A stretch of DNA of 53,059 bases, filler included, from Cladosporium halotolerans (GCF_011745625.1; 2 parts of 2 records of this genome joined end to end with filler, not necessarily neighbours in it); one strand, 5' to 3'; numbered from the whole stretch's first letter, positions 1-53,059 are shown. A program made the numbers and translations. Notes: generated by a model from the sequence alone, not told the origin.

Positions 1-104
1 ATCTGATTATTCAGGTCCGAGCTCAATCAGGGACCTGATTGATTGATTACCTGATTGATTATCTGATTGAGAAAATCAAGATTCAAGATCTATGCTCAGC
101 ACCA
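1..104. mobile_element. Probable terminus of a DNA transposon (hAT-like) with TGATT/AATCA subterminal repeats, cut by the window start
   Basis: Dense (C)TGATT(GATT) and AATCAG copies in both orientations at 1-80, ending in ...GATCTATGCTCAGCACCA. The partner end is not in the window. Confidence 0.4.
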
Positions 105-695
105 GGTATCTCGTGGCATAGGCGTGGCATTCTCTTCGTTATGAAGGAGATTGACGGTCGCCTGGGGCTTTCTTAGAGTAATCAAGAATACGAATGATAC
201 TGAATATTCCCACAGCTGAGAAGAAGTTCAAGGGTAAACACGATTTACAAAGAGGATCAGTGGTCAAACTTGTCTTGAGCTCACTTGGAGGTGGCTAAGA
301 CTATTGTGGGAACTTCGCGTATTCAAAAAGGGCTAATGCATGCTTAGGCACAATTAGCGGTGAGCCCTGCCAATCGAGCGATCATGCGCTAGTGCACGCG
401 GATCTGCAGCTCACTTTCATATAACGTCCGCTAGCAAAGCATATCAAGGAAGAGCCAATCGACGCTCATGTTTACTACGCGATCGAACCCCAACTTCGCA
501 ATTGAGACTGCAGAGTGCAGCTCATATGCGCTCCAGCTCCATACAAACGTCATACCATGAGGTATATGGAATCCACAATATGCGCGCTTTGCGACCGTCC
601 ACCTTCACCATTCATACCACTTGGTCTACCTTACATTCCACTTCTCTCAGCACCAATTCAGGTCTACTCCAGTTGTGTTCGCCACCATCAACGCC

Positions 696-1606
696 ATGGG
701 TGCAGTTCAAAAATTGTCAAAGGTCCTTACCGAGCTTTTTGTAATGACATGGGATCTTTGGCTCGCCGCTCTCAACCTTTTGCTGCCCAAACACAAATCC
801 GGCCATGTTGTACCGGCAGGCTGTCCCGGTCACAATGGGAGTTGGCCTGAATATGTTGCCCCAAAAGCTGGCGACTCAAGGTCTGCTTGCCCGATGTTGA
901 ACGCCATGGTGAGACTCTTCCCTCCTTGTGCATTTTGCTCAGCTGCCTTCGCACTCGCAATCCTGTCTTAGACTCGCTGACGATTTGGCAGGCGAACCAC
1001 GGCATTCTGCCACACTCTGGCCGAAACATTACGTTCCGCGAGCTCAAGCGTACCATCCATCAGACCTACAATTTCGCGCCTACATTCTGCTTCTTTGTGC
1101 CCGCATTCGCCGCGAACTTCCTTCACCGCTCGTATTGGACAGGCACCTTCGACCTCGAAGATCTAAGCAAACACAATGCGATCGAGCACGACGCCAGCCT
1201 GACACGCCGCGACTCCGCACTCGTACACGACCAGGGGAAACCAGATCTCGAACTCATAAAAGAATTGCTGGCGGGTGCGACGGGCAAGGGACCCAACGGA
1301 GAGAAGCTGCTCACAAAGCAAGACTTGAGCAAAGCATTGAGCAAAAGGAGGATGGAAGCGAAAGCGGAGAATCCAGAGTACTCGGAGAGCTTGTTCCACA
1401 ACATGTTCGGGAGTGCCAACTCGTCAACCATGCTTACGATCTTTGGTGGTCGCGTCGATGATTTGGTCCCGATGTTGACCGAGGAGCGGTTCGCGGACAA
1501 TTGGGAGCCGAGAATAACATCCCATTTCGGGTTGACCATGGCAGAGTTCAACACAACGGTTTTGCCTGTAGAATTCGGTGTCCAAGTTAAGAAAAAGAGC
1601 CAGTAG
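696..1606 (+). CDS. Heme-thiolate peroxidase / chloroperoxidase-like (short unspecific peroxygenase family)
   Basis: Exons 696-908 and 992-1606; intron GTGAGA...GCTGAC...CAG. Spliced motifs SRSACPMLNAMANHG (proximal Cys) and IEHDASLTRRD. Confidence 0.9.
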
Positions 1607-2605
1607 GCTCAGAAAAAAAGGCGTACGTATACAACCTTTGCTTTAGTCAGTATCTCTGATCTATGCTGCGATCACATCCACCGAAGCGTGTTCGAGCTGA
1701 TCCGCGCTTCTAATCTGCAGTCGGACGGCCATTGACCCCATCGTGAACGTCATAATTGAAGTATGCCATGCAAAACGTGAAAGAGTTCCAGCGTAGCGAG
1801 TAACAGTACCTTATACGCTGTACGGCACTCTAGCAGCCGGCAAGGGCGAAGTTGATGGGCGCGTGACTGGACCTCCGACGCGGAAGTGGGCGCAGTCGAA
1901 AGATGTCGAGGCCGAGGTGAAAATGATGCTGCACGCTCGGACCCTGAGGTTGATCGTCGAAAATTGAAGCAAGGCAAGTGGTGGAAGACAAGGTTAGCTG
2001 CTGAGCTGCCCGTGGTGACTGTAGAGATCTTGATGCCGGCATCGGAGCAAGCCGAGAAAGACCTCGGCACAACTCTTCGAGGCATCGACCAAAGCTACCC
2101 AGAAGCACTCGGGATGCCGAATGTGAGCATTCGTTGCACTGATGTTTCTCAAAACGACTACAGACTCGGCAGCATGAGCGATGTCTGCTCAGCGTTGTAT
2201 CTCGAATCGATGACCGAGCAATGATTGATGCGAACTCTGCGGACAGTAAACTTTCTATCGTAGTGATGATTGACGTATTTGATACAGTATGGACAGATCA
2301 ACCGTCCATCCGGGCTCTCAGTAGCTTCATATGATTAGGAATGCGTAAGAACAGTCCGGTATCTGTGAGCTAGACTCGTCTGGCGGCTACTGCACATAAG
2401 CTTTATTTACGTAATGGCCAAAGCCGTTCCATATCGGAAGAAGAAAGATTCTTTTTGGCGAACGCATTTGATTAGGTCCTTACGCACTCCGCTAACCTCC
2501 GTTGTACAATTAGAGTGGAAGTCAGCCTCGAGATGTTGCGGGCCTTGTTCTGCGTTGATTGTTCGAGATCATTTACACACGCAATCTGAGGCCTGCTGAC
2601 AAAAG

Positions 2606-3324
2606 ATGGACAGAAAGTCGCTGATGTTCGTCACAACAGCTATTGGCTTTCTTACTACGGCCTCAGCCCATGGCAAGTTCGAACACAGCGGCTTATGGCA
2701 CCGAGAAGTCTCTGGTCAAAAACCGACGGTCAATGGCATCCCTTACTCTTCGCGCACGCATTGGATGCGAACCGCCAACTCAGCGCTTGGCGCATCCGGC
2801 TCGCCATGCCCGACCGCCGCGTTCGGCTCTGCGATCGTCAACCACACGTCGAACAATGGCCTTAAGAACTTATATGCACTGGCGTGAACCAGAACTCTGC
2901 AACGGGGAGTCCCACCCTCCACGGAGATATCGTGGCTATCAGCAACTACACGTCTATACTTACCTACCCGAACGGCCCATACAAGCTGTCTCCTTCAGAA
3001 GCCTCTTCCGCCTGGGCAGACTTGACGCTGTATACCAATGCTGAGAGTTGCCCGATGTGTGCGAGCGCGATTCGATGGGCGGGTTTCAAGGAGTATGTGT
3101 ACGGGACGAGTATTGAGCGGCTGATTGAGACAGGCTGGGGCCAGATCGATATCGCGAGCTCCGAAGTGTTCATGCAGAACTGGGATATGGAAACCAACAC
3201 AAGGTACATCCCAGAGATGTTGACGAACGAGACAGACCCGTTCTTTTTGTGGCAATTTCAGCCGGAGTATCCTTGTCCAGAGGCTTGCGATAGAAATTCG
3301 AGAGGAAGTTGCGAGAGCTCTTGA
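2606..3324 (+). pseudogene. Secreted-type cytidine/dCMP/guanine deaminase family gene, frameshifted
   Basis: Hydrophobic N-terminus, SPCPTAAFGSAIVNH, then a 1-nt frameshift near 2863-2866 (GGC CTT AA GAA CTT ATA TGC ACT GGC GTG AAC = G L ? E L I C T G V N). Downstream motifs PTLHGD and AESCPMCASAIRWAG. The usual HxE Glu is Asp. Confidence 0.75.
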
Positions 3325-3405
3325 TGGTGTAGATAGCTCTGGTGCCGAGAGATGAAAGCTCTCCTGACGAAATTTGGTCGTCCCAGGTCGTCGTCCTCCA
3401 AGTCT

Positions 3406-4875
3406 TCAAGTTGGTCTCGAGGTGCCCTGCTCCCCAGTGTGATCCTCACTTTCGCTCTCGCTTTCACTATCAAGCTCGAAGTCATGATGAGCCTCTGGTT
3501 CTGCATTCTCAGTACCATGATCGCCACTATCTAGCTCAGCGTGTAGAAACAATGTAAGGAGTCCGACATCGTAAGCGGATTTCAAGGCGCCAGCAATGAC
3601 GAAAGCGATCCAGAAGCGACCCGAGTTTGCCAGTGAACCGGTAAGGAGTGGGCCAGAGCTTTGACTCATGGTCTTGACAGTATTCACGATCCCCATAACA
3701 GCAGTGCGTTCGGCAGGAAGGACGATGGCCGAGAGGAAAGCGCTTCGCGGGGCCTGGTCCATGGAACTAAGAGTGGCTCTGAGGATTAAGAAGGTAATTG
3801 TCAGAGCGAGAGACTCTGGCATCGGGACGAGAGAGAGCAAAATTGCGCTTGGCAGGTGTGTGAAGACCATTGTCTTGACGAGACCGATGCGTTTCGCGAC
3901 TGACGATGCGAACACATTCCCGATGCTTGATAGAAATTGAGCAGCACCGATGATGCTACCCAGCTTGCCTTCTGGCAACGAGAACTTGCGCGAGATGAAA
4001 AAGGCGATGAGTGAGTTGGGGACCATGCCGCTGGCGAGCGAGTCGAAAAAGAACAGACAACACAGCTTTAGCAGTGTCTTTCGCGATGCCGGAGAGATTT
4101 GAGCAATTGCAGATCTCTTTTTCGCTGGAGCTTGTGGGGACCGCATATTCGGGGTCTGAAGGAAGGCTTCAGCCTCTTCACCCTCAGCTGCTTCTGATGG
4201 CTGCGTGCCTCTTTGAGATGGGACTTCGCACTTGTTGGTAAGCAGCATGGTGAGAGCAGCTTTGAGCAGTCCCACCACAGCGTAAATGTAGAAGACGAAG
4301 CGGAAAGAAGCTACTTCGCTCCAGCCTGCTCCCTGCAAAGATTGAGTGATCCATCCACTAGCTAAGGAACCGCCAGCTCCACCTAGAGTCCCAACAACGA
4401 CGTAAAAAGCGAAGATGTCTGACCTTGTTTTCTCATTTGATAACTGCGCGAGAGTCGATTCCTCAATAGCCCGAAAAGGTCCAATTTCGTTTCCACTAGG
4501 ACTAATAACACCGACTATAGCGGCAAACAGTAAGATCCAGTAACTGCTCATGGTAGCAAAGGCGAGACCAGAGAAAGTCATCAGGAGGCCGCCAGCGACA
4601 AGAATCCGGCGACGGCCCCAGGAATCCGCCACCAGGGTGAGCAGCAAGCTGACGCCGACATCTCCGACCAGTGTCAAGCTCAGAAACAGGCCAATCTTGG
4701 TGTCGGAATGTCCAAGCGCTGCGAAATACAAAGCGAGGACCAGTGTACTGGCACCGTAGGCAAACATGCGAATGCATCGGGTGAGCAGCAAGAGATGGAC
4801 ATCGCGGGACGAGGCAAGCAGGGTCGAGATACCTAATTCGTCTCCTAGCCATTTCGAAAAAGATCGGGACGCCAT
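3406..4875 (-). CDS. MFS transporter
   Basis: 489-aa ORF with about 12 hydrophobic segments and the MFS motif-A-like ADSWGRRR; also ISPSGNEIGPFRAIEES. Confidence 0.9.
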   Translation of the reverse strand: MASRSFSKWLGDELGISTLLASSRDVHLLLLTRCIRMFAYGASTLVLALYFAALGHSDTKIGLFLSLTLVGDVGVSLLLTLVADSWGRRRILVAGGLLMTFSGLAFATMSSYWILLFAAIVGVISPSGNEIGPFRAIEESTLAQLSNEKTRSDIFAFYVVVGTLGGAGGSLASGWITQSLQGAGWSEVASFRFVFYIYAVVGLLKAALTMLLTNKCEVPSQRGTQPSEAAEGEEAEAFLQTPNMRSPQAPAKKRSAIAQISPASRKTLLKLCCLFFFDSLASGMVPNSLIAFFISRKFSLPEGKLGSIIGAAQFLSSIGNVFASSVAKRIGLVKTMVFTHLPSAILLSLVPMPESLALTITFLILRATLSSMDQAPRSAFLSAIVLPAERTAVMGIVNTVKTMSQSSGPLLTGSLANSGRFWIAFVIAGALKSAYDVGLLTLFLHAELDSGDHGTENAEPEAHHDFELDSESESESEDHTGEQGTSRPT

Positions 4876-5358
4876 GGCGAAAGTATTGACGGGATAGGCC
4901 TAAGAGTCCGTGTGATGTCCTCCCAGTGGTGTTGTAGGAAAGATTATTGTGACTCCCCGGGTAATCCGCGGGGTCGCCGATTAGGGTTTTTATCGTACAC
5001 CGTATAGAGATGTTCAACCACATCGTAGACGAGGCACATCCTCCTCTGGGCTGCAAACATGTACTTCAGTTTTCGCTCACTGAACAATGCAAGAATATCA
5101 AGAAGTTTGTCGCTGGGTCATGCAAAAACACCTTGCGAATCAAGGCTAAATCGTCGGGATAATCCGAACGTTTTGTGTCTCGAGCCATGTCATTAAACAG
5201 GCAGAGCGGGACAAAACCAATACAAGAGAACAAGTACAAGAGCGACAAGTCAACGTTTTGTCGTCGTAACGCCAAAGCCGCAACAGGGTATCCAGCCATA
5301 TGTCCAGCCCAGGTTCAACGATTAAAAAGTAAACGGATCACCGATGTCCAACAGCTCA

Positions 5359-6866
5359 TCATAAAGCGACCCCAACCTCCCGCGTAACACAGTCATGACG
5401 ACTAATCTCCTCATCAGCAGCAGGATCTGGCAACGGCGTGATCATGAGACTTCGACTGTATCGTTTCGAAACCGTGGGAGACGTCTCGAGTGTATACGAG
5501 GGCGAGTCCAGTGTCGTGAGCGAAGAACTGGCTGAAAGAGCCCTATCCGTGAGAGACGGGCTTCTCGCAGAAATTCTGCAAAATTGCTCATCATTGCTGG
5601 TGACAAGCCGAATAGTAGACGGCGCTATGTGCCCAGCAGAGCTCGTTACGCCTGATGGCGACCCTGGGACTTGAGAGCTGGCGTTGGAAGGCTGCGAGCG
5701 GAGTGACACTTTGTCCGAGCCGGGAGAGAGCGTGCCCTGCCGTGAGTTGCTACGGTACGCCTTATGCGCAGTCAAAGGCCGCGACAAAGCAGAGCCGATG
5801 TCATTCAGCGTCTCCGAGCGAGCGTTGACCTGCATCGCCGGCGCTACGGCTGGTACGTGGCTGTTCCTGGACCTGCCCTTGTTTCCTTCGGCCCGGCGCT
5901 CTTCGACGATAGTGTTGAGCTCAAGGACTTCTTTCTCTACGTCAGAGTCTCCGTTGTGGCCATACGACTTCTGTGATTGGTTTGATCGTTTGCGCTGTAG
6001 GCGCGATCCTGCGCGTGGACGCTCGCTGATTGTTGAGTGTGCCGATGAGTTACTGGCTTCTCTAGCGTGATGCGTTAAAGACCCGGACAACGAGAGAGTC
6101 GATGGTGTTCCCTTTGATGACTTGTTGGAATCCATGAGTGTAGACGTGAGGGTTTGAGAAGAAGCATTCGATCTCAGCACAAGCGTCTCTTCACTCCGTC
6201 GAGCGCACCGTTGGTATGGCGTCTCGCGACTTTCTAGATATGGTTTGGTTGTTGCATGCTCGAGAAAGTGTTGTTTTGACTCCGATCGTTCGTGATCACG
6301 ACCGCGGGTCGCAATGCTGTGTGGCAATTCTGAGAGTGTCCTCGATGCCGTCAATTCGTATGGATCACCGAGTACGACTGGACCTAGAGGAACAGGCACC
6401 AGGCCTTGCGTGTGTGGTTTCAGGCCAGGACTCGGTCGAATTCTACGAGGAGCTTTTTCGAGTGTGGTCCCGGCTGACAGCTGCCCAAGCTCTGCTTCGT
6501 AGTCCGTGGGTCGGGGAAGTAAAGCTTCGACATTGAAGTCTTGCCCTTTTGACTGATCGGGCGAAGCGGACTGATGAGAGTCGCGAGGAGAGTCAACATT
6601 GGAGTACGATCTTCTGGTTGAAGAGGGCGTAATGGCCTTGGGAGGCGCTTTTGTGCCCGGCTGTTGTTGGTAGATGCCATTGGGAGCGGTAGCTGTTCAG
6701 CGTCAGCAATCTGTATTGGAAGCCATGGCTATCGCCGAGGCATACCCGCTGGGTGATCGTTGTCACGCTCACGTGGATACTCATCCTCCGTCAAGGCCGC
6801 ACAGCAGCACAGGAAGGAGGCCAGCCAACCTCTGTAGTGCCCACGGCGGTCAACGAAGAGGCCCAT
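5359..6866 (-). CDS. Fungal hypothetical Ser-rich protein, 2 exons
   Basis: ATG at 6866 (MGLFVDRRGHYRGWLASFLCCCAAL). Intron 6745-6693 (GTATGC...GCTGAC...CAG) splices in frame to a stop-free frame running to 5359. Contains EKEVLELNTIVEERR. Confidence 0.75.
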
Positions 6867-9142
6867 TGACCTCTAAGCTCACCGAATCATTTGGGTCCAG
6901 TGAGAATGTGAGCAAGCACTGTGGTGGACGGCAACGAGAAGATGATGAGAGCAGCAAAGGGAATTATGCAAGGATGTTGAACACGCAGCTCAGCGAAGGC
7001 GTTGAAGACAATAAGATAAAAGGTAGTACAAGAAGACCACCTGCATCAGATCCAGACAGGGCAAGGCACGAGCCCAAAAGTTCCAGCCAGCCGCACGGCA
7101 GTGCCAGAGCATGGCATATGTACCTCGCCGTCTCCGGAGACGCCGTCAAGAAGAAGCATCCTACGAAGACGCCAATCGCACCCTCCAGAAGGGCAACAGA
7201 CGAAGCTCGCAAGGCAGGAAAACTTACGGCAGAGGCGAAGTTTGCGAGAAGCACATGCAGCGGGAGGCGGGAAGCCAATGCAGCTCAATGATTGCTCCGG
7301 AGGCCCAGCTCGTGAAACAGAGCTCGACGCCAGCACGACGTGCCACGTCCCGAGCGTTGGGAAGGGGCGTGCGCGAGTGCACGACTTGGGAGCGATGGCA
7401 CGGCCAGGCAGGAAAGCGTTCGGCGGCCTTGCAGCGTGTCGAAGCGAAATATGGCGGGCTGGCGAATGGGCGCCCTCCAGCACATCGATACCACGCAAGG
7501 CCAGATACGGCGGGCAGGGCTAGCGTGGCAGGCGAGGATTGGTGTGTGAAGAGTCGTCCCACTCGGCCTATCGTGAGAAAGGTGCCAAAGTGTCTCCACG
7601 CGGCTGCCGGACGCGCCGACTCCGCATTCGTCTTCGCAGCCCTGGAGGGTCGAGTGTCGTGAACGGCTGGGGCCAGCGCAAGCGACAGAGCACGAGTGAC
7701 ACTAAGCCAAAAGCGTGAGAGCCCACGGTCGGGGACATCTCATTGTTGTCACGGCACGCCGTGGCACCTCATCAATTGCTCAGCAAGCTTCGATGGCGTC
7801 GACCCCAGCAGTCGGCACTGCACGCCGAACATGCGGGTGCAGACGAGCGATTGGCTGGGGAGTTAAAGTGAGCTGGCGTCAGCACTTGCGCAGGGCGGAG
7901 GGCTAGAGGAGCGGTTGGCCCACGGCTGTTGGCGTGTCATGACGGGGGGCACGGCATGTTGGGTGCCGTTGTAACGAACACAGCATGTGAGATGCGTTGA
8001 TACTGGACACTGCATGTCAGATGCAATGGTGATAGTGAACACGGCATGCCCTGTTACTGCCCTGTTACTGCCCACTCGGCGTGGTCTGAAACGTGAGTGC
8101 GACGGACGGCGAGCCGCCGGGCTGGTTGTGTGGTACGGCTGCCTCAGGACTCCTGTGTGTGTGCAGATGGTGCAGCACACCTTTCGATCGGCCGGGTTTG
8201 AGTTGTGAAGAGTCAGATTGGGTTGCGCGAATCAGCAGCCTGCTGGAGCGAGGTTTGGCTGTTTGCAGGCAGACGATCTGCAAAATGCCAGGTCTGATGG
8301 TTGCGTCAAAAACCTAACAGGGGCGGGTGATGCCGTGGTTCGGCGCATGCTAGACTCCTGCACGCAGACACCACTTGCCGTCTTCACACCACCGCGGGTG
8401 CCGGATGACCGGATGACTGGGACAAGATAGATTCGCAATGCTGCCGAGACTAAAGGCGTTGGCCACGCGGAGGCAAGAACACATAGACAAGGAGGCGGAT
8501 CTGCAGCCGGTCTGGCCGACGTAGTGTCTTGTCGGCGAATCAGCGGCCGTCATCTCCATACACACCATCGAAGACTGGGCGACCGATTTGTTATTTGTGG
8601 CAAATGCAGTACACGCGATGTGAATGGCCGACGGGGAGGAAGTCGCCCACAGCGTTGCGAAGGGACAGCCGCTTGATCGTCGGCGTTTCGTAAGGAGCGA
8701 TCAGTAAATCCGTGCATGGCAAGACGCTTCGAAGACGATATACCCACTACTACGGCCTTCCCGCCATGGGAGATGGATTTGAATACGGTTCGCCATACCT
8801 CCTGATTGACAAGAGGCCGAGCATGTATCTTTGCAATGTCCTGCATGGACCGCACTGGCGGCTGGCGTCCCAAGCTGTTAGAAACAGCCCGATCGTGGCA
8901 CATGTTTAACCTCCGATATTATCAACCTGAATGGGAGTGGCCTCTGGCAAACAAGATGAACCAAAACAGAGAACGCTGAAATTTGCTATGCTTTACAATA
9001 ACCAGAAGATATCGCTGATCCTCCAAACCCGAATTCGTAATCTATACAGCAGCCTTCGACTTTTCCGCTGAATGCAGCCTCGTAGGCAGCTCGTGAGTGA
9101 GACACACGACCCGAACCACCTCATTCAGCACTCTGCGAGAAC

Positions 9143-12100
9143 TTACATGCTCATCTTACTCCCCCTCCTGGCGAAAGAAGAAGACGTCATCCTCGGACTC
9201 GTCGGCTCGTCTCCGTTCCTCCCATGGGCAACCAATCCGCTCATCTCGTCCTTCGCAATCCCCAACTGCGTCTCACACACGCGCCTCCACAACCCTTGGA
9301 CCGCGCGCTGCAGCTCCGGACCCATCTCGCGGTTCATGAGCCCAACAGCCAGCGGAGAGAACGTCTTGACGTGCTTCCCAAACTCTTCGTCACGGAAAGC
9401 GACGTAGCCCTCCAGCACATCGATGACCACGGGCCGCCACGTGACCATGTTGCGCTGTTGGGTCTCCTCATCGAGAGCGATGTACGACGCCAATATGTCC
9501 TGGCACAGCGGGATGAGAGCGGCCTCTGTCTCCTGGCGAGACGCAGCACGGTCGTCGCTCTGGTCCGCGTACATGCGCAGCAGGATGAGCACGTAGACAC
9601 TGGCACTGCCACTCTCTTGTTTGAGGAGGTTGGGCGGCTGGCGCATGAAGCCCTCGCGGAAGAGGCGGGACCGTAGCTCGCGATCTTCGTTGAAACGTTT
9701 GGCGAAGTGGTAGGACTTCTTGAGGAGGGCCATGAGGCGAAGGAGGAGGTGTGAGGGAATAGAAGAGTAGACCGAGTCGTTGTTGAAGAGCTCGCTGACC
9801 GTCTCAATCATGAGGAGTTGAAGGACGCACTTGGTGATGATCTGGTTGAAGTAACGTCTGCGGGCCGCCGTGACGACGACGGGCGCTTGTTGACTCTGGG
9901 AACTGGAGCCTGCGGCGAAAGACTCCAAATCGGAGTCTTTCTGTCCCGGGTGCTTCGAAGGGGAGCTGTTGCGGTCGCGCTCAGTATGTGACTGCTCCGT
10001 CTGCACAGAAGCCCTGCGGTCGGAGCCATTGACTGGCACATCGGACGGCGTGTCTGCGGGCAGACCGTTGATGTTGAGTGCGTTCGACCCGGCCGCGACA
10101 GACGTGTGGTCGTCCACAAGCGATGTGCTGGTAAGACCTGAGGCAGTTTTCGGCACGTCGGGCGCGCCATTTGCGTAGGAACCGCTCTTATCGTACGAGC
10201 TCGACGTAGCAGCCGAGAACAGCTCTCGCGCCTCAGTCCTACCGAAAAGGTCGACAAAAGCCCCGACGATCTTCTCCCAATGTTCAGGGGTGAACTTCTT
10301 GACGTTCTGCAGGATCAGCTGCTGCAAGCAGTTGCTGCCGATCCTTGCCAGTGTATCGTTTTCTTGGCAAATGCAGAGTGCCAGCAAATCCAAGAAGCGG
10401 TCGAGCATGTACTCCAGGCTGTCGAAGAAGTATGTGAATAGCGTGATCATGTTTCGTAGAGCTTGGATCAGCGTGGTAGACAGCCACACAGACAGCTCTT
10501 CGTGGTTGATAGCTTCTTGGTTGATAGCTTTGCGGTCCTTGAGCACCATGAAGATCGGGTACAGCAGCTGTCTCCATAAAGTATCCCAGAACTCCCTTGG
10601 GAAATCCTTACCGTACTTTGTGAGAGTGTCGAATAGGTAGTTCAGTGCACGTGAGCGGACTTCGAGGTCTTCGCCGGTCATGAGTACGTCGTGGAAAGCG
10701 AACAACACCGGGAACCAAAATTGCTCCTCTGAAGTTTGGCGGCTCGGCTGTTTCGGTAGACCCTCAGCTTGTGGTGCATCTTTGCCGCCTGCGACGTTGA
10801 CCGAGAGAGGACATTCAGGTGTGCGGAGCATCTTGGGAACTGTTGATTTCAGCGTCTCGATGGCTTGCAGGCTCTTCTTCTGGAACTTCATGTTCTTGCT
10901 GAACTCAGTAAGGCAGACCACGAGATCTGCGAAAGCGCCTTGGCTGATGACCACGCCGAAGCGATCGTTCCACACTTGGGTGACGTTGTCGAACGCAAGA
11001 TTGACGATGCTCTCGTACGGCTCGCGAGCAGCCACAGTGAACACGCCCAGCATGGTGCGCCATCCAGATCTGATCATGTCGCCACGCGCCTGGATCATCT
11101 GAATGAGACAGCGGAGGACCATGTCCTTGACCGCTACCTGGGAGGCATTGCTCAGGATGTACTCGAAAGGCTTCAAGAAGTCTTTCTGGAACTTGAAACC
11201 TGGCAGCTCCTCGATCTCCATGAAGCGCATACTGAGCTGACGCAAGCTGTTGAGCGCAAAGTATACCACGTGTGTGTTGTTGTGGCAGCCAACGTCGATG
11301 AAATGCTGGCCAAGTATATGCCAGATGCTCGTCCACTCGAAACGCACACGCAGCATGTTGTACCCAGAGATCTCGACGAGCTTTTGCAGACTGTAAGTCC
11401 TCGGGCTGTCGCTCTGACCAGAAGACTGAATCTCCTGCCAGCTGACTTGGGTCAGAGCTCGCACGAAGTGCAAGATAGCGTCTCCTGACAAGTTTGCGGT
11501 GTTTGTGAATATCCGATCCACCCCGCGGATCATGTCTGCCGAGCGCGCGTCTTCTGCGATGTCTGCGTGATATGAGCCGCTCACCGAAGCCTTGGACGCT
11601 GGTCTCCTTGGTACTTGCATGCTCTTCCTGGATCCACTGGCCTGTGGGGCGGGCGCGAACTGCGCCTTCAGCACGTCGGGCACAGCGCCCTCTTCGACAC
11701 CGCTGGAGATGAGCTGAAATCTGTCAAGCTGCGAAATGCAGGTGAGTATGTCGCGCCAGCTCTCGCGAAGAAGGTTGCCCTCGGTGTGAGCAACATCCAA
11801 GAGGGCTCGTAGGGCTTCGACGTTCTTCGCCTTCATCTCCGAGAAATTGTAGAGATTTGTGCTCCGGCCCAAGGACGAGACGAAGGCCTGGCGAGGATCC
11901 TCAAGATCGAAAAGACAAGCAATTCGGATCGCAAGCTTTTGGCCTTCCGTGCAAAGACGTATGATCTCAATGTTCTGAGTCTCTTGAGCAGTGCCGCTCA
12001 GCGCGGTCAAGAAACTCATCCATACAGCGCTGAACATGGGGCCAACATGCTTGAAAGACGTCGCAGTCAAGAACCGTCCCTTTCCACTGGGCGCTCCACC

Positions 12101-15100
12101 GGCTGCCTTCTTCTGTGCCCGCAACATGGACTTGAAGAGCTGCTCGGTACGGTTGCTCATCTCCTCACTCGCCGCTGCATAGGCTTCCCGGCCAAGGTCA
12201 CGTCCGAATGTGGCAAGAGCGCCGCCAATTCCACCCGTGTTGGCTTGTGGGAGCATGCCGAGGTTTGCCGCAGTCTCTCGCTCGCTGTCGAGCACAATTT
12301 CGTTTTGCTGAATCTCATCGAAGATGCCCTGGAGGTAATCGTCCGGCAAGCTCTGTCCGTCGTTGATGCCACGGTTGTTCTTGATGAAATCTTCGATAGT
12401 CATTCGTTTCTTGACCTGCGATGAGTGTTGGTCGGTATTCAGCATGATGACCGAGTATCCGAGGACGTAGGCTGTGTCGGCGTTTGCGAAAGCGTTCGGA
12501 TTGCCCGCACAGTATTTTTCCGCGAACTTGAGCATAAGTCGATCGATCTTTTGCGCTTCTCCAGGCAATCTGAAGGCCTGAAGGAAGCGTCGCAAGGCAT
12601 CAACAAAACGCGTTCTCCCAAACTCCATACCGTCGACAAAAGATGCCATGATCTCTTTGTTCTCCTCATCTCCTTCGCCCAAAAATTCGCCGAGCGCCTT
12701 TTTATTGATACGTTCGTTCGTCAAAAGGAAGTGGGCGATGTCTTTCGGACTGGAAGATGGGATGAAGCCATCCTGAAGGAGAGCTTTCATGCCGCGTTTA
12801 GGCTTGTAGTTGAATGCGCGAATGGCGTTATTGAGTGCAGTCTTGCGCTCCTTTACCCTTTCCAACTCTGCAGGGTCATCCTCCGGAGTCTCACTCTGTC
12901 CGGACTCGACGGAGTTGAGGGCTGGAGAGCTAGCGGGTCCCGTATCGCCGCGTGCATCAATACTTTCGCGGTATTCCTCGTAGCTACTACGTCCATCCGT
13001 GTCTTGACCCATGGCCGAAGGTCGTTCAGCTACACCTTGCTGGCCCCAGTTTACCAGACTCCTCAGAATCTCCATGAGTGTCTCCAGTGACTGCATCTTC
13101 AAGGCGTATTCTTGAGGAAAGCCACGATCATTATCAGTAGGGCTGTTCATGCTAGCAGTAGCCAGGCTGGGTGGAAGGATACCACGTTGCTGCCAATCGT
13201 TGGTGCCGGAGGCCAACTGCTTTGCATTGAACTCCGCGTAAGTTTGCTGCTGCAGGGCAGTGACAGGCACTGGCTGTCCCGATAATCTGGAAACATGCTC
13301 AACAATGCGCTGAAACATGTTGTCCAGAGCCTGTCGATCGCAATCGTAGTTTAAGTAAATCTCTACCAAGACTTTTGGCTCTTCTGCCATTCGACCGAAG
13401 ATGTTTTGCACAATGTAACTTTTCTGCCATCCAGGCGCAAGCCTTTTGTCAAGGATGGGCAGATACACTTCCTTGACAAAGACTTCCAATTCGCGTTTGA
13501 GTTCGGAACGGAGATAGCGGACCATGAGCCAGTAGATCTCAGCAGAAACCTCAAACACAGGCTTTGCGGAGCTGGCTGCGTTCTTGCTCAGGGCTAAGCA
13601 CAAGTACTGCTTGACGGCGTGCGTAAACTCCGTGGGCGCTTGACCAGACGAGCTTCGGATGGTGGCGTGGGGGTCTGTAAAGACAGCAAAGTGGTTGAAG
13701 AGAACGGTGTGAATGATGTGCAGAGATAGGAGTTTCGAGCGCATGCCCTGAGATTTGATGTCGACCTCCTCTTCTCGTCGAACGGTCTTCGTGGAGAGTT
13801 TGCACATGGCACGGAAGACGAGGAATGCATCCTTGATGTAGATCTCATCTTCCTCTTCATCCTCGGAGTAGGCCTCGTGGCCTTCGCCTTGGACAGTGAT
13901 GGTGGGAAGTTCGGCTCCTGATGCAGTTCGGCTGGCCTGCTTCATAAGGGTGGCACGCCTGGCTCGAGTGACGGTGGTTGTTGTGTCGGAGATCCTGGTA
14001 TCATCGAAGGACTTTTTCTTCTCGAAATCTTGCAGTGTCATTGTCGTCGTCTCGCCCTCTGCGTCTACCGGAGTCTCAAGCTCGTCGCCCCTGGGAGTGT
14101 CCGTGCCATGAATGTCGCCCGGCGTTTCCGATCCATTTGCTCCATTTTCTTGACCCAAGCTCGTTCGCGATGAGCCGTACCTCGCGGCTTTCCCAGACAA
14201 TCGAACCTTGACCCTTTCGAAGACCGTTCCCACCATCTGTGTTAGAGCGCCCTGGGCGATTTGCTGGTTGGCGCTGTGCCGTGAAAGCAGGAAGATGTTG
14301 TATGTCTGTCGAACACTCTTCAACAAGCCGGCACCATGCACAACAATCTTGTCGTTCAGGATCGCAGCTAGCAAGCTCTTGATGATTTGCATTTGAACTT
14401 CTGGTGGGGTGGCTTCGCCCTGAAAGCAATCACATATCGTGTCAATCGCTCTTTCGATAAGCGGGGGCCTGTTTGGTTGTCCTTCGTGGCCGTCGACAGG
14501 AGCAGGAACGGAAAAGTAGGAGTAGCTGATGAGCTTGCCGATGCAGTCCAGCGCAGTGACAACCACGCTGACAGTCGCAGCCTCGGTTGCAAGATTCAAA
14601 GGCTCAAAGAGAATCTCAGGATCAAGTTGCGCCGCATCTCCTTGCGCATTCCTGATTGCAGACAGCGCGCGCTGGGTGGAGTCGAGCAGCGGTTTGCGCT
14701 TCCGAGCATCTTTGGAGCCTGCAATCGACTCGAGGGCTGACACGACGAATACCATGCTACTCCGGGTTGATCGTGTAGTTCCTCTTGTCCCTGTGGTGCC
14801 GGTGGTCGCTGTAGTTGATTGGGAATCGGTCCGCACTCGCTGTGCGACGTGCGAAGGAGGCATCTCCGTACTGGGGGTCTCTACGTTGGACCGTGGAGTA
14901 TCGCTCGCAGCTGTCGATGCCGTGTCGGTCCTCTCTTCTGGCGCAGTTTCCTCACTCTGATCCTCGCTAGGCTGTTCAGGAGAGGTCGCCGTTGCGGCCG
15001 CATGCGCACCCTCGTCCTCCCCAGGCAGCTCATCTGAATTTTGGTCACCATGGTCTTCTTTTGGCGGATCTGGATCCCGCGGCTCTGTGCTCGCTCTGGC

Positions 15101-15217
15101 TGTATCATCTTCTTGTGCCTCCTCTTCGACCTGTGCTGCTGAAGGTGTCTCCTCGTGTTTCTCGTTCTCTCCTTTCACTTCCGGCAGGGCCGGGGTGGGC
15201 TGCTCGGTGTCGGCCAT
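9143..15217 (-). CDS. SEC7: Sec7/BIG-family ARF guanine nucleotide exchange factor
   Basis: 2024-aa ORF with DCB region, HUS box YLNYDCD, Sec7 domain FRLPGEAQKIDR and SVIMLNTDQHS, and HDS domains (ALNSLRQLSMRF, FQKDFLKPF). Confidence 0.97.
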   Translation of the reverse strand: MADTEQPTPALPEVKGENEKHEETPSAAQVEEEAQEDDTARASTEPRDPDPPKEDHGDQNSDELPGEDEGAHAAATATSPEQPSEDQSEETAPEERTDTASTAASDTPRSNVETPSTEMPPSHVAQRVRTDSQSTTATTGTTGTRGTTRSTRSSMVFVVSALESIAGSKDARKRKPLLDSTQRALSAIRNAQGDAAQLDPEILFEPLNLATEAATVSVVVTALDCIGKLISYSYFSVPAPVDGHEGQPNRPPLIERAIDTICDCFQGEATPPEVQMQIIKSLLAAILNDKIVVHGAGLLKSVRQTYNIFLLSRHSANQQIAQGALTQMVGTVFERVKVRLSGKAARYGSSRTSLGQENGANGSETPGDIHGTDTPRGDELETPVDAEGETTTMTLQDFEKKKSFDDTRISDTTTTVTRARRATLMKQASRTASGAELPTITVQGEGHEAYSEDEEEDEIYIKDAFLVFRAMCKLSTKTVRREEEVDIKSQGMRSKLLSLHIIHTVLFNHFAVFTDPHATIRSSSGQAPTEFTHAVKQYLCLALSKNAASSAKPVFEVSAEIYWLMVRYLRSELKRELEVFVKEVYLPILDKRLAPGWQKSYIVQNIFGRMAEEPKVLVEIYLNYDCDRQALDNMFQRIVEHVSRLSGQPVPVTALQQQTYAEFNAKQLASGTNDWQQRGILPPSLATASMNSPTDNDRGFPQEYALKMQSLETLMEILRSLVNWGQQGVAERPSAMGQDTDGRSSYEEYRESIDARGDTGPASSPALNSVESGQSETPEDDPAELERVKERKTALNNAIRAFNYKPKRGMKALLQDGFIPSSSPKDIAHFLLTNERINKKALGEFLGEGDEENKEIMASFVDGMEFGRTRFVDALRRFLQAFRLPGEAQKIDRLMLKFAEKYCAGNPNAFANADTAYVLGYSVIMLNTDQHSSQVKKRMTIEDFIKNNRGINDGQSLPDDYLQGIFDEIQQNEIVLDSERETAANLGMLPQANTGGIGGALATFGRDLGREAYAAASEEMSNRTEQLFKSMLRAQKKAAGGAPSGKGRFLTATSFKHVGPMFSAVWMSFLTALSGTAQETQNIEIIRLCTEGQKLAIRIACLFDLEDPRQAFVSSLGRSTNLYNFSEMKAKNVEALRALLDVAHTEGNLLRESWRDILTCISQLDRFQLISSGVEEGAVPDVLKAQFAPAPQASGSRKSMQVPRRPASKASVSGSYHADIAEDARSADMIRGVDRIFTNTANLSGDAILHFVRALTQVSWQEIQSSGQSDSPRTYSLQKLVEISGYNMLRVRFEWTSIWHILGQHFIDVGCHNNTHVVYFALNSLRQLSMRFMEIEELPGFKFQKDFLKPFEYILSNASQVAVKDMVLRCLIQMIQARGDMIRSGWRTMLGVFTVAAREPYESIVNLAFDNVTQVWNDRFGVVISQGAFADLVVCLTEFSKNMKFQKKSLQAIETLKSTVPKMLRTPECPLSVNVAGGKDAPQAEGLPKQPSRQTSEEQFWFPVLFAFHDVLMTGEDLEVRSRALNYLFDTLTKYGKDFPREFWDTLWRQLLYPIFMVLKDRKAINQEAINHEELSVWLSTTLIQALRNMITLFTYFFDSLEYMLDRFLDLLALCICQENDTLARIGSNCLQQLILQNVKKFTPEHWEKIVGAFVDLFGRTEARELFSAATSSSYDKSGSYANGAPDVPKTASGLTSTSLVDDHTSVAAGSNALNINGLPADTPSDVPVNGSDRRASVQTEQSHTERDRNSSPSKHPGQKDSDLESFAAGSSSQSQQAPVVVTAARRRYFNQIITKCVLQLLMIETVSELFNNDSVYSSIPSHLLLRLMALLKKSYHFAKRFNEDRELRSRLFREGFMRQPPNLLKQESGSASVYVLILLRMYADQSDDRAASRQETEAALIPLCQDILASYIALDEETQQRNMVTWRPVVIDVLEGYVAFRDEEFGKHVKTFSPLAVGLMNREMGPELQRAVQGLWRRVCETQLGIAKDEMSGLVAHGRNGDEPTSPRMTSSSFARRGSKMSM

Positions 15218-15955
15218 TCCAGCACTTGGGAGACCTAGAGCATGTGATGGTGTAATGTCTGGTGCAGGCCGCGCATGCTATGTCATGGCCAGGCTGCGTG
15301 GTCCGGAGCGAGATGCTGTACAGCGTGGTGGGCGGCAGCGGTGCGGTGTCTCAGTGACTGCTTAATTAATGCGCCGGTCTCCTGCGTACACGACACGACA
15401 CCTAAGCTGGCTGCCTCGGACCCAAGCCGCGCCCTAAGGCAGCTCGCATCCAATGCCACGCGACATCGCAAGCCCTGGCTGGTGAGCGCAGCTCCAACAG
15501 GGCAGGTGCGGCGAGTCGAGTCACGTGCAAAATCACACTTCAAGCGTGTCGGAGATGTAATGCCTGGCTGCCTGGATGGGCAAGAGGATTGGAACAATTG
15601 TTGTGAGGTATTCAAGCATCCTCGAGACATCGGGGTATTATTCCATGCTGCAGTGGGGCTGTGTTGTCCCTCGCAGAGCATCCCTCTCACCAGCGAAGAA
15701 TTCTCACGCCTTCTGAGACGCTCCCTCACTTCCGAGATCTCGTCCGGCCCGTTGGTTCTAGCGTGAATATCCCGGGCGTTGCTGGAGCTCAACGACCACG
15801 AAAATAGTCCGCATCCAGCTTTGCGCCGGCTCGGACTTCACCAACACCACCCCTCGCACACCACCTGCCTCGCTCAACCTCGCCGGTGTCCTCCTCTATC
15901 CACCATCTCGCCCACTCCACTCGTTACTCGCTCTCTCGCTGCAGGAGCGCTCAAC

Positions 15956-17593
15956 ATGTCCGCCGCCGGGATGATCGCTAGGGGCGCATTGAAGGGACTG
16001 AGGGCACAGAATGGCGCCGTGTACGTCGACGAGCACCGTCCGCGAGCTCGAGGAGCTCGACTCACGCGTGCTATGGCTAACAAAATCCTCACAGGCGCAG
16101 AATACCCGCCATGTCGGCGCTGGCCAGATACTACGCCTCCAAGTGTTCGTCACGCGCCTGCATCCCAACCAAATGCGCAATGCCATTCTGACAATACCAA
16201 AACAGCTTACCCGTCCCACACCATCATCTCCATGCCCGCTCTCTCTCCGACCATGACCGCCGGCAACATCGGCACCTGGCAGAAGCAGCCTGGTGACGCC
16301 CTCGCTCCCGGTGATGTCCTCGTCGAGATCGAGACCGACAAGGCCCAGATGGACTTTGAGTTCCAAGAGGAGGGTGTTTTGGCTAAGCTCCTGAAGGAGT
16401 CTGGCGAGAAGGATGTCGCTGTTGGCAACGTGAGTCTTGCTATCGGATATTGAAATTGGGGATCGGCGCGCTGACAATTGGTGCAGCCCATTGCTGTCAT
16501 GGTTGAGGAGGCCAGCGACGTCGAGGCTTTCGCCGACTTCTCCATCGAGGATGCTGGCGGAAACAAGGACACTCCCAAGGAGGAGAAGAAGGGCGGTCAG
16601 GAGGCTGTTGAGGCTACTGAGACTCCTCAGTCTGGCTCCGGCACTGCTCCCCCGGCTCCGGCCCAGGAGCCCCAGTCGACCGGCGAGCGCCTCCAGACCA
16701 CTCTCGAGCGTGAGCCCAGCATTGCCCCCGCCGCGAAGAAGCTGGCTCTTGAGAAGGGCATCTCCATCTCCGCCATCAAGGGCAGCGGCCCTGGCGGCAG
16801 GATTACCCAGCAGGACGTCGAGAAGGCTAAGACCGCCGCTCCCACCCCGGCTGCTGCTGCTGCTGGCGCCGGCGCCCCGACCTACGAGGACACCCCCGCC
16901 TCCAGCATGCGCAAGACCATCGCCACCCGCCTCACCGAGTCCATGAACCAGAACCCCCACTACTTCGTCGCCTCCACCATCTCCGTCTCCAAGCTCATGA
17001 AGCTCCGCCAGGCCCTGAACGCTTCCGCCGACGGCAAGTACAAGCTCTCCGTCAACGACCTTCTGATCAAGGCCGTCGCTGCCGCCGCCCGCAAGGTCCC
17101 TGCCGCCAACAGCAGCTGGCGCGTCATTGACGGCGAGACTGTCGTCCGTAAGCACAATGTCGTCGACGTCTCCGTGGCCGTTGCCACCCCTGTCGGCCTC
17201 ATGACCCCGATTGTCAAGAACGCCCACGCCAGCGGCCTCGAAAGCATCTCCACCCAGGTCAAGGAGCTCGGCAAGCGCGCCCGTGACGGCAAGCTCAAGC
17301 CTGAGGAGTACCAGGGTGGCACTATCACCATTTCCAACATGGGGATGAACGACGCCATTGACCGCTTCACCGCCGTCATCAACCCGCCCCAGGCCACTAT
17401 CGTCGCTGTCGGTGCCGTCAAGAAGGTCGCCGTCCCCAAGGAGCTTGAGGATGGTTCCGAGGGTGTCGCGTGGGACGAGCAGATCGTCATGACCGGCTCT
17501 TTCGACCACAAGGTCGTCGACGGCGCTGTTGGTGGTGAGTTCATGCGTGAGCTGAAGAAGGCTGTCGAGAACCCTCTCGAGCTCATGCTGTAA
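15956..17593 (+). CDS. LAT1: Pyruvate dehydrogenase E2, dihydrolipoamide acetyltransferase (mitochondrial)
   Basis: Introns at 16021-16094, 16145-16205 and 16430-16486. Mitochondrial leader, lipoyl domain MPALSPTM...[13 protein letters not shown]3-binding GSGPGGRIT, and catalytic [12 protein letters not shown]. Confidence 0.96.
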
Positions 17594-18354
17594 GCGCGGT
17601 GTCTCGAAGAAAAGTCGGATGATATCTCAATCTAAGCGGAAGCTGCTCGTACACCCATGAAGAGGCGTTGAGAGAAGTACTCTGGAGTTTTCGCGCGAAT
17701 GGTGCATTCAGCTTGTAAAAGAAGGCCCAAAAAAGCGACTCAGTGTCTCTGCACGCACTAGACTCGGCTAGACTCGATATCTTTGGCATTTGCATCTTGC
17801 CGGGAATTGCTGCGGGAGCTCGTTGTTGTGCCGGTGGAAAGTCGTTGACCTGCTGCGGTGTACTCTTTATCCAAGCCTCTGGTTTTGTTGACTCCCCTAT
17901 CTATTATCTGTGTTGGTTTTTAGAGCGGTGTATGAAAAGGCAGCGGTTTTAATGTTCACGTGGTGCTCGTCGTATCATCTTTTAATTTCGTCGCCATGTT
18001 GATGACGGGAGGCTTCTTCGGAGATCCCATCCATGCTACGACCGAATGTTGGCTTGGGTCCCCAAAAAGCAATCGCCGTCGGAGAATTTGTTCCCTATGA
18101 GTGGAAATGACTTGGAAAATATTCGCATTGAACGAAGTTGAATGAAGGTCCAAATGCACTATGGATGATCGGGCGAGATATCTATTCCACGCCGTTGTTG
18201 TCCTGGACGTCCGAACCGAGGCACAAGCCTGATCCTCGCACCCGCTCGCCTTTCTCCCGAAGAACGTCATCCAATGCAAATCACCAACTCTTCCAGAAGC
18301 CCACCTGCAGTTAACGATCCACCAAAGCCAAAGCGAAAAACGATTCAAGTCACA

Positions 18355-18993
18355 ATGCCCGCATTTCTCCCTCCTTGGCGAACCCTCGCCGCGGGCGCCT
18401 TCTGGATAACCGGGACCGTAATCGGCGTCAACGACTACTTGCTCGAAATCACCCCCATCGTCGGCAACAGCATGCAACCGACACTCTCGCCGCAATATTA
18501 CACGACGGGCGCGCGCGATACCGTTGCTTGGCACAAATGGCGTCCCGCTGGACCAGACCTGCGCCGTGGTGATTTGGTCATGTACACGACGCCGCACCGC
18601 GGTGAAGGCAGTGCCGTAAAGCGCGTGATCGCTCTGGGTGGAGACACGGTTGTGCTGGATAAAAGACGGAGACCAGGACGAGACGAAGATGGGGAGCCTA
18701 AGCCTAGTGAGCGGACGGTTGCGAAGAATTGGGACGCCATGGCGCCAAAGGTGGTAGTGCCATACGGGCATGTGTGGCTAGAGGGGGACAACTGGCGGGC
18801 GAGCAAGGACAGTAATCATTTTGGACCGGTGAGTCGGAGTCTGATTGTTGGGAGGGCAATGGGGGTGATGTGGCCGCCGCAGAGGTGGGGGAGGCCTTGG
18901 GAGAGGGAGGCAGGATTCGCAGGAAAGACCAAAGTGGTCAAGGGGAGAGAGGCGGTGCCGGTCGAGTGGGAGGAGTTGGTGCTTGGGGTTTGA
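18355..18993 (+). CDS. Mitochondrial inner membrane peptidase (S26, IMP2-like)
   Basis: GNSMQPTL (catalytic Ser), AVKRVIALGGD (Lys), and VPYGHVWLEGDN...SKDSNHFGPV. Confidence 0.9.
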   Translation: MPAFLPPWRTLAAGAFWITGTVIGVNDYLLEITPIVGNSMQPTLSPQYYTTGARDTVAWHKWRPAGPDLRRGDLVMYTTPHRGEGSAVKRVIALGGDTVVLDKRRRPGRDEDGEPKPSERTVAKNWDAMAPKVVVPYGHVWLEGDNWRASKDSNHFGPVSRSLIVGRAMGVMWPPQRWGRPWEREAGFAGKTKVVKGREAVPVEWEELVLGV

Positions 18994-19130
18994 TAGGGAG
19001 GAATACTTCATGAGTCCTCCACTTGGAGGCTGATTGGGTTGGTATTGTTCATGAAGGCGGTCTATGGACAAGGCGGTCTATGGAGAGCGTGCGAGGCCAC
19101 ACAGCCTCGTGCCTTGCTCGGAGCCATGTC

Positions 19131-20300
19131 TTACTTCTTGATAAGACGCTCCACTTGATCCAGGACGGCCTTAGTGACCTCCTGCGTTCCTCTGTCGCCT
19201 CCTAGGTCTCTGGTCTTCACTCCAGCCACTGTCACGTTCTCGATGGCTTGCATCAACGTGTCGGCCTGGGCGTCGAGCTTCCCGGCGCCCAGCCACCGCA
19301 CCATCTCTGCGGCAGACCAGAAAGCGCCCAAGGGGTTTGCAATGCCTTTGCCGGCGATATCTGGCGCTGAGCCGTGGATTGGCTCGAACATGCTCGGATA
19401 TTTTCGGCTGGGGTCGAGATTTGAAGACGGTGCAATACCGATCGAGCCCGCAAGCGCGGCAGCCAAGTCTGAGAGAATGTCTGCGTGCACTGATTCAGTG
19501 GAGATGGAGAGATTAGCTGGGAGGCCCTCATGGCTTACTCGGTGAAACGACTTACAATTGGTGGCAACAATGACATCCAGGCTATCAGGACGATTGACCA
19601 TCCGTACCGTCATTGCATCGACAAGCATCTTGTCAAACTCTACCACACCCTCATACTCCTTGGCAACAGTGTAAAAGACCTTGTCCCATAGTACCATGCC
19701 GTGGCGCTGGGCATTGCTCTTGGTTACCATGGTTAACTTCTTCCTCGGACGCTGCTTGGCGGTCTCGAACGCGAATCTCATGATTCTTTCAATCCCTACA
19801 TATGAAAAAATGGCGAGTTCCGTTGCGACGGCGTAGTTCTCATGCCCATGAGTCGTCCCGCCCTGACCTGCATACTCGCCCTCCGAGTTTTCGCGTACAA
19901 TGATCCAGTCGAGCTGCTTGGGATCCTTCTGGCACCCCACGAGAGGGCTCTTGGTCCCGGGCAGAATCCTCGTCGGACGGACGTTGACATACTGGTTGAG
20001 TTCCTTCCTGATTGGCAGAATCATATTCCACAGCGAAATATGGTCAGGCACGCTTGGCCAGCCCACGGCACCGAAGTAGATCGCGTCATGTTTCTTTAAG
20101 GTGGCGATGGCGTCCTCGGGCATGTACCAGCCGCGCTCCAGGTAGGCTTTACTGGACCAGTCAAAGGTGGTGAAATCGAAGCGAAATGTACCATCGCACT
20201 GTGCGAGCTTATTCAGGACTTCTTTTGCCGCTTCAGTGATGTCCACGCCAATGCCATCTCCAGGAATGGCGGCGACTTTGAAGACGGTGTCGGATGGCAT
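19131..20300 (-). CDS. Tartrate dehydrogenase / D-malate dehydrogenase (decarboxylating), IDH/IPMDH family
   Basis: IPGDGIG, VPDHISLW, VRENSEGEY, TKSNAQRHG and MFEPIHGSAPDIAGKG. Removing the in-frame 66-nt intron at 19555-19490 gives ATNLHADILSDL. Confidence 0.92.
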   Translation of the reverse strand: MPSDTVFKVAAIPGDGIGVDITEAAKEVLNKLAQCDGTFRFDFTTFDWSSKAYLERGWYMPEDAIATLKKHDAIYFGAVGWPSVPDHISLWNMILPIRKELNQYVNVRPTRILPGTKSPLVGCQKDPKQLDWIIVRENSEGEYAGQGGTTHGHENYAVATELAIFSYVGIERIMRFAFETAKQRPRKKLTMVTKSNAQRHGMVLWDKVFYTVAKEYEGVVEFDKMLVDAMTVRMVNRPDSLDVIVATNCKSFHRVSHEGLPANLSISTESVHADILSDLAAALAGSIGIAPSSNLDPSRKYPSMFEPIHGSAPDIAGKGIANPLGAFWSAAEMVRWLGAGKLDAQADTLMQAIENVTVAGVKTRDLGGDRGTQEVTKAVLDQVERLIKK

Positions 20301-20709
20301 TGTGATCGATCTGTGAGTAGGCTCGTAGTTGTCGTTCACGGAGATGACCGCATTGAATGGGCGATAGACTTCGGAGGTGAACTTCGTAGCAATCCAAAAT
20401 TTTCAAAAATATTAAGAGATCGATACGGAAATGTTAAGTTGACAGTGTTGCCAACTTCTGCCGCCACGGCGATCCGAAGCATATATGTTCCGGTGTCGTC
20501 TGCCCCACGACAGCCCCGCCTCGCCTCGGCAGGCGAGCACTGGCGAAGCGGTGGCAGGTGTAGTGATGTTTTTGAGCATGTTGTAGGAGAAACAAAAGAC
20601 CGAGGGAATTTTAAACCATATCACGGTGCATATCTGGTGTCGGGCTCCAAGACGCCGTTAATGGGTGGATGCTGTCGGCGAAAAGAGAGTGCGATGCATT
20701 CGATCTAAT

Positions 20710-20790
20710 GCTGAGGCATCAACCCTAGAACACTCAGGCATCTCTACACCTGCTCGCTGAGGCATCAACATGCACTCTGGCTGAGGCATC
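20710..20790. promoter_or_regulatory. Repeated GCTGAGGCATC motif in a divergent promoter
   Basis: Exact copies at 20710, 20756 and 20780, plus the variant CTCAGGCATC at 20733. Lies between the tartrate dehydrogenase and GLTP start codons. Confidence 0.35.
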
Positions 20791-21032
20791 CCCCGGCTCC
20801 AGACCCCAGCAGTCGGCCCTAGTAGGCGCGTCTCTGCCCCACACCGCCGCCGCATCAGCAGCGACGCAGGGACGAGAGCTGATGCGGCCAGGGCGAGGGG
20901 CCATGGAGACTCCATGACACCTTTCTCGTACACACCCTCTCGCAGATACCACCACACTTGCACCTTATCTGCGTCCAGCTCGTCCACAGCACCAGTCCTT
21001 GTCCAACGCCTGACTTCACACACATCACAACC

Positions 21033-21795
21033 ATGGCCTCCAACACCGCTTTCCCTCCTGGCGGCACTTACTTCGACGGCCGCAAGAGCTTCGCCGACGT
21101 GAACATCGACGCTGCCAAGGACAATGCGATCAACACCACTGAGTTCCTCGAAGCCGCCGAGTCCTTGATCACCCTCTTCGACGTCCTCGGCAGCGTCGCC
21201 TTCAACCCCGTCAAGAGTGACATGCAGGGCAACATCAAGGTACACCGCAACAAGCCCGCCTGAAAGTTGTTGGCAAGACGAGTTGAGGTTCACAATTTCC
21301 GCAGAAAATCAAGGATCGCCAGCTCGCAGCTCCCCTGGAATCAGAGACCCTGCAAGACCTCGTCCGCAACGAGCTCAAGGCAAAGAAGCACACCGCTACC
21401 GAGGGCCTCCTCTGGCTGGTCCGGTACGTAACCAACGACCCTGCTTTGTTCCTTGCCAAAGCCCCTGTCGCAACAAAAAACTGACATTGTCCAACCGCAG
21501 AGGCCTCGACTTCACCGCACAAGCCCTCCGCGCCAACCTTTCGAACCCCAAATCCGAGCTGTCCGAGTCCTTCCGCGCCGCTTATGGTAACACCCTCAAA
21601 CCTCACCACAGCTTCCTGATCAAGCCCATCTTTTCCGCCGCTATGAGCGCGACGCCTTACCGGGCGGACTTTTACGCCAAGCTGGGCGATGACCAAGAGC
21701 GTGTGAACAAGGAGCTGGACGCGTGGTTGTCCGCGTTGGAGAAGGTGGTCAGCATTCTGAAGGAGTTCCAGGGGAGGAAGGAGGCGAAATGGTAG
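21033..21795 (+). CDS. Glycolipid transfer protein (HET-C2 family)
   Basis: Exons 21033-21239, 21305-21423 and 21501-21795. Motifs FLEAAESL...FDVLGS.AF.PVKSDMQGNIKK, ATEGLLWLVRGLDF and AYGNTLKPHHSF. Confidence 0.95.
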
Positions 21796-22207
21796 AAGTC
21801 ACATTTTGGAAACACTGTTTTGACCGCTGGTCACAGACATTGATTTAGAAAGCGTGGTATTTGAGCGAGCTTGTGTTTGCATCTGACGCAATTTGATCAC
21901 AACCAATTTCCGCAGCTTCTAATGGGTCCCTGTCTATCACTTGCAGTTCTTATTCAGCATCTGCCAACCTCACCGGACAACGAGTAAGATGATCAAAGAA
22001 AAACAAGCTTTGGCCGTACAATGCATATCGGCATGGTGGACATCGAGCCGAGCAAAGCCCTATGGTACATCCATGCAACGGTTACGAAATGTTAGCAACC
22101 TTGTGCTTGTACAATCTGGTCCATAAAAAAGCACAAGAACCATTCCAGGGCCGAAACACCCAAGCGAGTCACCCGTGCAGACTTCTTTCAGGCTCCAGTA
22201 GCAACGC

Positions 22208-25000
22208 TCAAGTGTAGCTCCTCATAGCATCCAGATACCCCAATCCGCCCTTCAAGTCCCTCTCAAAATCCTCCTGCACATCCATGACCTTCTTGACATG
22301 CTCCATCCCAAGAACATCCCCATCTCTCAACGCCAAAGCCTGCGCCGTGCGGACAATGTTCTTGATCTGACGGCCATTGAGTTGATGTCTCGACAGCGCA
22401 TCGAGCTGCTCGTCGCTGAAGTCAGCCACCGCACACCCCGCTTGCGCCCGGCACATGTTAAGAAACATAGCCCAAACGGAGCGCTTAGCCTTCATCGCCA
22501 ACTCGCCGTAGCGCAGCGCGACATGGATGCGGGATTGAAAAGCGTCGTCGAACGTCTCGACGCGGTTGGTGGTCAGGAACAAGATTCCCTGGAAGTACTC
22601 GAGCAGGCGTAAGAAAATGGAGACGAGAGCGTTTCGGTGTATATCATGGACCTCACGCTTCTCGAGGAAGACATCCGCTTCGTCGAGAAGCAGGACGGCG
22701 CCCCAGGAATGCGCGATGTCCAAAATCTTCTGTAATTCAAGCTCGAGCTTTGCCGGGTCAGTGCCGAGCTCGCCAGCTGAGACCATGTATAGAGGGCAGT
22801 GCAGGAGCTCGGAGATGCCCTCGGCGGTGAGAGTTTTGCCTGTGCCAGGAGGGCCATGGAGGACGGCGCCGAGGCCCTTCCCTTTGCCTTGGACGACGTC
22901 GTCGATGGTTTTCGCGGCGTGGAATTTGTGAGACTCGACAAGCGCGCGGACGATGGATTTCTGGTTCGGCGGCAGAACGAGGGAGTCGAAGGCAGCGTTG
23001 TTGTATTCGATGTCACGGATACCAGAGACGGTGAACTCAAGCCACAACTTTTCGTTGAATGCAAAGCCGTAGACCACTGGCGAGGTAAGGAGAAGCTCTT
23101 CCTCGGTGAACTTGCGGCCTACTAGAGAGGCAGGCTCGAGCTCCTCTCCTACGACCGTGTTGGAACGGATGATCTGACCATCTTCGTCCACCTCCACAGA
23201 CTCCGCGCGTACCTCGCCATTCGGCAGCTCAGCAAAATAGGTCTTGGTGCGAGTGGTGTTGCCATCTTGGTCTCGACGATCCAGTGTCTCGCATCCATTC
23301 GCGACTCCACCACCGTTCTCGGAGCCATCGGCGCAGCATGAGCATTCGTCTTCAGAAGAGTAGTTGCTGATGACATCTTCGTCCTCGTGAGGCTTGATAT
23401 AAGAGATCGGGTAGTTGGGGTTGATCCTCCGGAATGTTGCAGGGTCAATCATGACACGGCCGTTGATAGACACTTTGAGTACTTGCTTTTTCTTCTTGTG
23501 GAACGCAAGGCCCTTGTGGAACCGGTAGTTCATACCGCCCAGCTCAAGAAAATGCCTTCCACGCTCAATAATCTGCTTCTTCACAACTGTAGGATCCTTG
23601 TGATACTGCAAGGGGTAGCATGCAAGGCTGGTGATCTTGCGCGGGCCTTTGAATGCCTCAACATCGGCTTCAAAGTTTCCAAGGCCGAAGTTCTTCCCGT
23701 CAAACTCCATGTACTTGCCCTCGATGGTATACCACTCGCCGCGCATCATGGTGCAATTCTTGTGAGCGTAGTCAATCTTGAAGCATCTCGGCTCGTCCCA
23801 AGCGCCGTAGCATGATGTGATAGCAATGTCGTTGGGGCGGTAAAGGGCCCACAACAGCTCGAACGTGATGTTGCCTGCCGCGAGGAGAGGATACAATGTC
23901 TTCTTCGTGTCGGCATAATCTTCGTCGATATACTTCACAAGAGTCTTGCACAAGGACCGCTGTTTCTCGAGCTTCTTGACAACTTTGCGCTTCTTTTCCG
24001 CTCGGATGGCTGCCTTCAGAGTCTTTTGGTAGTGGGTCCGCAAAGGCTCCAGATATAGGAAGAGAGTGTTGGGATCTATGACCGGCTCTTCGGTCTCGAG
24101 GCTGACGCTCTTGCAGTCTTTCATTACTTCGGCCAAAACAGAGCGGAGTTGCTTGGATTTGATGTCGACTTTGGTGTTCAAGTATTTGTTCTCCCAGTCA
24201 AAGCACCTGCGGACGAGGAAAGCATACTCTGAAAACTCGCTGTCATCGTCCTCAGCGCTCTCCTTCACCTTCCAGTTGTGGATACTAGCGTCCCAGAGAT
24301 GATCAACACGCTTCCAACTCGAGCCGTCCTCCTTGATTTTTCTGGATGATGATTTGCGCTTGCGCTTCGAAGACTTGGTCTTGCTGCGCTTCTTGGACGT
24401 TGAAGCTGATGTAAGTGTCAGAATCTGCAATTTGAGCGCTTCAAGTTGGGTCTGGAGGTCCGTCAAAGCATTTTCGCGGCTATCATCCGCTGTCTCTTCT
24501 TCCTCGGAGTCAGTCTCCACGACCCTCTTTGCCTTCTTAGATTTCTTGCGCTTGGAAACTTCCTCCTCAGAAGAGGTCTCGGCCGATTCCTCGGAGTCGG
24601 AGGTTGCGTCGTCAGAACTCGACTCTACTTGGCGGTGCTTGCGAGTTTTCTTTCCCTTAGCTTTCTTAGCAGCTTTCTGCTTCCTGCTGCGCCGTTTCCG
24701 CTTCAGCCTCTCTTCTTCTGAGGAGCCATCATCCTCGGAGTAGCTGGTCTGGGATCCCTCACTGGTTTGCGTGGATTCATCGCTGGATGAGTCGTAGGTG
24801 GCTGGTCTGCTGCGTCGTGTGCGATGTTTCTTCGAGCGTTTGCCATGCTCAACCCGGTGGTCGCGTCTAGTCGTCCTGGATTGGCCTGCAGGTTTGACCT
24901 CATCCTCAGCCGGGACAACGGATTCGTTTGACACGGCGGGCTCTTGTAGCTCTTCGCGATCGAGAGCCGGAGCACCCTGGGCTATGCTGTCTTCCTCCAT
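22208..25000 (-). CDS. Fungal AAA+ ATPase with long Lys/Ser/Glu-rich N-terminus (start uncertain; the frame is open to 25282)
   Basis: Walker A HGPPGTGKTLTAE, Walker B LLLDEAD, FLTTNR, and arginine finger DDAFQSRI. Confidence 0.9.
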   Translation of the reverse strand: MEEDSIAQGAPALDREELQEPAVSNESVVPAEDEVKPAGQSRTTRRDHRVEHGKRSKKHRTRRSRPATYDSSSDESTQTSEGSQTSYSEDDGSSEEERLKRKRRSRKQKAAKKAKGKKTRKHRQVESSSDDATSDSEESAETSSEEEVSKRKKSKKAKRVVETDSEEEETADDSRENALTDLQTQLEALKLQILTLTSASTSKKRSKTKSSKRKRKSSSRKIKEDGSSWKRVDHLWDASIHNWKVKESAEDDDSEFSEYAFLVRRCFDWENKYLNTKVDIKSKQLRSVLAEVMKDCKSVSLETEEPVIDPNTLFLYLEPLRTHYQKTLKAAIRAEKKRKVVKKLEKQRSLCKTLVKYIDEDYADTKKTLYPLLAAGNITFELLWALYRPNDIAITSCYGAWDEPRCFKIDYAHKNCTMMRGEWYTIEGKYMEFDGKNFGLGNFEADVEAFKGPRKITSLACYPLQYHKDPTVVKKQIIERGRHFLELGGMNYRFHKGLAFHKKKKQVLKVSINGRVMIDPATFRRINPNYPISYIKPHEDEDVISNYSSEDECSCCADGSENGGGVANGCETLDRRDQDGNTTRTKTYFAELPNGEVRAESVEVDEDGQIIRSNTVVGEELEPASLVGRKFTEEELLLTSPVVYGFAFNEKLWLEFTVSGIRDIEYNNAAFDSLVLPPNQKSIVRALVESHKFHAAKTIDDVVQGKGKGLGAVLHGPPGTGKTLTAEGISELLHCPLYMVSAGELGTDPAKLELELQKILDIAHSWGAVLLLDEADVFLEKREVHDIHRNALVSIFLRLLEYFQGILFLTTNRVETFDDAFQSRIHVALRYGELAMKAKRSVWAMFLNMCRAQAGCAVADFSDEQLDALSRHQLNGRQIKNIVRTAQALALRDGDVLGMEHVKKVMDVQEDFERDLKGGLGYLDAMRSYT

Positions 25001-26105
25001 TGTGTCTGCTGTTCGTGATATCGTGTGGGCTGCTACTGCGAAGGTGGGCAATTGTGGAAAAGATGGGGCCGGAACTGAAGATATAGTGGCAGATGTCTGA
25101 CCTTGCGTGGGTGACGTGGCAGACGCAGAGCCCTCCTTCATTGATGCAGCCGAGCAGGTGAGAAGGCGCACTGCAGTAGTGAAGACCTTCGATTGCCGTA
25201 AGCGCGGAGAAATCGGCCAAAGCTGTTCACCAGATTGCGTCAGCAGTGTAGTCACACACGAGAGTGAAGTGAGCCAGGGCACGTAGTCTTATACGTGACT
25301 GACTTCGAGCACAAGCATTGAGCGGGTGCTGCCTGGGTCGGTCCCATCACCCATCCGGGCGGAGACACCGATGCGAGGCGGCGTTGGCAGAGGCAGCTGA
25401 TGCGTGGTGCGCATGTACATGCGCATGCACATGCACTCATAGAGGTCTTCAGCGCGGGATACGCCTGGTCAGGATTCGCCCCGCTCATGCGTCGCGGCGC
25501 CACCGCAGCACAGATGTGGCATGGCGTGCCTGCGGTGACGATGACCCATACAAGGCCACCAGGCAGCCACCTCACCGGACACCATGCTTAGCCAGTGAGG
25601 ATGGGTCAATCATGGAAGGTTTTGTGGAGTGTGATAATGGTTGTGGGTGATGGAGACTCGAGGGGTGAAGTCAGCTTGGAACCACGCTCAGCTCGTCTCC
25701 GCAGCCAACAGCGAGCCGCGAATCCCAGCGGGGCAGCGACCGACCAGGCGATCGTCCATGGTCTCTCTCTTTGGGTCCATGGACTCGACTACTCACGTTT
25801 CGCCTCTCCGGATGTATTGTCTCTCAAAGGAATCTGCATTGGAGAGGTCACACCTTCAGCCAGTGTTAAAAGTCTCGGGCTCACCCTTCACACCTGTTTT
25901 TGCGCAGCAGACGTGGTGGCGAATAAGATGCTGTTCGAGCAACATCCCAGGTCAGATGATCGCTGGGTCGACTAACACAATATGACATGTGAATCGAACA
26001 AAGAGCAACAAATACGGATCAATAGGTCGTTACGGGTCATGATAGAAGGTTGCCGTTTCTGCCTGCCATTCCGTGGCGCTGGACTTGAACTCGATGACTG
26101 ACTAC

Positions 26106-26520
26106 TTACGATTTCAAGTCGCGCGAGACGCCCGGACTGTCCGCCCCAACCACAACGTGCATCACGCCTCCGTTTGGTGGGGATGGCGGTGCGGAGCTCA
26201 CGTTCCGCCACTTGTGGTCGCCATCGCGTCCATCCTCAGGTGGTACGTCCGACTTCCTCTTAGCCTCGCGGCGACGTCGGCGAAGATCATCGAGGTACCT
26301 AAAGACCGCAAGTGCAATACCGAGCGCAAGGACAGCACAAGCGACGCTGAAGGCGCGGCGGTACAGAGGCCTATCGTCGCGGCGGAAGATCTGAGCGCCG
26401 TAGATGCCGGCGATGTTGGCGCCCATGATGACCCTACATTGATGTCAGAGGGTTGTTCTTCAAATCCTTCAGACAGGACCAAGTTTAGCTTACAAGGCCA
26501 TCGCAAGGGCTCTCTCCTCG
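26106..26520 (-). pseudogene. 3' fragment of an allantoate-permease-type (Dal5-like) MFS transporter, 5'-truncated
   Basis: EERALAMAL, intron 26493-26434 (GTAAGC...CTGAC...TAG), then VIMGANIAGIYGAQIFRRDDRPLYRRAF. Homology stops at the repeat at ~26520. Confidence 0.75.
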
Positions 26521-26600
26521 CCAAAAGGCAACGGAGGAGAACACTGATCTCCTCGCCAAAAGGCAACGGAGGAGAACACTGATCTCCTACTAACCCTAAG
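26513..26600. repeat. 35-bp hairpin-forming tandem repeat (2.2 copies) followed by CTAACCCTAAG
   Basis: TCTCCTCGCCAAAAGGCAACGGAGGAGAACACTGA at 26513 and 26548, with a partial copy at 26583. Confidence 0.9.
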
Positions 26601-26613
26601 GCGGCGCTAACCG

Positions 26614-26713
26614 NNNNNNNNNNNNNNNNNNNNNNNNNNNNNNNNNNNNNNNNNNNNTTAATTAATTAANNNNNNNNNNNNNNNNNNNNNNNNNNNNNNN
26701 NNNNNNNNNNNNN
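26614..26713. other. Scaffold gap with artificial six-frame-stop linker
   Basis: 44 N + TTAATTAATTAA (26658-26669) + 44 N = exactly 100 nt. Confidence 0.95.
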
Positions 26714-27053
26714 ACTCCCTGGTCTTCGGGAACAGTCTCCAGAAGTCCCTTCGCACGCCAGCGTCGGTTGCGTTGAAAGATATGACAAACGACTGGGTGA
26801 CATTTTCCGGTATGCTTGATATGATTTGTGACATGCGGTGAGTGAGTCTCTGGTCTGCTCGGTGTTCCGTTTCTTGAAAGGCGCATGGGGGAGACCAAAA
26901 CAGTTTCTAAATTAGGACAGATTGCACAAGCGGTCGGTATGCATAATTCGCCTGGTATGCGTAATACGCGGGAGTTGGTGCCGTGACGTCGACGAAACTC
27001 GGGAAAAGGATCCATGTTGAGTACTACATCACCGAGAAGGACATTTTGTTGTC

Positions 27054-27458
27054 TCAGAATTTTCTGTATGTTTTTCTCGCGAACTTCATCGCAGTGGTAT
27101 CGATGATCTGTTGGATCTGTCGGTCGCGGACGGCTAGTGTCCCGTGCTTAGGCAAGTGGACGGGGGACATCAGCTTTATCCGCACACTGGTCCCGTCCGG
27201 GAATTTGGAACAAAGACTGCCTTCGTAACTAATTCCTAAGGTCAATTGGGTAGGCGCAATATACCAGAGAGAGGGGTCCGGATTGAGGGCTTCCAGTAGC
27301 ACGTTTATGCAATCGTCGTTAACCAGTCCTCCGTTGACGAGCCCTTCTAGCATCATCTGCATCGCTTCAACATCCAGAAACACTAGCTCAGGTGTCAATG
27401 AGTAGATGTGCGAAACAGCATTCGGGGCGGGTCGCTGCTTGTCCCGCTGATCCTGCAT
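27054..27458 (-). pseudogene. Degenerate Ulp1/C48 peptidase-like fragment
   Basis: LVNDDCINVLLEAL resembles the WLND.VIN box and SPVHLPKHGTLAV resembles P.H...HW.L.V. No catalytic Cys region is seen. Confidence 0.4.
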
Positions 27459-28812
27459 ATCGTGTTTTGAAGCGCGTGGGGCTCTCGCTGTGCATGCTTC
27501 TCTCCTGTTCCGTGCTGTCCGTCTTCTTCATAATGCGCATCACCTTGTGGCTCCTCCCGCTCTAGTTGTTTGCCATGCTCTTGCCGCTCGTGCTGGCTTT
27601 GATGCTCATGCCACTCAGCCTCCTTTTAGTGCTTGTGGCGGTCCTCCCATACCTCCCAGGGCCTGCCTTTTCGCTTGAGAGGGCTCGAGCTTCGCGGCCC
27701 GATGCTTCTGCTTCAAACCATCGTATCCCCAGCGAGTATATGTGGTGGCGAGGGCAGATGTTGCAACAAGGCGGAAGTCGGCGCGTTAGTTCGGATCGGA
27801 GGAAGCACGTGGTCGAATCTTCGGACACTTTCGGATCTCGCAGGACAACACTCCTGCCCATACATTCCACTACGAGGTTCCATTTTGGGTGCAAATGACA
27901 AGACGTCAGATGAATTTCTGGCCGACGGAAAATTGCGCTATCGTGAGAGCTTCCAGGAAGCGGACTTCCGTCTGTCTTGGCCGCACCAAGGCACTGAGTA
28001 TGGCCACAGACGACCCTGCAGTATAAACACCAACACTCCAGCCATGTTGATCATAGCGGAAAATATGCGCAGCAGCATCGATCTGCCTCGTTGCCGCGGT
28101 AAGCTTGTGTTTTTTTGGCGGATGTTGTGATATCAAGCCTACGCAATGACTTTCAAGCCTCAAGGCTTGAAAGCGGGGAAATGTTGGCGTTTCATGAGAT
28201 TCCGGGTTTCGCGTCAGGCTTGGGCAGCCAGCGAAGCCTCGGTTCGGGCCGCTTACAGCCGTTCAAGCTCACTGACTCATGGAGATCGACTGGTGCGACT
28301 TGAGATTCTCGTGAGCGGTGACATGGTCTGCGGGGTTTTGTGCGCGGTTGTATCGTGAAGCAATACTTCTTCGCCACCGGCGGGCTCACAACGCACCGTA
28401 TGGATGTTGGCCTTGTCAACGCTAACGACTGATCGAAACTCTTCAGTCCTCTAAAGCTCTGTTTGGAACACACAGAAAGATCAAGGAGCGGTTTACCAGA
28501 CCATTTTCGAACGTGAAGGAGCTTTTGACCACCGCGATAGGCTGCTGCGCTCGAACTGAAGCAATCTCTCCCAGAAGTGCAAATGTTGCCGAATTGTTGG
28601 ATAGGACTGACCCTTGTCGAAGTAACCAAGGAAGACGCATTTGGAGTGCGTAGTGACTTGGTGTCCAAAACCATGGTCTCCTCCGATCTGGTTTGCTTTG
28701 GCACCACAGAAGACCACCAAACGGTATGGAAGCAAACCAACCTAGCACTATGATCGTCCTCTTTCAAGCAAACCCCTCAGCGTCAGACCTTTCATCCAGT
28801 CAACGCCATTCG

Positions 28813-31010
28813 TCAATAACGAGGCTCCATTATTGTCGGAGCGGAGAATTGTTTAGTCTCAAAGTTATAATCCATGAAACGAGATGTCGAAGCAACGGTG
28901 ATGCCAGGATACAGTAGTCTCACTGCTCGGGATCGCTCCTCATTGTCTGTCGCCGGAGACATCGGCAGGCACCCTACGTCTTCATCTGCGTGAATGGACA
29001 CATCACGAGCGAAGTACCATTGCGTCCACACCAGTCCTCGCATCATGCGATCTTCTGGTAGCGGAGGCATCTGGTCAGGAAATCCGTTGCCCTGTGCGAA
29101 AGAAGCAATGCCAGACGGAAGAGGGTACATCTGCTCAACGCGGTTGAGCAGAGCAATCAGTGCTTTCCAGTCTAATTTGTCAAAGCAAAGAAGTTTCTCA
29201 ATCATGCTGCAAACACTGTCGTCACTAAGCCTGTTACGCAGCTGTGAGATGCTTCCCATAAAGACAAGCACAATGTGCACGTAAGGGAGCAGGAAGCGAA
29301 GCGTATCTACACGGGATGCGCATCTTGTGATTTTGTCGAAGCAGCTGGCCCAGAAATTTGATACGCACAAGTATGGTGGTGGGCTCATTTTGCCAGTCGT
29401 AGCCGCGAAGTTCAATCCGTGGACGCTTTGCCCAGCAATAGTGTAGTTACGCCGTAAAACTGACCCATCCGGTCCTGGAAGAAGCGCAAAATCAAGGATT
29501 CGGAGCAAAAAGCTGTCTGGGGATCCGAAATCAAATAGAGCTGTGATATTTAGCATTGCTAGCGAGACGCCATAGACGCCGACTTTGCTGTCCAAGTGTT
29601 CGTCTAATGCTGCGAGAGCTGCGTTGCTGGCTCGCAGTATGGCTTCAGAACCCTTGGAAGCATGGATATTTGCATAAAGACAAATCATGCGATCTTCAAT
29701 CTGCTGCATTCTGTGGTAAACCGTTCGCCCATCGGAGAGGAAAGGTGAGAAAAGTCTCCGTAAAGAGTCTTCCAAGTTTGAACAACGTCTAGAAGACATC
29801 AGTGGCTGGCTGTACAAAGACAGTTGTCTCAGTGACGGAATCGATGACGACTGACGATAAGACCGTGTTTTGGCGTCGCATCGACGCCAATAGGCTGCGA
29901 CGGTTATCCATTTGTGCGCCACGCTAGCCCAAATGTTGCGCAGTTCTTGATTATCTTCGATTCCCATGCGGAAGCGGCTGAGATTGCCGAGGTACAGGTA
30001 CCAAGTGTCGACCAGCCCCGTCACAGTTTCCATAAGTGACGCCAGCAGCGCATAAGAGAAGTATATGAAGGACAGTAGGCGATCGCGCGGAGCTGACGTT
30101 CGATGCAACAGTAAATCCAGAATGGGTTGAATGCCATGATTCCACATGCGTCTTGGCAGAAGACACCCGATTTAGCATCGAAGTCTGCTGAAATGGTGGG
30201 TAGATATTGAGCTTGCACAAGAAAGTCGTGATGCCAGTAGAGTAGATTCACATGCAGGGAGGTCATGTGCTGGAGTTGCTTCTCGGTGAGTGAATCTTGC
30301 GGCAAAGAAGACGTTTGCGCGATAGAAGTTTTGCATGCCTTTTCCGCCTCAACAAGATTGGCGTATATGACTCCAGCCTGGGCCTGTACAGCTTGTTGCT
30401 CGTTCCAGTGGAAAGGAGATCTTGTCTGGATTGTGGCATTTTCATCCCCTGCATCATCTTGTATCCGCGACTGTTGTTCTCCTCTGAGGTCTCGAATTCC
30501 TATGTGCCGCTCGGGAGTGTCTATGAGTGCAAGACCATTTGGAGTGACATCGTTACTCGATGGCGGAGCGAAACAAGATCCAGTCGTCGTGTCTTCTCGC
30601 CTGTACGGGTGACGACGTGATCTGACGGGTGGTTTCCTTGATCCTCTTGTGCTTCGGAGCGGCATACTCGACAGAGATGGGGCTTTGGAATGATTCATGA
30701 CGGACGGCGTGTTGATCACCCATTGAAGATCGACAATCCTGGTGGCTTCCGAGCAACTCGCGGCGTCGCATTCATCGGCCGGCGTTTCGGCTTGTCCGGA
30801 CTCAGATCGTTGTGTCATGATATTATCGTCGAATCCGTATTGGTTGAGGAGGGAACACTTCAATGGTAAGTTCAAATATCGCGAATAGGCACATCTAGTG
30901 TATGCATGGTATGAGCATTCGTCGTCGGGGGATCTGCCAGGGAAGCAGCAAAAGTGACCGTAGGTATCTTCGCGCAATAAGATAAGACTGTCAAGAACAC
31001 GCCAACGCAT
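28813..31010 (-). pseudogene. Est1/SMG6-type DNA/RNA-binding (TPR-like) domain gene, frameshifted near 30160
   Basis: VIYANLVEAEKAC...LHVNLLYWHHDFL in frame 1 continues as LPRRMWNHGIQPILDLL...FIYFSYALLASLMETV...DTWYLYLGNLSRFRMGIE...PLPEDRMMRGLVW in frame 2. This is the block order of fungal Est1-type proteins. Confidence 0.7.
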
Positions 31011-31029
31011 GTCGCCGGCTGATGGCCGG

Positions 31030-31487
31030 GCCTTTTATTAATTCTTTACTACTAATTTTTTTACTTTAAATATATATATATCTCTTTATTTATTCCTATT
31101 ACCCTATCTTTATTTACCTTTGTAATTCTTACTTAATATTTTTAAATTCACTATTATTCTTTATTTCATTATTTTATTCCTTATCCTTCTTTTACTATAA
31201 TTATTTTCTTAATCTTTTTAATATCTCCCTAATGTACTCTACTTCTACATTTAATTCTATTCTATTTCTCCTACCTTTCTTATTATAAAATATTCTATTT
31301 TAATACCTTTTCCCACTTCTCTTATTTTCTTTTATTTTAAAAAAAATAAAATTATTTCCTCGTTCTATCTTACTTTTTATATCTTATCTTATATATTTTA
31401 TAATTCTAATTCCAATTCTAATTTCTATTTCTTCCTATTTTATTTTCCATTTTATCTTTAATTTCATCTTCTATTTCACTTTCAAGA
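31030..31487. repeat. Extremely AT-rich, pyrimidine-skewed, probably RIP-erased repeat relic
   Basis: Almost no G on the + strand. Sharp boundaries, with GGTTAGGG at 31488. Confidence 0.7.
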
Positions 31488-34400
31488 GGTTAGGGCTCAA
31501 TTTCGCACTTCTCAAAGCAAAAGAATAAAATGAGGATCCTTATACCAATCGTAGAGCTAGCCCTGCTACTCGCACTGCTTGTATCGCGCTTCCTCCTCCA
31601 AATCTGCTCTCCTCTCCTAGCCAGTCAAAGTAATCCTCCATGTTCTTGAACTTCCGCTCGAACTGCTCGGAAAGCCACCCTAGCCCTTCAACGCTCTCGA
31701 AAACTCCGAAGCAGAGCGGGAGTACAATGTCTCTGTATTCGCAACCTCTACCACCCCTGCTTCCCAGCTCCGCTTGTTGACAGATCGATTGCGGATTCAG
31801 ACACCAGAAGCAGCTTGAGTACGCCTGCAGCCATTTCCGCCCTCGTTCTTCGTGCCGCCGCCTGGCTTTGTTCCTTTCTTCAAAAACGTCGAAACGCCGT
31901 GGGCAAGTCGAGAAATCATGGTTCCAGTCCTGTCTGGCTGTCCTGCAGAGCAAGCACGTTCCATTCACACTCGCTAGGTCCAGACGATACTGCGCTAGTT
32001 CTGTATGGGCCCGGAGCTTTTCTTGCTGGATGAGCTGGAGCCCTGTGTGTGTGTTTTCCTGCTCGACCTTCTCCACGGTTTCGATCATGTCCTGATGGGC
32101 CACCCTGCAAATGTCGCAAGGCACATCTTCGGGCATGCACCATCTTCGATGGCGAGCGACGTCCAAGTAGTCACTCAGGGACGTCCGGTAGCATTGTTTG
32201 CCCAGTAGGTATCGATGCGCTGCTTCCTTGTCGTGACGCTTCCGAAGTGTCGGGTCATCTCTGTAGTTGTTCGTCCCGCGCGGCTCGTCCAACGGAACAT
32301 CTGAGACCTGAGGCTGCCAGGTTGCGGGAAGTAATACCATCGAATATGCACGTTTCCCGTCCCGTCCCGCCCGACCAGACTCTTGGGCAAAGATGACCAA
32401 CGACTCCGGCTCGTCTACGTTCATTACGAGTCGTACGTGCGGATAGTCGAACCCTTCGGCTAGAGCAGTGGTCGCCACGATGTAGGGCGTCTCGGGAGCT
32501 TGTATCCAGCGATCGAGTATCTGCTTCTTCTCCTCTGGCGTCCCACTCTCGGCAGTATACGAGCTGCAACCGAGTAACTCTGCCAAATCGTCCGCATCCT
32601 TGCACGTCCGAACGTAAAGGATGACTTTGTCGCGAGAGTGATCGAATAAGCCAGACTTCGTCCAAGCGTCTTCGACCTCGGCAACAGCCTGTTCGAGTAG
32701 GCTTCCTTTGTGAGCATCAGCCTTACGCACCATGTAGAGAATGTTCGGTCGATTGCTCGACGCTCTGATTACCGTGGGGTGATGCAGATAATTCCTCTCC
32801 TCGAACTCTGCCCGCATAGATGGCGGAAGAGTGGCTGTGAGGTAGACAAATTGAGTTCTTAGGCTCCGGATTGCTGTGAGCTCGACGATGCTAGGTCGGT
32901 ACTCGGCCGCAATTACGGTTAGGTGGCACTCGTCGACCACGATCCGATCGAGCTTCTGCTCTGCTATAAGCCTCCGAGTATATTTGATAAAATCCTTGGA
33001 CGAGGCGGCTTCGGCGCTGACCAGAACCAAGGCGGCTTCTCGAGTCTCGCCTAGATGCCACTCTAGATGGTCGATGCTCAACTCTTTTATACGCCGAAGC
33101 ATATCTCCGTGGAGTGAGACGAGCGGTACGATGAGTATCGTTATCCTAGCGTTAGCTAGGGTACACGGGAGCATGAAAAGCAAGCTCTTCCTAGCTCCCG
33201 TGGGTAGGATGACGACGACCTGCTCATTCCACGACATGATTGCAGTGAGAGCTTGCGCCTGCTCGGTCGATTTCCAGCCTGCGTCCTTATTGCCATATAG
33301 TTTCTTTACGCCTCCCAGGAGAGCTTCTGTGGACTAAGGCTTGCGAGGACGATAGATGCCCTTGGCGACCCGTTTCGCTAAGCGAGACTCTTGCCCGACT
33401 CTCCCACGTTTCTTCCTCTTGGGGATCGTCTCCACGCCCCAAAAGTCCTGCTATAGAGTGGAAGCCTGCAGGCCCATCCGCACCTTTCCATCCTAGAGGT
33501 TGCTGAATACTACTCCGGCTTGGTTAGCATACGCGCGGTTCACCGTCCGCGTCTTGTGGTTGCGCTAGTCGGTTATGATTCGGATGATTGGAGCGGTCTC
33601 TTCCCCGTCTTCGTCGCCTTCGTCTGGATAGAAATACTCGATGTGGCCGGCGAACTTCGTTTTGACGATGGCGACCGAAATCTGCCTCTAGTTTGCGACG
33701 TGAAGTCGTGGCACGCACGCCCGAACGCTTGCCTCTTCTAAGTAGCGACTCAGACGACCCTCGGGCCACACTTTTCCATCCTTTTCCTAGAGATAGGGAG
33801 AGAGTAAGGACCCAGGCGAAGTCTGCCGCAGGAATCTCTCTCGTAGCGGCAGAACGTAGACCATGTAGTCGAGCATTAGTTCCGCGATCGGATTGGCGAG
33901 AAACCGCACGTTCTCTTTGTACGTTCCGCTTTGCTGCTAGCCTTTGTAGTATTGGACGTGAACCATCACACGGTCGAATCGAACGATGATAGACCGCCGT
34001 CGCTGCGTGTTGCGGTATGTCATCGAGAAGAACTCACTCTCTCGCACGGGTTGTCCGCCGCTAATGTGTATCAAGACACTGAGCCGCTTTAAAAACTCTT
34101 GCACGGTGGCCTCGTAACTGGCCGTTGCGCTCTCCCTCCACGCCTATCCGCCGGGCGACTAATCGCTCTCGACGATGAAAATCCGACACAGTTGTTCCGA
34201 TCGTTTAATTGCTTTCGTCAAAGCGGTTTCTGTGCCACTAAGAACCGTCGCGTTGTCTCTGTGCTAGGTGAAGTTCCAACGGACGGTGTCGACGTTGACG
34301 CCATCTTTGAGGAGACGAGGGCTCATTCGACGGAGGCTTTGGAGACCGAGCATCAGATCATCGTAAAGGAGCTGATAACACTCCTGATACTCGGATGTAA

Positions 34401-36394
34401 GTAGAGTTGGGATTTGATCTATCCGGAGTTCGGTGTTTTCATAGGTCAGTACCTCTTCGTGCTCATCCTAGGACGCTTCATGAGTTCCGACGCTTGCACC
34501 CGACACTTTGAACAACAACAGACGCCATCTAAGGATTTCTCCCATCGGCGTCTCGACGGTCTGCTGGAGATACTGGTCGCAGTAGGCTTTCACCAGCTTG
34601 AGCGTCTTCCCTGAACCCTGCTGTTCTTTCAGAGCGCTGTCGTAAAACACTAGAAGTTGTACAATCCAAATGATAGCCGAAAGATTGCTGTTGAAGTTCC
34701 CGGGCTCCATCCAACTTTTTGTGGACGGCTTTATGCTCAGCATGGCGCAGAAACTCAGCAGCGGCGATTCGTAGCGGCGAGCACCGGTCGCGTGGCAGAT
34801 GATAAGCATCCATAACTGTAGAAGGCGGTTTTTTAAATCGCTATTGTAGCCTTCTTCATCGTCATCGTCGGTGCCTGTTTGCTCATTCATACGCATTTGC
34901 TTTGCCATCTCGTGTATGTCTTGCCATACCACAAGCTGCTCTTCTGTCGCCTGGATGATATCCTCCGGTCTCATCGTCTTGCCATCGTTATCCGCTGCCG
35001 GGCTGAAGTGATACTCGTCGGGCGCGACGACCCTGCTAAAGTACGAGACGAATCGAAGCGCCATTCCGAAATACGTTACAAGACTTTTCGGCCCTTTGTA
35101 CGGATCGAACGGTCGGGTCTTTCCTGTCAGGTCGACTTGCGAAGGCTGGAAGCGGCTGAGAACGACTCGGCATTGATAAGTCAGCATGCAGTCGGGCCCG
35201 TCGAAGCACAGCCTATGGGCATCTCGTAGGAGTGACTCCATCGCCTCGGTTATTACGCGGAGATCACTCTCATCCCCTAGCCGGGGAACCGCCATCGCTG
35301 TTCGGATTTCGTCTTTTTTGAGATCGTTGATATGATCCGCAATGCCCGTTTCTCTGAGCCAAGGGACTACGGCAGAGACATGGCCACCGAAGCCGTGGAC
35401 TCGATTGGCATCTTCGGTAGCGTCATACTTTGCTTGTCGGACATCGTTTTCCTGAGCGCGGAAGAAGTCGTGTTTTGCTTCTGTTCGACTCTGATTGCAA
35501 CCGCCAACGTTTTGACAGGCGACTTCGAAGTATCTCTGCCAAGTGGAAGCTTTGAAGAGCCGTTGGCATGCATGGTGTTCGGTCCAAATCTTATTTTGCG
35601 CATGTCTTTGTTTCGCTCGGGAATCACCTCCGCGTTTTTGCCCGTTCACCCATTGATGGTTCCGCTTACAGTGCTCTTGCATTCTGTACAGAGTACGACT
35701 TATGTATTGGCATCTGTCGCCTTGTAAGTCGACGCCGTCGCATCTCAGGCCATCGAAATACACTGGGATGCTAGGAATCGGAGGCTCAGTTGGCAATGGA
35801 TAAACAACATCAGCATGTATCTTGGCGAGCTCTGCGCATCCTTCGACTCTCGAGACAAAATCGTTTCGCTGTTCAATACTGAGGCGCTTGTGGTGGGTCT
35901 GGAGATGCGTCTTGGTATGTGAAGGTATAACAGCGTATTGACAAGGTAGGCAGATCAAAATGCGGTGCCGAGAGTCAATTTCAAAGATACGTCGAAAATC
36001 GTCCATCACTCCTCTGACTATGAGATATGCATTTTTCCAATATGGCACAGAGTCTGCTCTTGTTATAATCGGTATCGGCGCTTCCCAATGCAGCTATGTG
36101 CAGTATTGTCTCGCGTCTGTCATTAAAGTGGCGTGGAAGGAGTCGGCTGTAAGTGCCTAGGGCGCTGTGTTGTGGGGAAAAATCCCTACCTGAACCCCAA
36201 ACTCGTCTATCTGCAGTCGATGGCAGCACACCATTGCCGCACCATCGTTCCGAATATTCGGCTGCGATCGAGCGTGCGGTGAGCTGGTTCTTATCGCTAC
36301 GCCCAGCTGCAAATTTAGGCATTTGAGTATCGTGAAAGCGAAAAACACGTCTCAGGTAAAGCAAAGAACTCAACTCTCTACTTCCAACCCTAAG
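31488..36394 (-). mobile_element. Putative tyrosine-recombinase/RecQ-helicase element (telomere-linked helicase family), RIP-inactivated
   Basis: Bounded by GGTTAGGG (31488) and AACCCTAAG (36386). Flanked by an AT-rich relic and a beheaded Trk gene. Carries a single large RIP-damaged gene. Confidence 0.6.
31540..36048 (-). pseudogene. Zinc-finger (DUF3505-like) + tyrosine-recombinase-like + RecQ helicase fusion, ~1500 codons, 11 in-frame TAG stops
   Basis: ORFs 34468-36048 and 31540-33237 are in the same frame and the gap reads through with TAG stops only. Motifs: ICLPCQYAV...HLQTHH, CQY...EHCKRNH, PWLRETG, HISGGQPVRESE, QYYKG, AN*RQISVAI, *RNHKTRTVNRAY, LPTGARKS (Walker A), VVDECH, LTATLPP, QESGRAGRDG, and RQC-type Cys cluster. 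Confidence 0.9.
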
Positions 36395-36917
36395 GGTTCA
36401 TTTACGTGAGAATTCAAACAACTCGACTCGAGTTTGTCGTCCTCTATTGTTAGATCGACAGGAGACACAAAAGCCGGGAGAGAACACGACCGTCTTCTAC
36501 CACATCAAACAGCAACTCGCTTATGATCTGTGGTGGATCGCCTTATCATGGTTGCTCATCTGTATCGTGGAGGAGCCGCAGCTGAACGAAGGCGCAGCCG
36601 GCTTTGACATCCTTACGATTCTTTTCGAGGTCGTATCTGCTTACGGAAATTGCGGTCTCACCTTGGGGGTACCGGATGACTCTTACGCTCTCTCCGGTCG
36701 ATTCCACGTTTTGAGCAAATTAGTCATGATCGGCGTGATGCTACGTGGTCGACATAGAATTCTGCCAATGGCAACTGATCGCAGCGTTTTATTACCAGGT
36801 CAAGGTCTTATGGAGCAATCTGATCGCGATTGCAACACCGGATTGATGGAGAACAGGAATGCAATAATATCTCAAATACGAGAGGAAGAGCGAGGATCTC
36901 AAGCTGAACATGTATGA
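36393..36917 (+). pseudogene. C-terminal fragment of a Trk/TrkH potassium (cation) transporter
   Basis: HIKQQLAYDLWW, LFEVVSAYGNCGLTLG and SKLVMIGVMLRGRHRILP. No upstream exons; the frame begins at the AACCCTAAG junction. Confidence 0.85.
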
Positions 36918-37437
36918 CTCACGCCAGACAGACCAAAACACAAGCATGTAGGCGTCCATGATTCGATCCGCATGAAAACAAATCAAGCCATATAGCTTTT
37001 CCTATAATTGGATACTCTCTTGGTTTATGATCGACCGAATTTTCGTGCTCTGCCAGCTGCTTGTCAGGTCATACTTGGAATATTGATCCGTTCGAGATTC
37101 GAGAGCATTGCCAGGTCTGCAGCTTGGCCTCGCAAGGGAATCTTGAGTAGTGCTCACCTGTTCAAACGCGGAGCATACGCGTTGCTTGTGCCGCACATAG
37201 GTCACTGTTTCATGTCACGACTGTCCCTAGTTGCACAGCAGGTCATCTTTTCCTGCGCGAATCCATATCCGATGTGATTTCATGACATAGAGCAATAACC
37301 CAGGATTGCACCACTTCACTAGTCTGGATTTCTTTCTCCTTTGTTGTTTACGAGAAAGTCATGTTTTGTGAGAAATTGGCTGACAATATGTAACATTCCT
37401 TATGCTTGATACGACGTTGCAAGTTGTAAGTATTCAC

Positions 37438-38840
37438 CTAGCGACTATACACCGGGCATTGCGACGATACGTTAATGGCATCTCTGCTCTCGTCGTGGGC
37501 GATTTCGTTTCGCCGTTGTTCTGGGAACCCGCCATGCTGACCATCGACGGAACCTTGTCTAGCGAGCGCAATTTGTATCGGGATTCGAAACGAAAAGGTT
37601 GACGTGGTCGATTCGCTACTGCGGCACTTCATTTCCAGCCTGAGATTATGTCTTTGCGCAAGGAAAGGCGTGTAAAATGTCGTCGAAAATGCGGAAATTT
37701 GACCGAGCGTGAGCCTTAGATGCTCGCTTGTGTGCCAGTGACTTTCGAGATCTCTATTGGCGAGATCATCGTCCTGCGCGCGAGTCCAGCTGCATGCCTG
37801 GTCAACGGGGATTGCACCGTTGTGCATTTGATTTGTGGACACCCAGTCACGTAATACTAGTTTCGCGGTTCGCGGCGGAGTATTCGTTGAGCGTCGGCCC
37901 AAAAATGGATCCTCGGAGACCTCTGCAAGGGACGGTATGTGTTCCATTCGAGCGACAGCAATGAACGTATGTGTCTCGAGTGTCCATGTCATTGTGATCT
38001 CTAGATCCCCTGGTGTTTCGATCTTCCCCGGCATGACATTGAGTAGGGTGATTAGGTCGACGGTGACGGTGACGTCCGCTCCTTTCGAGTCACCATGATG
38101 AGTCTCAGGTCTCAATTGCAAGACTTTCGGCTCCAGCATGGTGATGGTGAGTTTCTTGTCGAAATGATCATGGTGGGTTCTGCCGGACCACCAATTCTTG
38201 ACCTTACCATTCCTCAGGACTCCGCTGACCGTACAGATGTAGTCGCCAGCAAAGTCGTCTAATGCTATGGGGGGAGGCATGGCGGACACCGCGTTGATAG
38301 CGCGGAATTGCGCAACACGGAGAGACACCACGCGCTGAGCGTCGAAGATGCATGCTGCGACTTCGTACGCTACACATGCAGATGTTCTTGCACTACTGCT
38401 GTTTGCTCTGGATATAGGGTGCCAATCCCGAGGGAGGGTGGGTAGCATTCTCCATGACCTGGTTGTGGAACCTGGAACGAGAATGGAACATGAAGACAAT
38501 CTGTGTCTTCTGCATTTGGCGATTGTAGATTGGCTCGAGTTTCAACAAGTTCCAGAAACTGGGGATGTCAGCAGGGACCGATCAGGGAGTTCCATTTGAG
38601 CGCACCGGCTGCTCCATGTTGCGCATCTCCACCAGACCAGTCGTCGAAACACCAAGAGTGATACTCGTTCTCATTACTCCTTTGCCACTGTCAGAATCAA
38701 TGCTTGTCAGCGACTGGGAGGGTCTAACCTTTCAGCGTAATCTTCAGAATACTTGTGTCGCGTGCAAGATCCTTCGGGACTCGGACAGAGCCGCGCACTT
38801 CGCCCGGCAGGACGAAGATTGGCGACAATTCATGTTCATC
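37438..38840 (-). pseudogene. Degenerate arrestin-like hypothetical gene
   Basis: VPFSFQVP...PPSL and CVAYEVAA...PPPIALDDF...TTFYTPFLAQRHNLRLEM...FRIPIQI lie in different frames. The 5' structure is uncertain. Confidence 0.35.
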
Positions 38841-39516
38841 ACTATGATATCCATAGAAGACGAAAGATAATGATGTAGACATGAGTTTGTAGACGCAAAT
38901 GCGATGTTTTGGGGGCGCGCGCATGCATTCGAGTAGGCCGGTCAACGCTCTATTTAACCTCCCAAAGCTCATGCTTGCAAGGCGTCAGCTGGGTCATCTG
39001 GGTCCATCGGTGTTTCTTGCGAGACGCAGCACGCACCGGATCACATCACCAGCCCTATACAAGTCGAATGCTGGGGCCCTGGCTTCGATCGGGAGTTCCG
39101 CAACAGGATTATTCCATACTCGTGCATTCGTGGAAATTTTGCAATTCAGTGATTCTGGAACATTGATAATTTGTGGAGCTTACATTTATTGCTCAATAAG
39201 TTTTGTTTGCCATGAATTGCGTGGCCGAACTCATTTTCCTTACATTCACCATGTTGCTACGATGATCGAGCCGAGTCCTATTTTTTAACGACGAACGACT
39301 ACTCTGTACTCTGGAGAAGGGAAAAAAAAGAAAAACCTTCTATGCATTCCAACAATCCAATGGCTTCACCACTGAACTCTCCATTGAATTACGAGATTTC
39401 CACGTAACAGCCTTCCCACCGGTTTTAACAGGATTCTCACACATCTTGCCTTGGAGCTGCAGATCAGCGACACTTGCACGGCGCCGCAAAGGAAACCGTG
39501 CACTCATACGGGCAAA

Positions 39517-41433
39517 CTAGTCATGTCCAGTCCACCTTGTGGATTGTATACCGCCCTCTTCCGCGTTCGAGATTCCCTCGGCCATGACTTGTCGATAGGT
39601 GGGTTCCTGAACGCCCTCAGTCGAGACCTCCGTGTCAGGAGCATCGCGTTCCGTGGATTCGTCGGAAGCCACCTTCGAGACTTCTGTCCCGTCGTTGTTG
39701 TTGACCCGTCGTTTCTCTGCCAGAACAATTTCCGGTCTCTCCGGCTGCCCTCCGAAACTCGCCAGAATAACATCAGCGTTCGCGGTGGGTGCGTCTAAGA
39801 CGTCTAGTTCTTCAACAGAGAACATTCGAATCAGTATAATCCAGCGAAGTGGAATGAGCGCAATGATGATGACTGGGAAACCGATGGCGCCAATGGTCTG
39901 AGAGATAGCAATACTAGCCGCAACCCCAAACCAACGAGTCAAATCGTGCCAAAGAATACGTTTCTTGGACAAGCGCTTGCGGGGATCCGAAGGACTGTTG
40001 AAGCTGGTTTCGCGGAACAGATACACGAGATTGGACGTCATCTCATTCCCCTCGATGGACCCCCAGCCCACCGTGAAAAAGACGCCGGCGAACAAAGCTC
40101 GCGGCATGGTGTGTAAGACATCCAGCAATGGGCCGGTCATCAGGCCACAGAAAGCAAGCGCCATAAGAAAGTGCGAAACGCGTTGTTCTTTGACTTCAAC
40201 GGCACGGACAATCTTAGTGGGGACGAAGTGCTCCTCAGAGTCGTTGTCTTTCTCCTTGCGCTCAATGACTTCTTCCTTGTATACTGTGCATGAATCGGTA
40301 TGGACGGGTGCCTGAGGAACGAGACCATTGGGTAAGGGAATACCGATGATACCGGCTGCGAAGCACGTGCAGCCCAGGAGGAAAAAGTCCCAATGGAAAC
40401 CAGCAGGCTTAGTGAGCGGAAAGTGCTTGGCCTGGGCGGTGATGGACGAGACGTTATGATCGTAGTAGAACAGAAGTGTCAGCAAGATGCCCATCGGGAG
40501 CGAGATGAAGACCCAAGCAGCGTCGAGGTTCCAAAAGTCGATGAGCCAAGGGCCAGGTCCGGGACGGTCGACAGTGGGGTAGAATGCCCGAGTTCTCGGG
40601 ATGCGCATGAGATTCGCTTCGGCGATGCGACCCGGGATGTGTGAGAAGCCGGTCCACCAAAGGGTGGCGATGGGGTAGGCGAAATCGGCCAGCAATTTCC
40701 GAATCCACGGCTTGAATATGGTGGTTCTGCCCATGTTCTCGAGCACGTACACGCTTGCCCAGTAGCACAGTGCGATGACGATGCTAAGGTAGCCACCAAT
40801 GATCTGTCCGGCATCTTCGTAGAATTGTGCGACAAGCTCTTCGACGCCCTTGATCATGTAGATGATGCCGACGTACATGCCGAAAGCTTCGCTCGAGTAG
40901 TCGGTGATGTAGCGCATGTAGTCGCAGAGATTGAAGATTGCCGTGATCCAGTGCGTGATGGCAGCCCAGATGGCGACCCAGGCAATGATCTGGGGATACT
41001 GATCAACCATACCCTGCGCTTTGGTGATATCATACACGGTGTAATTGAAGAGGGAGATCAGTCCGGTGATGCCGACCACAGTCAAGGGCTGGGCAGACAA
41101 CAAGCTGAAGACGACCGCCGCCAAGGCAGAGGAGAAGAGAGCCTCGTTAATGCCATAGAATCCATCGGTGTTTCTGCGCATGTCCAGCTGGAATGCAAGT
41201 GCCGGCAGGAGATTGACGAAGGTGATTCGCACCGTGGCAGCGGCAGTGCGGTAGTTGAGACCGTCGATCCAGTCACTCCAGTAATAGGGCGCACGACGTC
41301 TGACGTCCCAGTACATGCCGCGGAAAGGGCGAAGGACGCGATAACTTTTCCAGCCATGGATGTTGTCCCATCGGTAAGGATCCTTCGCAAAGTTGTATGA
41401 CCTCTCGGTCTTGTGGCGCGATAGCTGCACCAT
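39517..41433 (-). CDS. HCO3-/borate transporter (SLC4/BOR1 family), intronless
   Basis: RRAPYYWSDW, AQPLTVVGITG, LLFYYDHNVSS, AGFHWDFFLLG, NGLVPQAPVHT and EQRVSH. Confidence 0.93.
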   Translation of the reverse strand: MVQLSRHKTERSYNFAKDPYRWDNIHGWKSYRVLRPFRGMYWDVRRRAPYYWSDWIDGLNYRTAAATVRITFVNLLPALAFQLDMRRNTDGFYGINEALFSSALAAVVFSLLSAQPLTVVGITGLISLFNYTVYDITKAQGMVDQYPQIIAWVAIWAAITHWITAIFNLCDYMRYITDYSSEAFGMYVGIIYMIKGVEELVAQFYEDAGQIIGGYLSIVIALCYWASVYVLENMGRTTIFKPWIRKLLADFAYPIATLWWTGFSHIPGRIAEANLMRIPRTRAFYPTVDRPGPGPWLIDFWNLDAAWVFISLPMGILLTLLFYYDHNVSSITAQAKHFPLTKPAGFHWDFFLLGCTCFAAGIIGIPLPNGLVPQAPVHTDSCTVYKEEVIERKEKDNDSEEHFVPTKIVRAVEVKEQRVSHFLMALAFCGLMTGPLLDVLHTMPRALFAGVFFTVGWGSIEGNEMTSNLVYLFRETSFNSPSDPRKRLSKKRILWHDLTRWFGVAASIAISQTIGAIGFPVIIIALIPLRWIILIRMFSVEELDVLDAPTANADVILASFGGQPERPEIVLAEKRRVNNNDGTEVSKVASDESTERDAPDTEVSTEGVQEPTYRQVMAEGISNAEEGGIQSTRWTGHD

Positions 41434-41669
41434 GGCTCCGGCGACAGATGTATTGCTATCGAGCACTAGGTGATTGAAGGACGGAGCAAGTCGACGACGA
41501 CAAGGACAACAATGTCAGGGGACGTCAACGGCGCGGTTTAAGTCAAGCAAGTAGAACAGACAGGTGGGTGGGTGGCAGAGCATGCTAAGGTATGGCCGTC
41601 ATGCCAAGGCCCTTGATGCGAGAAACATGGGCCAAGCACTAGCCAGGGAACCGTGGCTGATTCGATAAC

Positions 41670-41697
41670 TTGATGATTTGATGATTTGATGATTTGA
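41670..41697. repeat. (TGATGATT)3 short tandem repeat in the BOR1/TF divergent promoter
   Basis: TTGATGATTTGATGATTTGATGATTTGA is seen directly. Confidence 0.8.
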
Positions 41698-42292
41698 CGC
41701 TGAAAAGACCCGTGCGCCTCTGACGGCAAACATGTCGGGCGACACAGCGCTTGCCCCGCCGTAGCCGAGTGAGATGCGCGTGCAATCCGACACAGGCGCA
41801 AACGTGCACCCCAACGCAGACTATTCCACGGTTCCACTGTTTCATTGTTCCATTGTTCTGCGCTACCGAATCCTCTTGGCTGCTGCCCGGGCAGCACGTC
41901 CGTGCGACAAAAAAGACCTGACGTCAAGGTGCGTGGTGGTCCAGGATCACTACCGACAAGCGTCTGCAGACTATTGGCACATCCAAGCCACCGTTGCAAG
42001 CTTCCCATGCCACCCTGGACATTTGCACAAACACGTGGGCGGCAGACCTCAACATCGTCTCCCCGATCGAGTCGCACACTCCTGATCGCGATTTCCTCGC
42101 AACCACGTAGTCGCCTTCGGCCATGCCGAGATTAGGTCCACTTCTCGACGCCGCAGGGATAAGCCACATGTGCGTATTGCTGCCCCAAGATCCGTCCATG
42201 TCCACGCTCCATCCCATGCCATATAGCATGCTCAGCACTCCTTCTTTGAACTCACCATCTCCGCTGAAGATTCGCCAAGTCGCCTGGACACC

Positions 42293-43256
42293 ATGAGTAC
42301 CCCGTCGAACACCGGCAAGCGTGCAGAGCGACATGCTCGACCTACCTCGTCGCCCTCTCCGGAACACGCTCGCCAAGCCCACCAACCACCCTTCAAGAGG
42401 ATCAGTCAAGCTTGTGATAGATGCCGTATTAGGAAGGCAAAATGCGGTGGCGGGAATCCATGTAGCAAGTGCCGTGTGAGCAATTCGCTCTGCGTCTTCG
42501 GGTATGCTCGAGCTCTTCCCCCAAAGGAAACCCGCTTTCGAGCTGACACGTGATCCGATTCACAGGGACAAAATCAGTCCAGGCCGTACCATCTTTCCCA
42601 AAGGCTACGTTGCAATGCTAGAGCGACAACAGAGACAATTGATGGCCGGGATTCAAATTCTCTACCGGAAATACAAGCAAAGCAATCTCTGGGATGGTAT
42701 GGATCTACCCGAGCACGAAAACCAGCCGAGGATACACGATATGTTAGCCCATCTTGGAGTCCTGCAGCAAAACCCGTCAGTTGATTCACAACGAGTGGAG
42801 TTCCAGGAATTTGGTCTGTCCTCGAGTGCTGATAGCTCGAGCGCGGAGAGCCCAGCCGGCAACGCAACATGCGATGTGCACAAAGTCGCTTTGACCCTCC
42901 CAAATACAATGCGAGATTCGGCGTCACCGCCATGCAGCGCCGAGTACTCTCCTTCCGATTCTTGCCCTGTGTCTTTCGACGACGAGCTCGCAGAGCTCCT
43001 AAGCCCTAGCGACGCTCTTTCGCAGGCTCACACGGGTCAATCGTGCGCAACAATGGTTGCCCAGCTCAATCCGCATCACGTTCCAATTGACTATCTTGCT
43101 TCTTCCTCACTGGATCAATTAGTGTGGACGGGAGAGGAGTTTGCAGACTGTCCGACCACATGTCCTGCATCACCAACAGGTCTGCCGACGCATTTTGGAG
43201 CATTCAATACTTGGGTTGACGCCAACCTCTGTTTACCGTTGGCGGCAGCATTATGA
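42293..43256 (+). CDS. Zn(II)2Cys6 transcription factor (Fcr1-like)
   Basis: ACDRCRIRKAKCGGGNPCSKCRVSNSLCVFG, intron 42502-42565, then FPKGYVAMLERQQRQLMAGIQILY. Confidence 0.88.
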
Positions 43257-43284
43257 TCATCAAACACGAATTTTACGTGGGGTG

Positions 43285-43586
43285 TGTTACGATCCTGGGT
43301 TTGGCGTTGCTTATCCCAGAACCTGTGAACGTTTGATTAATTCACAGATGCGAAAGAACAACTGATCAGAGTCACGTGACTGAAGTCACATGACCTGATT
43401 AGCTGATTAGTACGATCAGTGCAACTGAGCAACTGACCAGACTGATCAATCAGACTTGGCAGTCTCGACACAAGGTATATAGCGAACAGTCCTCACCTAG
43501 ATACGTAGGAGCCTCACGCTCAACTCAGTTTGATTCACATATTACATTGTTACTTCCTCATTTACCCTAACCACACCACCTTGACA
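43285..43586. mobile_element. LTR-like segment (TGTTAC...TTGACA)
   Basis: TG...CA ends, an internal GTCACGTGAC palindrome and a TATA-like TATATAG. Preceded by G-rich GTGGGGTG and followed by TTGGCACGGG. No TSD. Confidence 0.45.
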
Positions 43587-44205
43587 TTGGCACGGGACAT
43601 ACGACTATTCCTCACTAGGGTTACCAGTGACGAAACCTAACAGGATATAGCCACTAGGAGTGGGAGTGGTCTGAGATACCAGGTGTGTGATCGGTCGTAG
43701 TTGCGAGCTGATTCTCCTCAACGTTTGGAACTTCACGCAAAGCTCATGGGTCGCCCTGATCAATGACTCCACGTAGCGATCCAGACCAAGTGTATGCCCT
43801 ACCTGGCTCAAGCGGAGCAAATGACGCTTTCTGCAAACAGCCATTCGCAATGTAATCAGCGCAACACTCCGAGACCAGTCAGCGTCGGAACTTCCTCACT
43901 CGTTAGCTCCAAAAAGTCGAGCTAACCATGCTTCATTTTAGCGATGCCGACGTGTGGCGCCGCCTCGTCGCGTTTTCGACCCATGCAACCCATGCAAGCT
44001 CATACGAACCAGGACACTGCGTCGGGGGCAATCGCGAGAAACTTTACGATAATTAGCCGATCGACCTCGCATGACGCAAGTAGACCAAGTCCGGAGTCAT
44101 GCGGAGCATTGTACGTCACTCTGTCAAGTCACATATATGCTACAGCTGAATTGTCGCGACAAAATCCCCAAACAGTAATTACTTCAACCAGAAAGACGGA
44201 TCACG

Positions 44206-45616
44206 ATGGCGACTCACGGTGTCTCGCACAAGGACCATGTGCACAGGTTCGCAGCCAACATCGGACGGCTGTTTTCACAGCACTGACAGTGTTTCCAGGG
44301 CGCATGATTGGATGCCCGCCGATCATCGATTCCAGCGGGATTGGCTCAGCAGCGTGATCACTCACGTAGACAGGAACCCCAGAGAACTTCATCCGGTCCT
44401 GGAAGAACTGAAAGACTTGATTGAGAGAGATACCAGGATCTTCCTGCTTGTGCAATCCATGTTCGAGCAGGTGCCCGGCAAGAAGCCTTACCTTGCAGAC
44501 GCTTCCACCGAGCACAGGCAAGTTCGCGACTACCAACACATGCTTGAACTGCTCAACCATTCCATCACAAGCGCGCCTCGCTGGAGTGACACTAGCAGGA
44601 AAGCCGGCATGGTAGGACTGCCGATCAATGCTGCCCTGGACTGGCCGATGGGCACTCCGAGCGGCTTCGCGTTCTTCCTGGATCCCGTGGTCAACGCCAT
44701 CTTCAAGAGATTATTGAACGTCTGGGGACAATTCTTTCAATCTGACGAGTCGGCGCAGCAAGTCCTGGGAGAAGATCCGGACGGCTGGCTGGGCGTTTCC
44801 GCCAAGCATCAACTCACTTCGACCGCAAATGATGCGTCATTCAGCACCAAGCAAATTCCTTTCGAGTCCTTGTTTGCATGCGATCCTACTAAGCCATACC
44901 ATGGCTTCACTTCCTGGGACGACTTCTTCACACGGAGGTTCCGGTTTGAGGATGGCGTGCGTCCGATCGCGAGTCCTGAGGATGACAGCGTTGTCGTGAA
45001 TGCTTGGGAAAGCAGGCCCTACAACCTGGCACACAAAGCGCGATTGCGCGACCGCTTCTGGATCAAGGGTCAGCCTTACTCCGTCGCGGACATGCTTGCG
45101 CATGATAAGCTCGCCAGGCTCTTTGACGGGGCGACAGTCTACCAAGCTTTCCTGTCCGCCCTGAGTTACCACCGTTGGCATGCGCCCGTCAGTGGCACCG
45201 TGGTGAAAGCGTTTGTGGAGGAAGGATCTTACTCCTCGGAGCCTTTGTTCGAGGGCGTCGGAGACCCGGCGCACGCGGTTGACGGAACCATCGACGAGTC
45301 TGGCGAGACGACGTCTCAGGGATATCTCACGGCCGTGGCAACTCGCGCCATCATCTTCATCAATGCCGACAATCCGTCCATGGGGCTCATGGCGTTTATT
45401 GCGGTGGGCATGGCAGAGGATAGCACGTGTGAGATCACTGTTGGACAGGGACAGAGGATTGGAAAGGGCCAGGAGATGGGCATGTTCCACTTCGGAGGGA
45501 GCACGCACTGTTTGTTGTTCCGCGACGGTGTTGACGTGCGGGGTTTCCCCCCGTGTGGACCCGAACACAACGTGCCCGTGAAAGCGCAGCTGGCTACGGT
45601 TGCGAAGAGGGCGTAG
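44206..45616 (+). CDS. Phosphatidylserine-decarboxylase-family, PsiD-like pyruvoyl decarboxylase
   Basis: Intron 44247-44298. Motifs GLPINAALDWPMGTPSG, GFTSWDDFFTRRFR, YQAFLSALSYHRWHAPVSG and the autocleavage site FHFGGSTHC. Confidence 0.9.
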
Positions 45617-45964
45617 TTCGAATAGACAGATGGCAATGCACGACGACAGTCGATCGAAGTCTATGGTTCAACTCGTGGTCAATAATGGCAGGTAGACGCG
45701 GAGCGTATCTAGATATATGCAGCTTACCCGTTCAGTCGCGCAGGATTCGGAGAAGGAAGCGCATCCAATCCGCAGCACCCAATCTGGGGAGATGGGTGCA
45801 GACGCCGTGACGCCACGCCTAGATCGGCTTGGCGAAAACTCTTGTCCTTGTGTCTGCTGCTGCCCGGGCAGAGCATAGGCGTGGGTCGCCACAGCTCTTG
45901 CGGAGGAGGTGGAGACCCTAGTGTGGTGTGGCGTCGCGCCGATTGTCATGCAGCGCCACCACAT

Positions 45965-47960
45965 ATGAACACATTTCCGCGTTTCACAGCGAAAGAGCTC
46001 CACCACTATTCTATCTTCCTCGACAACGTCACCTCTCGTCTCGACATGTCGAACCACATGGCCGAGTCGCTCGAGGTTCGCCTGGCACAGACTCTCGTAG
46101 ATCAGCTTGCTCTGGAAATCGCCCGGGAGCTGCCTGCAGCCTTGCGCTCGTACCTTCTCGGGCGCCCGAGCGATGCTCGCAACGAACGTATAGTGCTAAC
46201 TTGTAAGCTCTCGGTCATCGACACGCGCGATCCATCCACCGAGAGTTCTCAGCAAGTCGCGGCGGTTGATATCACGAACTGTGTTGCGCCGCAACCGTCT
46301 GCTGTCCATATCAACAGCGATAACATAACGCCGGCCTATCCGAGCCCGACCCCTTCACATCTGTCGCACACTCAATACGCAGTGGCCTGTCGCGCGGACT
46401 CTGGCTTGATCCTACCGCCTGTAAATCGAGGAAATTCGAACGAAACTCGAAAGCGCAGGTGCTTGTCAGCGACAAGAGCAAGCCACCAGACAACAGACCA
46501 ATCTCCGCTACGTCAGGCACTGGACAAGACGCCCGCGGCTGAAAGGCCCTACGAGACGACGGTTGAGACACAACCCGGACTGCCTTCGCCCAGTAAGGCT
46601 GCACTGGACAAGCTCGTTATTGGCATCTGGCAAGCTTTGTTCTCGGATGCCGGCCTGGATTTCAGCGAGCTCCCACAAGCAGGCCAGCGCATGAAAGAGC
46701 TTGAAGATCTCAAGCTTCTCAAGAATGCACAGGGCAGGGAACTTGATGCGCCCTGCGACACTGTGTTCGCAACACGCGACACTTTCAATCGAGTCAACCT
46801 CATTGCGCGGAGGATCAGTCAAACGAGTCGGGCTTGCAGAGCAATCGAGATATGTGTGCAGGCCCGCTTGATTGAGTGCTTCGACGATCGCGTGAGAGCG
46901 CTCAGTCTTACACAATCTCACGAAGCCGCAAAGAAGTGCGCACTGAGCGAGGCATGCTTGGACTTTGGCTATTCATCGAAGGAGCTTCGTAACAAAATGT
47001 GCGTCTGGCGCGGATACCAAGAAGTCGCCTTGCGCGGAGGCTATGTTGCCTTGGTCTTCTCGGGCTTTGGGCTGTATAGATTCTGCAAGTACCGACTGGC
47101 CTTTGACCGCGCTGCTCTCGAGAAACTGGAAACGCTAAGGCCAGCTTTCGAAGTCGCGGCAGATACTATGCATGGCAATTGGAGACAAGTGTTGGGCTTC
47201 ATCGGGCTCGAGCAGGACCCCAAGTATACCGGTCATTTTCATGATTGGGTAATTTCTGGATCTCATGAGCCTCCTATGCCACTTGCACAAACCTACCACA
47301 GATGGGACAAGAACTTCAAATATGATCACATCCACGACTGTGTCGTCGACGTGGACGCCTGGGGCGACTGTGACCCCAGAGACACCCACTCAGCCAGCTC
47401 GCACGACATGGATATCTGTCGAGTCTGCGGCGAGCGTCAAGCGGACAACGCCTTGCAGAATGAGTGCATGTGCTTTCCAAATATATACGGCAAATCTTAC
47501 TCGAAACCACCGCCGGTTCAAGTTGGACGAACGCGTAACGGCAAGAATAATGGACTCTTCGCCTGTCTGCCTTTTGCGCAGGGTGAAGCCATAGGTGAGT
47601 TTGTCGGTCAGATCACCTCGGGTGTCGAGGGCTTGGACGTGATGTTCGGTCAAACCAAGCAGACGTCTTATCAAATCTGGCAGGGCAAATGCGGCAACTA
47701 TACCCGATTTGTCAACCACTCCTGCAAACCAAATGCGCAATATGAGCATTTTCTCTGGCTTGGCAAGCAACGAATCGTGCTTGTTTCGCAGGGCATCAAA
47801 GCGAACGCGGAAATCACAGTCGACTACTCAGACGTATACTGGCAGGTAAGCGTGCTTGACTATGAAAGGAAGAGCCTGTCCTGACCGAGCACAGGACTTG
47901 GATAAGAGATGTCTCTGCGGTGAGCTTGAATGCAGATATCCCACCCGTTTAAGGCCATGA
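45965..47960 (+). CDS. SET-domain protein (putative lysine methyltransferase) with long N-terminus; start uncertain
   Basis: KNNGLFAC, GEFVG, GNYTRFVNHSCKPN and EITVDYS..YW. Intron 47846-47894 yields the post-SET CLCGELECRY. Confidence 0.88.
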
Positions 47961-47988
47961 AGAAGGAGCCCCTATCTAATAATCTATA

Positions 47989-49190
47989 CGCCGGCTCAAT
48001 GGGTTCCAAAAAAGTGGTCGAGCCCTATAGGAATATTAGTTTATAGATAGCTATCTCTAGCAAACTCATCTATTTCGATATGAATAACTATATTTGCTTT
48101 TCTATATAGTATATAAATACGACTTCTTAGCTTTCTATGGAATTTTTCGCTACCCCTCCCCCCTAACTAACCGGCTTTCGAATCGAACTTCTTACGTTAA
48201 ATCGTATAAATCGTAAAAGATACTCTCGATAGCCGAAGAAGAGGCTCTCCTAAATTCGATTACTCGATTATCGAAGTCGGGAGTCCCTATTACTCTCTCG
48301 TTTACGAGAGAACTCGCTAAAGAAATCCGTAACGCCCGCTATCGCCTAACCTCGACTCCGACTTCCTACCTTCCTATTAGTAGATAGTAGATCGATACGT
48401 TCCGAAAACGATACCCTATACTAAAGACCCTATATTCTCGAGCTATAGACGCGAACCGCTTCGAAGTAGTAAGCTATCCGACTATAAACGCCTACTTTAC
48501 TACTCTTACTAACCTATTCCTCGAGTATTCCTACCCTTTCGACGCTATTTTTAACGTAGGCTAGACCGGATTCGCTCTCGGTACTACCTTACCTTCGAAA
48601 GTACTCTTTAATAAAGAGGAAGCTATAGGATTTTAGAAGATAAGCGGAAGGTAAGAGTAGATAACGGCGATAGAGTATATCGGAGCCTCGGGAGTCGCTT
48701 TACCTCCGCTTATTATCTTCCGGGCGAAAAATACGGATACCGGGTAGATACTAACCTCTACGCCCGAGAAGTAGAAGTTCTCTACCTCTCCTAGCGGGTC
48801 GACTTCCGATTCTTATACTTACGAGTAGTTAACTACCTTATTCGAATTCGAAACGGTCCGAAAAGATAGAAGAAAGAGGCTATTACTACTCGACGGATAT
48901 AGATCTTACCTTACGGCTAGGTTTATCGCTTTCTACCTCGATAAGAGGATAGATCTAATCGTATTATTACTATATACCTCGTATATATTATAACCTCTCG
49001 ATATCGGGCTATTCGGCCCTCTAAAGCGGGCTTTATCGACCGAGATCGACCGGCTTTTCCGGTTAGATACTCGACGAATACCGCGTATCGAGTAAACTTC
49101 GGCCTATATTATAGCTAGGATTAGAGCTTTTACGACTAGAACGTCGAATTAGCTTCCCGCGCGTCCGGTATCTACTCTTTAAGCCCGGTT
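47989..49190 (+). mobile_element. RIP-degenerated Fot1/pogo (Tc1-mariner, DDE_1) transposon, 3'-truncated
   Basis: Relic motifs IFNV..TGFALG, GR*E*ITAIEYIGASGVALPPLIIF, LLLLDGYRSYL, TSYIL*PLDIGLFGPLK and F/SRASGIY. Strong TpA excess. Starts after a TA dinucleotide. Confidence 0.88.
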
Positions 49191-49193
49191 ATA

Positions 49194-49510
49194 TATAATG
49201 ACCCCGGGAAGGTTAGAACGCGCGCTATTATAGGCGGTAGGCGGATCGTCGGATAATAGGTATAGGAGCGGAGCGAATCGGATACTAAACTAACTACGGA
49301 CTGAAGGCTAACCTTGACGTTAGTCCTATCGATAGGACGTAGCTCGAAGAGCTACGTTACGGATATAAAGTGCGTAGATAGGAGTAAGCCGCAAACTCGG
49401 CTTACCTCCTCCTTTCTAATCCTCGTTTCCTAAGGCAGAGACAGCCCGGGGACGGTTATAGTCACGTGACTAAGCCTGGCTTCTGAGCGTGCTACGGCTT
49501 GCCCGTGACA
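49194..49510. mobile_element. Probable RIPed solo LTR
   Basis: T(A)TAATGACCC...GTGACA ends, internal TAGTCACGTGACTA palindrome and TATAAA, with TATA on both sides. Confidence 0.5.
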
Positions 49511-49859
49511 TATATCTTATATATACTTCTTAATCAACTTACTAAACTATGGATTTATACTCGCTTCAAATTCGATAAATTAAATCTTGATCTATATCTT
49601 CCTTCTTTCTAATTACTTGATATCGTTCATACCAATACTTTACATCCGACCTAAATCGGTTTCCTTTATTTCTTCTATTACTTTTATTTCGACTTCGATA
49701 CTAATACTTGATAACTTTACTGTTCACCTGTTTTCTTATTATTTCCATGATCTTTACACCATCTTCATCTCTCCTCCACCCGGCCTGTCACCCATATGAA
49801 TGCATGTACCAACTCGCTACCACCCTCCTGTCCTACCGCCTCCGATCCTAAAACCTTTA

Positions 49860-51049
49860 TCGTCTCTTCTACTTGCTCGATCTTTGCTCCACGTCGCACC
49901 ATTCGCCTCTGCCATTCGCCTTCTGCTTCGCTATCCGTGTCCGTACTGTCGCTCTCGGTGTCACTCGCTTCGTCTGCTTCTTTCACTGTCGATCTTGCTG
50001 CTACCATCATTCGTTCAAACGCCCGGTCCTGCCTGCGATTGAACTTGTACGGCGGGCTCTTCCACGAATGCACTCGTCTCGTGCGTACGAAAAACGTCAC
50101 GATCTGCTGCCAATACCGACCCTGCCTTCTGATCTCGTCGCGATTTTGGTATGGTTCTAACGGACGGTAAACGTTCTGGTGCGCATTCCGTACGGATCGC
50201 CTCGAACCGTAACATGACTCCGCTGCGGGATACCGCGTCCTGGCTGGCCGACGCCAACTCGCCTGTCGCCTCCCAAACCGCTGCTGCTGCTCGCTCGTTG
50301 TCGTTCGCTTCGTTCTCGCCTTCTGCTATCTCTTCGTCGACGGTGGGTTCTCTTAAACATCGTAAAATGTCTTTGCGGTCGCGACCCTCCAAACACGGGA
50401 TCCACCCTGTCCGTCTCAACCACAGATTGACCTCATTCGTCTCGCCTGGCCGTATCGTGTCGTCTGATCGGATCCTATCGTAATGCTGTGATGCCTGCTC
50501 CCACGCCTGCGACCAAATCTCTTCGTCTTTACTTTGTCTGACGCTTCCTTCCCTTTGTTCTTCGCCGGATCGTACCTCGAAATACTGCGAATGCTCTTTT
50601 TGTACGAAAAATCGCTGGCATCGTACCTGTCGGCAATTCTGCAATATTTGACGGTCGATGTCTTCTTTCTTCAATATGCCTGACCCGCCTCGCTTCTGAC
50701 CGACCGAATGTCCATGCATCTTCCGCCAATGTTCTTTGATAACATCCATGTTGCGGCAAACGTACGCACGTTGTCCTTCATCCAACTCGCACTTCACACC
50801 GTCCGTTAACACGGGCAAACCTTCTACAGCTTCTTCGACATATTCGGGTATTTTGAATTCGCTAGAAAATCGCGCGATACCATGCCATTGCTCGATCTCG
50901 TCCGAAATCCCTACGGCTTGCTTTTTGGGCATCCTATGTTGCCTATTTGTTAAATGACCCACTACTTGCCTCGGCCACACCGCATATCGACATTCCTTGC
51001 ATACGACTACCTCCCACTCGGTCAAATGCTGAAAATGGCTGCTTGCCAT
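49860..51049 (-). pseudogene. Truncated second DUF3505 / telomere-linked-helicase-family gene (N-terminal zinc-finger part only)
   Basis: VVCKECRYAVWP...HLTNRQH, KEHWRKMH, CQRFF and NLWLRRTGW. A +1 frameshift at ~50187 continues as RPLEPYQ...RYWQQIVTFFVRT. No recombinase or helicase part remains. Confidence 0.8.
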
Positions 51050-51438
51050 TGTTTCGCTTCGGACGCGGTGTATGTACGGTTTGACTGCTCGGTGCCGCTT
51101 TGCTAATTGCGGGTATGAAACGAATGGGTGACAATCATTTGCGCTCCCGTTTAATGTCCTTCTCTCTGGCATATATATTTACACATCGCTCGTCCTGTCT
51201 CTGGGAAAATCGTTTGTCTGTAACAATACTAATCTCCCCTGCTGTGTCTCGCGTGGTGTGATACTTCTCATTGGTGCGCTTGTCTAATCCTTGCAGTTTG
51301 CGACTGTGTTTACCTCGATTCCAACGACGATAAGTTGACGATTATACTACTTATGACAGTGCTTGCAACACAAAATTCACTTACATTGATGTGCACTACA
51401 ACATATCAAAATTTGGGCGGAATTGGCGTTACTCCAAA

Positions 51439-51575
51439 TGAATCCAACGGGCCTGAATCCAATGGGCCCTCTACTGGCGTAACCCTAACGAAATTTGTAT
51501 GCGGGCTGAATCCAATGCGTACGCGTTGGATTCGACATTTTTGGATTGACTTAGTCGAGGTTTTATAACCCTAAG
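51439..51575. repeat. Subterminal TGAATCCAA direct/inverted repeats plus two AACCCTAA motifs
   Basis: TGAATCCAAYGGGCC twice (51439, 51454), a 26-bp palindrome at 51508-51533, and AACCCTAA at 51481 and 51567. Confidence 0.85.
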
Positions 51576-51900
51576 ATTTGTATAGGGTTTTAAAAGCTTC
51601 GACTTAAAGCCTTTGTCTTCTACTAGTAGATTTATTTATCTTCTATAAGTAGAAGTAGTTTAGTTTATAAGTAAGGTATATCCGACTAGATCTAGTAGCT
51701 ATTACTATTACTAAAAATAATGGCGTACATTAGCTACATTATAAGCATATGTAAAGAAAACAATGCTACAAAGTATATAATATATAGAAGAACTTATCTA
51801 CTAACAAAGAAGTCGAAGCTTTTATCCTATACCTTAGCCTAGAAGTTCTACAGTCGAAAATGATCTCTAATTTTACCGTTGACTTTGCTACAGTCGCTCT
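51576..51900. repeat. AT-rich RIP-degenerated repeat relic
   Basis: TpA-rich and CpA/TpG-poor; begins right after AACCCTAAG. Confidence 0.6.
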
Positions 51901-51946
51901 ATCACCAAACTCAACCGTCATCACCCAACCTTTAATAGATTCGGCG

Positions 51947-53059
51947 TTATTGATTGGCCTCGGCTGGTTGTCGCATCCATGATCGCGGCCAGCCGAGTAT
52001 GACATCATCAGCAGTGTTGCTGGAGAAGAACACCATTCCGTTAATCCACCGCTTGGGATCTACGACTCGGTTCGCACACACGCCGACTTTCAACATAACG
52101 GCATTTCCAACCTCGACAGTACCTCGTTTCGGAGGCTGCCATGTTGTCAAAACGTGCATGGGTTGATCCAACTCCCATTGCCGCGGAATGAATATACCGC
52201 TTCCAAGCCTGCCAGGAAGGCATCCGCAGCGCAATATTAAGCGGCTCCTGATCGCTTGGAAGAGCTTACAAGCCATGATGTCCATGAATGCAAGCGCTGA
52301 AGAAGCTCTGGCTGTCCTGCGTTTCTTCAGGTAACGTCGAAGCTCAGCTCCAAGTAGAGCTTGATCCCGCCGCTCGAGCTCCTCGACTAGACTCTCCAGC
52401 TCCAGTGAGTCCCAAGGGTTCTCTTCCAAGTGCTCTCTTCTCGCGGGATGGAGCTTTGGCAGGACAAGTTCACCAGTGTCGATATTTGCATGTTTCGGTA
52501 AGAACCATATGAAGCCTTTGGTCCCCAGACCCTGAGGAAGAATTACGGTCGATGGCAGCCGACAATGTTTCAGAAACGTCAATTTCCGTGCCACAATGGG
52601 CAGATCTTGAAATTCAGGTTGTATCTCTTCCAAAAACTCAAAGATATTGCAGCCGAGAAGATTGTGCCTCATTCTCTTATGGGCTCTGATGTTGAAGGAT
52701 ATCTCGCCATTGAGGAAGAATTGTGCAAGCAAAGACATACTCAAACTGCAACCTTTACGCCGCAATGCCTCAGCGTTCAGTCGAATGTCGTATGCGCAGA
52801 CATTTGCCGTGATTGCGAGAGTGTCCCATGCATCTTTCACCTCGCGATGCGCGATATCCGCGAAAATTCTGGCCGACATGGGTTTCCAAACGCCAGAGAA
52901 TTCCTCGAGTGTTATATTGTATCTTTCCACGACCGCGAGCATTCTTGCAATTAGGGTATCTCTCCGAGTACGATCGTCAACGGTGCATGCCAGAAGGAAA
53001 ATTGTTACTTGCTCGCGAAATCTTGTTGCTTGAACGCAAAACTCTCCTGGTATCCTACC
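51947..53059 (-). CDS. 3' part of a probable HET-domain-family protein (5' end outside the window)
   Basis: The frame is open to the window end. MSARIFADI...DTLAITANVCAYDIRL...SLSMSLLAQFFLNGEI resembles C-terminal blocks of fungal HET-domain proteins. Confidence 0.55.
   Translation of the reverse strand, partial: GRIPGEFCVQATRFREQVTIFLLACTVDDRTRRDTLIARMLAVVERYNITLEEFSGVWKPMSARIFADIAHREVKDAWDTLAITANVCAYDIRLNAEALRRKGCSLSMSLLAQFFLNGEISFNIRAHKRMRHNLLGCNIFEFLEEIQPEFQDLPIVARKLTFLKHCRLPSTVILPQGLGTKGFIWFLPKHANIDTGELVLPKLHPARREHLEENPWDSLELESLVEELERRDQALLGAELRRYLKKRRTARASSALAFMDIMACKLFQAIRSRLILRCGCLPGRLGSGIFIPRQWELDQPMHVLTTWQPPKRGTVEVGNAVMLKVGVCANRVVDPKRWINGMVFFSSNTADDVILGWPRSWMRQPAEANQ

Follow-up and report, generated by a model that had tools for sequence, protein, structure and literature searches.

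Genes for telomere-linked RecQ helicases (TLH) are the closest described relatives of the gene analysed here. In the available portions of the published accounts, those of Magnaporthe (TLH1), Fusarium, Botrytis, S. pombe (tlh1/2), Ustilago (UTASa) and Monosiga share one layout, composed of two N-terminal C2H2/OrsD zinc fingers, a TLH domain of ~250 residues and RecQ motifs. The same portions associate the family with the chromosome ends of many fungi and of a choanoflagellate, describe its genes as subtelomeric repeats able to spread by ordinary homologous recombination, count 14 copies in Botrytis cinerea strain Vv3 and none in strains B05.10 and Sl3, and report RIP on TLH genes in Nectria. 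An earlier note on this DNA had held that DUF3505-RecQ genes are usually described only as telomere-linked helicases, which agrees with the available text: the middle region is called only the "TLH domain" and is given as a domain of unknown function. The word "recombinase" occurs 0 times in the accessible text of a Botrytis preprint, as do "recombinase" and "integrase" in that of a 2024 Fusarium TLH preprint, and we found no published report of a link between the TLH domain and tyrosine recombinases in the literature searched.

A disabled TLH gene and the proposed reading of its family

The gene analysed here is a disabled copy of the TLH family. It occupies 31540–36006 on the minus strand of the window, by which we mean the whole stretch of Cladosporium halotolerans DNA under study (53,059 nucleotides, filler included), with a start ATG at 36006 and a terminator at 31540–31542. 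Translation of 31540–36093 bears out the earlier claim of a single frame split by TAG stops exactly, giving a frame of 1517 codons interrupted by 11 stops, each of them TAG and all within codons 542–920 (33334–34470). By tblastn, residues 1–1483 of an intact homologue (P0002) map to 36006–31543 at 79% identity. Direct homologue matches include proteins named "telomere-associated recQ-like helicase", the family comprises 1653 representative proteins at E ≤ 1e-3, and full-length alignment to 27 homologues places the C2H2/OrsD fingers, the TLH domain and the RecQ motifs in one protein.

The order of parts in this pseudogene is OrsD, recombinase-like, RecQ and Cys-rich, all on the minus strand. 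Pfam detects the OrsD double zinc finger (PF12013, former DUF3505; residues 36–147, 35653–35988; E 2.5e-21), DEAD (944–1092) and Helicase_C (1151–1246), and finds no match at E ≤ 1 in residues 150–940. The RecQ-type helicase core (residues 929–1330, 32104–33309) was also recovered by phmmer against the PDB, where RecQ5 (8.6e-25), RecQ1, E. coli RecQ, BLM and WRN match residues 929–1330 only. Of the "complete RecQ helicase" described previously, the DECH, TAT and QESGRAGRDG motifs are present, but Walker A reads TGARKS, with Arg in place of Gly, versus TGAGKS in the family, so that RecQ motif I is intact in the family and not in this copy. The Cys-rich C-terminal region (31543–31962) is conserved across an alignment of 28 sequences, in which C1380, C1383, C1397, C1428, C1431, C1438, C1451 and C1461 are near-invariant.

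Our joint reading, to which we assign a probability of roughly 0.55, is that this is a dead TLH copy from a family of two-enzyme recombinase-RecQ proteins, which possibly forms a compact, Crypton-like self-propagating unit. Intact members would carry both enzymes in one protein. Strand cleavage and rejoining by the recombinase domain would pass through a 3'-phosphotyrosine linkage at the equivalent of Y855, with R684, R803, H846 and a hairpin Lys stabilizing the transition state; unwinding or branch migration of the joint would fall to the fused RecQ motor, and the OrsD zinc fingers at the N terminus would select the DNA. Less certainly, the gene and a leader of 0.25–0.45 kb would constitute a Crypton-like self-propagating unit of ~4.9 kb that spreads by recombinase-mediated integration from one chromosome end to another and now and then to an internal site like that in the window, and a widespread family of helicase-less OrsD-recombinase proteins may be its simpler relative.

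The repeated unit and its chromosomal setting

The TLH unit is ~5 kb long, multi-copy and sharp-ended. Summed contig depth in sequencing run X7 is 211–854 over 31.6–36.4 kb versus ~130 on the left flank, and discrete loose ends fall at 31475, 31485 and 31534 on one side and at 36441 and 36453 on the other. These ends and the contig depth delimit a 5' leader (36007–36450, minus strand): other copies diverge from the window at 36441 (runs X5 and X2) or 36453 (run X7), and multi-copy depth persists through the 36122–36422 bin. The 3' trailer (31485–31539, minus strand) is placed by the X9 copies to end at ~31475–31485, one of them being 99% identical to the window (5 differences over 31485–32083) with unlike sequence before 31485, and a second contig having unlike sequence before 31475. 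Two copies of another subfamily, on L020 and L021, have ~4.9 kb in common, with one exact start point and an end at the stop codon, and lie in unlike flanks; head-to-tail neighbors occur on both. Sharp ends at a stop codon could merely mark the limit of coding-sequence selection. The analysis did not demonstrate the "autonomous integrase-helicase element" proposed earlier: a ~5 kb multi-copy unit is present, but comparison of its ends gave no terminal repeats and no target-site duplication, the located ends have no short terminal or target sequence in common beyond chance, and neither an empty site nor a circular junction was found. No joint bridging 31031 to ~36450 was recovered in the 4 runs, in which the right flank at 36724–38500 has no cover.

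The neighbors of the TLH copy are housekeeping genes. Abutting the 5' end of the unit is the C-terminal fragment of a TrkH-type cation transporter (36501–36804, plus strand; Pfam TrkH E 2.5e-28), which covers profile positions 398–497 of 502, the last ~100; none of the 22 ORFs between 25.6 and 30.9 kb matches TrkH, and the N-terminal part is not nearby. Beyond the 3' end lies an AT-rich tract (31036–31484) with almost no C on the sense strand of the gene (GC 0.376 and GC skew −0.356 in bin 31001–32000), which joins unique DNA abruptly; in run X7 the left-flank contig runs into unlike sequence at exactly 31031. The tract is homologous to a purine-rich minisatellite downstream of a related gene on contig L019 (blastn match to 5708–6889, with a junction motif in common), and that contig ends in telomere-like TAGGGTT. 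The AT-rich tail common to both fits a relic chromosome end as well as an insertion. No (TTAGGG)3 with at most one mismatch occurs in the 53 kb window, which need not reach a chromosome end.

This setting bears on a possible, though on balance unlikely, alternative in which TLH proteins are host telomere-repair enzymes and not transposons. The recombinase/topoisomerase-like domain and the RecQ motor would then act on telomeric recombination intermediates as a self-contained helicase and strand-passage/resolution machine, with a logic like that of RecQ-Top3 or the telomere resolvases; copies would spread only through subtelomeric homologous recombination, and the copy in the window would represent the fossil of a chromosome end, in which a TrkH break was healed with a TLH subtelomere and later internalized. 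The published association of the family with chromosome ends noted above, as far as the available text goes, speaks for such a role, as do the order of gene, minisatellite and TAGGGTT on L019, the tail of the same kind in the window, the truncated TrkH gene, the presence of ResT among the fold matches and, as a lead only, that of ResT/TelK among the nearest named Atlas clusters. However, the exact shared unit ends in the unlike flanks of L020 and L021 argue against it, as do RIP-type inactivation here and, from the available accounts, RIP in Nectria and the 14 copies versus 0 among Botrytis strains. Moreover, helicase-less OrsD-recombinase proteins are numerous, with 62 members in a single 90% cluster of Pyrenophora tritici-repentis, a pattern typical of selfish repeats and not of housekeeping genes.

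The TLH domain as a recombinase-type domain

At the level of fold and conservation, structure models and alignments show the TLH domain of the literature (residues ~647–883; 33445–34155, minus strand) to be of the tyrosine-recombinase/topoisomerase-IB catalytic type and to keep its Arg, Lys, Arg, His and Tyr, which upholds the hidden tyrosine-recombinase-type domain that the earlier note had placed between the zinc fingers and the RecQ core. Two AlphaFold2 models, built without templates from different first sequences and alignments, give the same fold answer, and the modeled catalytic domain is mixed alpha/beta, its helices packed around a three-strand antiparallel sheet where a recombinase fold has one. 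The search with this model that had been suggested returned Xer-type proteins in Foldseek, namely XerA (best, E 2.9e-3) and XerH (E ~8e-3) at probabilities of 0.99–1.00, with no match at E ≤ 1e-3. The His/Tyr segment is modeled at low confidence (pLDDT <50 in model 1 and 56–65 in model 2). Residues 1–222 of model 1 are mainly helical with high pLDDT; the helical region preceding the catalytic domain (residues ~425–646; 34156–34821, minus strand) may be a core-binding-like part, and the structure alignments with Cre and XerH reach into it with poor rmsd.

Sequence methods alone barely detect the link to recombinases. The best hhalign run compared a profile of 86 domain sequences with 15 recombinases from bacteria and phages; it gave P 0.0017 at a Prob of only 15%, with the aligned residues in the order Arg I, a hairpin Lys, Arg II, His, Tyr; the whole 511-residue profile gave a Prob of 0.4% in the wrong register. 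Phage_integrase, DUF3435, NDC10_II and GCR1_C had no Pfam match in 40 distant members at E ≤ 0.01 or in 22 members at E ≤ 10, and phmmer of the window protein against the PDB found helicases only and no recombinase. The nearest named Atlas clusters include NDC10_II and ResT/TelK, which are leads only.

The five candidate catalytic residues, whose peptides and coordinates had been given exactly in the earlier note, were located by translation on the minus strand and are conserved in the family. R684 (34042–34044) is the candidate Arg I, in a box-I-like GQPxRExE...W/YxN context that reads GGQPVRESE in the window copy, and has weak hhalign support. K717 (33943–33945), the candidate catalytic Lys of QYYKG, lies just past beta-strand 2 in the predicted beta2–beta3 hairpin (K76 of model 2, between DSSP strands 67–74 and 85–90); hhalign pairs not this invariant Lys but a K/R-variable residue nine positions after it with the recombinase Lys, and either of the two may be catalytic. 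R803 (33685–33687), the candidate Arg II of W-R-Q, is paired by hhalign with the Arg of HxxR, and the codon before it, W802, has become a TAG stop in the window copy (HVAN-stop-RQ). H846 (33556–33558) is the candidate His III and Y855 (33529–33531), at H-x8-Y from it, the candidate nucleophile. In an alignment of the window protein and 27 homologues, the relatives at 33–79% identity, R684, K717, H846 and Y855 are present in 28/28 sequences and R803 in 27/28, with one gap. A set of 60 sequences shows no variation at any of the five; in 88 sequences, with identities down to 21%, each is at least 90% conserved, and the corresponding residues reach at least 95% in 73 full-length relatives that lack the helicase, where Y855 corresponds to Y810. 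Alignment of intact homologues, proposed earlier as a check, thus finds the R/K/R/H/Y set conserved at 90–100% in all four samples (28, 60, 88 and 73 sequences), and by this sequence comparison the set is beyond chance. The His of HxxR is absent, as had been remarked: the window copy carries Ala three positions before R803, where the closest relatives have Ala or Ser, and H798, five residues ahead of R803, is conserved in only 21/28. This position is taken by Lys or another residue in some active superfamily members.

The absent His, the low confidence of the modeled His/Tyr segment and, as a lead only, the nearby NDC10_II cluster would each suit an improbable alternative in which the recombinase fold is a non-catalytic DNA-binding module, as in Ndc10 or Crypton-derived animal proteins, and the helicase is the sole enzyme; however, the five chemistry residues are conserved at 90–100% with identity down to 21% and in two architectures, which is unexpected once catalysis is lost. 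We regard as very improbable that fold match and motif are an artefact, a generic helical arrangement with chance residues. Although the Foldseek E-values are weak (best 2.9e-3), the sequence-profile support falls under the usual thresholds and the models lacked templates, two models from different first sequences and alignments agree, the domain is mixed alpha/beta with its three-strand sheet in the expected place, and the conserved residues follow recombinase order and spacing (H-x8-Y). The long-unexplained middle domain of TLH proteins gains a tyrosine-recombinase fold and conserved catalytic residues, and given these TLH genes may specify a helicase joined to an enzyme that cuts and rejoins DNA.

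RIP-type inactivation of the window copy

The window copy was inactivated by a RIP-type burst and by the Gly-to-Arg change in Walker A (codon 968, 33190–33192), where AGG replaces the GGT/GGA of relatives. The 11 TAG stops are due to a local burst of RIP-type CpA>TpA (C-to-T) change. In codon comparison with relatives, the segment that holds them (33334–34470, minus strand) is locally enriched in CpA>TpA and TpG>TpA changes relative to other transitions, which is the RIP footprint: conserved CA/TG sites have become TA at 18/92 (19.6%) in codons 540–930, compared with 7/171 (4.1%) upstream and 10/128 (7.8%) downstream (17/299 together), and other C>T and G>A changes are equally frequent in the segment (38/319) and elsewhere (107/860). 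TGG has become TAG at 6/10 sites in the segment and 0/20 elsewhere. At the stop sites relatives read TGG in 7 cases and CAG/CAA in 4, the latter seen in L018 and L019, whose frames are open with TGG/CAG where the window copy has TAG. A functional copy in which an alternative code reads through the TAG codons, or A-to-I editing turns UAG into UGG, is hardly credible. The 11/11 TAG stops, 7 of them at Trp codons, form a pattern that such editing could undo, but editing cannot restore the 4/11 stops of Gln origin, TAG cannot stand for Trp and Gln at once under any one reassignment, the CpA>TpA excess also strikes non-stop sites (18/92), the Walker A glycine is lost too, and the frames of L018 and L019 are unbroken there.

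Comparison with known systems

Known TLH genes, as far as their published descriptions are available, resemble the window unit in being multi-copy and in their reported RIP; unlike them, the window copy is a pseudogene and has no telomere repeat anywhere in the surrounding 53 kb. Compared with recombinases of the Xer/Cre type (XerA, XerH, XerD, Cre, IntI), the TLH domain has only 9–18% identity and no PF00589 match, lacks the His three before Arg II, carries a long acidic insert between Arg II and His, and belongs to a ~1480-residue fusion with zinc fingers and a RecQ helicase. Like Cryptons, the unit is compact, with a single large recombinase gene and no terminal inverted repeats seen; active Cryptons, in the available text, integrate by recombining a short terminal sequence with a near-identical target (PMC9977147). 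In contrast to the CryptonF type, TLH proteins have OrsD fingers and a RecQ helicase instead of GCR1_C, a separation by domain content only.

Starship captains (DUF3435) are likewise fungal proteins of tyrosine-recombinase fold tied to mobile DNA. Consistent with the distinction drawn in the earlier note, no Pfam scan of TLH members gave a DUF3435 match, and the unit is ~5 kb without cargo, unlike Starships, whose length runs from tens of kb into the hundreds. The telomere resolvases (ResT/TelK) and the type IB topoisomerases belong to the same catalytic superfamily, act on DNA ends or DNA topology and are both among the fold matches, with Z scores of 5.1–7.3, below Xer and Cre. By its title, PMC5388405 reports an ATP-dependent unwinding activity of ResT. 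Fungal chromosome ends are not known to be hairpins. The helicase-less proteins of Pezizomycotina, annotated as "DUF3505 domain containing protein" or "hypothetical", have the same N-terminal OrsD and recombinase-like domain, with 22–25% identity to the window protein over ~800 residues. They end in a basic tail ~50–90 residues past the Tyr, with no helicase, and their box II reads Y-R-H, compared with W-R-Q in TLH proteins.

The window gene and the telomere-linked helicase family

Positions 31540–36093 on the minus strand of the window translate as a single 1517-codon reading frame with 11 internal stops, all of them TAG and all located in codons 542–920 (33334–34470). We translated this frame through, with X at every stop, to give the read-through protein P0001. 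An intact homologue, P0002, aligns over its full length (residues 1–1483) to 36006–31543 with 79% identity; given that this alignment covers the entire protein from 36006 onward, we assign the ATG at this position as the start codon. The peptides and coordinates that the earlier note read across the stops are all exact, and they place the candidate Arg I, Lys, Arg II, His, and nucleophile Tyr of a tyrosine recombinase catalytic set at R684 (34042–34044), K717 (33943–33945), R803 (33685–33687), H846 (33556–33558), and Y855 (33529–33531). Its description of the helicase as complete fails for the window copy, in which the Walker A glycine before the lysine is lost (codon 968 is AGG, vs. GGT or GGA in relatives). 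Pfam matches in P0001 comprise OrsD (formerly DUF3505, an N-terminal zinc-finger domain; 36–147), DEAD (944–1092), and Helicase_C (1151–1246), and residues 150–940 have no Pfam match. A sequence search of the PDB returned RecQ5, RecQ1, E. coli RecQ, BLM, and WRN, on residues 929–1330 only. Based on architecture and homology, we classify the window gene as a member of the family of telomere-linked RecQ helicases (TLH).

Of 7999 candidates scored in a word-indexed search with residues 400–930, 124 proteins reached E ≤ 1e-3. The majority are approximately 1480 residues long and combine OrsD with RecQ; sources include Cladosporium, Hortaea, Friedmanniomyces, Botrytis, and Fusarium, and the name telomere-associated recQ-like helicase is attached to some. 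When the middle piece of P0002 (511 residues) was searched exhaustively against 1.84 billion representatives, 1653 proteins matched at E ≤ 1e-3; names were sought for 20 distant representatives, and only one cluster had one (a Claviceps hypothetical protein). Three matching gene models have unusual compositions. P0118, a 2423-residue Fusarium oxysporum model, has a 37%-identity match to the TLH middle region together with a Helitron_like_N domain and a PIF1 helicase domain, a combination that may be genuine or may result from fusion of gene models; the accessible parts of the literature report Botrytis TLH copies with Helitron-like elements on their flanks. P0114, a 2042-residue Ilyonectria "telomere-associated recQ-like helicase," has approximately 500 extra N-terminal residues that resemble a second, partial middle domain, and a deletion in its main middle-domain copy takes out the W-R-Q box. 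In P0201, a 906-residue representative, a HisKA domain occurs alongside a match to the TLH middle region, and this gene model is probably chimeric.

For over 20 years, TLH genes have been recorded at the chromosome ends of fungi, where they serve as landmarks of subtelomeric heterochromatin. The TLH domain, which is the middle domain of these proteins, was reportedly defined by Rehmeyer et al. in 2009. In the portions of the literature that are openly available, it is described as conserved from Magnaporthe, Metarhizium, Fusarium, S. pombe, and Ustilago to Monosiga and is treated as a motif without an assigned function. Within that same scope, we found no link between TLH genes or DUF3505 proteins and tyrosine recombinases, and the accessible literature on Cryptons and RecQ yielded no tie between the two.

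Predicted fold and conserved residues of the middle domain

We predicted the structure of the middle domain with AlphaFold2 for residues 391–901 of P0002 using a 60-sequence alignment (model 1; pLDDT 81.9) and for P0144, a natural 245-residue fragment of the family domain, using an 88-sequence alignment (model 2; pLDDT 86.7, pTM 0.81). In Foldseek searches of the PDB, XerH and XerA rank first for both models, followed by Cre, Flp, lambda integrase, topoisomerase IB, and ResT. The best values are E 0.038 (probability 0.98) for model 1 and E 2.9e-3 (probability 1.00) for model 2, and neither model has a PDB match at E ≤ 1e-3. The nearest named clusters in the ESM Atlas are Phage_integrase, NDC10_II, and ResT-TelK, which at 0.83–0.85 fall under the 0.9 level and are leads only. 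We take MrpR, SroF, and QRICH1 to be recombinase-derived; the Pfam name "MrpR N-terminal core-binding domain" agrees with such an origin for MrpR. No recombinase family was matched by Pfam on P0001, on 40 distant members, or on 22 members at E ≤ 10, and phmmer found no recombinase in the PDB for the read-through protein. We regard a tyrosine recombinase fold of the middle domain as established at the level of predicted structure, and by this modeled fold the domain belongs to the tyrosine recombinase/topoisomerase IB superfamily.

The conservation that the earlier note expected of the five candidate residues holds in intact homologues. R684, K717, H846, and Y855 are present in 28 of 28 full-length homologues (33–79% identical) and R803 in 27 of 28, the exception being a deletion; all five are invariant in 60 sequences, and each is at least 90% conserved in 88 sequences with identity down to 21%, as are E687, N695, R700, Y715, R730, P749, and W776. 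The family motifs read like recombinase boxes. Box I of Xer and Cre is R-x-x-E...L-x-W-x-D, and the corresponding family motif is G-Q-P-x-R-E-x-E-x-x-S-x-T-W/Y-x-N; the box-II-like motif, W-R-Q-x-x-V-A-I, has no box II His, in line with the earlier remark that the first His of H-x-x-R is not conserved; and the His/Tyr motif is N-H-x-x-x-T-x-N-x-A-Y (His-x8-Tyr).

For comparison by hhalign, 15 recombinases from bacteria and phages were combined into a small profile. The whole 511-residue profile gave a probability of 0.4% in the wrong register, the catalytic part alone (55 sequences) gave P 0.021 and a probability of 2.3%, and an 86-sequence profile gave P 0.0017 and a probability of 15%, which is not significant by the HH-suite standard; global mode against the same 15 recombinases returned nothing. 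In the catalytic-part and 86-sequence runs, Arg I, a hairpin Lys, Arg II, His, and Tyr fall on matching recombinase columns, a register consistent with the recombinase reading. The identity of the catalytic lysine is ambiguous: the invariant K717 lies directly after strand 2, and hhalign instead pairs a K/R nine residues on, at the start of strand 3. The His/Tyr stretch is modeled with low confidence. Taken at the level of predicted fold and residue conservation, the recombinase reading is well supported.

RIP-type inactivation of the window copy

Two intact relatives on metagenome contigs L018 and L019 are approximately 75–76% identical to the window copy at the DNA level; at the 11 window stop sites, they read TGG seven times and CAG or CAA four times. 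Because TAG thus replaces both Trp and Gln codons, neither A-to-I editing nor an altered genetic code can restore the window frame. C-to-T transitions in CpA context on either strand are the signature of repeat-induced point mutation (RIP), and the changes from TGG and from CAG/CAA to TAG are both C-to-T in CpA context on one or the other strand. CA/TG sites that are conserved in both relatives have become TA in the window at 18 of 92 sites within codons 540–930, vs. 7 of 171 upstream and 10 of 128 downstream, and ancestral TGG has become TAG at six of ten positions in the stop-bearing segment vs. none of 20 elsewhere. The remaining C>T and G>A changes occur at equal frequency within this segment (38/319) and beyond it (107/860). 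Since the excess of CA/TG-to-TA changes is confined to the stop segment and other transitions are equal, the window copy went through a mild, sharply local RIP-type episode.

A duplicate at another genomic location, partial or diverged, presumably acted as the trigger; self-blastn detected no DNA repeats internal to the window. A second OrsD-type ORF is located at 49798–51058 on the minus strand, in a low-GC stretch at 48–52 kb. It has 27–29% protein identity to the N-terminal 240–410 residues of the family, with the helicase-less protein P0253 as its best match, and spans only positions 7–367 of the 865 in the profile of helicase-less relatives; no recombinase-like part is detectable downstream. 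This ORF is possibly a truncated or RIP-degraded relative. As a RIP partner, the locus at 49.9–51.0 kb is rejected given the low protein identity, the lack of DNA similarity, and the partial profile cover.

Repeated units, helicase-less relatives, and mobility

To delimit the unit that carries the window gene, contigs of four public sequencing runs (X7, X9, X5, and X2) were placed on 29500–38500 at a likeness of at least 80%. Summed depth in X7 is approximately 130 on the left flank vs. 211–854 over 31.6–36.4 kb. Likeness of the other copies to the window ends at 36441 (X5, X2) or 36453 (X7) on one side and at 31534 (X7, X5) or 31485 and 31475 (X9) on the other; one X9 contig is 99% identical to the window from 31485 on, and two X9 contigs continue differently from each other. 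These ends define a unit of approximately 4.97 kb that consists of a 0.44-kb leader, the gene, and a trailer of approximately 55 bp. In a second subfamily, the copies on L020 and L021 have approximately 4.9 kb in common, starting at one exact base within unlike flanks and ending at the stop codon. L020 encodes two family genes of different subfamilies head to tail, approximately 1.2 kb apart (356–3838 and 5060–9952), and on L021 a further family gene is represented, just upstream of the unit, by its Cys-rich C-terminal end (95–811).

The window copy is surrounded by ordinary genes, for a Sec7 GEF, an isocitrate/isopropylmalate dehydrogenase, an AAA ATPase, a bicarbonate-type transporter, a phosphatidylserine decarboxylase, and a SET protein, and the 53-kb window contains no telomere repeats. 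Its 5′ end abuts a TrkH-type cation transporter gene of which only the C-terminal end is present (36360–36914, plus strand; profile positions 398–497 of 502); none of 22 ORFs from 25.6 to 30.9 kb matched the N-terminal part. The multicopy depth, discrete ends, head-to-tail family genes, nontelomeric site, and broken TrkH gene point toward a mobile element, as does the X7 contig that contains the left flank, which turns into unlike sequence at exactly 31031. No terminal repeats or target duplication were found at the unit. TTAGGG at 31490 and CCCTAA at 36388 were rejected as inverted ends, being mere 6-mers without conservation of the left one in L019, as was a flanking 6-base TCTATT as a target duplication, such words being abundant in the AT-rich tract. 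No contig of the four runs joins 31031 to approximately 36450 as an empty site would, and the right flank (36724–38500) has no cover in these runs. The 30-letter continuation of the X7 left-flank contig past 31031 does not occur in the window at up to three mismatches, a search that is insensitive at approximately 16% divergence. Left of the AT-rich tract, two long ORFs without a Pfam family (452 and 337 aa; 28813–31034, minus strand) lie in a region that is single-copy in X7 and approximately 84% conserved.

A second possibility is that the window retains what was once a chromosome end, at which a broken TrkH gene was capped by a TLH subtelomere that was later internalized. This reading is suggested by the 450-bp AT-rich tract at 31036–31484, which has nearly no C on the sense strand of the gene and is homologous to a purine-rich 12-mer (GGAAGATGAAAT-type) minisatellite 3′ of the related gene on L019, with a junction motif common to both; the L019 contig terminates in telomere-like TAGGGTT.

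Some relatives lack the helicase. Among 40 distant representatives, 22 have RecQ domains, ten have OrsD and the middle domain only (approximately 830–980 residues), and eight have neither. A search with one of the ten, P0233, returned 305 proteins at E ≤ 1e-3, most of 850–890 residues, from Alternaria, Aspergillus, Penicillium, Pyrenophora, Parastagonospora, Talaromyces, Hortaea, and Pseudogymnoascus, some on megabase contigs; one 90% cluster has 62 nearly identical members, and annotation is DUF3505 or hypothetical only. These proteins stop approximately 50–90 residues past the Tyr, with a basic tail, and the five residues have equivalents that are at least 95% conserved across 73 full-length members, with Y-R-H as box II. 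These proteins show that the OrsD-recombinase module exists alone; in the TLH branch, the helicase has been added. This large sister family may constitute an unclassified transposon group.

We put at roughly two in five the probability that every TLH gene, fission-yeast tlh and rice-blast TLH1 among them, codes for a RecQ helicase joined to an active tyrosine recombinase and that, together with the abundant helicase-less OrsD-recombinase genes of filamentous fungi, TLH genes form an unrecognized superfamily of eukaryotic recombinase-driven selfish elements whose helicase branch is specialized in colonizing chromosome ends. A recombinase fold with an intact catalytic set would give an old, widely cited family a concrete, testable chemistry, in which TLH proteins could break and rejoin DNA besides unwinding it. 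If true, this proposal would explain the movement of TLH genes between chromosome ends and to internal sites, their variable presence between strains, and their attack by genome defense, and it would bear on the reshuffling of subtelomeres, in which many secondary-metabolite genes and effector genes of pathogens reside.

Among recombinase-bearing eukaryotic elements, we rate the TLH gene as a putative recombinase–helicase fusion. It is not a Starship captain, a distinction already drawn in the earlier note, given the absence of a match to the captain domain DUF3435, nor is it a CryptonF-type gene given the absence of GCR1_C. The systems closest in structure to its middle domain are the Xer and Cre enzymes.
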